A model generated the notes under the pieces. It saw only the letters and a program-made list of their open reading frames with translations, made no database searches and had not been told where the DNA came from. Of a stretch of DNA of 64,000 bases, positions 1-64,000 are shown piece by piece. The position numbers were made by a program, and so were the translations under genes. The stretch is from Octopus vulgaris (lineage: Eukaryota), in assembly GCA_951406725.2 (NCBI GenBank), contig OX597836.1, forward strand, positions 31,124,001-31,188,000. The letters are read 5' to 3'. Every line of letters starts with the position of its first letter. Positions within the stretch are counted from its first letter, which is position 1.

Positions 1-56
1 GTGCTTAATCCCTTCTCCCATATTTTAGGCCTTGTGCTTAGGATTATTACTACAAT

Positions 57-1015
57 TACCAGCGGAATCATTAGGATGCTAGACAAAATGCTTAGCAGCA
101 TTTCTTCTGGCTTTCTGTACTGAGTTCAAATTCCGCCCAGGTTGACTTTGCCTTTCATCCTTTCGAGGTCAATAAAATAAGTACCAGTTGAGTACAAGGA
201 TCGAATATAATTGACTTATGCTTTCACTTGAACTTGCTGGTTCTTGTGCCAAAATTTTGAATCATTATTGCTACGACTGCTAAAAGGCTGTGAGCTGACA
301 GAACCATTACCATGCCAGGCAAAATGCTTAGTGGCATTTGAGTTCAAATTCCTCTGAGGTCAGCTTTGCCTTTCATCCTTTCAGGGTCGATTAAATAAGT
401 ACCAGTTATGCACTGGGGTCGATGTAATTGACTTAATCCCTTCCCCTAAATTCGAGGCCTTGTGCTTAATCCCTTCCCCCAAATTCGAGGCCTTGTGCTT
501 AATCCCTTCCCCCAAATTTGAGGCCTTGTGCTTAATCCCTTCCCCCAAATTCGAGGTCTTGTGCTTAATCCTTTCCCCCAAAATCGAGGCCTTGTGCTTT
601 TTGTCTGTCTTTATATTCTGAGTTCAAATTTTGCCCAGGTTGACTTTGCCTGTCATCCTTTCAGGGTCAGTAAAATAAGTACCTGTTAAACACTGGGGTC
701 AATGTAATCAAATTAACCCCCTACTACCATAAAAAAAAAAACAAATGCTGGCCATATGCCGAAATGTGAAACCATTATTACTGAATTTGCCAAAGGGCTT
801 TGTGCTGGCAGAATCGTTAGCTTGCTGGACAAAGTGCTTAGTGGTATTTCTTCTATCTTAACATTCTGAGTTCAAATTCTGCTGAGTCAACTTTGCTTTT
901 CTACCTTTCGGGGTCAATGAAATAAGTACCAGTCTAATACTGGGGTCGACGTAATTAACTAGATCCCTTCCCCCAGAATTTCAGTCCTTGTGCTCATAGT
1001 AGAAAGGATTATTTC
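57..1015 (+). mobile_element. Cluster of about 4 tRNA-derived SINE copies (family A, GCCTTTCATCCTTTCGGGGTCGATAAA core)
   Basis: Repeated A-box-like GCTGGCAGAA, B-box GAGTTCAAATTC and a shared central domain. Confidence 0.85.
432..598. repeat. 33-bp tandem repeat x5 (CTTAATCCCTTCCCCCAAATTCGAGGCCTTGTG) derived from the SINE tail
   Basis: Read directly from the sequence. Explains ORF 381..581. Confidence 0.9.
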
Positions 1016-1054
1016 TACAGTTGGTGTAAGGCAATGAGCTCGCAGAATGATCAT

Positions 1055-1263
1055 AACGATGATGATGATGATGATGATGGTGGTAGGATGATGATGATGA
1101 TAACAATGATGGTAGGATGGTGATGATGATGATGATGGTGACGGTGATGATGATGATGACAATGTTGACAACAATGACAGTGATGATATAAGTACTCTTA
1201 ATACTACTACTAATATTACAATTACTGTTGCTACTGCTACTACCACTACTACTACTGCTGCTG

Positions 1264-1302
<39 letters not shown>

Positions 1303-1368
1303 GTATTACTACTTCTGCTGCTGCTACTACTACTACTACTACTACTAGTAGTAGTAGTAATTGTAGTA
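1055..1368. repeat. (GAT)n and (CTA/CTG)n microsatellites
   Basis: Read directly from the sequence. Confidence 0.95.
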
Positions 1369-1416
1369 GACTTTTCCACCTATCTAATGTTTTTATTTCT
1401 CTCTTTCTCTCAACAG

Positions 1417-1554
1417 GGATTGAACCGTCTTGCTGCTGTTGCTTTGTTATTCCTGTCAGAAGAGGAGGCCTTTTGGTGCCTCATTGCCATTGTGGAATAT
1501 CTTCTACCACAAGACTATTACAGCTCTACAATGATTGCTGCACAAACCGATCAG
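1417..1554 (+). CDS. TBC1D2B: TBC1D2B-like Rab-GAP, internal exon (GLNRLAAVALLFLSEEEAFWCLIAIVEYLLPQDYYSSTMIAAQTDQ)
   Basis: caacag acceptor, CAG|gtaaaa donor, 138 nt, phase 0-0. Continues the TBC YxQGxN motif and contains EEEAFW. Confidence 0.92.
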
Positions 1555-2025
1555 GTAAAAACACATCAACATTCTGCACCCACCTCTATAGCAGTGACCA
1601 CCATGGACCACTTTCATGCAAGATGATTCCTTTCCATAGACTAAGGCACAAAAAGAAAACGACTCTCCCCAGACACAACAGAATTTAGCTATCATTCAGC
1701 TAGTGTTAGGAACATAAATTGTGACTAAGGTTTGGTGGTAAATTTTTATTCAAAACTTGTGAAAATAAGACATTTGTACCCAGAGCCAGAGCCGGTTTCA
1801 GCCGGGTTGATAATGAAAGGGTTAATAATGACAAAGGTTTTGCTTGAAACATCATTTAGTGTTGATCTTTTTAAACAAGATATTGTGTACAGAATGTTTC
1901 CGAATAAATTTTGGTTTTAGTTTTTAGCTTTCATTTTGGCTGACCTTTGTTTTAATGTTCTGGGTAGATTTGATACACGGAATTCTGAAATTTTGTTTAC
2001 GATCGACTTATTTTTCCATTTCCAG

Positions 2026-2202
2026 CGTGTATTAAAAGACCTTGTACAAGACAAACTTCCCCGACTACACGGCTACCTAGAGAAAGAAAACATTGATTTG
2101 TCTTTATTCACTTTCAATTGGTTCCTTACCATATTTGTTGACAATGTACCTCCAGAGACTTTCCTACGAGTCTGGGATGCCTTCTTGTATGAAGGAAGCA
2201 AG
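2026..2202 (+). CDS. TBC1D2B: TBC1D2B-like exon (RVLKDLVQDKLPRLHGYL...FNWFLTIF...LRVWDAFLYEGSK)
   Basis: ttccag acceptor, AAG|gtcagt donor, 177 nt. Carries TBC C-terminal motifs WFLTxF and LRxWD. Confidence 0.94.
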
Positions 2203-2343
2203 GTCAGTCTGGTTTCTCTTTCCTTTTTGCATCAGAAATGAATTCCGAAATATAAAAATCTCTAAATATAGTAAATTACCAATTTATGGTTAATTAAGAT
2301 TGTTTTTAAGAATAATTGTGATTTTGCTATAATTTCTTTCCAG

Positions 2344-2478
2344 GTGTTATTCAGATTTGCTTTAGCGTTTTTCAAAGTATCAGAAGAAGAAATTATCAAC
2401 CAGCCGTCTAACATGGCTGTTAACAAATATTTGCAAGTTCTTGGGGAAAAAATGGTGAATATTAATCAAATTACACAA
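2344..2478 (+). CDS. TBC1D2B: TBC1D2B-like exon (VLFRFALAFFK...NINQITQ)
   Basis: ttccag acceptor, CAA|gtaagt donor, 135 nt, in frame with neighbouring exons. Confidence 0.92.
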
Positions 2479-2584
2479 GTAAGTATTGACACCATAATTA
2501 AATCTTCTATTTCTCTGAGTCTTTCTCTTAGATTTGGATTAACTGGCATCCCTAGTTTTATTTTCAGGATATACACATTCTGTG

Positions 2585-3480
2585 GTTACAATAGATACCA
2601 ATCTGAAGACTGTTGGTTTCCTTGGTGTAACCTTGGATCTGGAATCCAACGCCCCTAAGCCCTTTAGAAAGTCAAATGAAACACTGATATACATTAACAC
2701 AGCTTCCTGTCATCCAGCCATAATGTTCAGAAACCTAGTGAAGGGGTCAGCAGAGGAAAATTTGATCTGTCTTTGAGTAAAGAGATTTTTGGTGCTATTG
2801 CCCTCTACTACAACAAGGCTCTAGCTGCCAGCAGTTTTCAGGATAGGAGTAGCTACATGCCAGACCCTAGACCCTAGCCCCATCAGGAGAAAACACATTG
2901 GAAAGTCGTGTAGTACTCCCTGAGTGTAAAACTTTGTGTGGTTAAGATCTGCCTTTGCTTTGTGGACAAAAACTTTGCCCATATGAATAGGTTCTGTAAA
3001 GTTTTTAGACATATCTCAAGAGTTTCTTTGAGCTGTTCACCTATTGTAAAGAAAATATTAGTTGGTAGGCCCACACCTGAGACAGAGACAGGATGCTCAT
3101 GCAAAGGCATCATATATCTCCTTAATTACTACTGCCAACACTGAGGCAGTCAAATATAAGGCAGAGGTGGTGTCAAATGACCCCATTGGGCAGTCTAATG
3201 TGTGGAAGTATGTGGGTGTGACAGAAGTACCTTTCAGGATCAGACTTTACAACCATAAGTCCTCCTTTGATATCTGGGAGAGATTCAGTGTCACAGCCCT
3301 GGCTAAATATGTATGGTCATTGAAGGAAAGCACCACACATTACATCAAATGAAAAATTTTGAAGAAGTGCGAGGCTTATTTTAGTAATAGCAGAAAATGC
3401 AGGTTATGCTTAGCTGAGAAAAGAATTGAATTAAAAAGTTTTCTGCTTAAACTGCAGAAACAAGATTTTTAGCCCATTTT
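2585..3480 (+). mobile_element. Degenerate Penelope-like element (RT C-terminus plus GIY-YIG endonuclease), Naiad-like
   Basis: FLGVTLDL..KPFRKSNETLIYINTASCHP; CSCK..C; KYKAEV..KYVGVTEVPFRIRLYNHKSSF..TALAKYVWSLK; KCRLCLAEK. Interrupted by stops and frameshifts. Confidence 0.85.
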
Positions 3481-4082
3481 CAAATGAAAGAAGGTATATA
3501 TAATCAACATAATTATAATAACTAGAATCTCATCCATCAGTCTACCATCACATCCTCAGAACCCAGCAAAATCTTTAACTAAACCATACACACATGAAGG
3601 CACACATAGATGTATGTGCACCCCAAACATGGGCTTAATGGTTCAGGTACCCCACCGATTTCCAATTCTAACATCTCCCCCATACATATATCAATCCTAC
3701 ATATATACCAACACCTTAGACACTCCTCTACACACATATATAGATAACTTGTGATTTTGAGGGGGCTAAGGGACAAAATGCTTGATAAATCCCTCTTGTA
3801 ATTGTCACCTGCAACTTCCTTTCTTCATTTCTCACAGTGCTCACCAACCAGATGTCCTGATGTGACAATTTTTCACCCCTAATAACAGAACAGTTACCAT
3901 ATATTTATCCCTGAAGAGTACAAGTATTAGCTATTCTGTTATCTGATATCTGGTTATCTAATATTCAATGTAAAACTAATTGATATGATCAGCTGTAATG
4001 GATCTATAATACTGATACTTTGATATATATGTGTATGTGTGTGTATGTGTATGTGCGCATGCACATGTGTACATGTCTTCTG

Positions 4083-4131
<49 letters not shown>

Positions 4132-4148
4132 TATATCTTCTGTTTCAG

Positions 4149-4226
4149 ATAGCATTCCATTGGTTGAATCCATTTCCGATGAGGACAGTTGCTTACAAGA
4201 GACAAATTCACATCCAAACAGTCAAG
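4149..4226 (+). CDS. TBC1D2B: TBC1D2B-like exon (IAFHWLNPFPMRTVAYKRQIHIQTVK)
   Basis: tttcag acceptor, AAG|gtcaga donor, 78 nt. LNPFP motif as recalled for the TBC1D2/2B C-terminus. Confidence 0.9.
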
Positions 4227-4569
4227 GTCAGATTATTTTCATTTTCTTCTAATTTATTATACAAATTTATAATAGCCACTTGGAATACTCACATGCACAC
4301 ATATGTGCTCACACACACACACGTCATTATACTCACTTCTGACACTTCCGTAGTATATGAGCAACAGTGCTTGACCTTTCTTAGATTTCATACATAAAGT
4401 AAATGCAATAACATGAATTCCCTGTATTTCAGAAAACTTGTTTTTAAAACATGCTAACAGACTTTGGTACTTCTAGAAATGTTGATTCTCTCAGAATTGC
4501 TGCATCCAAAGAGTCGAGAACACAATTCAAGTTGAGTTTCATAAAAATAAACAAATAATTACAGTTTCC

Positions 4570-4810
4570 TTGGCGTATGGGTTCCCCACCTGGACGGGAC
4601 GCTGGTCCGTCACAGGTGAGCTGCAAGATGCAGGAGGAAAGAGTGAGAGAAAGTTGTGGCGAAAGAGTCAGCAGAAGTTCGCCATTACCTCCTGCCGGAA
4701 CCATATGGAGCTTAGGTGTTTCGCTCATAAACACACACATCACCCGGTCTGAGATTTGAACCCGTGATCCCTTGACCACGAGTCCGCTGCTCTAACCACT
4801 AGGCCATGTG
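4570..4810 (-). mobile_element. tRNA-headed SINE (family D); other copies at 19590-20152, 25330-25565, 30130-30393, 39650-39940, 55220-55495 (-) and 60422-60755 (+)
   Basis: TGGCCTAGTGGTTAGAGC A-box and GGTTCAAATC B-box on the minus strand. Confidence 0.8.
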
Positions 4811-5004
4811 GTTGCAAAAGCAAACTATTTACCACACAGCTATTCCTGCACCCGTATGTCTTGTGCACTTTTCTATTTATCAAAAGTTAACCATTGAAGG
4901 ATTTAAAAAGAGTAAAGTGTTTGCATGTAATCCCATTTCAAACTGGGAAAATCTTTTATGGAGATTTTTCTGACGTTGCAACAGGCCTATGAGGAAGTTT
5001 GCTT

Positions 5005-5433
5005 CCCCAAAGTCCATCATGCATCCCTAAAGTCCATCTTGCATCCCCAAAGTCCATCCTCTCCTCACCATGGTGGGGACGCTGGCAACGGGTAGTGTCA
5101 GAGCTATGCCGTCGGGAACTTCGGTTCCTGGTAGGGCCACCCAAGGCGGATTGGTCTGACACCGAGTGGTATTGGGTCCACAACCCGGCAGACGGGGCTC
5201 TGGTGAAAATCCTTGGAGTGCCTGTTTCGGCAACCGGCGGCTCCTCGGTCGTTCTGTCCTTGCGTCTGCGGACAAACAGGATGTCTCTACATGCAGGATT
5301 GTTGGGGACCGCTTGTGAAATTCATATTCCCACGAAACTTCTTCCACTGCCATGGTTCGAGATGCCTCGAGGGTGGTGGAAGAAGCCGACTCAACCCACC
5401 CAGGGTGAATGTCACAAGTACAAGTACAAGTAA
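5005..5433 (+). mobile_element. GC-rich non-autonomous retroelement, probably RTE-derived, with 11-bp TSD
   Basis: GAAGTTTGCTT at 4994-5004 and 5434-5444, (CAAGTA)n tail, and RTE 5'UTR-like AGAGCTATGCCG...CCTGGTAGGGCCACCCAAG. Confidence 0.65.
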
Positions 5434-5677
5434 GAAGTTTGCTTGAGATGTAAGCAATATTGTGTGAGTGGTAGCAGTGTTTCAAATCAAGAATATTCAG
5501 TAAAGATGATCCAAAATCTAGAAAACCTTCCATAATAATGAATGACAATCATATTGTGAATGTTCTTCTTGTGATCCATGAAAATCATTGTCCAAATTAT
5601 TTGCAAAGTTTCTAAGGAAATAGACATCTGGAAACGTTTGTGTCACATGATTTTAAAAGCAAAATTGAAAATGCTTT

Positions 5678-5975
5678 TTCTGTTGTGTCTGGGGAGAATC
5701 ATTCTCTTTTAGTGCCTTATTATGTAACACACTCAGCGGTAAAATTTCCACTTATTTTTTATTGTTATTTTCTAAAATTTTCGTTGCGTCTTGCAACCTT
5801 TTCAATTGAAAAGGTTGCAAGACGCAACAAAAATAAAAATAAGAAATAAGTGGAAATTTTACCGGTGAGTGTGTTACATAATAAGGCACTAAAAGAGAAT
5901 GATTCTCCCCAGACACAACAGAATATGCTTCAACACACAAACTCATATAAAGAATCTTGGAAACCAAATCCAAAA
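5678..5975. repeat. Palindromic fold-back element; related sequence at ~1640, ~23680-23805 and 27541-27796
   Basis: Arms 5678-5734 and 5867-5923, with a perfect central palindrome TTGCGTCTTGCAACCTTTTCAATTGAAAAGGTTGCAAGACGCAA. Confidence 0.85.
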
Positions 5976-5989
5976 ATGAAAATGCATTG

Positions 5990-6720
5990 TGTTGCTGCAA
6001 AATATGTACTACATCTGTTGAGATGAACAAAAGACAACCCTATCATGGTCAATTGGATGCTGTTGGTCACTGAAATGCCAATAAAAGCTTTCTGTAAACC
6101 ATCAATACAGGTGATAAAATGTGGTTGGTTGGATACTGTTGAAATAAATAGGTAATTGCTGCAGTAGGTTGGGTCTCCATTACCATGACCAAGAAAAAAC
6201 ATTTCAAAATCACTCAACTGTGAAGGTGATATTGATCACCTTTTTTAATCACATGGATGTTGTTCATCATTTGTTCGTCCCACATGGTCGGACAATCAAT
6301 AAAGTTTTGTTCTCAAGTGTGAAGGAAGAGGCCTGGGGCATGGATAATCAAAACATAGATACTGTACCATGACAGTGACACACCTGTTCATCTATTTTAT
6401 CTTATCCATGAATTTCTGGTAAAGCACAAGATAATCAAACAATATTTTTGTCCCCAGTATTTCTTACCCACTAGATATAGCTCCTGCAGACTTTTCCTTT
6501 CCTTCTGCCCCCTTCCACCTCCTTTTTTTTTTTAAATCACCCCCACGAAGTTGCTTATATGAAATGATAGATAAGTTAGAAGAAATTTCACTACAAGAAC
6601 TGCACACCACTCCTGATAGCGCCCTCTAGGATACATTTCAAAACAGGAGTAAAACACTGGAAACAGTGAAATCACTAGAAGAATGAACTAGTTTGAATAA
6701 GACAAATTTAGATTAAATTT
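5990..6720 (+). mobile_element. Degenerate mariner transposase relic
   Basis: KVILITFFNHMDVVHHLFVPHGRTINK and YPLDIAPADF (YSPDLAP-like). Confidence 0.75.
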
Positions 6721-6731
6721 TTAGTAAAGTA

Positions 6732-7135
6732 AGGAGTGGCTGTGTGGTAAGTAGCTTGTTTACCAACCACATAGTTCTGGGTTCAGTCCCACTGCGTGGC
6801 ACCTTGGGCAAGTGTCTTCTACTATAGCCTCGGGCCGACCAAAGCCTTGTGAGTGGATTTGGTAGACGGAAACTGAAAGAAGCCCGTCATATATATGTAT
6901 ATATATATATGCGTGTGTGTGTTTGTGTATCTGTGTTTGTCCCCCTAGCATTGCTTGACAACCGATGCTGGTGTGTTTATGTCCCCGTTACTTAGCGGTT
7001 CGGCAAAAGAGACCGATAGAATAAGTACTGGGCTTACAAAAGAATAAGTCCCAGGGTCGAGTTGCTTGATTAAAGGCGGTGCTCCAGCATGGCCACAGTC
7101 AAAATGACTGAAACAAGTAAAAGAGTAAAAGAGAG
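6732..7135 (+). mobile_element. tRNA-derived SINE family B (CORE-like GGCACCTTGGGCAAGTGTCTTC); further copies at 15380-15772(-), 18215-18520(-), 20523-21100, 33640-34060(-), 42422-42850, 51745-52175(-), 54681-55060, 56237-56570
   Basis: TGGCTGTGTGGTAAG and GGTTCAGTCCC boxes, internal (TA/TG)n, 3' AAACAAGTAAAAGAG tail. Confidence 0.88.
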
Positions 7136-7238
7136 AGAATAAGAGTTGAAATTAATGTTATTAAATAATATTATTAAATAACATCAATTTCAACAAGTGG
7201 TCAGCATTCTTAAAAATGTCCGAGGACCGTGAATTCTA

Positions 7239-7563
7239 TTTAAATATAAACAATATGAGAGATTAGTGTGTGGACCCCTTGTATGCTAAAAATAGATGTC
7301 AAACCGTCTTAACACTAAATCTGTGTTCTCAACTTAGTAAGACGCTAGATGTTTACGAGCAAGACAAATGAAAAGAAATAAATGTTTCCAGATGGCTATT
7401 TCTTTGGAAGCTTTGCTATGTTTACTTCTTTTCATTTGTCTAGCTTGTAAACATCTAACGTGTTACTAAGCTGAGAACACAGACTTAGTGGTAAGATGGT
7501 TTGGTGTCTATTTTTAGCATACAAGAGATCCACATAGTGGTCTCTCATATTGTTTGTATTTAA
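7239..7563. repeat. Long imperfect inverted repeat (~145-bp arms, ~40-bp spacer)
   Basis: Arms aligned by eye without gaps. Confidence 0.9.
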
Positions 7564-7669
7564 AGTAATAAATGTTATTTTTTAAAAGTTTGGTTTGTTT
7601 TTTGAGACAGACCTCATGCATACATTCACTTTTATATATTAAGATAATGTAGTATGCAATAAGCACCAT

Positions 7670-8025
7670 TTATGCATGGGTCATTGCCAGTGCAGGCTGA
7701 CTGGCTCCCCATACCAGTGGCATGTGAAAAGCACCATCCGAACGTGGTCAATGCCAGCCTCACTGCCCTGACTGGCTCCTGTGTCAGTAGCACGTAAAAA
7801 GTGTCATCTGAATGTGGCTGATGCCAGTGCTGTCTGACTGGTCCCATTCCGGTGGCACATAAAAAGCACCCACTACACTCTCAGAGTGGTTGATGTAAGG
7901 AAGGGCATCCAGCTGTAGAAACCATGCCAAATCCAATTGGAACCTGGTGCAGCCTCCTGGCTTGCCAATGCCCAGTCAAACCATCCAACCCATGCCAGCA
8001 TGGAAAACAGATATTAAATGATGAT
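7670..8025 (+). mobile_element. 5'-truncated 3' end of an RTE-type LINE (GGAAGGGCATCCAG family, (GAT)n tail); also 9780-10035, 25790-25975, 35380-35560, 53935-54290, 55510-56050(-)
   Basis: The same sequence is contiguous with the RTE ORF relics at 52205-53490 and 61457-62727. Confidence 0.75.
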
Positions 8026-8319
8026 GAATGTGAAGGTGCATGGTTCAGTGGTTAGAGCGCCAGGCTCACAATCATGAGGTTGTGAGTTTGATTCCCAGAC
8101 CAGGTTGTGTGTTGTGTTCAGCCTTTGCTTTTCTCAGTGGTGTGTAGAGGGGAGGCTGGTATGCATGGGTGACTGTTGGTCTTCCATAAACAACCTTGCC
8201 TCAAGGCGGCGAGCTGGCAGAAACATTAGCACACCGGGCAAAATGCTTATGGTATTTCATCTGCTGTTATGGTCTGAGTTCAAATTCCAACTACTTCTAG
8301 TTTTTCTCCCTGGAATGTG

Positions 8320-8520
8320 ACAGAAGCTGTTCTCTGCACATTTTCAGTGTTTATTGCTGCTAAGCATCTGCCACATACAAAACCTATCTTCCCAGTTAGC
8401 CTTCCTTTGATATTGCTGCACCTCTTATGTGTCCATAGCTTTTTCTACACCTTTTCTACAGATCAAGCAGGGCCATCTACCTGAAGGGATTTGTGTTTTG
8501 TCTTCCTTCCTACTTTATTA
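8320..8520 (-). mobile_element. RTE LINE fragment
   Basis: Homologous to 62400-62640. Confidence 0.75.
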
Positions 8521-9072
8521 GGACTTTGGTTGACTCTAAGGCCCTTTGATTATATATATATAATGGTGTATGATACAAGGTATAACTAATGGTCATTGCA
8601 TACTTTTCCTTTATCAGAGCAAATCTGGCTTACAGCTGTTTCCAGTAGTCATTATAGGTACATTACTCAATTGGTCTAATGATCAGTTGTGAACAATTGA
8701 ATGACCTAATGAAATTAATGCTACTTTTGTCAGAGCCATTTCTGGTTATAACAAAGCAGAACATTGAAGGAAATGGTATGTGCAAGGTGTATGTGTGTTG
8801 TAAGTTAGTAGTGTTTTGTGTGTTTTTTTTTGCTCAGGTCTCCTCCTCAACATAACTTACCTCCATGGTGTCCACTCATAAACAGTACTAATTTATCCCT
8901 TGTAATTTTTGTAATTGTTGTTGTTGTATCACATAAAAACAAAGTGTTTGTAGCAGCTAACTAAAAAAATAATAATTTTTATGCAGATTTAATGTGACAT
9001 CAATAACATTTCAATCACCGTTTAATTATATCAGCAGTTAATATTTACTTAGTATATGGTGCCAGTGGATAT

Positions 9073-9118
9073 TTGCCACTGATGAAGCTTAAAAAAGGCA
9101 GAAATCCAGATCTAGTAA
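9073..9118 (+). ncRNA. Hammerhead-like motif, repeat family H2
   Basis: UUGCCA-CUGAUGA-AGCUU..AGGCA-GAAA-UCCAGA-UC-UAGUAA. Confidence 0.55.
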
Positions 9119-10718
9119 TGCCACCACTACTACTGGGCAATCTTTAGCTGCTGCTGATACATTTCTGTTTTTAATACTATATGTCTATGGAGATGCTTTC
9201 TCAGGATAAGTGCCTGTCACTTAGCGGTTCCGCAAAAGGGACCGATAGAATAAGTACTGGGCTTACAAAGAATAAGTCCCGGGGTCGAGTTGCTCGATTA
9301 AAGGCAGTGCTCCAGCATGGCCACAGTCAAATGACTGAAACAAGTAAAGAGAGTAAAGAGAAAGAACTAGAAACATGCAATATTTAATAATGTCAATGTT
9401 ATATCCTTTTGTGTTGTGAGTATACCAAATATCTTCATAAGAATCGGTAAACACTATTGTTTCTATGTAATTGTCATTGTTTTGTATTTTGTCCTAATAA
9501 TTAATAGCATGTAATGAATAATAAACTGTCGTTATGTTTAACATATACTATTAAAATTGCTCGTTTCCCATTACTCCCTACCATTACTGTCTCTCTTCCA
9601 TTACTCAACCTCCTACTATCATCTCATCCCTGTAACTCATTCTCTCACTTCTTTCACCCACTCACCTTCATTCATTTTCTGTCATTGCCCTCACTCCTGT
9701 TCAGTGTCTTGAATGAATGTAGACAATGTAGAGTATTGAAAGCTCTTTAGTCCTGCAGGGTACAAGGCAACCTCATAAATGCTGGTGCTATGATGCAAAT
9801 GCACTGAAGTATGCTCTGTAAAGTGGTTGGTGTTAGGAAGAACTTCCAGCCATAGAAACTATGCTAAAATTGCACAATCAAGATGTGATCCTTCAAGGGA
9901 CAGTAAACTTGGACAAGAACTGACTCAGAAAGATAGTTTCCTCTGAATAACAGCTGGCTCAAAACATGATGGACTTGACCTTTGTCAGCATGGAAAAAAA
10001 TGGATATAAAATGAGGGTGGTGATGATGATGATGATGGCGTTGGCAGCAGCAGCAATGAAAAATAAAATAGGATGATGACAGAGAGATGTTACATCAGAG
10101 TGTTAAATTTGTATGCAGTCTCCTCACAAAATTTGGTCTCTCAAATGCAAAAACTTTCACACACACACACACCTTTTATTTTCACATGTAGCCTATAAAA
10201 AGTGGTATACCTCTACGTCGCTAAAGGCTGTGTGGCTCTTGGTTAAAAATAACTGTTTTAAATAAATCACTATCAAGACTCTTCTATGGCACAGTGTGTG
10301 TGTTGATATGTGACATCTGAGTGTAATCTGTTCAACCTGTGATTTACCCCTGGACAGTCTTACTTCAGTCTTGTTGGTCAAGCAGCGTCTGCTGTGCTTG
10401 TAGAGGCCTACACAGGAGTGACAGTACTGGTTACAGTAACAGCAATTGAATATATTATTTGCCAATGTTATCTAGGATTTTTAGTAGCAACAGAAGCAGT
10501 ATTAGTTCTAATTAGTGATCTGTATATATACTTAATTTGTATATACAGTTAAAAGCTTTCTAAACTATAGTACTCACCAATTTGAACTAATACTGGTTCC
10601 ATCACCAATAATGAATTTTATTTGGCCTGCCAATTAAATGTGACATCAGTAACCTTTCAAGCATCGTTTAATTATATCAGCAGTTAATATTCACTTAGCA
10701 TATAGTGCCAGTGGATAT

Positions 10719-10764
10719 TTGCCACTGATGAAGCTTAAAAAAAGCAGAAATCCAGATCTAGTAA
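10719..10764 (+). ncRNA. Hammerhead-like motif, repeat family H2
   Basis: UUGCCA-CUGAUGA-A-GCUU(A5)AAGC-A-GAAA-UCCAGA-UC-UAGUAA. Confidence 0.6.
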
Positions 10765-11513
10765 TGCCACCACTACTACTGGGCAATCTTTAGCTGCTGC
10801 TGATACATTTCTATGTTTTTAATACCATATTTCTATATCAATAGTTCTCTTGGGTATTTTGTTTTTGTTCAATGCACTTTACTTTCAGCTGCATGCCTCA
10901 GATTCTCACTTCTTTTCAAACCTCTACCTAGTTCCAATCTCCAATTATGGCAGATGCTTGCAACGCCCTCCTATCTTTCAATGTTTATATTAAGTAACTT
11001 CATGTCTTTTTTGCAGACATTTTTGAAAGAAAGATGGGTGGTTTGCTCTTGTGCTCCCTTGTCAAAGGCCAGCACCCCACGCAAGCGATTCTTTCAGGAT
11101 GCTCCCATCTTCATGCGATGTATGTGGTCCTGCCTGCAGAGACAATGTCATTCTTTCCGTTCCAGCACACTCTCCAGTCACTTGCCAAACAAGTACAACT
11201 CTGTAATAATTTATACTGATCATAGAAAACTATGCACTCTTACTTTCTTTCATACGTTTCTCATTGACATTTTTTTAAAGTAGTCCACATCATCATCACC
11301 AACACCACCACCACCACCACCATCATCATTATTATAACCAATGTGGGAATCTGTGTGTAGTCACTCATTGACCTGCTAGAGATTGACCAGGTGAATCTCT
11401 CTCAAATCCCAGCCCTGCCATCTTTAAACAGGGCACATTGGATAGTGCATCCAAGATACACAAAGCCGGAAACATACTAATGCCTGTGATCACTAATTTG
11501 AGCAAACAATAAG

Positions 11514-11548
<35 letters not shown>

Positions 11549-12136
11549 ACATCATCATCCTACTTTATCCTGTTTTTCTCTTTTTTTTAACACTGTTCAA
11601 TTTATCATTCTTTATTTAAGATAGCAGGGAAGGGATGATTTGAAGGAAGACTTGGCTGCTATTTCTTGTAGGTCAACAAGTGACTGTGTAAAGGCCCTTT
11701 CATTAGTTTGGAATCATTGTTTTAAACAGAGCATATATGCACTGGAGACCACATTGGACCTGTACACACTACTTCCACCCTCCCCTGTTTTCTTTGCTAA
11801 TCTTTGAGCATTTAGATTAATCTCTCAAATGTCATGCTTATTTATTCCCATTGTTTTGAAGTAATCATGCATTACTTCATACCTTCAGTATTCCAATGAT
11901 GTGACTGCTTATAACAAGAATGACATTGTAGGGTAGGTGTGAAAGGTTAGATCTAGCTGGTTTAAACATAAAAACCAGAATATTTGAGCAAAATATGGCT
12001 GCTTTAAATTTTTAAAGGGTTTAAATGTTTTATAATGAATTTGCAGTTAATAAATTAAAACCAGAAGATCTGGATATTTTCTGCCTTAATTTGAAAGCTG
12101 AAACTAATTTTATTCTGTCAAATATTTGTTTTCCAG

Positions 12137-12277
12137 GCTGAATTAGCTGAACTCGACGCCATAAGAGAGGCTTACCGTGAATCACAGAGAGAAAGTCACA
12201 AAGAGGAAATAATTTCTCTGGAAATTAAACCAGACGAAAAATCCTCTGATATTATCAACAGCGAGGATGACGACTGA
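12137..12277 (+). CDS. TBC1D2B: TBC1D2B-like terminal coding exon (AELAELDAIREAYRESQRESHKEEIISLEIKPDEKSSDIINSEDDD*)
   Basis: ttttccag acceptor, phase 0, TGA at 12275-12277. ELxELxAIRE plus an acidic tail resembles the TBC1D2B C-terminus. Not in the ORF track. Confidence 0.88.
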   Translation, partial: AELAELDAIREAYRESQRESHKEEIISLEIKPDEKSSDIINSEDDD

Positions 12278-12465
12278 AGGATTTGACAATTATTTTCTTT
12301 TAAATGTTCTTAAAGGCTTAGCGCCACTGTTTTTTTTGCCTGTTAATGAAGCGTAAAGTTCACAGTTTTAGAAAACAAAAATATGCTGAATAGCCATGGT
12401 GCTATGTGCTAACATCAAATGAACTCAAAATGAGACAAGCAAAAACAATTTTCTAATTACCACCT

Positions 12466-12482
12466 ATATATACATACATACA

Positions 12483-12528
<46 letters not shown>

Positions 12529-12572
12529 CACACACATACATATATATATACATATATATATATGTATATATA

Positions 12573-12625
<53 letters not shown>

Positions 12626-12652
12626 CAACAATTGAGGGTAAAATTAATTAAT

Positions 12653-12689
<37 letters not shown>

Positions 12690-12785
12690 AATTGAGATAG
12701 GGGTTGTAAATGCAACCCACCATGGGATATATATATATGTATATGTATGTATGTTTATCATATTATATATTATATATATATGTTT
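12466..12785. repeat. (TACA)n/(TA)n microsatellites in the 3' UTR
   Basis: Read directly from the sequence. Confidence 0.95.
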
Positions 12786-13102
12786 GCAAAAAAGTGAGAG
12801 AAAGAGAGTACTTGATACATGTGGTAGAGTTTATGAGTTTATTTATTTGAAAACAGCAGGAGATTCATTTTGTTACCACTCAGTTCCTTTACCGCGCACG
12901 AGAAACTCTGAGTTGCCACAAAAGTGAATCATCAGCTGTTTCGCCCATGAGATTTTTAATGTGGAACTATGTCAAACCTGTTATTAAATACTTAAAACTC
13001 TGACTAAATTGTTGAGTGCTAGTTTGTTTTATTTGTTCACCCACTCATGTACATACATACACAGTGATCACACACACACGCACACACATGCACATATATG
13101 CA

Positions 13103-13141
<39 letters not shown>

Positions 13142-13153
13142 GTATGTCAACAT

Positions 13154-13196
<43 letters not shown>

Positions 13197-13199
13197 ATA

Positions 13200-13412
13200 T
13201 ATATTTGATTAATGATAGAGACAGAAAATGGAAGATACCAAAAAGTTTATTGATCACTACGACTGTTTCGACCCATCTACACTATGGATACACCTGAACC
13301 AGATGTTCAATATCCTACGTGTGAGCGATTGATGCTAGGTAGGTCAAAATAATTGTCGTGACCAATAAACTTTCTTGTATCTTCCATCTTCCGTCCTTCT
13401 CATTAATCAAAT
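13200..13412. repeat. Inverted repeat (~70-bp arms) with hammerhead-remnant and AATAAA ends
   Basis: TATTTGATTAATGA...GACTGTTTCGACC pairs with GGTCAAAATAATT...TCATTAATCAAATA. Confidence 0.8.
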
Positions 13413-15561
13413 ACCCAACGAACACTGAGAAAGAGAATATGCTTTACCAGGGAACTACCAGTTGTATACCATACAATTTATTAACTTATATATATATATA
13501 TATATATATGTTCTAAAATCTACACAGCCTTGGTTTTCTATCTCATTACGAAATAAAATTTATATATATATATACATACATATACACACACACACACACA
13601 TATATACATATGTTGTTGAAGTCATAAGTATTTATAAACTTTTGAAAGAACATGAAATTATTAATATTATTTTTTGGGGGGGAACATTGGCTCTCAAAGC
13701 ACATAAAGTTATAAATAATAGCTGGGGTAAAATGTTGTGTTGAAAAACCCTTTGGAGATAGATAAAAAGTTGAAGGCTGCCCAATAGGATGCAGTCGTGT
13801 ATTTCCTTTGACTTTTCCTATCTAAAAAAAAAAAAAGGGGTATTTCAACCCCATATTAATATGCTATTATTTATAGCTTTACGTGTATTGAGATCCACTG
13901 TTCCAAATAAATAAATATATATATATATGTATGTATATATTGACTTATATGTGTGTGCAGCATCTGCGTTAAAACATGCAGTGTTGTTGCAGCTAGTTTC
14001 CATGTCTTTCTATATGATTCCACTCCACTTCAACATAATAGGGTGTTCTGTGTTCCCTTAATTTTTGTTGTCTTTAATCAATTGTTATAATTAATTTTTG
14101 TTTTCTTTATTTAAGTGGAGTGGGACGTGTCTTAGAAACGACCTCAGCGTAAATTTCTCAAAGCTCAAAATATTTCTCAATGTTGAAACCAATGATTTGT
14201 TTTTGTCCCTAAAGCAGTCAGTCATATAAAGTAGAAAAAGAGGGAATCTTTTAAGCTGCTTGCTTTCTGAGACCAGTGTTACTGTCCCATCTCATGCCGA
14301 TCTTCCTTACAACCATTCCATTCGTTTTGTTCAAATCCCAGTATATCTCATGATGAAGTGAGACATATCATGACATATTGTTGGTTTTGTTCCCATCATA
14401 TTGTAATATGTCGTACCCAAAAAAAAGAAAAGAAACCAAATGGTTTCCCTACCACTGGTTTTGGTCAAAAAATTCTGCACTATTTCATGATGGTATGACT
14501 TAAACTCCATGAGTGTTGATGACATGGCTACCAATTGATTCAGTTGCAGTTGGTGCTTTTATTATATAAAGCTCAATAGAACCGTTATAGAATATTGAGT
14601 GAGTGGTCAGTATTTAGTAATATAGTAAAGTAGATGTATTTCACCAAAGAAAATCTGTAGTAAAATTGTTTTACATTCCTGGATTAAGTAAACTTTTACA
14701 GTTGTAAAAATATTTCTTGAGTGATAAAAGGAAGGTCAAACAGTTTAGCTGTAACACACACACATGCACACGCACACACACACCAACACACACACACACA
14801 CACAACACACGCACACACGCACGAAGGTTTTGCAAGATATTGTTGATACAGTCACATTATTTGAAGAATGATTTTCTTAAAAAATAAAAATTATTAACCC
14901 TCTTGGGACACCCAGGCCAATTCATCGGCCCAGGTGACACAAGTTGAAAGAACTTTGAAGTCAATTCGTCAGCCTGATGAAACAAATGTTGTGAATGGTT
15001 GCTTTTGAAATGTAATAGCCAATCAGAGATCATCTTTCAGTAGGTAAATCTGAATAGAAAACAAATTTTGGTCTTTTTGGCTACACATACCAAAACACCA
15101 AGTGTCTCAAAATGGTTTATTATATTAAAAACAAAACCTTTAAAAAAATAAGATCACTTTAACCTTTTGGAAAGAAGATTTTGGATTGCCCCATAACATT
15201 TGTGTTTCAAGGACCAAACAGTGAAAGCACTTTCACTCAAAACAAAGGCTTAAGAAAATCTCTCTCCAAATGTCAGAGGTGTACCTGCCAGGTGAGTGAT
15301 TTGATCTGAGACCATGTGTTGAAACTAAAACAATTGCAGCAGGGAAGACACATGTTAGCTATTCAAAAACACACAAGGGTTACTCTTTTACTCTTTTACT
15401 TGTTTCAGTCATTTCACTGCAGCCATGCTGGAGCACCATCGACCCCAGGACTTATTCTTTGTAAGCCCAGTACTTATTCTATCGGTCTGTTTTGCCGAAC
15501 CGCTAAGTTATGGGGACGTAAACACACCAGCATCAGTTGTCAAGCAATGTTGGGGGGACAA

Positions 15562-15594
<33 letters not shown>

Positions 15595-16757
15595 CATATA
15601 CATATATATGATGGGCTTCTTTCAGTTTCCGTCTACCAAATTCACTCACAAGGCTTTGGTCGGCCCGAGGCTATAGTAGAAGACACTTGCTCAAGGTGCC
15701 ACACAGTGGGACTGAACCCAGAACCATGTGGTTCATAAGCAACCTACTTACCACACAGACACTCCTGCGCCTATAACTTCGCTTAAACTATTTAGTATTT
15801 TTAGTATTTGATGTCAAAAATATTTTGTTGCACCAACTGCGACCCGGTCATTGGCATGATTCCACTTCATTTTGATTGTGTGTTTGTTTGTCTGAGTCAT
15901 TATCAAACATTTGTGTATGCCTAACGAGTTAATCTAACTGCAAACATTCAAATGATCAAATTGATCAGAGAAATATGGACAGTGAACTCTATGAATTACG
16001 ACATTCAGTTTATAGATATATTATTGCAGAAGCTTTTCATATGAAAATGTTATAAAACTAAAAACCTTAGTTGTAAAATGTATTTTAGTGTTACAAACAA
16101 TAACAGTTGATCAACAGAAAAAACATAGCATTATTGTAATACAATGGTGAGTTCATAGAGCAGAGAAATACAGTATTTAGTATTTAGTTTCATTCTTCTA
16201 TATTTTGAGTTCAAACACTACCAGTATTAATTTTGGTTTTTATCTTCCTGGGGTTGCAAAATTATGTTCAAATTTTAAATTCAAATCTTTGTTTCAAACC
16301 TTGTTAGTTCAGGAATGATAACATTACAGTTCAAATAGATAAATTTTTGCGTCTTTAATTAAGTTGAAAGTTAGTCTTCGTTATTTCAAAAATCAAAACT
16401 ACAGAGGCAGAACATATTCTTGTTAGCCTTTTAACTGTGAAATTAAATTTCATGATTATTCTAGTAAATGATATAAAATATCTGTGAAAGAAGAATTGCC
16501 TTTGTAAACTATCACAACAAAAAATAGTTTCAAGTGTAACATTCTTCAACAAAAGATAGATTGGTGAATAAAACTACTTTCTGCAGTTAGGGATAATGAA
16601 ATTTTGAGTGGATATATCTGATTTCTGCAATAAAAGGGTTAAAGTAAAAATAGGAGACATTGGATCATGTCTTGAATTTAGTGTAACTAGTAAAAAAAAA
16701 AAGTAAGACAGTCATGGTTGGACTGTCTTTGATCACAGGTTTGACAAATTTCCTTAA

Positions 16758-16998
16758 CCCATTTACTGCAAAATTAAATTTCAGGGTTATTCCAGTAATG
16801 ATGTTAAATATCTACCAAAAATCAGAATTGTTATTTTCTGCAAATCCCATTGCCTCAACATACTTGGCATATTTCAATGGAAAATAGTTTCAAACATGAT
16901 ATTCCTTAACAAAAGATAGCTTGGTATATAAATTTGCTTTCTGCAGTTAGGGATAATGAAATTTTGAGTGGAGATATCTGACATCTGCAGTGAAAGGG
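16758..16998. mobile_element. TTAA-flanked piggyBac-type MITE; second tandem copy at ~16426-16638
   Basis: TTAA|CCCATTTACTGCA...TGCAGTGAAAGGG|TTAA. Confidence 0.75.
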
Positions 16999-17280
16999 TT
17001 AAAATACAATGGCAAAGAGTTTGGAATTTTGATAACTGATTTTGAATGTGAACAATTGTCTTTCATTCAGTTGAAAGTGCGTTATTTCTCTAAATCTCAT
17101 AATTCTTGATTACTTTGAAAATTAAAACCACGAATACAAAATGTCTTCTTGTTGAAAAAGGGAAGAAAAAAAAAAACTTGGTCACAAAAGGGTTAATCTG
17201 AGAGTGTGGAAAAGAGATGGAATTTTAATAATTGATTTTGAATGTGATATTATTTTGCCTTTAATTTGTAATTTGTTGTT

Positions 17281-17286
17281 AATAAA
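17281..17286 (+). promoter_or_regulatory. Candidate polyadenylation signal of a long TBC1D2B-like 3' UTR
   Basis: AATAAA preceded by a U-rich tract. Alternative AATAAA sites near 13906 and 17378. Confidence 0.3.
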
Positions 17287-18569
17287 TGTTTATTCTGTTA
17301 AAACGGTATCTGACTTTAAGATGAAAACAAATTGAACGTTAAGACATATTTTGAAAAACCATATTACATTTAACATTAATAAATCAAGTTAAATCATTCC
17401 TTACTCTGTGATGGAATCAACCAGAGTCAACTATTGATTATTATTATGTTATTATTCACAAATGAAATCATTTTCATCAATAGCATGTTTTTATTTAATT
17501 ATATTGAAACCTAATCACATCTGGTAATTTTCCACTGAAAAATACAACTTTGATGTATAAAATAGGAAATAGGATATATAAAAACTAACATGTCTAGTAG
17601 ATTGCTGCTTTTTATCTAATAATAATGATAATAAGGAAAATGAGAAATAGGTTTGCTGTATTGATTATTGAACTGAGCTGAAATAGAATTTACATATAAA
17701 GAAAATAAAGACAAAAACACTTTCCGTAAAAATTCAGAAAAATTGATTATTATTAAAACATTTATGATTTTACATATTGATTCTTAAATTCTATTACTAA
17801 GTTCTTTTTCATAGAAGCTAGCTATCAGCAAGCAGGTATTGTGAATCAAGAACGGTTGTCAATCATGCTTTTGCTCTGATTCTTAAACAATCAACAATGC
17901 CCTTTGCAATAGAAACTAGAAGAGTGAAAACAAAACACACACACATACACACACAAAAACAAAACAAAAAAGACAAATAAAAAGTATAAAGAACATAAAT
18001 TAGTTTAAGCTCATAGAACTGCTTTTTCAAATGTTTACTTCCTCCAAGAGAAGATTCCATATTAAAAATCTGCATGGCTTCTTACACGATGCCATTTAAG
18101 AATAGAATAGAAACACAAGATTCCTGAAATACCAAAATCAAAGATTTTGTGAGAGAAATTTCCAAAAAAAAATGCATCAATTACTTTATTTAGCATGAAT
18201 ACAGTTATTGTTTATTTTGCTTGTTTTGGTAATTTCTCTGTGGCCACGCTGGAGCACTACCTTGAAGTGGTTAGTCGAACAAATCAACCCCAGGACTTAT
18301 TTTTAAACCTAATACATACTCTATTGATCTCTTTTGCCGAACTACTAAGTTACTAAGTTACAGGTACCTAAACAAACCAAAGGAGTGGGGTGGGGGAACA
18401 AACACTCACATCTATATACCCTGGGCTGCTTTTAATTTCTGCCTACCAAATCCACACAGTGGGACTGAACCCAGAACCATGTAGTTGGGAAGCAAGCTTC
18501 TTACCACATAGTCATGCAAGCAGTTTTATTCAAGTTTTTATTTACTTGGATTTGTTTGTTATTATTTAA

Positions 18570-18787
18570 CTCTTTAGTATTCCAATTACACTATCAAATG
18601 TAAGGCTTATTTATCCAGATTTTAAAAAATTAATCACATATTATCTTGTAGCTTCAAGATTTCAAAGATGTGGTTGTTTATTTTTAGAATGACATTGTAG
18701 TGTAGGTGGGAGAGGTTGGATCTGGCCAGTTCGAATATAAAAAGGTAGAACATTCGGTTAGATATGGATGACTTAAATGTTAAAGGG
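18570..18787. mobile_element. ~220-bp TTAA-flanked piggyBac-type MITE; copies at 11800-12019, 27197-27408, 33288-33506, 40126-40772
   Basis: TTAA TSDs and CCCTTTAG/CTAAAGGG-type termini, best preserved at 33288-33506. Confidence 0.8.
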
Positions 18788-20740
18788 TTAATCCCAGTTT
18801 TGTCTTGAGCCAATAATCCTATGACCTAAAGCATTCCAACCATGGCCACCCCTTGTTTGTATGAATGTGTCTAGGGGTTATTTTATTCAATATGTTCCTT
18901 TCTTCCTCAAGATATTAACGAGCTCTATGAGTGAGATTTGGTTGCTATTTCTAGTTGCTCCAGCAGGGCTACAGTCAAATGACTGAAACAAGTAAAAGAG
19001 TAAAAGAGATGCCTCACATTATATATATATATATATATATATATAAATATATACACACATACCTATTGACACACACACACATACACTCACGTATATCTAT
19101 TAAGTGAGGAGTGCATAATGTGTGTGTGCATATCTCTATATCTTTCAGCATGAATGAGAAAACTGAAAGGAAACCAGTGCATTTTTCCTTTGTGATTTTT
19201 GCCCTGCATCAAGTTATAGATATTCTTTTAGCATTCAGAAGAAGAAAAAAAATGTGCAGTGAACCAGTGATTTGGTCAATAGAATGATTTTAACCGATGA
19301 CTGTGTCTTTCACCATTTGCAATAAGAATATAAAAAAAAATGTAAACATGACCAAAAAAGAGTATTTTGCAAGTATGGATATTTGTACATTGTCAGGACA
19401 ACTGTTGTTTTGTTTTTCTCTTGTAGCTTTTGATTATTCTTCTCAATATTAAATTACTCTACATGGAAGTAGAACACATCAACCAGGCGGACCAAAGAGT
19501 GTGAATTTATGTACCTTGTTTTTCACACAATTCAGATTCACTCATGCGTGGGTCTGGAGTTACAGCGGAAGACATAGACAAATTTTTTTTATGTGCCCTT
19601 TTCAAGCCTAGCCAGGCTCATGGGCCCAGTTTCCCAATTTCTGTGGTGTATGTGTTCTGCCCCCCACCCCAGCTTGATGGGATGCCAGTCCATTGCAGTG
19701 TTACTCAAGAAACAGGAAGAGAGAGTAAGAGAAAGTTGGGGCGAAAGAGTACAACAGGGGTCGTCACCACCCCCTGCCAGAGTCTTGTGGAGCCTTAGGT
19801 GTTTTTGCTCAATAAACACACACAACGCCTGGTCTGGGAATCGAAATTGCGGTCTTCTGACTGCGAGTGCGCTGCCCTAACCACTGGGCCATTGCACCTC
19901 CCAAATGCACCCTTTTAAAGCCTAGCCAGGCTCATGGACCTGGTTTCCCAGTTTCCATGGTGTATGTGTTCCCAAGCTGGATGGGACGCCAGTCCATTGC
20001 AGCGTTACTCATTTTTGCCAGCCGAGTGGACTGGAGCAATGTGAAATGAAGTGTTTTGCTCAAGAACACAACGTGTCGCCCGGTCCAGGAATCGAAACCA
20101 CAATCTTACGATCATGATGCTGACACTCTAACCACTAAGCCACATGCCTCCACACATACATACATACATATAGATAGACAGATGCAAGCTTGCGTGTGTG
20201 TGTGGTAGAGAAGCTTGCTTCCCAGTTACATGGATTTAGGTTCACTCCCAATGCATGACACCTTTAGACCAACATGCAATGAAGCGTTTTGCACAATAAA
20301 ACAACACACCATCTGGTCTAGGAATTGAACCCATAATCTGGCAATCATGAGTGCAACACCTTAACTACTAGGCCACACATCTTCATGTGTAGACATGGTA
20401 AGAATATAAAGGGACATAACTATACAATGACTTTATAAAAAAACAAATCCTTCTTCTTTATAACAGACATAAGTGTATCTTGGACAACTGGCCAGCTTCC
20501 CTTTCAAAGATATTTAAACATATAGGCACAGGTGTGGCTATTTGGGTAAGAAGCTTGTTTTCTAACCACGTGGTCTTGGGTTCAGTCCTACTGTGTGACA
20601 CCTTGAGGAAGTGTCTTCTACTATAGCATCGGGTTGACTAAAGATTTGTGAGTAGATTTGCTTGACAGAAATTGAAAGAAACCCACCATTAATGTACATA
20701 TGTGTATGTGTGTGTGTGTATATATATATATGTGTGTGTG

Positions 20741-20773
<33 letters not shown>

Positions 20774-21129
20774 AGGTAGTTAGGGTAAATTCCATGTCTA
20801 TCTAACATATAGAATGAAACGTAATGGTTAATAAATAAGACCAAAACCATTCCAATTTCCTGTTTTGTTACACACACACACATGTATGTATCTGTGTGTG
20901 TTTTTTGTTTGTCCTTCATCACTGCTTGTCAACTGGTGGTGGTTTGTTTACATCCCTGTAACTTAGCAGTTTGGAAAATGAGGCTGATGGCATAAGTGTC
21001 ATGCTTAAAATATAACTACTGAGGTTGATTTGTTCAACTAAACCTTTCAAAAGTGGCTGCACTCCAATGACTGGTAGAAACAAAAAAAGAAGGAACGAAA
21101 GAAGAACACCTTAACATACCCATGCATGC

Positions 21130-21592
21130 AGCAGCTTCCCTCATCACAGCTTCCCTCAACACTGCTTCCCTCATCAAAGCTTCCCTCATCACAGCTTCCC
21201 TCATCACAGCTCCCCTCATCACAGTTTCCCTCATCACAGCTTCCCTCATCACTGCTTCCATCATCACAGCTTCCCACATCAAAGCTTCCCTCATCACAGC
21301 TTCCCTCATCACAGACCTCCCTCATCAAAGCTTCCCTCATCACAGCTTCCCTCATCACAGCTTCCCTCATCACTGCTTCCCTCATCAAAGCTTCCCTCAT
21401 CAAAGCTTCCCTCATCACAGCTTCCCTCATCACAGCTTCCCACATCAAAGCTTTCCTCATCACACCTTCCCTCATCACAGCTCCCCTCATCACAGCTTCC
21501 CTCATCACAGCTTCCCACATCAAAGCTTCCCTCATCACAGCTTCCCTCATCACAGCTTCCCTCATCACAGCTCCCCCTCATCACAGCTTCCT
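21130..21592. repeat. 15-bp minisatellite (CTTCCCTCATCACAG) x~30
   Basis: Read directly from the sequence. Explains five ORF-track entries. Confidence 0.95.
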
Positions 21593-21881
21593 TTGTCAAC
21601 TTTGGCCTTCACTACGTTCTCCTACTGTCGCAAATAGGTGACAACTTGGCCAAATCATTAGAGCATTGGACAGATTGTTCCAGTTCTCTGAGTTCAAATC
21701 CTACCGAGGTCAACTTTTACTTCTAACCTTTCAGGACAAATAGATAAAGCTACTATTTCAATACAGGGATCGATTCTCTTGTTCCTTTTGGTTTTCTTTC
21801 TTCCTCTCTAGAAGAAAATGGATATGTTCGGTCAGGGAGAGGAATGAAATGGGCTCCATGAAAATTAAAATGTCCAAGACA

Positions 21882-22383
21882 TACCATATTTTCTAGCATA
21901 CAACTTGAATTTTCAGACCAAAATTTACACCAAAAAAGGAATCAGTCTATTTATATACCAAGATGACTTTGGAGGACCAAAAATTCCATGTGAAATGCAG
22001 CAGGATTTGAAAGGATAGTGATGATATTTGAATGCTTACACTATATACTACATTGGCAGGTATGCCAGAAAATAATGAGTGTATGTTTCAGTCAATGAAG
22101 GAAACCTCTACACAGTTGCTAGACCTGTTAAAAATAGCAGCTAAATTTTTTTCAAATTGTACACTTCTGTCTTATTATATGTACATAATATATTTTCCAG
22201 CATATAAGTCGAACTTTCTGACCAGAATTTAAAGCCAAAGAAAGGTAAGTTGACTTATACACTGAGACTACTTTGGAGGACCAAAAATTCTTTGAGATAG
22301 GCAGCAGGGTTTGGAAAGATAGTGACGATGTTTGAATGTTTACATTATATATTATATTGAATTGTATGCCAGAAAATACAGTG
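21882..22383. mobile_element. Two tandem ~195-bp MITEs with Tc2/pogo-like ends
   Basis: CCATATTTTCTAGCATAC...GTATGCCAGAAAATA, repeated ~300 bp apart. Confidence 0.6.
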
Positions 22384-23038
22384 CTATCTTTATGATTCCA
22401 AGAGTTAAGCTAGAATGTTAAAACTTAGTGCACATTCACAGCAGAGTTCACTAAGTGTGCATTAGCTTCATTTATTTGGCAAGAGTCCGGATACTTATTG
22501 ATCAGACCACGCATATATAGCTTTGAATTATGTGTCACCTTTTAAATATTGAGTTCAAGAGAGATTTTGAAATTATTTCAAAATTTGTTTTCCTTGCACA
22601 ATCTACCAAATTTAATTCATTAAAACAAAAAAGAAAAGGAAGGAAGAAGGAAGGAAGGAAAGACAGCTATTAACCAGACTTCACTTTCCTGTATTCCATA
22701 TCAATAATAATTATGATAATGGTTAATGGATCCCATATCAGTAATGATAAATGAACCTGTTTCATTATTATATTACTTTAGTTTTAAACCAATGTGGTGG
22801 TGGGGGTGGTAGTTTGTTGGTTGGTTGCTTGGTTGGTTAATTAAGTAGTGGGTGGGGGGGATAGCTGGTGTTCAACAAAATACTTTATTGCTTGTGTTGT
22901 TCTTGTTACTATTTTTTAGCTTAATATTGTGCATCTTAAATTATATGAAAGCAGTTTATAGTCGTTTAGTTTTAGTCACTGTTACTATTACAGAGTCTTG
23001 TGCCTACGTCAGAAATCATCATCAACATCATCATCATT

Positions 23039-23070
<32 letters not shown>

Positions 23071-23208
23071 TCTTATTCTGCCTTGGTCTACTTTGCCTTT
23101 CATCTTGTCGGGCTTGATAAATCAAGTACCAACAAAACACTGGGGTCAATGTTATTGACTAGTCCCCTCCTCACAAAATTTCAGGCCTTGTGCCTTTAGT
23201 TAAAAAGG

Positions 23209-23432
<224 letters not shown>

Positions 23433-24084
23433 TCTGAGTTCAAATTGTGTTGAGGTTGACTTTGTCTTTCATCCTTTTTCAGGGTCGATAAATTAAGTAC
23501 CAGTTACATACTCGGGTCGATGTAATCGACTTAGCCCCGCCCCCAAATTTCAGGCCTTGTGCCTTTAATAGAAAGGATAATAATTATTATTATTATTATT
23601 ATTATTATTAGTTTCCAACTAGCAATAACCACGCCTCGGATTTACCTCATTGGCCATGGTACTGCCTCTGCGGTACCATTTTACCGTTGAGTGTGTTACA
23701 TTATAAGGCACAAAAAGAAAATGACTCTCCCCAGACACAACAGAATATGCTTCAACACACGAAGTCATATAAAGAATCTTGCAAACCAAATCCAAAAACG
23801 AAACATTAAACACTATGTGTACTCAGGAAACAGATGTTCTTGAATGCCCAGCAGCAGTCAAAGGTCAGCTAGCAGCAGTAGTAGAATCGCTAGTTCTAGA
23901 TTTCTGATTTTAGCTTCATCAGTAGCAGGTATGTAAGTCACCTCATGCCAAGCAAATCTAAACTAGCTGATATGGATAAACAAAGATTGTAAGGTCACTG
24001 ATGTTTGTATTTGGCCAGAAAACTGGGCAATAATTCAGCTTTAGCAACAGAATTAGATTTAGTTCAAAATTAGCAATCTGTATA

Positions 24085-24584
24085 CAGTGATACCTCGTTT
24101 ATCGTGGTAGATTGGTTCCGAGACCGGCCGCGATAACTGAATTTCCGCAAAGTAGGGACACCATATTTACAGTATTTATTTAACGTGTATTTGGACTTTT
24201 AAAACCCTCCCTGTACTGTTAACAACCCACCCATTACAGTAGTCTATTAATAACAAGGACAACTGTTAAGCAATAACACTTTAGATTTTAAAAAAATAAA
24301 GATTGTTACTGTTACACAGGCCAGATTACAAAATAGAAAGCTGTGATTCGTCATCTCTCTCTCCATTGCATCAATCACAGCCCGTCTTAAGTTCAAATAC
24401 CCCTGTATATGCTTTTTTGCTATTTTACGCTTGTTTTGTTGTTCCTAGACTAGGAAATAATATTTATTATTAATATTTTAATGGATTTAATAAAACATTT
24501 TAGGAGTTCATATATATATATTTTTAAAATCCACGAAGTCATGAATCTGCGATAGTTGAACCGCAAAGTAGCGAGGGATCACTG
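24085..24584. mobile_element. 500-bp Tigger/pogo-like MITE with TA TSD
   Basis: TA|CAGTGATACCTCG...CGAGGGATCACTG|TA. Confidence 0.85.
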
Positions 24585-24817
24585 TACATGCTTAATGTAT
24601 ATATATTATTGAAAGCATTCTACACTGCTGTATTTATCTTAAGAAAGCATCTCTAATGATGTTGAAAACACAGACAAATATCAGCAGCAGGCAAAGGTCG
24701 CCTAGTAACAGCGGTGGAATTGCTAGATCTAAACTTTTGTTTATTAGCTTCAACAAGTGACTATCACCTGCTACTCTTAACTGTCTTTGTTTTAATACTA
24801 TTTATCTATAAGAGATG

Positions 24818-24867
<50 letters not shown>

Positions 24868-24868
<1 letters not shown>

Positions 24869-25235
24869 TAGCAGTATCACCCGGCGTTGCTCGGGTTTGT
24901 TTCGATCCTTTAGAATGGGAATTTTTGAAAACTAAAAATTTTACATAATGTAGCTTGTTATTATTTAAGTGAACATTTTTCTGGTTAAAATACTCCGAAA
25001 AATAGCGACACAGCAGTCAAAAAATCGTAAAAATTAGGGATTTTCATAGAAAAAAAGCACCTTTTTGATGTAAATAATTTTTGGTGTTAACATGATCCGA
25101 TTTGAATTTTATCTTCTACGGAATGAAGAGCAAGCCTTCTATCATACTCTCAAATTTGGGTCTCGGAGGAGATAGTGTTAGCTGAAGGCTACCAAACCTG
25201 CCACACACAGACAACTTCAGCTTTATATATATAGA
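24868..25235 (-). mobile_element. Non-autonomous Helitron; truncated copy at 61171-61408
   Basis: Minus strand has 5' TC, 3' hairpin CCCGAGCAACGCCGGG followed by CTAG, and an A|T insertion site. Confidence 0.8.
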
Positions 25236-25238
25236 TAA

Positions 25239-25276
<38 letters not shown>

Positions 25277-26379
25277 GTACAGTATATGTACATTAAGTAT
25301 GAATTCAAATAGCTTATATATCAATGGAACAGCTTGCTCATGAGCACTCCAGGCATGTGTACCCCTTCACATATTTCTCAGGTAGATTCAGCATGACACA
25401 TAGTGTGACATGGCTGGCCCCTTGAAATACAGGTACTACTCATCTTTGCAAGCTGAGTGGACTGAGGTAAAAATGAAATAAAGTGTCTTTTTCAGGGACA
25501 CAACAAGCCACTGGGAATTGAACTCGTGACCCTATGATAGCAAGCTGAATACCCTAACCACTTAGTCACTAAAAGTACTCTGATTTGCTCAAAGCATTGC
25601 AATATGTGTAAATGAGATAAATGTTTGCAAAAACCTATTGGCAGCCTGTGTTGATAACAATGCATTTCACCAAACTGCTTGATTATGTTTCCCTTCTTCT
25701 ATTTGGAAAGGGGAATTTTTCCCCAAAATAGTATAGGGTCGTCAACATATGTGATGCAATATTTTTTCTCATATATAAATATGTATATATGTGCCGGTGA
25801 CATGTAAAAAGCACCCACTACATTCTCGGAGTGGTTGGCGTAAGGAAGGGCATCCAGCTGTAGAAACTCTGCCAGATCAGACTGGAGCCTGGTGCTGCCT
25901 CCTGACTTCCCAGACGCCAGTCGAACCGTCCAACCCATGCCAGCATGGAAAACGGACATTAAATGATGATGATGTATGTATGTATGTAGTTGTTGTTGTT
26001 GTTATTAAGCAACAAGACGGGTAAGGGTGATTAGGTGATTGTCTAGGGCTTAGGGGCAGGAGACCCCAGACCTTGGAAAAAAAATAACTTTGGTCATTTT
26101 GTTGTGGTTGAGGGCTCTTCGTTGACGCCCGACACTGCTGGGAGGTGGCCCTCGAAGTTGCTGGAAATGGAGATCTCTAGATCCAAATTCTTGAACGGCT
26201 GTATGTATGTATATGTGTACATTATATGTATGTATGTATGTATATGTATAAAAAATATATATAAAAATACAAAATGGGACAAGAACGCAAAACATTCAAA
26301 TAGGCGACACAAAAAATGGACGGGTCATTCGAAGCCTCTAATCTTCAGTCAAGAACCGGATCATCCTCGCAATTTCGGC

Positions 26380-26425
<46 letters not shown>

Positions 26426-26960
26426 AATTGAGGGTGAGATAATGAAGTGTTAAAGATGCATCAGTAGAGAGAGAGAGAGAGAGATAGAAAGAGATTAAAG
26501 TGATGGAAAAAGAGAGGCATAAAGTTCAAAAGCATGTGGGTATATATATAAGGAGTATAGTGTGAGGGAAGAGAAGTTATTGATAAATCAAAGTAGAAGA
26601 GGGGAAGTGTGAAAAGAAGACAGATATAGAGAATTAAATAGAGAGGTATATATATATATCAACTCTATGTCGACAATGAGATGAGACAGAATGGTAGCAA
26701 ATTACAAAAATAGTCCTGGAAGTGAACTGTAATCAGTGTCTCTTATCAAGTGTCCTACACTTGACTTGATAAATCAAACCAGTGGGAAAAAATATTTTTA
26801 TAAATAGTGCTACTAGTTTACTGTAGTATGATAAATTTACCTGATAACCATGTATTAGAAAAGACAAGTTTAGTAGAAGAGGATTATTATACTGGTTAAA
26901 AGCTAGAAAACTGCTATTTGTAAATCTCACAATGAGAGATATTCAGCAACAGTACTTTGG

Positions 26961-27175
26961 AGTAAAGATTATTTGCCAACGTAACATGGCAGCCCTGGTT
27001 TAGGACGAATATTGCTGTAATTTAGCCTCAGTAGACATTGTCTCCAGATGGCTATACAACGCGATCTGTATCCTTATATTTTTGAAAACATAAGGACAAT
27101 GTTCCTGGGGCTAAATTACAGTAACATTTGTCCTAAACCAGGACTGCCATTTTATGTTGGCAAATAATCTTTACT
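26961..27175. repeat. Inverted repeat (~80-bp arms)
   Basis: AGTAAAGATTATTTGCCAAC... pairs with ...GTTGGCAAATAATCTTTACT. Confidence 0.85.
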
Positions 27176-27540
27176 GGTTAAAAGTTGTTAGTTCATCCCT
27201 TTAGAATTTAAACCACTCACATCTGGTCCAAATGTTCTGTTTTACGTTTAAACTAACCAGATCTGACCTCAAACACACCCACAATGTAATTCTAAAAATA
27301 AAGATTTCCACCCTCGAAATCTTGAAACTATGAGATAATTCATGACTAATTCCACTCAATGTGAATAAATAAGCATTACATTTGATGGAGTAATCTGAAT
27401 GCTAAAGGTTAAGGGCAGTAAAGGATAGTGGGTTTGAAAGAGAATCTACCTGCTATTTTGAGCAACCATGGAAAGACACTCCTGTTTGCTTGATAACACT
27501 TGTTTACAAAGCAATTGAGGCAAACATAAAAATAGTCGTT

Positions 27541-27796
27541 ACGTTTATATATTTGTTTTGCAAGATTCTTGATGTGAAATCGTGTGTTGAGACAGATATT
27601 GTTGTATTTGGGGATGGTCATGTTGCCAGTTTAACCAATAAAAACACACGCACTATATATTTGACGTTAATTTGCTTCAGTCTTATTTTATTTTAATGTA
27701 AAAAATAAAATGAAACTGAAACAAATTAACAGCAAATATATAGTGCGTGTGTTTTTACTGGCTAAACTGGCAACATGACCATCCCCAAATACAACA
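27541..27796. mobile_element. Palindromic insertion flanked by a 15-bp direct repeat
   Basis: ATAAAAATAGTCGTT at 27526-27540 and 27797-27811, with ~100-bp arms. Confidence 0.75.
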
Positions 27797-28715
27797 ATAA
27801 AAATAGTCGTTTTAGCCTAATTTTAGGGTGCTGATTTCAGATACAAAACTACTTTTCACTCATCACCTCTGGTTTTTGAGATAAATATTACTATCATTGG
27901 GTTTAAGTGACAAAAGCTTGTGCAACATATGCCACTCCCTCAATCTGCATTGCAAGTTATAGTGATAAGCATTGCAAGATGACGGATGCTATTTTGACTG
28001 CAAGTTTCATTTCAGAGTATGTTTCCTAAAAGAGCTACCCTTCCCACGGTTTTGTCAATAAATAATGGGAGTTTTCTCTGCCATATACACATACGGTTTT
28101 GTTATCTTCAGCACTGATTGTGTCCTTGTCTTTCTGTCTCTGCTTCTCTTTGTTTACACGTTGCGTTCATCTTTTCTGGCTGACTTCCAAGAGATGAGGA
28201 GAGGAGATATTGTAAAAGCTACTAAATCTATTTATATTACCGATTAAACAAAACTGCATTGAAACGTTCTGTTCCCATATCAATAAGTAGCAATAAGTCT
28301 TAGTAAAAACATACACATACAACACGGATTTAACTAGCACGCACATATAGAGAGACCTATGCATACAGACATGAACATGTACACACAGAGTTACAGACCT
28401 ATGCATAAACAACGGCACACCCATATGCATAGGCAAACATGCAAACTTAGGTGCATACCAGTAACTCCTCACACTAACCACATATTCACAAATGCGTCCA
28501 ATCACATTTATTTGTTTGGAATGGGGTGAGTAATGACTTAGTCGTAGGCAAAAGAGAAGCATTTAAGAACATTTTCAGAGCCTCCAAAACTGATGGAATG
28601 TGGAGAGGAAGTTATCCTAAGACAGGAGCCCCTCGATGTTGGCAGAGAGTGGACCTTGCAAAAGGGTTACCAAAGACCCAATGGGTGTGTTAAACTGTGC
28701 AAGGAATTAAGTCTA

Positions 28716-28785
28716 GACACACACACACATGCACACACACACACACATACACATAAACACTCTCACATAAATATAGATGCATACA

Positions 28786-28828
<43 letters not shown>

Positions 28829-29082
28829 ACAGACACATACACACACACAACACACACATGCATAACACACACACATACACACACACAACACACACATGCA
28901 CATACATGCACACACAGCACACATGCATAACGCACACACATACAGACAATAGACACATGTACACACACACACACAGAAACACTCTCACATAAACACAGAT
29001 GCATACACAAACACACCCCCACTCACACATACACACACACACACACCCTTGCACACGCATACACATACACACACACACACAC
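28716..29082. repeat. (CA)-rich low-complexity tract
   Basis: Read directly from the sequence. Confidence 0.95.
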
Positions 29083-29928
29083 CACTTGTAATTCCTTTTA
29101 TCTTCAGTTATTCTATTCCAAATCCTTGCCACTTGTCATCCACCCTGATTACATTTATAAACTGCAGATCATTCAAACCCATTTCTCTTCTCCACCCTAA
29201 GCATATATTAACACCAGCGACTGAAGGGGCTTTTATGTGATCATGCCAACTGCTAGAAATAACAACTGAATCTTCTTCCAGTTACACTACACCATCATAA
29301 AAATAGATGGACATATTTGTTACCAATATAAACTGTGTTGTATTGGTGTTATCCTTGTTTAGCCCTGAGTCACTCCTGACTGAGAAGACCTATGATCAAA
29401 GATATTCCATCCATGGCTATTCCATCTTGTTTCTATACTTCATGTGCTTAGGACTTCATTATCAAATGTATCTTTTCTTCATTTATGGTTGCAGAGTGAG
29501 ATATTGGAGAGATTTGGTTGCTATTTCTAGCTGGTCAGAGATCTATATAGAGGTTTCTTCATTGGCCTGGTGATTTGATGTTAGTCAACATGACTTAGCA
29601 GTTCAGCAAGAGCAACTGATAGAATAAGTACTGGGCTTACAAAGAATAAGTCCTGGGGTCGATTTGCTCGACTAAAGGCGGTGCTCCAGCATGGCCGCAG
29701 TCAAATGACTGAAACAAAATAAAAGAAAAAAAAAGAAAAAGATGAACGTGGTAGCTGTACTAGCAAGTAATGTTTGTTGCCTCTTCAACATGGCTGTTCC
29801 ATTCAAACAGACGTTACTGCAATTTTTTAACCCCGAGAGGACATTTCCTCTGGTAGGTTAACGATGCAACCTGCAACTAATATATTGCAAGCAGGGGAGC
29901 GAACCCCTGCCACCTTCTAGCGACAAGA

Positions 29929-29978
29929 CCAGTTGACCAGTTGGTTTCGGGTTATTTTCTGCCCATCTTCAGTACTGG
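29929..29978 (-). ncRNA. Type I hammerhead ribozyme motif (GUC site)
   Basis: Minus strand reads CCAGUA-CUGAAGA-U-GGG..CCC-GAAA-CCAACUGG-UC-AACUGG. Core intact and stems I, II and III can all pair. Confidence 0.8.
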
Positions 29979-31234
29979 ACACTTTGCCTGCTAGAGATGG
30001 CAGTAGCTCGCTTCTGTTCGTAATATATATTTAAATTCAAGCAACATTTGGTTGCTGATCTTGCAGTAATACTTATGACAATGCAATAACATAAGATAAA
30101 GCAGCATTCATAATAATGTAATATCATGTCACGTGACCAACCAGGCTATCAGATGTTGCTGGTCACAATGCGTTTCGCATTGTTTTAGCCATCAAATGAT
30201 GCCACCCCTCTGACTAAACGACCAGGCCAACAGAACAAATAGTGAGAGAAAGTTGCGGCAAAGGAGTACAGCAGGGATCGCCACTACTCCCTGCCAGATC
30301 CAATAAACACTCACAACGCCTGGTCTGGGAATTGAAACCGCGATCCAACGACCACGAGTCCGCTGCCCTAACCACTAGGCCATTGCGCCTCCACTAACAA
30401 TGTAATAAGATCCTTGAAATCAATGCCAAATCTCACAAATGACTTAGTTACTAGAATTAATTATCAATACTTTATGCATAAATAGATTGACTTCATACTA
30501 AATGTCTACCAGACTTAGCTGATTAATGAATGTACAAGATATTCTAGTAAACAGACTCTTGTGACAAATCGTTGAAATGTTTACTAGTCTTTCGTAATAG
30601 CTGTCTTTAGTATTGGCAAACATCTTCAAAATGTCCTTATAAATGTCAAAACCAGCTGTGCAGAATAGCTAAGATGCCAAGGATGTGATTTTCCACAGAA
30701 CTAACCTACGCCTTAATTCGCTGTGAAAATTGTTGCTTTTTGTGTCTTGCTTGAATGGATGCCAAAGGATTATCATTTAAATCCTCATCCTCTCAAGTTT
30801 CATTTTTCAAAGTACTGATAGCTGCAAAAAAAGTTGGCAAGAGAAAAGCAATTATTACCATTAGATAAACATTCATGATTTTTTGAATTAATAGCTCCGA
30901 GGCCATGATTTGCCATTGTCAGTAATTGTGGATAAATAATATCATTAGCAATTCTGGAAATAAAAGAATCATTTCCTGACTCTTTTTCATGCCATCTGCT
31001 AGTTTTTTTGGAATTATAGTCTTTTACTTGATGTTTTAGCCCTACAAGTGAACTTATCTCTGATTCTTAAACTCAATCATGTTGCTGGGTTTTTTTGTCA
31101 GAAGATAAAAAGCAGTGAGTATATTACAAGATTATCAAAAATATTTTTTCAAAGCTTGACAGCTTTGAATGCTATGAAAGTTCTCATAAAACAAATAATT
31201 TATTCACAAGTTCAATCTTATTATTAGACCAGGT

Positions 31235-31631
31235 CAAGGCGGTGAGCTGGCAGAACCGTTAGCATGCCAGGCAAAATGCCTAGTGGTATTTCGTCTACCG
31301 TTACATTCTGAGTTCAAATTCCGCCGAGGTCGACTTTGCCTTTCATCCTTTCAGGTTGATTAAATAAGTACCAGTTACACACTGGGGTCGATATAATCGA
31401 CTTAATCCGTTTGTCTGTCCTTGTTTGCCCTCTCTGCGTTTAGCCCCTTGTGGGTAGTAAAGAAAATAGGTATTTCGTCCACCACTACGCTCTGAGTTCA
31501 AATTCCACTGAGGATGACTTTCCCTTTCATCCTTCTGGGGTTGATTAAATAAGTACCAGTTACAAACTGGGGTCGATGTAATCATCTTAATCCCATCCTC
31601 CAAGCTGCCCTTGTGGCAAAAATTTGAAATC
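31235..31631 (+). mobile_element. Dimeric SINE-A with 15-bp TSD
   Basis: ATTATTAGACCAGGT at 31220-31234 and 31632-31646. Confidence 0.85.
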
Positions 31632-32104
31632 ATTATTAGACCAGGTTACAGTTTGTGCGATGAAGATTTTGACACCAAATAAATAATAAATGTTTAAGGG
31701 TATTCAACAGTCTTTGTACATTTTTGAATGACAAACGTGTCTTCCATGAAGCAATCATTTCAATTTAATAGCATAACTGAAACAGCTGTTATAGTTTCTT
31801 GTGTAAGAAATCCAAATTCTTAGCCATAATGAATCAGGAAATTACTGAAGTATATTAATACTCAGGTAGAAAATCAATAGTATTAATATTCAGGTAGAAA
31901 CCATTACCATCTCTTGGATCACTGCTCATTGTTCTTCTTTGGTGCACATCTGTAAAGCCATAAGAAAAAATGGCATGATCAGGCTAAAACTTAGATCACA
32001 TAACCACAATAGTACCAGCTATAAGCATGTATGCGCCGGAGGCAGTGTGACAATAATAAAGATATGTTATGGCAAATGTGCACATAATTTTTGACTTCTC
32101 CTTG

Positions 32105-32641
32105 TATATCAATCGTCTGGAAGCTGTTCAGCGACGTGCAACCAAAAGAATACCCTCCATCAGGCATTTGCCATATCCTGAACGCCTTACTTCCCTGGGC
32201 ATGGACACATTGAAACTCCGACGTCTGGCAGCTGACTTGGCAGACACCCATAAAGTTATTAACCATCTTACAAACAATAACTCTGAGCACCTTTTCAAAC
32301 TCCACCCATCTAACACCCGTGGACATATTTACAAAGTCAGAAAACAGCACAGCTCCCATGACTTCAGGAAACATTTTTTCACGCTGAGAGTTGCTGAAGC
32401 ATGGAACAAACTGCCGGCATCAGTTGTTAGTTGTCGGAGCACTGCATCCTTCAAAACTTCCATGCTTTCTGAGATTCGCCAACACTACACCTGATTTTCT
32501 CCCCTCCATACACACACAAGCATGTATCTGACTCATGCATTGTTTGCTTTCCAGACATTTCTACATTACTGCATATACTCTGACAAGTTGTGGTGCACCT
32601 GAGCACTGTATGCAATAATTTCATTATTATTATTATTATTA
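32105..32641 (+). mobile_element. CR1-clade LINE 3' end with (ATT)n tail; second copy at 49680-50122 (-)
   Basis: LEAVQRRATK..YPERL..RKHFFTLRVAEAWNKLP. Confidence 0.9.
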
Positions 32642-33853
32642 TAAAGGGCTCACTCTTGTTTGTGTGCACTATTTATATTTGTAGACTCAATGTTAGGTAC
32701 AGCAATAGGATTAAAAAGTTTAAAACACTTATACAGGAAGGATGAAAGGTAAAGTTGACCTCAGCAGGATTTGAACTCAGAACATGAAGAGCTGGAGGAA
32801 TTATTAGTAATATATCAAGTATATTTGAATAGCTTAGTGATGACATTGTTCTGTGAGTCAGGATGAAGTGCCTGCTTGTTCCACCACAGAAAATTGTGAA
32901 GTGTTATGAACTGACATTTTGCTTCTGATTTGCTCTCATGAGAAAACTTACAAATGTTTGGTAAATATCTTGTAATGAATATAAGAAGCAAATGAATATT
33001 AATATAATACCAGACCTGTTATCTGGCTTCCAGAAATCTGGTATTTCCAGGAATCTGGGAATTCTATGCAAAACTGTGCAATATACTGCACCTCAACTTT
33101 GTAAGCAGACCCTGATTTTGAAGTTAATTTGCATATGATATACAAAAAACAATTTTGTTCTTTACTTTCTTTAAGTATACTGATAAAGATTAAACATGCA
33201 CAGTTTTAGTATTGTATCAATTTATGCTTGTAATTGTTAAATAAAATTATGTTCTTTACTTTTCTTCATTTAATTTTCATCCTTTAACCCTTTAGTGTTC
33301 AGATTATTCAATCAAACATAATGCTTATTGATTCCCATTGATTTGAATTAATCATGCATTTTCTCATATCTTCACAATCTTGATGGTGTAATTACTTAAT
33401 GTAGAATAACATTGTAGGGTAGGTGTGAGAGCCTGGATCTGGTCAGTTTGAACATAAAACAGATTAAATATTTTGGCCGGATATGGCCGGTTTAAATACT
33501 AAAGGGTTAAACATTATACATGGTGCAGTATGATGTATTTTAAGAACTTTAAATAGATTAATAAATATCAAACAGACCCTGCTTTAGAAGTGTATTAATT
33601 TGAATCTGTTAAGTACCATTTAGTTCCTTACTTTCCATATTCTTTTATTCTTTTATTTGTTTCAGTCATTTGACTGTGGCCATGCAGGAGCGCCGCCTTT
33701 AGTTGAGCAAATTGACCCCAGGACTTTTTCTTTGTAAGCCTAGTACTTATTCCATTGGTCTCTCTTGCTGAACCACTAATTTACGGGGATGTAAACTCAC
33801 CAGCATCGGTTGTCAAGTGATGTTGGGGGGACAAAACACAGACACACAAACAT

Positions 33854-33903
<50 letters not shown>

Positions 33904-34225
33904 GACGGGCTTCTTTCAGTTTCCGTCTGTCAAATCCACTCACAAGGCTTTGGTCAGCCCGAGGCTATAGTAGAAGACACTTGCCCAAGGTGCCACACAG
34001 TGGGATTGAACCTGGAACCATGTGGTTGGTAAGCAGGCTACTTACCACACAGTCACTCCTTTATTTTTTTTATTTTAAGTATATATTTCAGCTGTCTCCT
34101 GAAAACTGCAAAATCCAGAATCTGAGACACTTCTGGTCCCAAGTTTGACAGATAAGCATTTTGGTACAGTACCAGAGCAAAGACTGGTGATAAGTTGTTC
34201 TGTTTCTTTCTTCATTCAGAAAGTA

Positions 34226-34780
34226 CAAGGGGAAGTCCAAAATTATCTGCATTTTCACTATAAGATATCTTCATTATTGTCATACTACCTTCTGTGCATG
34301 CATGCTTATAGTTGGTATTATTGGGGTCACATGGTCGAAGTTTGAGCCTGACTGTGCCATTTTTCTTTCTGGCTTTACAGTGTAAGCATGGCCACTCTAC
34401 CAGCAATGTGCACCAAAGAAGAACAAAGATCAGTGATCCAATTTCTCTGGTCAGAAGGCGTGTCACGTGCTGAAATTCACTGGAGGCTTTTAGCACAATA
34501 CAGGGACAGTGCACTACTGTGTAGAAGTGTGTAAGAGTGGATTAAGAAGTTTAAGAGTGGCCGGACAAGTGTGATGCACGGAGAGGGAGTAGGACATCCA
34601 TCCACTTCCACCACTGATGAGAAGATTCAGCAAGCTCGACAGCTGGTGCTAGTGAACTGGTTCACCATTACCATCTCTTGAATCACTGCTCTTTGTTCTT
34701 CTTTGGTGCACATCTGTAAAGCCAGAAAAATAAAATGGCATGATTAGGCTAAAACTTAGATCACATGACCACAATAGAAC
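34226..34780 (+). mobile_element. Mariner relic (5' end plus transposase N-terminus) with an inverted partial copy; related inverted segment at 31898-32104
   Basis: TA|CAAGGGG.. and MATLPAMCTKEEQRSVIQFLWSEG..AEIH..EWIKKFKSGRTSV. Confidence 0.82.
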
Positions 34781-35552
34781 TTTAAATGGATTAATAGACA
34801 TCAAACAGACCCTGCTTTAGAAGTGTATTAATTTGAATCTATTAAGTACCATTTAGTTCCTTACTTTCCATATTCTTTTATTCTTTTATTTGTTTCAGTC
34901 ATTTGACTGTGGCCATGCTGGAGCACCACCTTTAGTTGAGAAAATCGACCCCAGGACTTATTCTTTGTAAGCCTAGTACTTATTCTATCGGTCACCCTTG
35001 CTGAACCGCTAATTAAAGAGCATGTATGCTCGATGGTTGAGGACCCCTGCTACAAAGGATCATAAGCTCTACCTTTCCCCCAGATTAAGCAACAAAAATA
35101 ATGCATCCATCAACATATCCAACACCATAAGTTTTACGAATGCTGCATTTTTAAACTTTAGATAAGGCATTCTACAGGGAAATCTGTTTGGCTCTACTGC
35201 TGTGTTGCTCTTTGTCAGCCTTTGATTAAGAATAACTATGATCAAAAGTGTTCCATTTCTGACCATTCCATCAATTTCTTTTATCCAATGGGGCACCGAC
35301 ACAAGTGAAATCATCAAATAATTTGCAAGACAAAAACCTTCATCAATTGAGGAGTCTTTTCTTGTGAGTTACTTGGTGACCTCACATGTAAAAAGAATGC
35401 AGTACGCTCTGTGAGGTGGTTGGCATCAGGAAAAGCATCCAGCTATAGAAACCTTGCCAAAAACAGACATTGGAGCGTGGCACATTCCTCTAGCTTGCTG
35501 GCTCCTGTTAAACCAGCCAACCCATGCCAGCATGGAAAAACAGGTGTTAAAT

Positions 35553-35668
35553 GACAACAACAACAACGACGATGATGATGATGATGATGATGACGATGAT
35601 GATGGTGGTGGTGGTGGTGGTGGTGGTGGTGGTAGTGGTGGTGGTGATGATGATGATGGTGGTGGTGG

Positions 35669-35699
<31 letters not shown>

Positions 35700-35770
35700 G
35701 GTGGTGGTGGTGGTGGTGGTGGTGGTGGTGGTGGTGGTGATGATGATGGTGGTGGTGGTGGTGGTGGTGG

Positions 35771-35802
<32 letters not shown>

Positions 35803-35806
35803 ATGG

Positions 35807-35840
<34 letters not shown>

Positions 35841-35917
35841 GGTGGTGATGTTGATGATGATGGTGGTGGTGGTGGTGGTGGTGGTGGTGGTGGTGGTGGT
35901 GGTGGTGATGATGATGA
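35553..35917. repeat. (GAT)n/(GGT)n compound microsatellite expanded from a LINE tail
   Basis: Read directly from the sequence. Confidence 0.97.
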
Positions 35918-36863
35918 TACTTTTTTTTAAGAAAACAGGATGTGATTTAAGTGAGATTTGGCTGCCATTTCTTGTTTGGAGCACATATGTAGAGTTTCCA
36001 TTATTAGCTCAGCTATAGGGGTGGGTGGGGGAACCACAACAAGATTATGGATTTCTAAATGTAATCAGGGTGGAAGACAAACATAAATAGGTATCTGAAG
36101 ATAAAAAGGTATTATCAATAGAACTGTGTATGTATGAGTGTGTGTGTGTGCGTGTGTGTGTATTTATATATATATATGAATACATACATTCATACATATA
36201 TGTGTATGTGTTTGTGCATGTATGTGTATGTGTGTGTGTTTGTGTATACATGTATACATGTATATGTGTATAAATACATTTATGTGTATGAATGCATGTG
36301 TGCACGTGCATGTGTGCAGTGTGTGTGTGTGTATGTGTGTGAACAAGTATTGGTATTTATTTGTCTATCTCTGTATGTCTATGTGCTCATGTCTATCAGA
36401 GTATGTGTGCGTGTATGTCTTACAAGTGTGAGAGTCTTACTCAAATCTGTTTCCATTTACTGATAATAAACAGAGCGATGCAAAGTAAGTTTGGGTTTTA
36501 ATCAGTGACATAAATAGATTCCTAACCCTTACCCCTTTTCCTCCTCCTCCTCCTCCTCCTTTAAAGGTCAACTGAAAAGTTCAGAGCAGTATATATAACT
36601 GTATACACAAGGTCAAAGTCAATACTGAAGATGAGAGGAACAGGACTAGCCTATCCTTTACTTGTGGGCTAATACAGTAGTTTTCAAAACTAATAAATGC
36701 CAGTCCCTGCCTCCCAAAATATTAGTGGAATATCCTCTGCCCCTCTTTTTTTAATAGAAACACAAAAGCAGAGTTTGTGTATGTGTATGTGAGCGTGTGT
36801 GTATATATGTGTGTATGTCTGTGTGTGTGTATGCTTGTATATATGTATATATGTATGTATGTA

Positions 36864-37110
36864 ATGGAATGGAGATGGATCGGACCCACACTGCAGAAAG
36901 AACCCTCAAATGTGACACGAGAAGCACTTGACTGGAACCCTAAGGGGAAAAGGAAGCGAGGACGCCTGAAGCAGACATGGAAGCGGAGTATTTTGGATGA
37001 GCTCAGGACCACCGGCCTGACATGGGAAGCAGCCAAGAAACACGCCAATGACCGCAAAAAGTGGAAAACAACTGTTGAGACCCACAAGGGGCAAAAAGGA
37101 TTAAGAAGAT
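36864..37110 (+). mobile_element. RTE-type LINE 3' fragment
   Basis: WRWIGPTL..ALDWNPKGKRKRGRLKQTWKRS. Confidence 0.85.
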
Positions 37111-37914
37111 GTATGTATGAATGAATGTCTGTGTGAGTGAGTATGAGAATGTGTGTATGTGTGTGATGTATGTATGTATATGCATATATGTCAAAACAAA
37201 GACTAGGAGTGTCTCACCCCAGCCATTGACTCTACTGAGTTCATCTACCCTTTCATAGATTTTGTTCATTTTTTTTTCTTTTTGTCCTGCAGGGTTTTGC
37301 AACGTAAACCATTCTCCTTATCAAGCAGGTTTGGTAGAGTTTCTGGTTCAACTGCTGGTAGCCGAACCAAGCAGCAGATTGTATAGGATCATACATTACC
37401 TGAAGTGACAAGAGTGACCCAATATGTGTCTCTAGTGGGACTGAAAAGTCGTATCTGTGTCACTTGTGCTTTAGAGAATAATTGAACAATGCTTGAAATC
37501 AATCAAGTCGCTGCCCTCATATATATATATTTCGTCTGTCGTTACATTCCGAGTTCAAATTCCGCCGAGTCAACTTTGCCTTTCATCCTTTCGGGGTCGA
37601 TAAATTAAGTACCAGTTATGAACTGGGGTCGATGTAATCAACTTAATCCCTTTGTCTGTCCTTGTTTGTCCCCTCTGTGTTTAGCCCCTTGTGGGTAGTA
37701 AAGAAATATATATATTCATATATATATACACTTAACTGCAAAGGAAATGTGAGACGTGTGTGACTGTGAAATATGTTTTAATTTCATTATGTCAGAGATA
37801 AATTTTGATAAATCTGATAAAGGACAGACAAACGGATGTACTCTAGGATGTACTTTGATCACAATCTATAGGTCATTGACATGTGTTCTGGTAGTCGGCG
37901 AATCCAACATGTCA

Positions 37915-38150
37915 AGATTGTAGGGCATGACATATAACACCACCACCCACACCAATGCTTTTCATGTGGCACCCACACCTTAGTTTTAGGATCTCAATTC
38001 TGTTGTGGTGGGCAGGTCTTCTCAAGTACAGCAATGTACCCATTGTCATCTCCTTCATAAGGTCCAGTGTTTTGAGAGTGGCTTTTAAAACTGCATCCCA
38101 TGTCTTCCTGGGTTTCCTTCTTCCACAACCACCTTGATAATTGAAATTTT
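37915..38150 (-). mobile_element. RTE LINE 3' fragment
   Basis: GCGRRKPRKTWDAVLK. Confidence 0.7.
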
Positions 38151-38881
38151 GCACGAGTACATATTTTACCTGGAGAAGGTCAGAGCTAAATTTTCACATA
38201 CTTTCTAATAAAAGTTATTTATCTTGTTTAATTAAAATTGAGTAATTATGGTAATTAGCATAATACTTGGTAAAAATATATATATCTTCCCAGAAAATAA
38301 ACAAAGAAAATTTTGTAAATGGGTTCAGACAAGGCTTGTGGGGTTAAAAAGCTTGCTTTGCAATCGTGTTGTTTCAGGTTCAATCTCACTGCAAACCTTA
38401 GGTTAGTGTCTTTTACTATAGCCCTGGGCCAAACAATGCCTTGTGAGTGAATCTGTGTGGAAATCTGTTGCGTGTGTATGTGTGTCTTTGTGTTTGCCTC
38501 CTTCATTGCCTTTGAAACAGTGTTGGTTTGTTTACGTCTCTGTATCTTTGCAGTTCAGCATAAGCAGACATTTTTTTATTCTTTTATTCGTTTACTTGTT
38601 TCAGTCATTTGACTGCAGCCATGATTGAGCACTGCTTGAAGAGTGTTTAGTCAAGTGAATCGATCCCAGGACTTATTGCTTTTTAAAGCCTGGTACTTAT
38701 TTTAGCGGTCTCTTTCTGTCGAACAGCTAAGTTACAACTTTTATTTTTTTTGTGAAGTGGGCTGCATGAACTGTGGATCATCATCATGCGGGCCGCACTC
38801 CTAAAAGAAATCAAGATAATTTTTCGTTTAAGCGAGCCATTGAGAAAGTCTCGTAGGATGCTGTTTGCCATGACTGGGCTA

Positions 38882-39133
38882 TTGGGTTGGTACATAATTA
38901 TTGCGGCTTTTTTTCAGCAAATTTTATTCAACAAAAACAATAACATGTAACAAAAACATCTTTAAATGATTATTCCAGAGCATATTCACCATCTACTTCA
39001 ATTACTGCTTCCCATTTACTTGGCAGACGGTCAGATCGTCATTTAAAGATGTTTTTTGTTAAATATTGTTATTGTTTTTGTTGAATAAAATTTGTTGAAT
39101 AAAGCCGCAATTATTAATTACGTACCAACCCAA
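38882..39133. mobile_element. Mariner-type MITE with long TIRs
   Basis: TA|TTGGGTTGGTACATAATTATTGCGG...CCGCAATTATTAATTACGTACCAACCCAA. Confidence 0.8.
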
Positions 39134-40239
39134 GAAAATCTTCAATTTAAATGACTTGAAGTATTTATATTTAAGCCAAGCGTAAGTTATCTCCCCTAAC
39201 GCAAAATCTGTAAGTGTTCTCAGGGACATGCGGAATCCATTTTAGATTATGTTAAATAGAGAAATATTTCTAACTTGTCAGTGTTAGAGTAGCGTTCACT
39301 TGACAGAGATGGATATTTATTGCTGTCGTTGCTAATATTAAAACACTCAACGAGAGCAGACACTCTCAGAGCGTATTTCGGTCATCATCGTTCGTCTTTT
39401 TAAACCACATTATCCGCTTTTTCCCTGCCTTTCTGAAGACAGAAAGGTGAGATTTGGCGGGATATATTGTTGTTAAATTCTAACTGACCCAGCGAATACG
39501 TAGAAGTTTTCCCGCAGACTCGAGGTAAAACTGCCAAGTCTTAGAAGTCACCGATTTGTAAGAAAGTTACACATCTATAATAGTGTGGTAGTTATCTCCC
39601 TTTACATCTTAAGTTCAAATCATTTTTTAAAAAATCGTTGAAATTGGCATTTCGTCGGTTACGACGAGGAGGGTTCCAGTTGATCTGATCAACAGAACAG
39701 TGCAAGTGGCCGAGCACTCCACAGGCACGCATACCCTTAACGTAGTTCTCGGGGTAGATCCGGCGTGACACCAAATGTGACAAAGCTAGACCTTTGAAAT
39801 ACAAGTACAGCTCATTTTTGCCAGCTAAGTAGACTGGAAAAACATAAAATAAAGTGTCTGGCTCAAGGACACGACGTGTCGCCGGGAATCGAACTCATGA
39901 CTGTAAGGTCGTGAGCCGAATGCCCTAACCACTAAGCCACTTCTTTCATCTTTGGAGATGTGGGGGAGGGGAGTTAAGATAAAATAAATACCAATTGTTG
40001 TTGTTGTTGTTGTTGATTCAGATAGATCTAAGATACATTCCAGCAGTGACCTTTCCACTTTTTTTAAAAATTCCAACATAGTGTAATCTTAGACTACACT
40101 TTCCAATACGTCTCAGTTTATTTAACCTTTTAGCATTTAACCCGGTTTTATTCAGCCCAAATATTCTGCCTGTCTTATGTTCAGACCGGCCAGATTTGGC
40201 CTTTCACACCAACCTTACAATGTCATTCTAAAAATAAAG

Positions 40240-40660
40240 GGATCTTTTCGGTTTGAACGGCAGTTTTTTCTAGCGGTGTCATATGAAATTGTTACCCATA
40301 ATTATGACCCTAGAATCGATCTATTGCATTTCAATCTCTTTTAGGGTTAGTTAGGGTTAGGGGTGGGGGAAGGGTATCTTTTTTTTTTTTCACAAATGTA
40401 AATAAACCTAATCTGTTTCTTAAACGAGGGACATATTCATACGGCAGAGAATGCTTTTTAACTCAATAGACGTCACTGATTGGTTGAAATTGCAGACATT
40501 GAAGAAAAAACAACAAATATCTTACAAACTATAGAATTTTCTCAATAAAGCCAAGAGAAAAAGATGTTTTATAAACACATTCTACCCGTATACAAAATTT
40601 AAAATTTTTTAGTTACCTAGAAATTATGTTTAAAAACTGCCGTTCAAACCGAAAAGATCC
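40240..40660. mobile_element. 421-bp MITE with perfect 29-bp TIRs and 8-bp TSD (Merlin- or hAT-type), nested in a piggyBac-type MITE
   Basis: AAATAAAG|GGATCTTTTCGGTTTGAACGGCAGTTTTT...AAAAACTGCCGTTCAAACCGAAAAGATCC|AAATAAAG. Confidence 0.9.
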
Positions 40661-40999
40661 AAATAAAGTCATATCATCGAAATATCGAAGCGAGGAGATA
40701 ATGCATAATTAATTCAAAACAATGTGAATAAACAAGCATTACATTTATGAGAATAATCTGAATGCTAACAGGACTAAGATGGTCGGGCTTGGGTTTGAAA
40801 GAGATTTGGCTATTAATGATTATCGCTGACAAATGTTTATTGTCCGTAATGCCCGCGCAAGATTTTACGTCAAGATTTTACGTCAAGCGCTGCTTGCACA
40901 ACACCACAACGGTTCTCACTAGCAATACCAAGGAGATCACAGACAAGCGAAGTACAAGATGTCATGCTCAGTAGAGATATATCTACACGCACACGCGCG

Positions 41000-41222
41000 C
41001 GGGCAGAACCGTTGGCATGCCGGGCGAAATGCGTAGCCGTATTTCGTCTGCCGTTACGTCCTGAGTTCAAATTCCGCCGAGGTCGACTTTGCCTTTCATC
41101 CTTTCGGGGTCGATAAATAAAGTACCAGTTTCGCACTGGGGTCGATGTAATCGACCTAATCCGTTTGTCTGTCCTTGTTTGTCCACTCTGTGTTTAGCCC
41201 CTTGTGGGCAGTAAAGAAATAT
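41000..41222 (+). mobile_element. SINE-A, CpG-intact copy
   Basis: Matches the 43138 copy. Confidence 0.9.
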
Positions 41223-42580
41223 ATATTGTAGAATTAACTATATTGTAGATGGTGGCGACGAAGATGACGGTCGCCGTATTGCTACTGGACGGGTGTTATC
41301 TGACGTCGTCGCTGGAATTGACTGTGTCGTGTGGTCAGTGGCTAGACCTTAGGAGGCTGGAACCAAAAGGCATCGAGACAAGAAGTTGAGATTTTATAGC
41401 TAACGCTAGACTCAAAATTGGAGTTGAGAACGGACTGTCTCACGTGATCGTATTTAGGGACTGCGGTTGGTTAGGTTGCATATGGGCACGCGATAGAGTA
41501 AGATACGAATTGGTACTTATTTTATTGACCCCGAAAGGATGAAAGGCCAGCAGTTTTAGTGGGACAGGTAGCTGATTACATCAACCTCGGTGCTTGACCG
41601 TTACTTTATTTTATCATCCCTGAAGAATAAAAGCCATAGTTGACCTTAGTAGGATTTGAACTGAGAATGTGACATGACTGACTGATATTCAGTCAGTAAG
41701 ACACTGCCCCGTCTCCATCCTTTGGCTCACAAGCGTTATCCCCTTTGTCTTTTCTTTCGTCTCTATATAGCATTCCGTACATCTTACTTAATGCTGAGAA
41801 CCACAACGCTGCGGTATTTTTCTAGGGATAGCATCTCGTATAGTCGTATAGTGCTAAAAAGCACAGAAATACATCGGTAGCAAGCGAAAAACTTCTAGCA
41901 GCAGTGTTATAATTGCTTCGTCCCGATTTTTGCGTCTTTGCGCGTTACCAGCGGCAAATACCCACTAGCAGAGACATGCTTGTATAAATTTAGCCTCTGT
42001 TAATATAGGAAAACAATAACTAATAAGTCACTGGCATCGCAAATAGCTGTTAGGCTGTGCAAAAATTCGTTGAGTACATTATACAGAATGCTGTTTTGAA
42101 AAAAATACTAGTGAACTGATACTGTTTCTGTCGAAAATAGCGAATTTACAATGGTCTCTATGTCTTAGAGTTGACTGGTCTCGTACCTTCTCCATTCAGG
42201 TATGGCATACCCACTCGTCTTTCCACTTTTAGTTATCTTGTTCTGTCCAACATCCCCGTCCCCGAAACAATTACCATGCCCAGTTCTTTGACCTAAGATT
42301 TCAATCCTTAGGTATCATCTCCTTGCTCATGATTTTCCTGAAGATGTTTCTTTTTCTTGGTAATCTTTCGAGTCCAAGAAAGACGATTCTGAAATTTCTT
42401 GTTGAACAATCTGCACAGGTAAAGGAGTGGCTGTGTGGTAAGTACATGGTTCCAACCACATGGTTCCGGGTTCATTCCCACTGCGTGGCACCTTGGGCAA
42501 GTGGCTTCTACTATAGCCTCGGGCCGACCAAAGCCTTGTGAGTGGATTTGGTAGACAGAAACTGAAAGAAGCCCGTCGTA

Positions 42581-42629
<49 letters not shown>

Positions 42630-43137
42630 ATGTGTGTGATTATGTTTGTGTGTCTGTGTTTGTCCCCCCAACATTGCTTAACAACCGATGGTGGTGTGTT
42701 TACGTCCCCACAACTTAGCGGTTCGGCAAAAGAAACCAATAGAATAAGTACTGGGCTTCCAATGAATAAGTCTTGGGGTCGATTTGCTCGACTAAAAGGC
42801 GGGGCTCCGGCATGGTCGCAGTCAAATGACTGAAACAAGTAAAAGAGAGAGATGATTTGTTTATTGTGGTCAAATGCTTTGTGCTGTATATGAGCCCACT
42901 TCCTCCATCAGATCGACATTGCCTGTACTAGTGCATGGTGTGCGTCACATCAGATGTAGAAGTGATCGTAGAGCGACGTGAAATGAAGATTTTTGGACAT
43001 ACCTACACAAGTGTCTCCTCCCGCCACCAACTTTGTTTCTTTATATCTTCCAGAAAAATGGATATTTTTAGATTAAATTTTATACAAATACGCTTCAGGT
43101 GGTGCAGAGTCTGATTATATCGAAATTTGTTGCGGAA

Positions 43138-43545
43138 GGCGGCGAGCTGGCAGAAACGTTAGCTCGCCGGGCGAAATGCTTAGCAGTATTTCGTCTGCCG
43201 CTACGTTGTGAGTTCAGATTCCGCCGAGGTCGACTTTGCCTTTCATCCTTTCGAGATCGATTAAATAAGTACCAGTTACACACTGGGGTCGATATAATCG
43301 ACTTAATACCTTTGTCTGTCCTCTCTGTGTTTAGCCCCTTGTGGGTAGTAAAGAAATACGTATTTCGTCTGCCGTTACGCTCTGAGTTCAAATTCCGCCG
43401 AGGTCGACTTTGCCTTTCATCCTTTCGGGGTCGATAAATTAAATACCAGTTACGCACTGGGGTCGATGTAATCGACTTAATATCTTTGTCTGCCCTTGTT
43501 TGTCCCCCCTATGTTTAGCCCCTTGTGGGTAATAAAGAAATATAC
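43138..43545 (+). mobile_element. Dimeric SINE-A with 19-bp TSD, inserted in an older fold-back element (~43100-44058)
   Basis: ATCGAAATTTGTTGCGGAA at 43119-43137 and 43546-43564. Confidence 0.92.
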
Positions 43546-44091
43546 ATCGAAATTTGTTGCGGAAAAATAAATTCTGTAGGCGGGGAGAGGAGTTTCGGAA
43601 AATTCTCACGAATCGGCTTTGTTTTCCTATAACATTAAGAAAGCTGGATACTCCTTTTTATGAAATTTCTCACAAATGCCTTTCACTGTCTGTAGATTAT
43701 GACTTTATTGAAATTTAATATGAAAAAAGAAGCAAACAAAATACATGGTGAACATGCACGCATACTTACTACTGGTACACAATACAGTTTCTTTCGAAAT
43801 TTCAAGTTTCCTTTTGTAGATATGTGATGTGTGTCAGTATGAATGTGTGCGAGTCAGCCATTTTTTTTCTTTCATATGTTAAATTTCGATATAATCGTAA
43901 CCTATAGATTCTTACAGGTATTTATTGAAATTTTCATGAAAAATAAGTTGAGGAAACAAAGCTGACTTATGTGAATTTTCAGAAACCTGTCTGCTATTCA
44001 CAGAATTTTTTTGTTCCTCAAATTCCAATATAATCTAAATCTTGTGTAAGTATGCCGATTTTTGTTCTAAAACACAACGCCCCGCCCGGTC

Positions 44092-44637
44092 GCGAAATCT
44101 TTTCCCACGACAGTTCCGGGCCCCAATTATGACCTCATTTGCATACAGCCAATCAGAGCTCAACTATCAAACTAATTCATCAGCTCATAACAAGTGATGG
44201 ACAATGAGATAAGGTCACTTGGGTAAGGAATGACCATGCTTCTTTTTACTTCTAATAATGCTTGTTGTTCTTGTTTCAACCATGGCTGCCTCTGCGTAGT
44301 TATTTGTGTTGTTGTTTACTTTGTGAAACATTAAGGGGAGACGGTTGCTAGCACATCACCCTCTACCCACATTTTCCTCATCCACATCTTTACCAATATG
44401 GGGCCCTAACAAAATCCGATAATAGGTATAGATGCAAATTTATCTAATCCCTATTTTCCTTCTAAAATCAGGCATAGCTTGGCGATCGGTCAGCTTACAA
44501 CAGCGTTCTTCGTCTTGAGTTTACTTGGTAGAATGTGTTTGTTAACTTCACGACAAAATCAAGGTGAGCTCTGATTGGCTGTATGCAAATGAGTTCATTA
44601 CTGGGGTCCGGAATTCTCGTGGGAAAAAAATTTCGCC
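44092..44637. mobile_element. MITE with ~75-bp TIRs containing octamer and CCAAT motifs, inserted in a SINE fragment
   Basis: GCGAAATCTTTTCCCACGA..CTCATTTGCATACAGCCAATCAGAGCTCA and its inverse at ~44563-44637. Confidence 0.8.
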
Positions 44638-45357
44638 GCCCCGTCTGGCAACCGAAACCACGATCTTGCTATCATGATTAAATGGATGTCTAAATGGATT
44701 ATAAATGGCATCAAGTCCACCGGTTTCCGAGGACTTGCAAAGGTCATGGGTATTACTGCTTCTTCCGTACTCATTAACTAAAATAAAAGGTCAAACAATT
44801 TCGGCCGTACAATCCCCCTCTGACCCGTTATCTTCCATATTCAGTACTTGCTAAAACGGTTGAAAGTCGAAAATTTTCCTGAATGTAATGTTTGGAACAA
44901 ATTCTGTTGTTTGAAGCTATGCAGTTGATTTTTATTTTATTAATTTTAATTTTCTTTACGAATTAAAATAAAAAAACAGACCGTGTTTATAAACACAGAC
45001 GGTGAATCGTGAGAATCTGTAGACCATCGAATAAAGTTCCGTGTTTCTTTTACTCTTTTATATAGTCTGAGGAGTTCCAATCCCGCTGAGGTCAATTTTG
45101 ACTTTCCCCCTTTTAAAATCGATGAAATAAATTAATACTCGGGTGCTGGATAGAGTTATAAGGTATCCTAGATGTGATTGGATCTATAATTGTCGAAGTT
45201 TATTAATTTTAAGTGGACGACGTGTATAACTGACGGATGTTGCCGAAAATCAGTTCGGTAGTTTCCGTCGAAGAAAAACAGAGAAAGCTTATTAGATCAG
45301 ACGATAGATGATGATATATAAAGAGAGAGGAAAGAGTGGGAGGGAATGATTAGACTA

Positions 45358-45360
<3 letters not shown>

Positions 45361-45412
<52 letters not shown>
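45361..45412. repeat. (GA)n tract ~120 bp upstream of the hydratase ATG
   Basis: Read directly from the sequence. Any promoter role is unproven. Confidence 0.9.
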
Positions 45413-45416
<4 letters not shown>

Positions 45417-45533
45417 TAAAAGCAGAGAGCAAGAGGCAGAAAGTCAAGACAGATAGAGACATAGAGAGAGGGGAAGTGAGATCACGTAAAAAGTGTAATA
45501 AGTTTTCAAACAGAGCATCGACCCTGCGTGGAA

Positions 45534-45666
45534 ATGACTCTACCGTTTGGCCCGTTGGGCTTACGATGTCTGTCTCGCTCTGTTCTGTGTGGACGGAATG
45601 TTAAAACAGTTTTCTTACAACAAACCACATCTGCTGGACGATTTGTGCACAACATTGCTAAGAAAG
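45534..45666 (+). CDS. Enoyl-CoA hydratase/crotonase-family gene, exon 1 (MTLPFGPLGLRCLSRSVLCGRNVKTVFLQQTTSAGRFVHNIAKK), probable mitochondrial presequence
   Basis: ATG at 45534, AAAG|gttgga donor in phase 1 matching exon 2 (G+AT=Asp). Peptide is R/S/L/T-rich with no acidic residues. Confidence 0.72.
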
Positions 45667-45979
45667 GTTGGACACCTTAGTCGCATTTAAAATATTTCAT
45701 TTAAAAAAGTAAACAACACTGTATCCCTTTAAATTTTTTGCGCCCACCCTCCTACATTTTTTCTTTCTTTTTTTTCTCATTAGCGCTAATTACAAGCATA
45801 TTATCGCCGAATTTCTTTCTTTTCTCCGTTTATTTTTAACTGCCCCCCTCCTATTTGTGAAAATATTCTACCTTCTTTCTCTTTCTGTTTTTCTTCTGTC
45901 TAACCGTATTGTCTTTAAAATTCCAGCATGGCTTGTAAAAATAACATATGTAAATTGTTATTCTTGTTGCAATGGTCGT

Positions 45980-47200
45980 TTAGCCCCAGGTCAACCCTGG
46001 TTGAGTAGCCCTAGGATTAAAGGTATTTCCAAGTTGTGACCACTTCGTCGTCTTTCACTTCGAAACAGTGCGCCCAGGCCCGTAATATCTAATGTCTTCC
46101 TATTGGAAGAGATATTGTTGCTATTTCTAGCTAATCGAGCGATCAGATATCAGCTTTAGGTTGTTGTTGTCTTACTCTGGAACTCTGGTTGAACAAACCT
46201 ATAATTAAATGCATTCCAGCCGTAATCGGCCGTCGTTTTTAAGGGTATCAAAATAACATTACCTAATGTGCGCTTTCATTTATCTAACTGTAATTTGAGG
46301 GAGGTTTAGCTGCTATGTTTTGCATGTCGAGCGACGAGACTGAGACTCTGCTCCTTCTTTAGGCAGTCTTCAAAGATTGACAAATTTGTAGGGAGACAAG
46401 GGGGTTAGCTTCCACGCGGTCGCTCTGACCTACTCCAAGAAACTAGAAATCTCCCTTAAATCGTTCCCTATCGTACTTAAAGAAACAAAAACAAAGGCAC
46501 AGACAATGTATTTATTCAAAAATATACAAAACTATGCGTGGTGGTCACGACTAGAACACCATTGATAACAGATCCGCTTTATAAGGTGGAGTCATATCTA
46601 ATAACTATATTTCACACAAGCGTCAGTGTACGACCTGCTAGAAAGAGCAGTCAATTCTTCATTAAATCTCACGCTCCCGTCTTAGAATCTTAGTACACTG
46701 TGCCTGAAAAAGATTATGGGCATGGCTGGAAGGTTTTTGATTACAGGCCTACTTTATCAGATTAAACTTGGTGTTCAATAATAACTATAGCCTTCACAAA
46801 CCAACGGAGCCACTACGTGGTCGTTCGACGTGTTGGATATAACATCTAAATCTCTCTCTTAAATCACATCTTACCGTTCTGAAAAATAATTGGATAATGA
46901 AATCTTAGGTGAATTGTGCTTGGAAAATAAGATGGGATGTTCATGGTTGGAAAGCCTTTAGTCATAGATTAGCTTTAATCAAACCATAATTAAGCAGCAG
47001 TAGTAACAATTATATAAGTGGCTACTCGACCTGCTAGAAATAGCAGATAAATTCGCTTTAGATCTTACTTGACGGTCTCAAAGAAGTTTATAGCTCATAT
47101 ACTAAATTGGATACCGAAGTATTGCATTCACGATACCTTAATAAAAGCTGGGAATATCGCAGCTGGAGTACCTTTCATTATGGGGTTGCCTCGTTTAGGT
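45980..47200. repeat. Cluster of ~6 diverged copies of a ~190-bp interspersed repeat (GCTATTTCTAGC family), 2 forward then 4 reverse
   Basis: Shared GATTTGGCTGCTATTTCTAGC..TCGAGCGAC-like motif, also seen at 11.4, 11.6, 18.9, 29.5 and 48.0 kb. Confidence 0.65.
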
Positions 47201-47410
47201 TTGATATGGGGCCAGCCCCGATTAAGATTATATAACAATTCAAATAAGTTTCTGTAACAAGATCAGTTGCATCACTACATTTTGTTTTCGACAAATCCGA
47301 TTTGTCGAAAAAGAAACTTATTTGAATTGTTTTCAAAATTCTTGTTAGACTGGAATTATTAAATCATTAATGAAAGTGAATGAACATAATCTTAAGTACA
47401 GAGAGTACGT

Positions 47411-47660
<250 letters not shown>

Positions 47661-47774
47661 ATTGATTTTAACCATGGTAAACTTATTCAACATTTTGTCG
47701 AAGATGAAAGAATTGTGAAAATACAAACTCAACTTAGTTTTCACATAAAGAGCTGGGAGGGACCAAAAACTTCA

Positions 47775-47806
<32 letters not shown>

Positions 47807-48652
47807 GTCTTCCATCACTCTTTTACGGGATGCTGGTTTTTATCAATTTGAGAACAACTAGTTTAGCCTTCAAGTCCTGATCTAAGTCCGTATGGTAATC
47901 TGTGTCGCAGGCACAATCCACCTGTTCCCACATTAATATGTGTTTTAAGTCTAAAACGAGAGGATGGTGTGAGTTGAGGGGAGATTTGGCAACTATTTCT
48001 AGCAGATCGAACGATCACATAGAGGCTCTTGCTTAAAGCTATTGAGCTCCAGATCAGCCAGGAATATCTGTTAATAATAAGTTTTTCTTTTAAGGTGTGA
48101 CTTTGGTTTTAAAGGGAAATTCGTCTGCTAATTCAATGAGGTTTGACAACTACGGCTATGCTAGATCCATTAACATTGTCATTTTGCTGCACAATTGTAA
48201 AAACAAAAATACTTCTTTCTTGAAGTTTTGCAGGGCCGGGGGCTAGTTAATTATTCGACCTCAGTGGTACATATTTATTATATGTTAATTATTCGACCTC
48301 ACTGGTACATATTTCATTGACCCCGAAAAAATGAAATGCAAGGTTGACCTCGGTGGAATTTGAACTCGGGCAATAAAAGTTCTTATAATGTTTTAATTCT
48401 GCCGTCCTTATGATATCATTTCTCATATACATATTTGTATTATAATACATAAAGCAAGGGATATTTCTTCTTTCCCTTATCCGACTTGGTTTATAAATAA
48501 AGAGGTGCAGGAGTGGTTGTGTGGTAAATAAGCTTGCTTCGCAACCATATAGTTCTGGGTTCAGTCCCCCCGCGTAGAACCTTGGGCTAGTGTCTTCTAC
48601 TACAGCCTTGTGAGTGGATTTGATAGATGGGAACTGAAAAGAAGCCTGTCTC

Positions 48653-49104
48653 CTATATTTATTCTATATCCAGAATAAGTCCTGGGGTCGATTTGCTCGA
48701 CTAAAGGCGGTGCTCCAGCATGGCCCGCTGTCAAATGACTGAAGCAAGTAGAAGAATATTATACAAACACCACGAAAAGATAGCTACGTGTATGAATGGT
48801 TTTCTATATTTATTCTATATCCAGAATAAGTCCTGGGGGTCGATTTGCTCGACTAAAGGCGGTGCTCCAGCATGGCCGCAGTCAAATGACTGAAACAAGT
48901 AGAAGAATATAATACAAACACCACCAAAAGATAGCTACGTGTATGAATGGTTTTCTATATTTATTCTATATCCAGAATAAGTCCTGAGGTCGATTTGCTC
49001 GACTAAGGGCGGTGCTCCAGCATGGTCGCAGTCAAATGACTGAAACAAGTAGAAGAATATAATACAAACATCACGAAAAGATAGCTACGTGTGCGAAAGG
49101 TTTT
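48653..49104. repeat. 151-bp tandem repeat x3 containing a SINE-B 3' end
   Basis: Units start at 48653, 48804 and 48955. Confidence 0.92.
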
Positions 49105-49537
49105 AGCTCTTTATTTATTTATAGTATTTTCATGGTAATTGTATCACATTGTAACTTGGTTAAGTAGTTAAAAGTTGTTTGCCGTTTAGTAATTTGTAAA
49201 CTAGTTTTTCACACGAGATAGATAATATCAAGGTAAACTTTCTACTTCACACCCACGTGTTATGTTTGTTTGTTTTCTGTTATCGTTCCAGCTAGGAAGC
49301 TAGAAATAAACCGCATAATAATAATATCGGAAACGAAAATACGCTTCAGGCTTTTGTTTAATCATCGTCTGGTGGTGCTGTTTTTCTTACTAATTTTTAA
49401 TTTTTTTTTCAGCGGTAGTTAGAATGGTGGATATGGTGTAGCATCGTCTGAATTCTTGGTATTATTGTAGAAAGTACTCTAGCAACCGTTTTCAGTCAAG
49501 CTTGTAGCAAAATTTCATTCCCTTTTCTTTCTTTTTT

Positions 49538-49629
<92 letters not shown>

Positions 49630-49676
49630 CCTATCTACCTTATCTGTCTGTCTATCTATCTGTCTATCTAGCTATC

Positions 49677-49707
<31 letters not shown>

Positions 49708-50645
49708 AATTATTGTGTATAGTGCTCAGGTGCACTGCAACTCATCAAAGGTGCATGTACAGTATATAGAATTATGTACAAAAGTCAGGAAAGTGAACAG
49801 TGTGTGAGTCAGGATATACAGGTGTGCATGCATATGGAGGTGGGGATATCAGGTGTAGTGTTGGTGAATATCAGGAAGCATTGAGGTTTTAGAACATGCA
49901 ATGTCTCAGCAGCTAACAACTGATGCAAGTAGTTTGTTCCATGCTTCAGCAACTCTGAGTGTGAAAAAATGTTTCCTGAAGCCATGGGTGCTTTGCTGTT
50001 TTCTGACTTTATTGGCATTCCCATGTGTGTTAGACACATGGAGCTCAAAAATGTGCTCAAGGTGGTTGTTGGCATGATGGTTAATAATTTTGTAGATGTT
50101 TACCAAGTCAGTTGCCAGATGTATCTCTATTAATGCAATGAGCTTCTTTCAGTTTCCATCTACCAAATTCATTTACAGAGCTTTGGTCAGCCTGAGGCTA
50201 TAGTAAAAGACACTTGCTCAAGGTTCTATGCAGGAGGACTGATCCCAGAACCATGTGGTTGGGAAGCAAACTTTTTACCACACAGCCATGCTTTTATACT
50301 TTGGATGGTAACCTTAATTTATTTTGCAATTTGAATGGCAGCTTTAATCACCTGGACCCAAGACCTCTGAAAAGAATTTGGTAACAGAAAAGAAGACTGT
50401 ATTCATGTGCTATGGGTGATATTTTTTTCAAAATTCAAAGGATCTGTGAGTTTTTGTTTCTTTTTAGGAAGGGGCCGAGCAGATAGTTAAAGGCCTTTCC
50501 TTGTTTCTTGGGGCCTCAGACCAATGTACCATTTGAACCCCTCTCTTCTGGTTGCCTGTTTGGACAGGCTATTGTGTTTTCTTTTTATGCAATGAAAACT
50601 GTCAAATTTAGCTCAAAGACCTTGTGTGTGTGTATGTGTATATAT

Positions 50646-51470
50646 ACAGTGGGCAGTGAATAGACTGTTGTCTAAATTATGCAAAAATGAAAATAACACT
50701 GACACCTCATTTTAACAGATATATTTACCAAAATTACATAAAAATATCTTGAAATCCTAAAGAGTAAATTTATTCAATAAAATCGCCATTGGCTTCAACC
50801 AAGGCCTCCAGACAACTTCAGAATCTCCTGCAGCTCTTTTGAACAGTCTCCTTGTTTAAGTTGGTGAATGCTGCCATAATCCTTGCCTTCAGTTCATCTT
50901 TGGTGTGTTACAAGGAGTTTTGTTGGTCTCTCACTCAACTGTGCAGCATACATAATAATCAAGGGGGTTGCAGTCTGGAGAGTTAGGTGGCCAGATGTTA
51001 GGGGTGATGTGGTCGCAGAATTTGTCTGACAGCTATGACTGGGTTCACCTCCTTGTGTGGCATGGTGCAGAGTCCTGTTGCCAGATACAGGGTCTTCCAG
51101 CATCCACCCTTGTGACCTCCGTGTTCAGTCTGAGGCCATGTAGAAAGATGAATTGAGGCATTACGTCACCATCACTAGTGATCACTCCAAACACCATGAT
51201 GTTGACTGGATGTTTGATTTTTATCCCTCTCAGTACATATTCTCAAACACTCTGAAATGTTTGTATTGGAGCTTCCAGCATGAATGCCAAACAGTACAGC
51301 ATGTCATTTCCAAATTTCTGGCAGAGTGAATTGCGTCATGGTGCTGTTTTTCTCACAGACAGTGCCCAACTGACCCTACTATATTGTATAGTCAACAAAT
51401 TCAAAAAACAAAGTGCATGCGCAAAATTAAAAATATAAAATGGTGACAATTTGTCCATTATACCCCTATA
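50646..51470 (-). mobile_element. DD37D (maT)-type Tc1/mariner relic
   Basis: Minus-strand peptide NIWPPNSPDCNPLDYYV. Confidence 0.75.
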
Positions 51471-51518
51471 TATATAGCTCTCATATTGTATCCGTTTCTT
51501 TCCTTGTTATATTTACAG

Positions 51519-51680
51519 ATTCTGTTACTGTTGAACTGATAGGCAAAATATGTTTGATCGGGTTAAACTGTCCTGAAAAGAAGAATGCTGTTAATTCTCA
51601 AACTGCCCACAGTCTGTATCGGGCTTTTCAGGACTTTGAACACAATGACCAGACACACGTTGCGGTATTATTTGGTAAAG
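51519..51680 (+). CDS. Enoyl-CoA hydratase-family exon 2 (DSVTVELIGKICLIGLNCPEKKNAVN...VAVLFGKG)
   Basis: tttacag acceptor, G|gtaagc donor. Crotonase LNxPxKxNA motif. Confidence 0.92.
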
Positions 51681-51959
51681 GTAAGCGTGCGATTTTGTTT
51701 GTTTATGACCGTATTGTGATAGATGCGTTTCTTTTAATTCTTTTGTTCTTTTACTTGTTTCAGTTATTTGACTGCGACCATGCTGGAGCACCGCCTTAAA
51801 GGGTGTTAGTTGAAGAAATCGACCCCCCCCCAGGACTTATTGTTTGTAAGCCTAGTACTTATTCTATCGGTCTCTTTTGCCGAACTGCTAGGTTACTGAG
51901 ACATAGACACACTACCATCAGTTGTCAAGTGATGGCAGGGGGAATAAACACAAACACTC

Positions 51960-52010
<51 letters not shown>

Positions 52011-52204
52011 TATACATGATGGGCTTCTTTTCAGTTTCTGTCGACCAAATCTGCTCTCAAGGCTTTGTTCAGCCCGAGGCTATAGTAGAAGATACTTGCC
52101 CAAGGTGCCACACAGTGAGACCCAGAACCATGTGGTTGGGAAGCAAGCTTCTTATCACGTAACCACACCTGTGCCATAATGAATTCAAAACTTATGTATA
52201 TATA

Positions 52205-53490
52205 TCATCATCATCGTTTAACGTCCGCTTTCCGCGCTAGCACGGGTTGGACGGTTTGACCGGGTCTGGGAAGCCAGGGGCCGCTCCAGGCTCCAGTCTG
52301 AATCTGGCAGAGTTTCTACGGCTGGATGCCCTTCCTAACGCCAACCACTCCGTGAGTGGATTGGGTGCTTTTTACGTGCCACCTGCACAGGGGCCGGAGG
52401 GTCCGGCATCGTCACGATCGGATTCGAGCATTTTAACGTGTCAGCGGCACGGGGGCAACGAGGTCCGGGGTACTTTGGGGATCGGGGTATTTTGGGGATC
52501 CAGGGTACTTTGGGGATCCGGGGTACTTTGGGGATCTGGGGTACTTAGAATGGGTAGGGGGTACTTAGAATGGGTAGGGGGGTACTTAGAATGGGTAGGG
52601 GGGTACTTAGAATGGGTAGGGGGTATGTGGAATTGCTGCAGAAAGCAGCCCGGGTCTTTGTAGTCACAGCATATCTCCAGAGATCTCGGTCCTTCGCCAT
52701 TGCCTCAGTGAGGCCCAATGCTCTGAGGTCATGCTTGACCACCTCATCCCATGTCTTCCTGGGTCTACCTCTCCCCCTGATACCTTCAACTGTTTGGGAG
52801 TGGCACTTCTTCACACATCTCTCTTCATCCATCCGCAGCACATGACCATACCATCGCAAGCGTCGCTCTTGCACACCACATCTGATGCTTCTTATATCCA
52901 GCATTTCTCTCAGGATACTTACACTCTGTTTTGCGTGCACACTGACACTACACATCCAGCGGATCATGCTAGCTTCATTTCTTTCAAGTCTACGCATGTC
53001 TTCTGCAGTCACAGCCCATGTTTCATTACCGTGAAGCATGGCAGTTCGCACACATGCATCATATAATCTACCTTTTGCTCTGAGGGAGAGGCCTTTTGTT
53101 GCCAGTAGGGGTAGGAGCTTTCTGAACTTTGCCCAGGCTATTCGTATTCTAGTGGTGATACTCTCTGTGCATCCACCTCCGCTACTAACTTGGTCTCCCA
53201 GGTAGCGGAAACTATCAACTACTTCTAGTTTCTCTCCCTGGAGTGTGATGGAATCTGTTTTCTGAGTGTCTGTTGTGTCTATTGTCCCTGTGCATCTGCC
53301 GCACATGTAAGCTATCTTATCTGTTAATTTCCCTTTAATGTTGCTGCACCTCTTATGTGTCCATAACTTACATTGGGTGCATCTTATGGAGTTTCTACCT
53401 GTACCTTTCCTACAGGTTGAGCAGGGCCACCTACCCGAGGGGATGTGTGTTGAGTACCTCTTGCTGCTTACTAATACTTTGGTCTTTGCT
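52205..53490 (-). mobile_element. 5'-truncated RTE-type LINE with internal 18-21 bp tandem repeats (52465-52625)
   Basis: VDSFRYLGD..AWAKFRKL..RLRWYGHVLRM..GRGRPRKTW, a Cys-rich insert CTQCKLWTHKRC, and a (GAT)n tail. Confidence 0.92.
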
Positions 53491-53497
53491 ACATTTA

Positions 53498-53540
<43 letters not shown>

Positions 53541-53674
53541 CCATCACCATCATTTACTGTTTGTTGTCCTTGCTGGCATAGGATGAACATTTTGACCGGA
53601 CAGAAACCAACTTTTTTATGCGATTGGTACTATTTGTATTCCAAATGTAATGATTTTCATTTTCCATTCTCTAG

Positions 53675-53781
53675 GTGGCAATTTCTGTGCAGGGTTTGAT
53701 CTCAAAGAACTTGCAGATGAATTTCGAAGTGCTGAAGTTGCCTTGCCTGATTCCCCAAGTCGGACAGAACGTGCTCCAATG
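53675..53781 (+). CDS. Enoyl-CoA hydratase-family exon 3 (GNFCAGFDLKELADEF...RAPM)
   Basis: ttctctag acceptor, ATG|gtattt donor. FCAGxDL oxyanion-hole motif. Not in the ORF track. Confidence 0.92.
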
Positions 53782-54553
53782 GTATTTCATTGAAGTTTTT
53801 TTTCCCATTTCTCTTATAATGCTTTTGTTACCATATAACTAGTATTAATAGTATTTGTGACTAGAAAATAAATATAAAAAGTTTATTTTGTAGCTTAACA
53901 TGCCATGGAGACATACATATTCATATGTATAGAACCATCCGAATGTGGCTGTTGCCAGCACCGCCCCGACTGGCCTCCATGTCGGTGGCACGTAAAAAGC
54001 ACCATCCGATTGTGGTCATTGCCAGCCTCGTCTGGCCCCCATGCCGATGGCACATAAAAAGCACCATCCGATCGTGGCCGTTTGCCAGCCTCGTCTGACA
54101 CCTGTGCAGGTGGTATGTAAAAAGCACCCACTACACTCACGGAGTGGTTGGCATTAGGAAAGGCATCCAGCTGTAGAAACATTGCCAGATCAGACTGGGC
54201 CTGCTGCAACCTTCTGGCTTCCCAGACCCCAGTTGAACTGTCCAACCCATGCTAGCATGGAAAGCGGACGTTAAACGATGATGATGATAATGATGTTGTT
54301 AATGTCATGTTTGATAGCTTGGCAAATTTTAAAATAACCACAAAACGAAATATTGTATAAAAAAGCTAAGATTGTCAACGACTAATGAATCGAGGTTCAG
54401 ACGTCTAGATGGAAAAAACCAGTCAAAGAGAAGAAAACGAAGAAGCAGCAGACATTATATAAGAATTTCTACGACGAACTTCTGGATATATTTATGATCA
54501 AACAGATAAAAAGAGTTGTTGCACTTGAAGGATACAAATAAACTGTACATATC

Positions 54554-54672
54554 GCGTATGGCCATATCACGTTGAAAGTACTGGTTCTTGTCTGATCACT
54601 GAAGTTAAGCAACGTCAAGCCTAGTTAGTACTTAGATGGGTGACTGCTTGGGAAACCTAGGTGCTGTAAGTG
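54554..54672 (+). pseudogene. Full-length dispersed 5S rRNA pseudogene (intronic)
   Basis: GCGTATGGCCATATCACGTTGAA...GAAGTTAAGCAACGTC...GTTAGTACTTAGATGGGTGACTGCTTGGGAAACCTAGGTGCTGTAAG follows the invertebrate 5S sequence. Many CpG transitions and no oligo-T terminator. Confidence 0.9.
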
Positions 54673-56760
54673 TTACACAGTAGGCGTAGAAGTGGCTGTG
54701 TGGTATGGTTCCGGGTTCAGTCCCACTGTGTGGCACCTTGGGCAAGTGTCTTCTACTATAGCCTTGGGCCGACCAAAGCCTTGTGAGTGGATTTGGTAGA
54801 CGGAAACTGAAAGAAGCCCGTCGTATATATGTATATATATGTGTGTTTGTGTGTCTCTGTTTGTCCCGCCAACATTGCTTGACAACCGATGCTGGTGTGT
54901 TTATGTCCCTGTAACTTAGCAGTTCAGCAAAAGAGACCGATAGAATAAGTACTAGGCTTACAAAGAATAAGTCCTGGGGTCGACTTTCTCGACTAAAGGC
55001 GGTGCTCCTGCATGGCCACAGTCAAATGACTGAAGCAAAAGAATAAAATAGTAAAAGAGTAATATGTATCTCTTTTTGTGTTAATAAACTAACAGATTCC
55101 ACAAGACTGTCCTATTACTATAATCCTTAAATTATTGGTCAAGTCTGTATTTCCAGTCAGTCACTTTGCTTTGTGTCTTGATCCCAAGGTATTTATTTCC
55201 CTTTGTGGTAGTAAGTGAACAGCTTCCACATTGCTTGTGAAATTAACAAGCAAGTGGCTGAGCACGCCACAGACACATGTACCCTTAATGTACTTCTCGG
55301 ATAGATTCAGCATGAAAGAATGTGACATGTCTGGCCCTTTGAAATACAGGTACGACTCACTTTTGCCAGCTGAATGCATTGACTGGTGCAATGTGAAATA
55401 AAGTGTCTTGCTCAAGGATACAATATGTTGCCAGGAATTGAACTCATGACCTTACAATCATGAGCCAAATACCTTAACCACTAAGCCACACACTTTCCCT
55501 ATAGACATGTCATCATCATCATCGTTTAATGTCCGTTTTCCATGCTGGCATGGGTTGGACGTTTTGACTGAGGGCTGGTGAGCCAGAAGGCTGCACCAGG
55601 CTCCAATCTGATCTGCTGGATGCACTTCCTAATGCCAACCACTCCAAGAGTGTAGTGGGTGCTTTTTACATGCCTATTTCTTTATTACCCACAAGGGGCT
55701 AAACACAGAGGGGACAAACAAGGACAGACATAGGTATTAAGTCGATTACATCGACCCCAGTGCGTAACTGGTACTTAATTTATCGACCCTGAAAGGGTGA
55801 AAGGCAAAGTCGACCTCGGCGGAATTTGAACCGAGGTCGACTTTGCCTTCATGCCACCAGCACAAGGGCTAGTCTGCCAGCACTGGCATCAACCATGCTT
55901 GAATGGTGCTTTTACATGCCACTGGCATGGGACCAGTCAGCCGGCACGGGACCAGTCAGCCGGCACGGGACCAGTCAGCCGGCACGGGACCAGTCAGCTA
56001 GCATGGGACCAGTCTGCTGGCACTGGCATCAACCACGCTCGAATGGTGCTTTTTATGAGCCCCCAGCATACGCATACACATGCATACACGTGATCATACT
56101 TACACAAAATAGAGAAACAAATGTTGGTAATATTTTAGTTATGTAAGGATCTATATATTGTATAATATATGTTAGCAGAAAAATGTTTTATAATTTGTCT
56201 TATTCCTATTTTGATGCATAAATTTATAGCATTGTTAGGCATCGGCATAGTTGTATGATTAAGGAATTTGCTTCCCAACCCTGTGGCCTTGGGTTCAGTC
56301 CCATTGCGTGACACATTGGCCAAGTGCCTTCTACTATAGCCCCAGGCTGACAAAAGCCTTGTGAATGGATTTAGTAGATGGAAATCAAAAGACACCTGTC
56401 GCATATATGTGTGTGTATGTGCATGCATGTGTGACTTTGTCTTTCTGTTTGTCCTCCGCCACTACTTGACAACTGGGGTTGGTTTGTTTGTGTCCCTGTA
56501 ACTTGGCAGTTCAGCCAAAGAGACTGATTGAATAAGTACCAGGCTTTAAAAAAAGAATAAGTACTAGGGCCAACTTTGCCTTTCAGCTTTTCAAGATCGA
56601 CAAAATAAGTACCAGTGGAGTACTGGGGTCAGTGTAATCAACTAGCTCCCTCCCCCAACTGAGTACTGGGGTCGATATAAACAGTTGTCTCCCTCCCCAG
56701 AAAATCCAGGCCTTGTGCCTATAGTAAAGATTATTATTATTATTATTATTATTATTAAAA

Positions 56761-57327
56761 AGGCGGGGAGCTGGCAGAATCATTAGCATGACAGATGAAA
56801 TGCTAAGCGGCATTTTGACCGTCTCCATGTTCTGAGTTCAAATTCTGCCGAGGTCAGTTTTGCCTTTCATCCTCTTGGGGTCAATAAAATAAGTACCAGC
56901 TGAGTAGTGGGGTCGATGTAATCGACTTTCCCCCTCTCCCAAATTTCAGGCCTTGTAGTAGAAAGGATTATTATTATAATTATTATTATTATTGTTATTA
57001 TTATTATATTTTCTAGGAAACTGAGTTGTTTTTCTCTAGTTTTGTGGTTTGGAATTATTTTATAGGGTCCAACACGAATGTCATTTTCTAAGCCTGTCAT
57101 AGCAGCTGTTTCTGGTTATGCTGTAGCTGGTGGTTTGGAGCTAGCACTTATGTGCGATTTGAGAGTTGTTGAAGAATCAGCCATCATGGGTGTCTACAAC
57201 CGGAGATTGGGTAAAATGTGTTTTTATCTTTTCCTGTCATTTTCCTCTCCATTTTTTTCTTTTCTTTTCTTTTTTTCTTTATTTCTATATTTCTTTCTTT
57301 CTTTCTTTCTTTCTTTCCTTTGTCTTC

Positions 57328-57369
<42 letters not shown>

Positions 57370-57862
57370 GGCGGTGAGCTGGCAGAATCGTTAGCACACT
57401 AGATGAAATGCTTTGCGGCATTTTGCCCATCTCTATGTTCTGAGTTCAAATTCCGCTGAGGTCGACTTTGCCTTTCATCCTTTCAGGGTTGATTTAATAA
57501 GTACCAGTTATGCACTGGGGTCGATGTAATAGACTTAATCCCCTCCTCCAAGCCGCCCTTGTGGCAAAGATTTGAAATCATCATTATCATTATTATTATT
57601 ATTACTGTTATCATTATTATTATTATTATTATTATCATTATTATTATTAAGGCAGTGTGCTGGCAGAATTGTTAGCATGCTGGAGGAATTGCTTAGTGGT
57701 ATCTTGCCTGTTGCTACGTTCTGAGTTCAAATTCCACTGAGGTCAACTTTGCCGTTCATCCTTTCAGAGTTGATTAAATAAGTACCAGCCAAGTGCTGGG
57801 GTCGATGTGACTGACTTGTCCCTTCCCCCAAAATTTCATGCCTTGTGCCTATGGTAGAAAGA
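56761..57862 (+). mobile_element. SINE-A copies flanking exon 4 (56761-56970, 57369-57580, 57649-57862)
   Basis: Family A boxes and core, each within an (ATT)n tract. Confidence 0.85.
57066..57210 (+). CDS. Enoyl-CoA hydratase-family exon 4 (GPTRMSFSKPVIAAVSGYAVAGGLELALMCDLRVVEESAIMGVYNRRL)
   Basis: tttatag acceptor, G|gtaaaa donor. KPVIAAVxGxAxGGGxELAxxCD-type crotonase signature. Confidence 0.95.
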
Positions 57863-57874
57863 ATTATTATTATT

Positions 57875-58134
57875 CTATGTTTGACTTTTGCTTTACATTT
57901 GTACAAGCTGGCTCCAAGTCTCACCCAGAGACCTCAAGAGACAACAAGTTGGAAGTTCGTGTTGTTGTTATGCCTAGGGTGCCTTATATTTGGTTTTGTA
58001 CTTAGTGTTGTACTAGTGAATGTCTAAAAAACCATACGAAAATTATGTTTGTTTTAAAACTTGAGATTACATAGAAAGTATTTTGCGTAGGATATGAGCA
58101 GTTCCCATGAGCATTATCTTTTGAATTTCTGCCA
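57875..58134 (-). mobile_element. 3' end of an RLE-type (R4/Dong-like) non-LTR retrotransposon in (TAA)n
   Basis: AEIQKIMLMGTAHILRKIL* followed by a UTR and (AAT)n. Confidence 0.7.
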
Positions 58135-58149
58135 TTATTATCATTATTA

Positions 58150-58181
<32 letters not shown>

Positions 58182-58221
58182 GTTATTATTATTGTTATTA
58201 TCATCATCATCATTATTATTA

Positions 58222-58273
<52 letters not shown>

Positions 58274-58337
58274 CATTATTATTATTATTATTATTATCAT
58301 CATCATTATTATTATCATTATTATTATTATTATTATT

Positions 58338-58851
58338 GAGTGAGAGAGCAGTGCATGCCATCAAAGTGACACTGGAGTAAAATATATGAAGCCCAGTATA
58401 CCCATCATGACTACCCGTCTGATAAGAGTACACCAGGCACATGCATCACAACCATATGTGCATGACATGGTGATCTCATATCAAGCACATAACCTTGCAG
58501 ATGGGGCCCAATTAGAATTATCTTCAGGTTGAGTAGCCCATCCCGCTCAAAAGGTCCCTGAATAAGGGTTGTTTAAGGATGTTGAAAGAATCACCCATGT
58601 TTCCAGAGGTGAATTATTCAAACCCCAAAGAATCCCTCTCAACACATGGCTATGATGCTCCCCCACTACTTCTGCTCGTGATCAGAGATGCACATATCGT
58701 CAGCCACTAAGGGACATGCTCAACTGGTTAAGGTCAAACAACTGACAAGCAAATCTGTGGTATTGAGCAGAATATTTGCTGTAGCCCATCTTTTATACCA
58801 AGACAAAACAATGTACATGATAACACATCCAATCAGTTAAGATCAGAAGCC
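58338..58851 (-). mobile_element. Unclassified ~510-bp insertion embedded in an (ATT)n microsatellite
   Basis: Sharp borders with (ATT)n on both sides. Confidence 0.5.
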
Positions 58852-58925
58852 TATTATCATTATCATTATCATCATCATTATTATTATTATTATTATTATC
58901 ACTATTATTATTATTATTATTATTA

Positions 58926-58959
<34 letters not shown>

Positions 58960-59333
58960 CATTATTATTATTATTATTATATAGATGATGATGATGACAA
59001 TGAGAATGACTTTACAGGTGTTTCCCCTCAGTTTCCTTAATCACAACAGTCAGTAGACAGTAGTTATTTGTTAAGCTAAGAATAACAAAAACTATATGAA
59101 ATAAGAATCTTACACATTTGGTCAAGTCCCACCACATAATCTTCACTTGTGGTTGTTACTTTTGCCATTGTTTTTTTGTGTTCAAAGTTGGCCCCAATTG
59201 ATAAAAGACAATCCAGCCATGATCATCTTCCCAACCCTTATTTTAGACATAGGTTACCCTCCACAGTTAGCTCCCCCAAAACTCGTTTCTGTTTGATATT
59301 TTATTCTCATATTCTTTTTCTTAATCTTTTCAG

Positions 59334-59483
59334 GAGTCCCCCTTGTTGATGGTTGCACAGTAAGATTACCAAAACTCATTGGTTTATCTCGTGCCATGGA
59401 TTTAATTCTGACCGGTCGGCCAGTTGACAGTAAAGAAGCTCTCCAAATTGGTCTTGCTAACAGAGTAGTTCCTAACGGGACAG
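59334..59483 (+). CDS. Enoyl-CoA hydratase-family exon 5 (GVPLVDGCTVRLPKLIGLSRAMDLILTGRPVDSKEALQIGLANRVVPNGT)
   Basis: ttttcag acceptor, CAG|gtaatt donor, 150 nt, phase 1-1. Confidence 0.95.
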
Positions 59484-59949
59484 GTAATTATTGTTATTGT
59501 ATATTCTGTACTCCTTTAAAGGGCCTTGTGTTTCTCAAGGAAGGAGAAGCAAAATATTTAGAGATCACACCTGGTTATTCTCACACCAGTTCCTATAACT
59601 GTGTGTCTCCTTTACAGCAGCACACCTGTTTCTATTCTCATTCTTAATAACTCTCTCTCTCCTTCTCTGGCCAGGTAACTGTACCTCCTCCTCTACAGCA
59701 AGACATCTGTATCTGTCTCTCTTATTTCTTTATTGCCCACAAGGGGCTAAACATAGAGGGGACAAACAAGGACAGACAAAGGGATTAAGTCGATTACATC
59801 GACCCCAGTAGTACTTAATTTATCGACCCTGAAAGGATGAAAGGCAAAGTCGACCTTGGTGGAATTTGAACTCAGAACGTAGCAGCAGACGAAATACCAC
59901 TAAGCATTTTGCCCGGCATGCTAACATAATTATATCAACCCCAATGCTT

Positions 59950-60224
59950 CATTATTTACATTATTTGCATTCGACGGATATTTGTCCTCATCTTGTTTGT
60001 TGTTAACAAAACGTTTCGGCTGATATACCCTCCAGCTTTCTTTAGGTGTCTTGGGGAAATTTCGAACCTGGGTTCTCATTCCTAAGGTATTTTTCATCAT
60101 CGGCGGCGGTGATGGCTCCTCCTCCTCTGCTGCTGCTGTTGTTCACTGCTTGGAATTGAACTCGGAATCTTGGGGTTAGTAGCCTGTGCTCTTAACCACT
60201 ACGCCATATGCCTGTGGGCATATG
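59950..60224 (-). mobile_element. tRNA-headed SINE-like element with a hammerhead-type tail (core degenerate in this copy)
   Basis: Head at 60141-60213 (TGGCGTAGTGG, GAGTTCAATTCC); tail homologous to 63040-63180. Confidence 0.75.
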
Positions 60225-60921
60225 CTTATCTGTTACTTATTTTATCAAACTCTATCCAATACTAGAATGTTCATCTGTGACCATTTCTTTTTTTTTTTAT
60301 TACTTTATTTCAAATCTTAACCATTTTGCTGCAGAAACCAAATATATCCACTCCAAATTTCATTACCCTGGAAAGCAGTTTTATATCCCAATCTGTATTT
60401 TATTGGAACTATTTTCTGTTGAGTGAAGGCACATGGCTCAGTGGTTGGAGCATCAAACTTACGATCGTGAGGTTGTGAGTTCGATTCCTAGACCGGGCTG
60501 CGTATTGTGTTCTTGAGCAAGACACTTTATTTTTTCGTTGTTCCAGTTCACTCAGCTGCAGAGATGTGATGTCACTGGTGCCAAGCTGTATCGGCCTTTG
60601 CCTTTCCCTTGGATAACATCAGTGGCATGGAGAGGGGAGACTGGTATGCATGGGCAACTGCTGGCCTTCCATAAACAACCTTGCCTGAACTTGCACCTTG
60701 GAGGGTAACTTTCTAGGTGCAATCCCATGGTCATTCATGACCGAAGGGGGTCTCCCATTTTCTATTGAGATACATCAAACTCATTGAGGCAAAGTGACTG
60801 GCAGAAAATACCAATTCTAATTATTTTAGTAGATATTTAGCATCATTACTGGAAGAATAACCATGAAATTTAATTTTGTAATTTAAGAGTTAACGAGTTT
60901 TTAAATCTTTTCTTCCCCCAG

Positions 60922-61095
60922 CTATTGGCCAAGCAACACAGTTAGCTCTATCTATTTCAAGATATCCACAAGTGTGTCTTCAAGCTGATCGCAGATCTGC
61001 ATATTATTCTTGCTATGATGCCACATCTCGACAAGAAGCTTTACAGTATGAATTCCTCAATGGAAGAGATGTCTTAACGGTGGAATCCATAAAAG
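60922..61095 (+). CDS. Enoyl-CoA hydratase-family exon 6 (AIGQATQLALSISRYPQVCLQADRRSAYY...VESIK); gene continues beyond the window
   Basis: cccccag acceptor, AAG|gttaat donor, 174 nt. PQxCLxADRxS motif, no stop codon. Confidence 0.9.
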
Positions 61096-61456
61096 GTTAA
61101 TTTTTGAACTAGTTTTTGCTTTGTTTATCTTTAGTTGTTTTGTTGTCTTTGTTTATATTTTATATCATTACTAGCAGTATCGCCCAGCATTGCTCAGGTT
61201 TGTTTCAACCCTTTAGAATTGGAATTTTTGAAAAGTAAAAATTTTGCATTATGTAGCTTGTTATTCTCTTTAAGTGAACATTTTTCTGGTTGAAATACAC
61301 TGAAAAATGGCAACACAGCAGTCAAAAAATCGTAAAAAATAGAGATTTTCATAGTAAAACCCCCCACCTTTTTGATGTAAATAATTTTTGGTCTTAACAT
61401 GGTCCGATGCATGTAGATTAGGCAGACAGAAACTGAGAGAAATCTGATATATACAT

Positions 61457-62727
61457 ATCATCATCATCATTGTTTAATGTCCGCTTTCCATGCTGGCATG
61501 GGTTGGACGGTTTATCTGAGGTCTGGCAAGCCAGAAGGCTGCACCAGGCTCCAATGTGATCTGGCAAAGTGTCTACAGCTGGATGCCCTTCCTAATGCCA
61601 ACCACTCTGAGAGTGTAGTGGGTACTTTTTATGTGCCACTGGCATGAGTGCCAATCCGGCAGTACTGGCATCAGCCATGACAATGATTCCACTTCACTCA
61701 ACAGGTCTCCTCAAGCACAGTTTATTGCCCTATGATTGAAGGGTACTCTTTAAATGGGCCATTTATTCCACACTGGCATAGGCCACAGTTATGGTCTCAC
61801 TTGGCTTGCTGGGTCTTCTCTAACTCAGCATATCTCCAAAGGTTTCAGTCATTTGTCATCGCCTCCGTGAGGCCCAACATTCGAAGGTCGTGCTTCACCA
61901 CCTCATCCCAGGTCTTCCTGGGTCTACCTCTTCCACAGGTTCCCTCCACTGTTAGAGTGTGACACTTTTTCACACAGCAGTCCTCATCCATACACAACAC
62001 ATGACCATACCAGCACAGTCGTCTCTCTTGCACACCACATCTAATGCTTCTTATGTTCAACTTTTCTCTCAGGGCACTTACATTCTGTTGTGTATGCACA
62101 CTAACATTACACATCCATCAGAGCATACCAGCTTCATTTCTTGCAAGCTTACACATGTCCTCAGCAATCACAGCCCATGTTTCACTGCTGTGTAGCACAG
62201 CTGTGTGCACACATGCATCATACAGTCCACCTTTCACTCTGAGTGAGAGGCCCTTTGTTACTAGCAGAGGTAGGAGTTCTCTGAACTTTGCCCAGGCTAT
62301 TCTTATTCTAGCAGCTACGCTCTCAGAGCATCCACCCCCATTATTGATTTGGTCACCAAGATAACAGAAGCTATCAACGACTTCAGGTTTTTTTCCCTGG
62401 CATGTGACAGAAGCTGTTTTCTGCACATTTTCAGTGTTTATTGCCCCTGTGCATTTGCCCTCACAAAAACTACCTTCCCAGTTAGCCTTCCTTTGATATT
62501 ATTACACCTCTTGTGTGTCCATAGTTTACACTGCGTGCATCTTATGGAGTTTCTACTTACACCTTTTCTACAGACCGAGCAGGGCCATCTGCCTGAAGGG
62601 AATTGTGATTTGTCTGCCTTCCTACTTTCTAAGACTTTGGTTTTTGCTAGATTCACTCAATTCTAGATCTGAAACTTCTCCTCTAGTTCTGATAGTGTCT
62701 CAGCTATTAGAGCAAGGTCATCAGCAT
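61457..62727 (-). mobile_element. 5'-truncated RTE-type LINE (same family as 52205-53490)
   Basis: ORF fragments 62438-62656, 62118-62426 and 61845-62114, followed by the 3' UTR. Confidence 0.92.
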
Positions 62728-63096
62728 CATCATATGTATGTGTCTGTGTCTTTGTGCCTGTGGTTGTCTCCTATCACTGCTTGACAACCAGCATTGGTTT
62801 GTTTATGTTTCTGAACTTAACTATTTGGCATAAAAGACATTTAGAATAAGTACCAGGTTTTTAAAATGTTGGTTCTTTAGTTGATTTCTTTGACTAAACT
62901 GTTCAAGATAATGCTCCAGAATGGTTACAGTCCAATGACTGCAACAAGTAAAAGATCAAAAATAGTTTCTAATTTTTACTTTTGTTTAAACATTTCATAA
63001 ATTACAGTTCTATTTAAGAGATGAGGAATTATGCACATTATTTATATTTACCTTATTTACATTTGATGGATATTTGTCTTCATCTTGTTTGTTGTT

Positions 63097-63142
63097 AACA
63101 CAACATTTCAGCTGATATACCCTCCAGCCTTCATCAGGTGTC
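63097..63142 (-). ncRNA. Minimal type I hammerhead motif in the SINE tail
   Basis: GACAC-CUGAUGA-A-GGCUGG..UCAGCU-GAAA-UG-UU-GUGUU. Stem I fully paired, with CpG decay. Confidence 0.68.
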
Positions 63143-63858
63143 TTGGGGAAATTTCGAACCTGGGTTCTCATTCCTAAGGTATTTTTCGATATTATTATTA
63201 TTGAGAAGACCCGGCAAGCCAAATGAGACCATAACCTCGTGGCCTATGCCAGGGGCGTAATCAGCCTACTTATGCGTACCTTTCCTTCATTGGACACTAA
63301 ACTCTGCTTCTGAAAACCTGTTGAGGCGAGTGAAATTGAAATCAAATTCGTTGACTGGCATCCGTGCTAGTGGAGCGCTAAGAGTACCATACGAGCATGA
63401 TTGTTGCCAGAGCAGCTAACTGGCTTCTGTGCCGGTGGAACGTGAAAAAACATTCGAGCGAGGTCGTTGCCAGTTCCGCTGGACTGGCTCCTGTGCAGGT
63501 GGCACGTAAAAAACACCATTTGAGCGTGGCCGTTGCCAGTACCGCTTTACTGGCTCTCATGCTGGCGGCACGTAAAAGCACCCACTTGGCATTAGGAAGG
63601 GCATCAAGCTGTAGAAACTCTGCCAGATCAGATTGGAGCCTGGTGCAGCCATCTGATTTGCCAGTCCTTAGTCAAATCGTCCAACCCATGCTAGCATGGA
63701 GAACGGACGTTAAACAGTGATGATGATAATGATGATTCAGGTCACTGCCTGGAATTGAACTCGGAATCTTGGGGTTAGTAGCCTGCGCTCTTAACCACTA
63801 CGCCATATGCCCATGGGCATAACTTAGGAATGAGAACCCAGGTTTGAAATTTCCCCAA

Positions 63859-63904
63859 GACACCTGATGAAGGCTGGAGGGTATACCAGCCGAAACGTTG
63901 TATT
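63859..63904 (+). ncRNA. Minimal type I hammerhead motif in the inverted tail copy
   Basis: GACAC-CUGAUGA-A-GGCUGG(AGGGUAUA)CCAGCC-GAAA-CG-UU-GUAUU. Confidence 0.72.
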
Positions 63905-64000
63905 GCCAACAAACAAGATGAGGAAAAATATGTGTCAAAAGTAAATAATGTATTTTGTAAATTAGTTCATTAATTGATTGATTGATTTGTTCATCTATTG

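Follow-up and report, generated by a model that had tools for sequence, protein, structure and literature searches.

The hammerhead ribozyme motif at about 29.9 kb of the window (the whole 64-kb stretch of Octopus vulgaris DNA analysed here) lies, we are confident, in an old, mutated copy that stands alone and belongs to a family of 361-bp repeats. The family has several hundred members and was likely spread as a non-LTR retrozyme by a Penelope-type reverse transcriptase (RT); the copy itself is likely inactive.

The hammerhead and the copy that carries it

A type I hammerhead can be read directly on the minus strand, with an intact core, a GUC triplet and a predicted cut between 29935 and 29934 (Table 1). 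The first-pass annotation had described it as a near-canonical GUC hammerhead, and all the parts it listed (CCAGU/ACUGG, CUGAAGA, one extra U, GGG/CCC, GAAA, ACCA/UGGU and GUC) were found where it had placed them. The residues expected of a hammerhead core (C3-A9, G12-A14, A15.1-U16.1 and H17) are all present in the window copy. Stem III forms as ACCA/UGGU with a 2-nt loop or, alternatively, as 3 bp plus AACU. The family has the three helices of a type I hammerhead, and its helix I is the open one and stays paired as far as the cut, positions 1.1 and 2.1 being paired in 51/57 copies; in the window copy this pairing is interrupted by the closing A-A mismatch that had been annotated, A29934 standing opposite A29973. 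A loose hammerhead descriptor matched three times in the window, but only the 29879..30031 locus had three proper stems. A strict descriptor gave one match in the window and one match in 150 simulated 64-kb windows, and we conclude from this that the motif is more than a chance occurrence. The annotation had also proposed a check with Infernal-type hammerhead models; this gave no support, as the hammerhead models of an Rfam scan had no match to the motif at E<=1.

Table 1. Features of the hammerhead locus (window positions).
Feature	Position	Strand	Remarks
Solo copy, ~0.9 unit (329 bp), of the 361-bp retrozyme-like repeat	29737..30065	minus	BLAST against 30 loci
T-rich stretch and very high-copy short repeat, not part of the element	29593..29736	minus	abuts/truncates the element 3' end
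Long imperfect hairpin extending stem I	29879..30031	minus	fold z -5.36
Putative TATA-like box TATATATTA (TATATATTG in most copies)	30021..30029	minus	22 nt upstream of predicted start
Predicted transcription start, unit position +298	29998	minus	LINE insertion site in other copies, empty here
Stem I 5' strand CCAGU	29978-29974, plus A29973 (position 2.1)	minus	sequence
Catalytic core CUGAAGA (C3-A9), intact	29972-29966	minus	sequence
Unpaired extra U between A9 and G10.1, subfamily trait	29965	minus	common to L002, L116, L108, L155
Stem II GGG 29964-29962 / CCC 29951-29949, 3 bp, 10-nt loop	29949..29964	minus	loop 2 ends AAAUA
GAAA	29948-29945	minus	sequence
GAAA and stem III	29936..29948	minus	ACCAACUGGU here, perfect palindrome ACCAGCUGGU in sister copies
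Predicted cleavage site after GUC (C17 = 29935); A29934 (position 1.1) mismatched	29934..29935	minus	
Stem I 3' strand ACUGG	29933-29929	minus	sequence

The surrounding 153-nt stretch folds as a single long hairpin (-59.9 kcal/mol, z -5.36, with 0/200 shuffles as good) with about 40-45 pairs in addition to those of the ribozyme, which comes near the ~150-nt hairpin and the extension of stem I by ~50 imperfect bp first claimed. Its outer 10-bp helix has 8/10 pairs in the window copy and 9-10/10 in 35/56 copies; the outer part of the hairpin, above 29998, would occur only in read-through or circular RNA. The minimum-energy fold of the stretch is not a hammerhead: CCAGU, the 5' strand of stem I, pairs with the first of two ACUGG repeats, abolishing stem III. 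A competing fold stands at 66%. Forcing the three hammerhead stems costs 1.8-2.6 kcal/mol, corresponding to 1.4-5% of the ensemble in four sequence contexts, under a nearest-neighbour model that ignores loop 1-loop 2 tertiary contacts, which stabilise natural hammerheads. Where such a contact might form, the family has an internal loop that follows the 6 bp of stem I, and its loop 2 closes with AAAUA, as in the Schistosoma ribozyme; relative to the family, the window copy has a longer loop 2 and has lost its closing pair. Among the 33 copies with an intact core that were folded, the window copy had the largest computed hammerhead fraction, with constraints that were not like for like, so that residual or weak cleavage in vitro is possible. 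The CUGG repeats also suggested a strand-swap switch as a design of the family; the switch was dominant in only 7/34 parsed copies and was not retained as established.

The window copy consists of a single arm that runs from +233 to +195 of the unit, counted from the cut, with one hammerhead and no second or inverted arm. The repeat abutting its 3' end has a summed contig depth of about 7e7 and resembles other copies inside the window. With one 0.9-unit arm, one hammerhead and a 3' end cut off by another repeat, the window copy cannot release unit-length RNA. Nowhere else in the 64-kb window did the element match significantly at the DNA level (best other E 0.2), in agreement with the claim that it is unrelated to the other hammerhead families, here the H2 repeats at ~9.0 and ~10.7 kb. 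The latter are two 94% identical repeats on the plus strand (8987-9188 and 10633-10836), each with a CUGAUGA...GAAA hammerhead-like core, and weaker relatives lie at ~23.9 and ~24.7 kb.

Recognised exons flank the window copy on the plus strand, opposite to the hammerhead, and a host transcript across the locus would therefore carry its antisense. A Pfam scan of 204 frames of the window found no exon near 29.9 kb. The window holds a Rab-GAP TBC gene exon at 1921-2238 (plus) and enoyl-CoA hydratase gene exons at 51431-51796 and 59297-59644 (plus). Upstream of the element, at 30200-30392 (minus), there is what we take to be a tRNA-derived SINE-like repeat. Also present are a U4 snRNA copy with a degenerate 3' half (23552-23679, minus) and a 5S rRNA copy (54554-54672, plus), both probably pseudogenes, and a 330-aa frame (52545-53537, minus) that combines a PHD-like finger with the C-terminal part of a LINE ORF2.

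The repeat family and the decay of its copies

The 361-bp period of the non-coding unit comes from a real tandem in one locus (L007). A family search of the 2.8-Gb genome gave 42 matches among 876 candidates, at 80-87% identity. A 16-letter pattern covering stem I and core had 205 exact matches genome-wide, against 3 for a control pattern, and was present in 19/64 sampled copies; from these two figures the family would comprise about 690 copies and probably more, a number that rests on exact patterns and BLAST, with the sampled copies chosen by similarity to the queries. The family appears to be old, because the best pair among 32 copies was 88% identical and none exceeded this, the tree of 77 copies was star-like with a median end branch of 0.093, and longer exact patterns were rare (12 exact 31-mers and 16 exact 29-mers). 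Its age would be about 25 million years if the octopus scale given in PMC13282606 applies.

The majority motif, with a 6-bp stem I, internal loop 1, CUGANGA, stem II with loop AGAAAUA, GAAA, a palindromic stem III and GUC, corresponds in sequence to a canonical metazoan type I hammerhead. The lack of a conserved core in homologues had been named as a finding that would speak against the ribozyme; at the level of the family, the majority core is canonical. In most copies G10.1-C11.1 is followed by a bulged base, and a G follows A9 in 49/57. Nine rows form a clade (support 94/88) in which, by contrast, A9 is followed by an unpaired A or U and stem II has 4 bp. Inside this clade the window copy groups with L002 and L116 (support 100/99), and L155 has the same layout; the extra base is an A in some sister copies and a U in the window copy, L002, L116, L108 and L155. 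This placement, together with the layout of L155, identifies the extra U as a subfamily trait, and the tree rules out that it is a private change of G10.1. The extra U of the annotation also has a precedent, an unpaired nucleotide at the foot of stem II being reported in working hammerheads (PMC4209133). Of two exact 17-mers that include the extra U, one was found in the window copy only and the other in the window copy and L108 only.

Divergent sister copies (L156, L160, L161, L163 and L166) have other stem II solutions and a shorter palindromic stem III. The stem II variants among sisters include A10.1-U11.1 with loop CAAAUA, and AGGG/CCCU versus AGAG/CUCU; the latter changes between sister subfamilies keep pairing, as judged by eye in a few copies. 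A short palindromic stem III has been described as a signature of double-hammerhead cleavage in tandem transcripts (PMC4209133).

Decay was assessed in the 64/77 copies that had not been picked by the core pattern, after columns with <70% majority or occupancy had been dropped. Core G/C positions differed from the majority in 13.7% of cases versus 12.9% elsewhere (p 0.70), core A/T positions in 5.2% versus 6.2% (p 0.42), and the core was intact in 23/64 copies. In a 57-copy alignment, 88.6% of the cells pair, but the covariation score was reached by 229/500 shuffles, and RNAalifold on these copies returned no structure. Because the core mutates as fast as its flanks, covariation is absent and 23/64 cores are intact, we conclude that inserted copies decay neutrally, with no excess conservation of the core. 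A check by genome copy number and covariation had been suggested in the annotation: the motif is indeed multi-copy, at ~690 estimated copies, but covariation among the 57 copies equals that of shuffles. The commonest variants preserve pairing (G-U/A-U and U-G/U-A, at three positions), which is what selection confined to the founders would leave behind.

Position 1.1 is a U in 54/57 copies and an A in the window copy only; position 2.1 is an A in 51/57. Since the likely orthologs also have a U at 1.1, the A-A mismatch next to the cut is a lesion of the window copy. A 1.1-2.1 mismatch in a hammerhead carries a penalty in cleavage rate. Further lesions are the loss of the fourth pair of stem II, which is GGGC/GCCC (4 bp) in sister copies and 3 bp here, and the broken palindrome of stem III.

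In three related species (B, C and D), contigs at single-copy depth were 93-94% identical to the window copy over ~250 nt and adjoining contigs ran into its unique flank; they are, therefore, likely orthologs. They have a U at 1.1 and a 1-nt deletion at 29931/29932, in the 3' strand of stem I. For species E, no such long piece was found among the contigs listed. A low-depth contig from run X8, a run presumed to be RNA and labelled organism A (depth 2.2, 190 nt), reaches across the cut site with 8 differences and 1 gap, and has a U at 1.1 and a change at C11.1, so that the 1.1 mismatch may be limited to the sequenced haplotype. No change in the core CUGAAGA was listed for the likely orthologs of the three species or for X8; this points against decay, although not significantly at ~6% divergence, where we estimate the chance of such an outcome at roughly 1 in 4.

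A putative promoter, insertions and a proposed cycle

A box similar to the TATA-like box of the unit lies 21 nt upstream of +1 in tandem U6 genes (L134-L137; 4/12 U6 loci viewed), and the similar spacing of 22 nt between the TATA and +298 makes a transcription start at +298 likely. U6-type (type 3) promoters are recognised by a TATA at about -30 plus a PSE; no PSE likeness was seen by eye near the unit TATA. Newt satellite 2 has an snRNA-type promoter. The tandem U6 genes (G000:C1:139.42 Mb) are ~1.1-1.4 kb apart, and their ATGCAAAT octamer is unusually close (about -77) to the start. A start at +298 would explain the tandem design, in that the promoter would be retained solely in RNA that had read through and been cut at two hammerheads.

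Eleven of 110 arms start at +298/299. Reverse-transcriptase run-off was ruled out as the cause of this cluster in the copies examined, which are LINE junctions. In two of six extended loci (L138 and L140) the upstream part of the unit reappears beyond a truncated LINE; in the other four, no far end turned up over 9 kb. L138 (G000:C7, near 60.88 Mb) has a 5'-truncated LINE at +298 with an 18-nt target duplication (17/18 identical) and an RT fragment (PF00078), and L140 (G000:C2, near 126.27 Mb) a 5'-truncated LINE at +298 with a 16-nt target duplication. A similar AATAAA flank occurs at the +298 site in nine loci. The inserted LINE presumably belongs to the Tx1 clade.

The 97 arms of 63 loci were placed on the unit, with positions counted from the cut. 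Among the 64 arms from loci picked without use of the whole unit, 34 end at +164-176 or +224-236, versus 7% expected for these two 13-nt windows, which were picked after the data had been viewed. A (TA)n-type or microsatellite flank was found at 42/54 ends in the two windows and at 10/43 other ends. Two arms joined 5' to 5' were present in 26/63 loci, and one locus was joined 3' to 3'; in six of the two-armed loci one arm has the +170 and the other the +230 end, in no locus do both arms have the same preferred end, and in 20 at least one arm ends at some other position. Both preferred 3' ends (+170 and +230) fall in TRCTT^GTTR, and a T5 run (+222-226) lies just before the second. Arms longer than one unit, up to 809 bp, numbered 27/97. 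At least two hammerheads in tandem were seen in 5/97 arms, the window copy being solo. The cut site is crossed by 77/97 arms, twice by 5/97, and only three have an end <=5 nt from it. Thus, the templates were circles or uncut multimers, which fit the data equally, and not cut linear monomers.

Insertions of Penelope-like elements (PLEs) are described as partial tandems with inverted copies, a tail and microsatellite targets (10.1101/2021.04.23.441226). As partial tandems, an inverted 5' arm, offset ends and microsatellite targets are all present here, the insertion geometry of the family looks like a PLE-type footprint. The family is dispersed and multi-copy, with neither LTR nor ORF. No arm continues into an ORF, and no joined RT/GIY-YIG ORF was found in 72 loci with 1.5-kb flanks; the PLE fragments among the ORFs of these loci (L008, L010 and L023) are separate neighbours. 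The RT/GIY-YIG element beside L008 was considered as an autonomous partner and rejected, as the young family to which it belongs (150 scored copies, 95-100% aa identity) has no DNA in common with the unit. In this comparison, which covered one PLE family, no autonomous element related to the 361-bp family in DNA came to light.

A young Penelope-like family with an RT, a zinc-finger-like linker and GIY-YIG was seen at L073:3472-5801 (G000:C2:52.53 Mb; 19,452 first-look candidates), and we assume that it belongs to the Neptune clade. It has many long open frames, and its 3' end enters a conserved microsatellite-like tract, in which inspection by eye showed no obvious canonical hammerhead.

We propose that a founder tandem array would have been transcribed from the putative TATA-type promoter inside the unit, with its start at +298. 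The read-through RNA would have been cut at successive hammerheads, singly or as double hammerheads formed through the palindromic stem III, yielding 361-nt monomers and then circles in which the promoter sequence was included. At (TA)n targets, a Penelope-like RT/GIY-YIG enzyme would have started cDNA synthesis from two fixed sites (+170 and +230), and copying past the cut site would have produced partial tandems and inverted second arms; the inserted copies, that of the window included, would then have decayed neutrally. A fuller version of this scheme, to which we give somewhat less than even credence, makes the family the fossil of a full retrozyme cycle: a circle with its own U6-like TATA promoter, a Penelope-type enzyme priming both (TA)n strands from twin TRCTT^GTTR sites at +170 and +230, one per arm, a LINE parasite at the start site, and founders that stayed mobile while the unpaired base next to stem II slid, at its foot, from one register to another of two.

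The first-pass annotation had singled out the motif as the best candidate for monomeric activity. We find no support for this as biology, given the 1.1-2.1 mismatch, the lost stem II pair, the broken stem III palindrome, the solitary state of the copy and a hammerhead fold of ~1-5%. We consider it very unlikely that the copy has been kept as a functional ribozyme that cuts as a monomer, whether domesticated or still transcribed from a promoter of its own. The intact core, TATA box and long hairpin, the unchanged core listed for the likely orthologs, the highest computed hammerhead fraction among 33 copies and the extra nucleotide reported at the same position in working hammerheads (PMC4209133) would fit such a role, but the mismatch here, the stem I deletion in the likely orthologs, the C11.1 change in X8, the 66% competing fold and an orientation antisense to both flanking genes argue against it. 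Moreover, only 1/9 predicted genomic retrozyme dimers cleaved in the vertebrate study (bioRxiv 10.64898/2026.07.22.740005).

The PLE-like geometry, and the match of vertebrate retrozymes to PLE pseudo-LTRs (pLTRs; 10.64898/2026.07.22.740005), would also suit a 361-bp unit that is the pseudo-LTR of an extinct autonomous Penelope-like element, its copies being 5'-truncated insertions and not a self-standing retrozyme. However, the 27/97 arms that run past one unit enter more 361-bp unit and never an ORF, the PLE fragments at three loci are separate neighbours, and the hammerhead is full and canonical instead of the minimal pLTR type, so that we regard this origin as very unlikely. A chance motif in a MITE-like hairpin repeat, with no ribozyme ancestry, would agree with the absence of an Rfam match and of covariation among copies. 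This appears extremely improbable in view of the single strict match in 150 simulated windows, of a family majority in which no core base is missing, stem I has 6 bp, loop 1 is internal and loop 2 is of the AAAUA type, and of sister subfamilies that vary stem II yet stay paired (AGGG/CCCU, AGAG/CUCU, loop CAAAUA). The reading that we favour remains that of an old retrozyme family spread by a Penelope-type enzyme.

Relation to known retrozymes and Penelope-like elements

By the criteria that can be tested on DNA, the 361-bp family belongs with the non-LTR retrozymes (PMC7229834; 10.64898/2026.07.22.740005): its unit is non-coding, has a length of 361 bp, inside the 150-450 bp expected, and has one type I hammerhead. 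The kind is already known from mussels and corals. A literature search found no report of a cephalopod retrozyme, and the main text of one octopus repeat annotation does not mention ribozymes or retrozymes. The window copy alone matters little. The family, in turn, is an old and independent replicate of features that bear on how animal retrozymes return to DNA: fixed priming sites that share a motif, two-armed insertions, arms that cross the cut, an apparent promoter inside the unit and a site-specific LINE.

The closest counterparts appear to include the 350-390-bp repeats of Mytilus galloprovincialis (PMC7229834), which likewise have a type I hammerhead in a non-coding 150-450-bp unit with GC <50%, occur as tandem and solo copies without an LTR, and share their genome with PLEs. 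Unlike them, the octopus family is made up of old, decayed copies, among which no young array came to light, and is known here from DNA alone; it has also retained a loop 2 of the Schistosoma type, a feature missing from most of the mussel ribozymes, and its two fixed 3' ends and two-armed insertions are features not described for the Mytilus repeats in the portion of that report available to us. The vertebrate non-LTR retrozymes derived from PLE pLTRs (10.64898/2026.07.22.740005) resemble the family in dispersed monomers, unit size and proposed PLE mobilisation. They differ in that no parental pLTR was found for the 361-bp family, and the vertebrate study, as far as its available text goes, sampled no mollusc. 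By the definition used there, two consecutive complete hammerheads, the solo window copy is not an active retrozyme.

With the EN+ Penelope-like insertions (10.1101/2021.04.23.441226) the family shares partial tandems, an inverted 5'-truncated copy at the 5' end, an extra tail on one end and microsatellite targets, but the offset between its two ends is ~60 nt, compared with 30-40 in those elements. It also differs from EN+ PLEs in having no ORF and a full canonical hammerhead in place of a minimal one (10.1101/2021.04.23.441226; PMC4209133). At the level of the ribozyme itself, the family resembles the Sm-alpha hammerhead of Schistosoma mansoni in its 6-bp helix I, internal loop 1 and short palindromic stem III (PMC2632901; PMC6155905), and its loop 2 ends in AAAUA as in Sm-alpha, with the exact CAAAUA in sister copies L156 and L160 (PMC2632901). 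It departs from Sm-alpha in the unpaired base at the foot of stem II and in a longer palindromic stem III (10-12 nt), and the window copy, in addition, in its mismatch at 1.1-2.1 (PMC2632901; PMC6155905).

What the first reader, a model, noticed from the sequence alone, without database searches (positions are those of the whole stretch)
59950..60224. Uninterrupted copy of a tRNA-head + microsatellite + hammerhead-tail element
Seen on the minus strand: a tRNA-like head with Pol III A and B boxes and a CTACTAA loop, a triplet-repeat spacer, then CTTAGGAATGAGAACCCAGG..GACAC-[CTAAAGA]-stem II-GAAACGTT and an (AAATAATGT)-like end. The 5' end is a palindrome (CATATGCCTGTGGGCATATG). This second copy shows that head and tail travel together (~270 bp), although its core is mutated.
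Basis: partly seen in the sequence, partly recalled or inferred. Interest (0 to 1): 0.75.

Follow-up and report, generated by a model that had tools for sequence, protein, structure and literature searches.

The report
tRNA-promoter end of Penelope jumping gene
This stretch is a decayed copy of the end repeat of a common protein-coding jumping gene (a Penelope-like element), not a separate element; the unusual part is that the repeat opens with a tRNA-type start signal and the whole gene lacks the runs of T that stop RNA polymerase III, so it is likely read by that enzyme, which normally makes only short non-coding RNAs.

Summary
In detail: tRNA-like head, triplet spacer and minimal hammerhead are there, and head and tail travel together (44 of 60 position-sampled arms). 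The reading changes. The unit is the pseudo-LTR of an autonomous Penelope/Poseidon-type retroelement: the head lies 28 nt behind the stop codon of an RT + GIY-YIG frame, and the 'tail' is the start of that same frame. Insertions carry the Penelope signature: back-to-back arms, a 31-nt extension at exactly one end (97 of 101, never both), one target duplication round the pair. The focal copy is a dead solo repeat with three hammerhead lesions; most relatives keep the core. New element: 25 of 28 arms that reach the head stop at its start, and the 2.7-kb family sequence has no run of four T, while seven other retroelement frames in the genome have 1.9-4.6 per kb. This points to RNA polymerase III transcribing a protein-coding retroelement; it is untested. 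The scan had already noted this family, with the same reading, on other DNA of this genome.

The parts
59950..60224 (-). Focal copy: solo pseudo-LTR of a Penelope/Poseidon-type element, short 3' end, no inverted arm
   Evidence: aligns to the family majority at positions 2439-2684
60205..60224 (-). 5' palindrome; the inner hairpin is native, the outer bases are not in the source element (fold-back or junction microhomology, inferred)
   Evidence: (source element differs upstream of the hairpin)
60143..60213 (-). tRNA-derived head; best match tRNA-Arg among 35 tRNA sequences of 7 isotypes from this genome; no cloverleaf call
   Evidence: z 8.9 and 8.2 against shuffles; negative
60196..60206 (-). 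Pol III A box (fits the recalled consensus TRGCNNARYGG)
   Evidence: sequence
60152..60161 (-). Pol III B box (fits the recalled consensus GWTCRANNC)
   Evidence: sequence
60096..60142 (-). Triplet-repeat spacer, (AAT/AAC)n in most copies, degenerate here
59950..60079 (-). 'Tail' = first codons of the Penelope ORF (ATG at 60077-60079)
   Evidence: tail reads in frame into the ORF N-terminus; no stop over 120 codons in 2 of 10 copies shown
60005..60050 (-). Minimal type I hammerhead, predicted dead here: G5A in the core, G10.1A in stem II, G to T in the 3' strand of stem I; predicted cut after 60010
59944..59949 (-). Candidate 6-bp target duplication AAGCAT (partner at 60222-60227); short, weak
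   Evidence: read; the script's own longest-match test did not pick it
63003..63821 (-). Second insertion, long-tailed arm; spacer interrupted by about 500 bp of other sequence
   Evidence: (L061)
63819..63952 (+). Second insertion, inverted short-ended arm
   Evidence: L061

Best explanation
[quoted passage not shown] Shown: the element is ORF (RT + C-terminal GIY-YIG), stop, 28 nt, tRNA-like head, triplet spacer, then the ATG of the next unit with the hammerhead inside its first codons; insertions are mostly two back-to-back arms inside one target duplication, one arm with and one without a 31-nt extension; most arms that reach the head stop at its start; the sense strand has no T4 run. Inferred: Pol III starts just upstream of the A box and runs through the terminator-free frame into the next repeat; the element's protein nicks both DNA strands about 9-14 bp apart and primes one cDNA from each nick, using the two internal start sites about 130 and 160 nt behind the ATG; when it uses the start sites near the RNA's 5' end it copies only start-of-RNA to start-site, which gives the roughly 300-bp SINE-like copies such as this one; the freed cDNA end can snap back on the short hairpin and make the palindrome. 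The hammerhead would work only as a dimer or with protein help and does not set the ends of the copies.
For: Linkage to the ORF: 27 of 30 loci picked by an 18-mer just upstream of the head carry the head behind it; 21 of 30 RT-anchored loci run on the same strand into head or tail (counted from the table); near-full copy L230; RT by Pfam PF00078, C-terminal domain nearest to GIY-YIG clusters at 0.97; partial tandems ORF end-head-tail-ORF start in 4 of 30 ORF-start loci. Penelope signature: extension at exactly one end in 71 of 73 and 97 of 101 two-arm insertions, both ends in 0; duplication of 8 nt or more in 47 of 66 against 2% for shuffled pairs; in 47 of 97 neither arm is nested in the other, so both were copied from RNA. 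5' boundary: 25 of 28 arms that reach head position 15 or less stop there, while 21 of 29 arms past it run on 100 nt or more; exact 18-mer counts 8,988 (tail start), 6,097 (head), 1,172 (just upstream). Terminators: 0 runs of T>=4 in the 2,711-nt family majority, with T2 and T3 near expectation; P 0.017 (base shuffle) and 0.036 (synonymous-codon shuffle); seven other retroelement frames have 41 runs in 11,469 nt, giving 9.7 expected; natural copies have 0.4-0.5 per kb. Two start sites, the tail, the hammerhead inside the ORF start and its dispensability are shown in vitro for anole Poseidon (PMC11167929).
Against: No direct evidence of Pol III use: the one raw RNA run laid (another species label) covers both directions equally and shows no place where many molecules begin or end. 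The T4 result is modest by internal shuffles, the seven control frames are not of the same clade, and a search for a clade-matched control returned only this family (30 of 30). A Pol II start at the same place, or a hairpin at the start of the head, would also give the 5' boundary. How an uncapped Pol III RNA would be translated is unexplained, and the head holds a short upstream ATG. PMC10886601 argues that Pol III processivity limits such promoters to short non-coding elements. 16 of 60 arms have no head within 900 nt and 16 stop inside it. No intact full-length ORF was seen in a natural copy (longest 465 aa).
Confidence: 0.6

Rival explanations
1. Same Penelope pseudo-LTR, but the tRNA-like head is a passenger (an old SINE inserted in the 3' UTR); the element is made by Pol II from a start at or near the head, and the lack of T4 runs is chance or reflects composition.
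For: Pseudo-LTR promoters are described for PLEs (review passages); internal shuffle P values are only 0.017-0.036; Pol II gives a capped, translatable RNA.
Against: T2 and T3 runs are at expected levels and only T>=4 is missing, in the frame and the UTR alike, while all 7 control frames have T>=4 at or above expectation; the boundary sits where a Pol III start is expected relative to an intact A box (recalled spacing).
Confidence: 0.22
2. The sharp 5' end is a reverse-transcription artefact: cDNA made from long read-through RNA snaps back on the hairpin in front of the head, so no RNA start lies there.
For: 10 of 25 boundary arms carry extra palindromic bases (start positions 1-3); several insertions are perfect head-to-head palindromes.
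Against: The hairpin is weak as DNA (-1.3 to -2.6 kcal/mol) and should not outcompete an RNA:DNA hybrid in mid-template (inference); 15 of 25 end at positions 6-15 without fold-back; fold-back alone cannot make the 47 of 97 pairs in which neither arm is nested in the other.
Confidence: 0.1
3. A true, independent SINE: a tRNA head joined to a Penelope tail that amplifies from its own short Pol III RNAs using the Penelope protein in trans.
For: Short copies outnumber ORF-linked ones about five to one; long-tailed solo copies keep A/B boxes, hammerhead and both presumed start sites, so they could be templates.
Against: The same head sits in the autonomous element; the two inherited variants occur in both ORF-linked and short copies and keep the frame; hammerhead lesions recur on both backgrounds and define no short-only subfamily. 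One variant was seen in 14 of 121 short and 0 of 51 ORF-linked copies, but that set is enriched by a search with the focal copy, and two ORF-anchored loci also carry it.
Confidence: 0.08

Closest known systems
Penelope/Poseidon PLEs, e.g. Poseidon of the green anole (PMC11167929; parts 1-2 of 4 read, supplements not seen)
   Same: RT then C-terminal GIY-YIG; pseudo-LTR overlapping the ORF start; hammerhead inside the first codons; two 3' ends separated by a 30-40 nt tail; AT-rich targets.
   Different: Here the repeat opens with a tRNA-derived A/B-box head and the sense strand has no T4 run; the cut site is about 70 nt behind the ATG (26 in anole); genomic pairs show one start site per arm.
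Minimal hammerheads of animal PLEs (PMC4209133; parts 1-2 of 4 read)
   Same: All four listed traits: family-level conservation, an extra base between positions 9 and 10.1, G10.1-C11.1 pair, palindromic 15.2-16.2 region; short helix I.
   Different: No difference in the ribozyme; cleavage not tested here.
Schistosoma Sm-alpha / Sj-alpha SINE-like elements (passages in PMC2770079 and PMC6765202; the original paper was not held)
   Same: tRNA-derived Pol III promoter followed by a hammerhead in one short, high-copy unit.
   Different: Described as non-coding, often tandem, freed by cleavage; no autonomous partner named in the passages seen. Here the unit is part of a protein-coding element and inserts as inverted pairs.
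TRIMp3: Cassandra, Helenus, Ajax (PMC10886601; passages seen)
   Same: Small-RNA-derived Pol III promoter inside a terminal repeat.
   Different: Those are short, non-coding LTR elements, and the paper expects autonomous partners to use Pol II; this element is autonomous and not an LTR element.
Animal non-LTR retrozymes (bioRxiv 10.64898/2026.07.22.740005; parts 1-3 of 5 read)
   Same: Hammerhead-bearing repeats derived from PLE pseudo-LTRs.
   Different: Defined as tandem arrays; no tRNA head reported in the parts read; this family is dispersed.

Membership tests
Penelope-like elements (EN+) | Single ORF with reverse transcriptase | tested here: met
   PF00078 above cut-off in three natural fragments; family majority gives an 804-codon frame
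Penelope-like elements (EN+) | GIY-YIG endonuclease | tested here: met
   ESM Atlas neighbours at 0.97 carry PF01541 in 18-27% of members; Pfam itself gave no hit; YSIPCSCG..Y.GET and EH..A..H motifs read directly
Penelope-like elements (EN+) | Pseudo-LTR from partial tandem; inverted 5'-truncated copy; 30-40 bp tail at one end only (PMC8557442 passages) | tested here: met
Penelope-like elements (EN+) | Hammerhead motif in the pseudo-LTR | tested here: met
   motif and fold; Rfam does not call it
Penelope/Poseidon clade | C-terminal EN without the Zn-finger-like linker of Neptune and Nematis | tested here: met
   no cysteine cluster between RT and EN in L230, present in other families of this genome
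Penelope/Poseidon clade | RT phylogeny within the clade | not tested
   no tree built; nearest named proteins are uncharacterised insect, lancelet and Anolis proteins at 36-49%
tRNA-derived SINE | tRNA-derived head with A and B boxes | tested here: met
tRNA-derived SINE | Independent non-autonomous lineage with its own 5' part | tested here: not met
   head is part of the autonomous element; no short-only subfamily
tRNA-derived SINE | Transcription by RNA polymerase III | not testable with these tools
   indirect only; RNA run uninformative
Non-LTR retrozyme | Head-to-tail tandem array with a hammerhead in each unit | tested here: not met
   copies are solo or inverted pairs; direct tandems rare in the loci mapped
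Active hammerhead ribozyme | Self-cleavage | not testable with these tools
   focal copy has three lesions; no pile-up of 5' ends at the cut site, 8 of 84, P 0.15

The most novel reading that the evidence does not exclude
An autonomous, protein-coding retroelement captured a tRNA gene as its promoter, purged every Pol III terminator from 2.7 kb of sense strand and is transcribed and translated from an uncapped Pol III RNA; internal priming near that RNA's 5' end then throws off thousands of ready-made SINE-like copies, showing a route by which a SINE can bud directly from its own autonomous partner.
Probability: 0.4. Interest if true: 0.82.

Novelty: new variant of a known kind. Interest (0 to 1): 0.6.

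Why it matters
Autonomous retrotransposons are expected to use Pol II (or Pol I read-through); a review-level statement says Pol III suits only short non-coding elements (PMC10886601). A Pol III-driven, protein-coding Penelope would break that rule and raise a testable question about cap-independent translation. Separately, the insertion statistics (one long and one short end in 97 of 101 pairs, one target duplication, arms often not nested) give genomic support for priming from both nicked strands with one start site each, a step left open by the in vitro work on anole Poseidon. Practically, such repeats will be mis-annotated as SINEs.

Tried and rejected
ARAGORN, also at lowered thresholds, and Rfam found no tRNA or hammerhead. 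Phage search for a tRNA donor gave only chance hits. Looking for the partner through Pfam GIY-YIG failed: none of 50 loci examined had this tail behind the domain; that model misses this family's endonuclease. The partner came from loose read ends and upstream flanks. Selection on the hammerhead within inserted copies: none (17 of 382 core vs 202 of 4,054 other sites changed). Hammerhead cut site as a 5' end: not enriched. Short-only subfamily: not found. Metagenome scan for relatives with DNA: none of 127 stretches confirmed. Clade-matched control family in the genome: none among 30 loci. Sequencing-run search: no RNA holder listed. A read lay over the whole element was not obtained, so coverage along the ORF and head linkage in other species remain open. 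Whether both arms come from one RNA is unsettled: N7 allele agrees in 46 of 52 pairs (0.61 expected) and rare variants are shared three times more than chance, but 6 pairs disagree. Not in print as far as searched: searches returned no paper describing a tRNA-promoter Penelope; the 2026 octopus repeat annotation has no mention of hammerheads or polymerase III in its main text (passages only; supplements not seen). The 1994 octopus SINE paper, the 1998 schistosome paper and the 2017 dimer-hammerhead paper were not held, and Repbase was not available, so the family may already be catalogued as a SINE or a Penelope.

Full report
1. Observation. A second copy lies at 63003-63952 as two back-to-back arms. 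With about 4% non-CpG divergence this suggests roughly 20,000 arms (my estimate); 200 kb of arbitrary stretches held one. Twenty runs from ten studies and six organism labels hold part of it.

2. Head and tail travel together. Head-selected loci: tail within 300 nt in 22 of 30, within 1.5 kb in 25; tail-selected loci: head within 300 nt in 19 of 30, within 1.5 kb in 21. In a sample taken by position (the first 60 of the 100 listed places, all from the start of contig C1, some being two arms of one insertion) 44 of 60 have the head on the same strand within 900 nt.

3. The parts. The head matches tRNA-Arg best among 35 tRNA sequences of 7 isotypes taken from this genome (z 8.9 and 8.2); other isotypes were not sampled, and it is not called a tRNA. 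A and B boxes fit the recalled consensus. The ribozyme is a minimal type I hammerhead with the four traits listed in PMC4209133; such motifs were inactive as monomers and weakly active as dimers in that paper. The focal copy has G5A, G10.1A and a broken stem I pair; 43 of 53 position-sampled copies keep the 5' core and none has G5A. Core and non-core sites decay alike in inserted copies.

4. It is the end repeat of an autonomous element. In an RNA run 281 reads continued upstream of the head with one shared sequence; the same flank is in many loci and encodes the end of a GIY-YIG-like domain. L230 is a near-full copy: RT, endonuclease, stop, 28 nt, head, spacer, tail. The tail is the ORF start: from its ATG it reads in frame into the N-terminal domain, without a stop over 120 codons in 2 of 10 copies shown, the rest being decayed. 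Four of 30 ORF-start loci are partial tandems ORF end-head-tail-ORF start; 21 of 30 RT-anchored loci run into head or tail. Domain order and the missing cysteine linker fit Penelope/Poseidon as defined in PMC8557442; no tree was built. This is the layout shown for anole Poseidon, where the hammerhead lies in the first codons and reverse transcription starts at two internal sites flanking the tail.

5. Insertion signature. 48 of 60 position-sampled arms have an inverted family piece upstream. In two-arm insertions the 31-nt extension is at exactly one end in 71 of 73 and, in a larger de-duplicated set that overlaps the first, 97 of 101, at neither in 4, at both in 0. One duplication flanks the pair: 8 nt or more of exact match in 47 of 66 pairs (5 of the 71 dropped because an end could not be placed), 2% in shuffled pairs. 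In 47 of 97 pairs the short-ended arm reaches further 5', so neither arm is a copy of the other. I infer priming from both nicked strands, one start site each; the anole protein cleaves and extends both strands in vitro. Arms usually share subfamily alleles (46 of 52) but not always.

6. The 5' boundary. Of 28 position-sampled arms that reach head position 15 or less, 25 stop there and 3 go on into the ORF; 16 others stop inside the head. Past the boundary, 21 of 29 arms run 100 nt or more and 18 run 300 nt or more. The 18-mer just upstream of the head has 1,172 matches. The outer bases of the palindrome are absent from the source element, so they arise at insertion. The hammerhead cut site is not a preferred end (8 of 84, P 0.15).

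7. Test of a Pol III promoter. If Pol III reads the whole element, the sense strand should lack T4 runs (recalled terminator rule for animals). The family majority, built from 68 segments, has none in 2,711 nt, with 76 T2 and 13 T3 runs against 80 and 17.7 expected. P is 0.017 against base shuffles and 0.036 against synonymous-codon shuffles of the 804-codon frame. Seven other retroelement frames of this genome (four PLE families, three others) have 1.9-4.6 runs per kb, 41 in 11,469 nt, which predicts 9.7; natural copies of this family have 26 in 63,898 nt, scattered over 18 places plus one insertion, and 23 in 46,522 nt in a second set. The controls are not clade-matched, and none could be found. 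The RNA run gave equal coverage in both directions and no start or end pile-up, which neither supports nor refutes the idea, since it likely reflects copies inside other transcripts.

8. Is it also a SINE? The two inherited variants are shared by ORF-linked and short copies and keep the frame; hammerhead lesions recur on both backgrounds. So the short copies look like by-products of the autonomous element's RNA, not a separate lineage, though solo copies could in principle be transcribed.

9. Comparison. Sm-alpha joins a tRNA-derived promoter to a hammerhead but is described as non-coding; TRIMp3 elements carry Pol III promoters in terminal repeats but are non-autonomous, and that paper expects autonomous partners to use Pol II; retrozymes are tandem pseudo-LTR derivatives. 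Ten literature searches found no tRNA-promoter Penelope, within a library that lacks most subscription papers and Repbase. Two earlier notes of this scan reach the same reading on other DNA of this genome; I saw them, and they are not independent support.

10. Verdict. Real feature, new variant of a known kind. Identity as a Penelope pseudo-LTR about 0.95; Pol III start at the head about 0.6; Pol III through the whole coding element about 0.4. Interest 0.6.

Noticed in passing
window 54554-54672 (+): 5S rRNA-like sequence, Rfam 87.6 bits; pseudogene or SINE head not determined.
   Followed up: no
window 23552-23679 (-): 5' part of U4 snRNA followed by an (AAT)n run, Rfam 69.8 bits; looks like a retroposed fragment.
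   Followed up: no
window 59722-59925 (-): Copy of the window's most common dispersed repeat (families D7/D10/D12/D16) directly behind the focal copy.
   Followed up: no
window about 60428-60530 (+): A different tRNA-like SINE head about 200 bp from the focal copy, facing away from it.
   Followed up: no
window 9079 and 10725 (+), 23922 (-): Other CTGATGA...GAAA motifs, two of them near-identical and 1.6 kb apart; possibly another hammerhead family.
   Followed up: no
window about 63203-63716: About 500 bp of other sequence with internal repeats inserted in the triplet spacer of the second copy; similar spacer insertions occur in several loci.
   Followed up: partly
L097, L102, L109, L116 and others: An abundant, apparently young PLE family with 781-aa open frames and a hammerhead-like motif of the U3-A8 type behind a T-rich UTR; used here only as a control.
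   Followed up: partly
family spacer, e.g. L024, L029: The spacer between head and ATG is an unstructured (AAT/AAC)n run, reminiscent of CAA-repeat translation enhancers of plant virus leaders (recalled, not tested).
   Followed up: no
L229 7272 onward (+): A 909-aa open frame of a LINE-like element.
   Followed up: no

What the first reader, a model, noticed from the sequence alone, without database searches (positions are those of the whole stretch)
63003..63955. Candidate new system: Pol III SINE with a hammerhead tail and Penelope-style inverted end
Seen: head 63740-63812(-), tail 63003-63190(-) with intact CUGAUGA/GAAA, a 16-bp palindrome TATGCCCATGGGCATA at the 5' end, then an inverted tail copy 63823-63955 with a second hammerhead. 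Stem II varies G-U versus G-C between copies and keeps pairing. Stem III is the minimal palindrome AACGUU. Known: PLE insertions often have an inverted upstream pLTR and minimal dimer-dependent hammerheads, and Schistosoma Sm-alpha/Sj-alpha are SINE-like elements with hammerheads. Inference: a ribozyme-processed SINE mobilised by PLE reverse transcriptase rather than a LINE. I know of no description in cephalopods but could not search.
Basis: partly seen in the sequence, partly recalled or inferred. Interest (0 to 1): 0.9.

Follow-up and report, generated by a model that had tools for sequence, protein, structure and literature searches.

The report
Penelope retrotransposon with a tRNA promoter
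The short SINE-like repeat is the terminal repeat of a protein-coding Penelope-type jumping gene in an octopus-like genome; it carries a tRNA-derived promoter sequence directly before its reading frame and is likely transcribed by RNA polymerase III, which would be unusual for a protein-coding retrotransposon.

Summary
The tRNA-Arg-like head, (AAT)n spacer and hammerhead 'tail' form the terminal repeat (pLTR) of an autonomous Penelope/Poseidon-type element. The head sits about 30 nt after the stop codon of an RT + GIY-YIG frame (28 of 29 loci). The 'tail' is the start of that same 831-codon frame. Of 129 loci, 84 are head-to-head inverted pairs. 68 pairs have one long and one short 3' end, and 53 of 71 pairs lie inside one target duplication (usually 12-13 bp; control about 1 of 71). 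This is the known Penelope insertion signature, so the window copy is one insertion. The new part: A and B boxes are near-perfect, copy number rises 4.7-fold across the tRNA 5' end, and the 2.5-kb sense strand has no TTTT (2-5 expected, P 0.003-0.09; 8-10 in other Penelope elements). Most likely Pol III transcribes the whole unit and the RT copies its 5' end by internal initiation, giving about 10^4 SINE-like insertions. Pol III transcription, ribozyme cleavage and real covariation are not shown. Repbase, Dfam and two octopus papers could not be checked.

The parts
62992..63004 (+). Left copy of the 13-bp target-site duplication
   Evidence: two mismatches to the right copy, as expected from decay of one CpG (inferred)
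63005..63033 (-). ~30-nt 3' extension ('tail' in the Penelope sense), present on this arm only; ends at the distal RT start site (inferred)
   Evidence: Craig 2021 and Frangieh 2024
63005..63193 (-). Long arm: 5' UTR remnant and first ~51 codons of the PLE ORF (ATG at 63171), including the hammerhead and a 9-bp stem-loop
63097..63142 (-). Minimal type I hammerhead of the left arm, CpG-decayed; predicted cut after 63102
   Evidence: sequence; features as in Cervera 2014; no Rfam hit
63203..63735 (+). Unrelated dispersed repeat inserted in the (AAT)n spacer, opposite orientation, ending in (GAT)n; likely a LINE 3' end (recalled, not tested)
   Evidence: (partial copies elsewhere in the window)
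63736..63812 (-). tRNA-derived head (best match tRNA-Arg TCG), with A box 63795-63805 and B box 63752-63760
   Evidence: z 8.6; 20 tRNA genes of 6 amino-acid isotypes compared; promoter consensus in PMC8969392
63806..63821 (.). Hairpin/palindrome at the 5' end and inversion junction; 5-bp hairpin native to the PLE, extended probably by cDNA fold-back; 3-nt overlap with the right arm
   Evidence: fold-back type 29, PLE type 32, other 19 of 80 arms
63819..63952 (+). Short, 5'-truncated inverted arm ending at the proximal RT start site (inferred)
63859..63904 (+). Minimal hammerhead of the right arm; core and ACGT palindrome intact, one stem I mismatch; predicted cut after 63899
63952..63964 (+). 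Right copy of the target-site duplication
59951..60222 (-). Second, single-arm copy of the same family, short 3' end, hammerhead core mutated

Best explanation
The feature is one insertion of the terminal repeat of an autonomous Penelope/Poseidon-type retrotransposon whose unit is tRNA-like head, (AAT)n, then a single RT-endonuclease reading frame, and the head likely acts as an internal RNA polymerase III promoter for the whole unit. Steps: (1, inferred) Pol III starts at the head and reads through, because the sense strand has no TTTT. (2, shown for Anolis PAc, inferred here) The protein binds near the start of its own ORF and begins reverse transcription internally at two sites about 30 nt apart. 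(3, pattern shown, mechanism inferred) Two staggered nicks about 12-13 bp apart each prime one cDNA, one from each site; the two cDNAs join head to head through microhomology or fold-back. (4, inferred) On an RNA that begins at the head, copying yields only a ~280-nt SINE-like arm; on a tandem read-through RNA it runs back through the ORF and yields long copies. The hammerhead is the ordinary PLE ribozyme lying inside the coding frame; most templates were uncut.
For: Head follows the endonuclease stop in 28 of 29 loci found with the endonuclease region; 27 also have tail sequence. The tail runs on into ORF sequence in 7 of 30 loci found with the ORF's 5' part, in frame over ~200 codons in L243; L255 is an endonuclease-head-tail-ORF tandem. 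An intact 847-aa relative starts with the same peptide (41% over 177 aa). The RT groups with Anolis, lamprey and sea-urchin proteins, apart from the genome's Neptune-like families. Inverted pairs 84 of 129 loci; long+short 68, short+short 2, long+long 1, unclassed 13. One TSD in 53 of 71 pairs against a mean 0.95 of 71 in 20 mismatched controls. Either arm can reach further 5' (24, 27, similar 17), which fits two primings. Pol III: A box 11/11, B box 10/11; exact-match counts 4356 just inside the head against 929 just upstream, where 85-97% survival is expected; 52 of 93 arms start within -4..+18 of the head, 13 extend upstream; 0 T4 runs in 2496 nt against 2.8, 5.3 and 4.3 expected (P about 0.03, 0.003, 0.007), while five control PLE stretches from four families have 9, 9, 8, 8 and 10.
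Against: No direct evidence of Pol III transcription. The RNA reads laid show both strands equally, 87% run on into unlike sequence, ORF depth is about 200-fold below head/tail depth, and no ends pile up. The T4 deficit is not significant under a dinucleotide (Markov-1) null (2.3 expected, P 0.09), rests on one majority sequence, and G4 runs are also absent (0 against 1-2 expected). The 5' pile-up coincides with a hairpin that could stall or fold back the cDNA without any promoter. How an uncapped Pol III RNA would be translated is unexplained. Copies are about 4% (non-CpG) to 7% diverged and no intact ORF was seen among the loci examined, so the family may be extinct.
Confidence: 0.66

Rival explanations
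1. Ordinary Poseidon-type PLE transcribed by Pol II; the tRNA segment is a passenger captured once, and short copies are 5'-truncations that pile up at the hairpin.
For: The hairpin lies exactly where 5' ends cluster, and 29 of 80 arms show fold-back letters there. Markov-1 null P 0.09. RNA reads look like host read-through. PLE pLTR promoters are described as typical (PMC6765202 passages).
Against: A and B boxes match the consensus at correct spacing in the family majority. Only about 30 nt lie between the stop codon and the head, leaving little room for another promoter. T3 and T4 runs are depleted under the codon-aware nulls, but not in the control PLEs.
Confidence: 0.2
2. A true non-autonomous SINE lineage exists: solo head+tail copies act as source genes and are mobilised in trans by the PLE (closest to the first reader's view).
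For: Head-containing arms outnumber ORF-linked arms about 4.7 to 1. One variant differs (tail 130: G in 19 of 75 head-start arms against 5 of 49 ORF-linked, p 0.04 uncorrected), and head-start arms are slightly less diverged (3.5% against 4.2%).
Against: Four other tail sites, including N7 (18 of 79 against 11 of 52), do not differ. In Anolis PAc the RNA needs sequence downstream of the RT start sites, and solo copies end at those sites.
Confidence: 0.11
3. The ribozyme cuts multimeric RNA to make the transposition template, as proposed for Schistosoma Sm-alpha and retrozymes.
For: Core intact in 98 of 178 arms; the free core position N7 is the main non-CpG polymorphism of the first 125 tail positions (T 151, A 47, C 7). 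Weak excess of 5' ends near the predicted cut: 10 of 88 against 5.5 expected, P 0.05, with some arms from the same locus.
Against: 198 of 339 arms span the ribozyme. The 3' ends do not match the cut site. No tandem arrays of the short unit dominate the loci seen. PAc hammerhead mutants still insert in vitro.
Confidence: 0.1
4. A LINE-dependent SINE, with the inverted arm as an independent insertion or a later rearrangement.
For: tRNA head and target duplications are SINE-like.
Against: One TSD surrounds both arms; strict long/short asymmetry; the tail is PLE coding sequence; no poly(A) or microsatellite 3' end.
Confidence: 0.01

Closest known systems
Penelope/Poseidon PLEs, e.g. Poseidon of Anolis carolinensis (PAc; Frangieh 2024, PMC11167929)
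   Same: Single ORF with RT and C-terminal GIY-YIG; hammerhead overlapping the ORF start; two ends about 30 nt apart inside the ORF's 5' part; inverted 5'-truncated arm (Craig 2021, PMC8557442).
   Different: tRNA-derived head with A/B boxes directly before the ORF; no TTTT in the sense strand; about 80% of arms that reach the head stop there, giving SINE-like copies.
tRNA-derived SINEs (SINEBase definition, PMC3531059)
   Same: tRNA head with internal promoter boxes, about 280 nt, about 10^4 dispersed copies, TSDs.
   Different: The partner is a PLE, not a LINE; the head is part of the autonomous element; no simple-repeat tail; no separate source lineage detected; mostly inverted pairs.
Schistosoma Sm-alpha / Sj-alpha (review passages, PMC6765202)
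   Same: Pol III-type promoter combined with a type I hammerhead.
   Different: Those are non-coding, often tandem, cut out by a canonical ribozyme, and no partner is named in the passages read; here the ribozyme is minimal, in a coding frame, and mostly uncut in the templates.
Metazoan non-LTR retrozymes (PMC7761336; preprint 10.64898/2026.07.22.740005) and non-autonomous Chlamys such as MRC1 (PMC8557442)
   Same: Short non-coding sequences related to PLE pLTRs and thought to be moved by PLE proteins.
   Different: Those are head-to-tail tandems with no tRNA head described in the text read; here copies are head-to-head pairs.
Octopus tRNA-derived retroposons of Ohshima and Okada 1994 (OR2 is a CORE-SINE per PMC4758252)
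   Same: Octopus, tRNA-derived; that two of them are tRNA-Arg-derived is recalled, not read.
   Different: Paper not held, so no sequence comparison; the short form may be one of them.

Membership tests
Penelope-like element (EN+, Penelope/Poseidon) | Single ORF with PLE-type RT | tested here: met
   RVT_1 E 1.4e-10; DKG, GLAMG, YVDD motifs in one 831-codon majority frame; 365 relatives
Penelope-like element (EN+, Penelope/Poseidon) | C-terminal GIY-YIG endonuclease | tested here: met
   29% identity over 157 aa, E 3e-24, to the C-terminus of the Anolis protein P0089. The Pfam GIY-YIG model itself gave no hit, so this rests on homology and motifs.
Penelope-like element (EN+, Penelope/Poseidon) | Partial tandem forming a pLTR | tested here: met
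   L255, L280, L245
Penelope-like element (EN+, Penelope/Poseidon) | Inverted 5'-truncated copy and 30-40 bp extension at one end | tested here: met
   84 of 129 loci inverted; 68 long+short
Penelope-like element (EN+, Penelope/Poseidon) | Placement in the Poseidon clade rather than Neptune | tested here: inconclusive
   The tree separates it (100/100) from two Neptune-like families and groups it with P0089, but no named reference elements were in the tree; both clade labels are my inference
Minimal type I hammerhead | Core CUGANGA/GAAA, extra base before G10.1, G10.1-C11.1, short helix I, palindromic 15.2-16.2 | tested here: met
   against Cervera 2014
Minimal type I hammerhead | Self-cleavage as dimer or protein-assisted | not testable with these tools
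   RNA-seq showed no end pile-ups; such libraries are not built to show them
Minimal type I hammerhead | Compensatory covariation in helices | tested here: not met
   Within one ~4%-diverged family only a one-sided U/C change in 12 of 210 arms; little power
SINE | Head derived from tRNA with A and B boxes | tested here: met
SINE | Transcribed by Pol III | not testable with these tools
   indirect only
SINE | Non-autonomous family with its own source genes | tested here: inconclusive
   variants shared with ORF-linked arms; one site p 0.04 uncorrected
SINE | Depends on a partner LINE; simple-repeat 3' tail | tested here: not met
   the tail is PLE coding sequence
Non-LTR retrozyme | Head-to-tail tandem repeats each with a hammerhead | tested here: not met
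   head-to-head pairs or single arms dominate

The most novel reading that the evidence does not exclude
An autonomous, protein-coding Penelope retrotransposon that has taken a tRNA gene as its promoter, purged Pol III terminators from a 2.5-kb coding sequence, and makes its own 'SINE' as a by-product of internal initiation on unit-length Pol III transcripts: a SINE and its partner in one transcription unit.
Probability: 0.55. Interest if true: 0.85.

Novelty: new variant of a known kind. Interest (0 to 1): 0.7.

Why it matters
SINEs are defined as Pol III-transcribed, non-coding and LINE-dependent, while autonomous retrotransposons are taken to use Pol II or a host co-transcript. This element joins the two. 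It would show a route to SINE birth through a Penelope element and pose a testable question: how is protein made from, or alongside, a Pol III RNA? Separately, about 10^4 short insertions with a strict long-end/short-end pairing inside one 12-13 bp duplication give an unusually clean in vivo record of the poorly understood Penelope integration step, and support a two-nick, two-start-site model. Practically, the family is likely to be mis-annotated as a SINE or as miRNA-like hairpins in octopus genomes (Rfam miRNA hits on the inverted pairs).

Tried and rejected
Rfam and ARAGORN found no hammerhead or tRNA in the element. A Pfam GIY-YIG genome search returned Neptune-like families with different hammerheads and no shared tail, so they are not the partner; it missed the true partner, whose endonuclease the Pfam model does not score. 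A protein search with the tail peptide found only an Octopus sinensis gene model. A metagenome scan found 13 loci with the same hammerhead core but no head or tail similarity; two served as controls. Sequencing-run search: no RNA holder listed, which is no evidence either way. RNA reads could not show starts, ends or strand. Monomer folding z-scores were not significant (-0.03 to -1.7). In one search the reference held only the 22-nt spacer upstream of the head, not the ORF as intended; it still separates arms that stop from arms that pass. first mis-paired L108; corrected. Nine duplicate or overlapping loci were dropped before the counts. Earlier findings of this scan: none. Literature searches listed no paper describing a tRNA-headed PLE or a PLE-mobilised tRNA SINE; the library lacks most subscription papers.

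Full report
Scope. The window lies in a 2.8-Gb animal genome (G000). An Octopus sinensis gene model matches the element's peptide at 89%, so an octopus is the likely host; I did not identify the assembly.

1. Observation. The head, two hammerheads, palindrome and inverted arm are present. A ~530-bp unrelated repeat splits the left arm in its (AAT)n spacer. A second copy lies at 59951-60222. The left hammerhead has lost two CpGs; the right keeps the ACGT palindrome but has one stem I mismatch. The motif has the features Cervera and de la Pena list for PLE minimal hammerheads (PMC4209133, parts 1-2 of 4 read): short helix I, long helix II, an extra base before G10.1 and a palindromic stem III. 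Rfam does not score it.

2. Family and insertion pattern. Exact 30- and 31-mers occur 4760 and 3054 times. With 3-5% divergence per base this gives roughly 12,000-22,000 arms and 8,000-15,000 long ends. I examined 138 loci from four searches and dropped 9 duplicates or overlaps. Of 129, 84 are head-to-head inverted pairs; in the set chosen on a mid-tail word, unbiased for the ends, 20 of 26. Ends are asymmetric: 68 long+short, 2 short+short, 1 long+long (L108, one arm of which runs on into the ORF) and 13 unclassed. One duplication flanks the pair in 53 of 71 cases against a mean of 0.95 in 20 mismatched controls; 25 of 53 are 12-13 bp. The window's pair has a 13-bp duplication with two mismatches. 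Either arm may reach further 5' (24, 27, 17 similar), so neither is a copy of the other. Arms at a locus agree at the polymorphic N7 site in 48 of 56 pairs (p 1e-5); the 8 disagreements suggest that two RNA molecules are sometimes used (inference). Craig 2021 (PMC8557442, passages) names the inverted truncated copy and the one-sided 30-40 bp extension as PLE hallmarks. Frangieh 2024 (PMC11167929, parts 1-2 of 4) maps the extension to two internal RT start sites and shows both strands cut and extended. Reads from two RNA runs have loose ends clustered at the same two positions, and contigs from two further runs end at or near them.

3. The partner is the element itself. About 15 loci shared sequence upstream of the head. 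It reads as an endonuclease C-terminus. In 29 loci found with that region, the head follows the stop codon in 28, and 27 also have tail sequence. RT motifs lie upstream. In 7 of 30 loci found with the ORF's 5' part, the tail continues into coding sequence, in frame for about 200 codons in L243. L255 is a direct tandem. A majority sequence computed in the script is one 831-codon frame from the ATG in the tail. An intact 847-aa relative starts with the same peptide. The RT groups with Anolis, lamprey, lizard and sea-urchin proteins, away from two Neptune-like families of the same genome (17 rows, no named references). ORF-linked (55) and head-start (80) arms share four of five tested tail variants and similar divergence, so I found no separate SINE lineage.

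4. The head. It aligns over 71 nt to tRNA-Arg(TCG), z 8.6, best of 20 genomic tRNAs from six amino-acid isotypes, so the isotype is provisional. The A box is perfect and the B box 10 of 11 against the consensus in PMC8969392 (passages). Three indirect signs point to use by Pol III. (a) Position: about 30 nt after one stop codon and shortly before the next ATG. (b) A step in copy number: 4356 exact matches just inside the head, 929 just upstream, 70 past the long end in the ORF; survival across the tRNA 5' end is 21% where 85-97% is expected; 52 of 93 arms start at -4..+18. (c) No run of four T in 2496 sense-strand bases, against 2.8 (codon permutation, P about 0.03), 5.3 (four-fold-site null, P 0.003), 4.3 (base shuffle, P 0.007) and 2.3 (Markov-1, P 0.09); T3 runs are 12 against 17-24. 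Controls: Neptune-like ORFs have 9, 9 and 8; two metagenome PLE stretches with the same hammerhead core and no A/B boxes have 8 and 10. That T4 or longer ends Pol III transcription is established knowledge, not tested here. Against: a hairpin at the same spot could cause the step; G4 runs are also absent; and RNA-seq shows unstranded host read-through with the ORF about 200-fold lower (2 of 3 raw RNA runs, 6% of each read).

5. Mechanism. Most likely, Pol III reads from the head through the unit. The RT starts inside the ORF's first ~150 nt, at one site per nick. A transcript beginning at the head yields the short arm; a tandem read-through transcript yields long copies. The PLE identity and the pairing pattern are shown; Pol III use, the dimer and the two-RNA step are inferred. 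The ribozyme does not define the ends: 198 of 339 arms span it, with only a weak excess of 5' ends near the cut (10 of 88 against 5.5, P 0.05). Translation from such an RNA is unexplained; the protein may come from rare Pol II read-through (speculation).

6. Known systems and novelty. The PLE signature, minimal hammerheads and short PLE derivatives are known. Also read: the retrozyme preprint (parts 1-3 of 5); passages of PMC7761336, PMC6765202, PMC3531059, PMC4758252, PMC5786205, PMC3747384, PMC9223172, PMC3899998, PMC6962438 and 10.1101/596502. None of that text describes a tRNA-headed PLE. Ten searches listed none. Not seen: Ohshima and Okada 1994 (not held); PMC13282606, a 2026 Octopus vulgaris repeat annotation seen only as a search listing (6 mentions of Penelope, 10 of SINE); Repbase, Dfam and all supplements. 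The family is probably in some library; whether this architecture was noticed is open.

7. Verdict. Real and not ordinary. New variant of a known kind; interest 0.7.

Noticed in passing
G000, loci L091-L093, L037, L042: Young Neptune-like PLE family: many hits with an open 781-aa RT + GIY-YIG frame, an upstream ~330-380-aa open frame, 456-bp direct pLTRs 99% alike in L091, and a hammerhead-like motif with a changed core.
   Followed up: partly
tail positions ~135-152; window 63036-63062: A 9-nt unit at the short end occurs in 1-4 tandem copies among arms, as if the primer realigned at initiation.
   Followed up: no
tail positions 109-160 (L101:1440-1533): A 9-bp stem encloses the short end in its loop and the long end lies about 16 nt past it; candidate protein-binding element (z -1.7).
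   Followed up: partly
protein P0002: An Octopus sinensis gene model (cysteine-rich, membrane-receptor-like by eye) begins with 36 residues from this element's frame: exonisation or an annotation artefact.
   Followed up: no
window 54554-54672 (+): 5S rRNA-like sequence, 87.6 bits.
   Followed up: no
window 23552-23679 (-): 5' part of a U4 snRNA followed by (AAT)n, likely a retroposed pseudogene.
   Followed up: no
window 59297-59647 (+): Exon-like piece of an enoyl-CoA hydratase gene (Pfam ECH_1); both family copies may lie in its introns.
   Followed up: partly
window 61457-62700 (-): Decayed LINE-like sequence whose 3' end matches the repeat inserted in the spacer; no Pfam hit for one piece.
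   Followed up: partly
window 121-995, 31238-31657, 41038-43547, 56549-57851: Another abundant ~250-nt dispersed repeat family, at least 14 copies (families D7, D10, D13, D16).
   Followed up: no
runs X18 and X20 laid on L243: Contigs from two different coded organisms cover head, tail and ORF, so the family spans more than one species label.
   Followed up: partly
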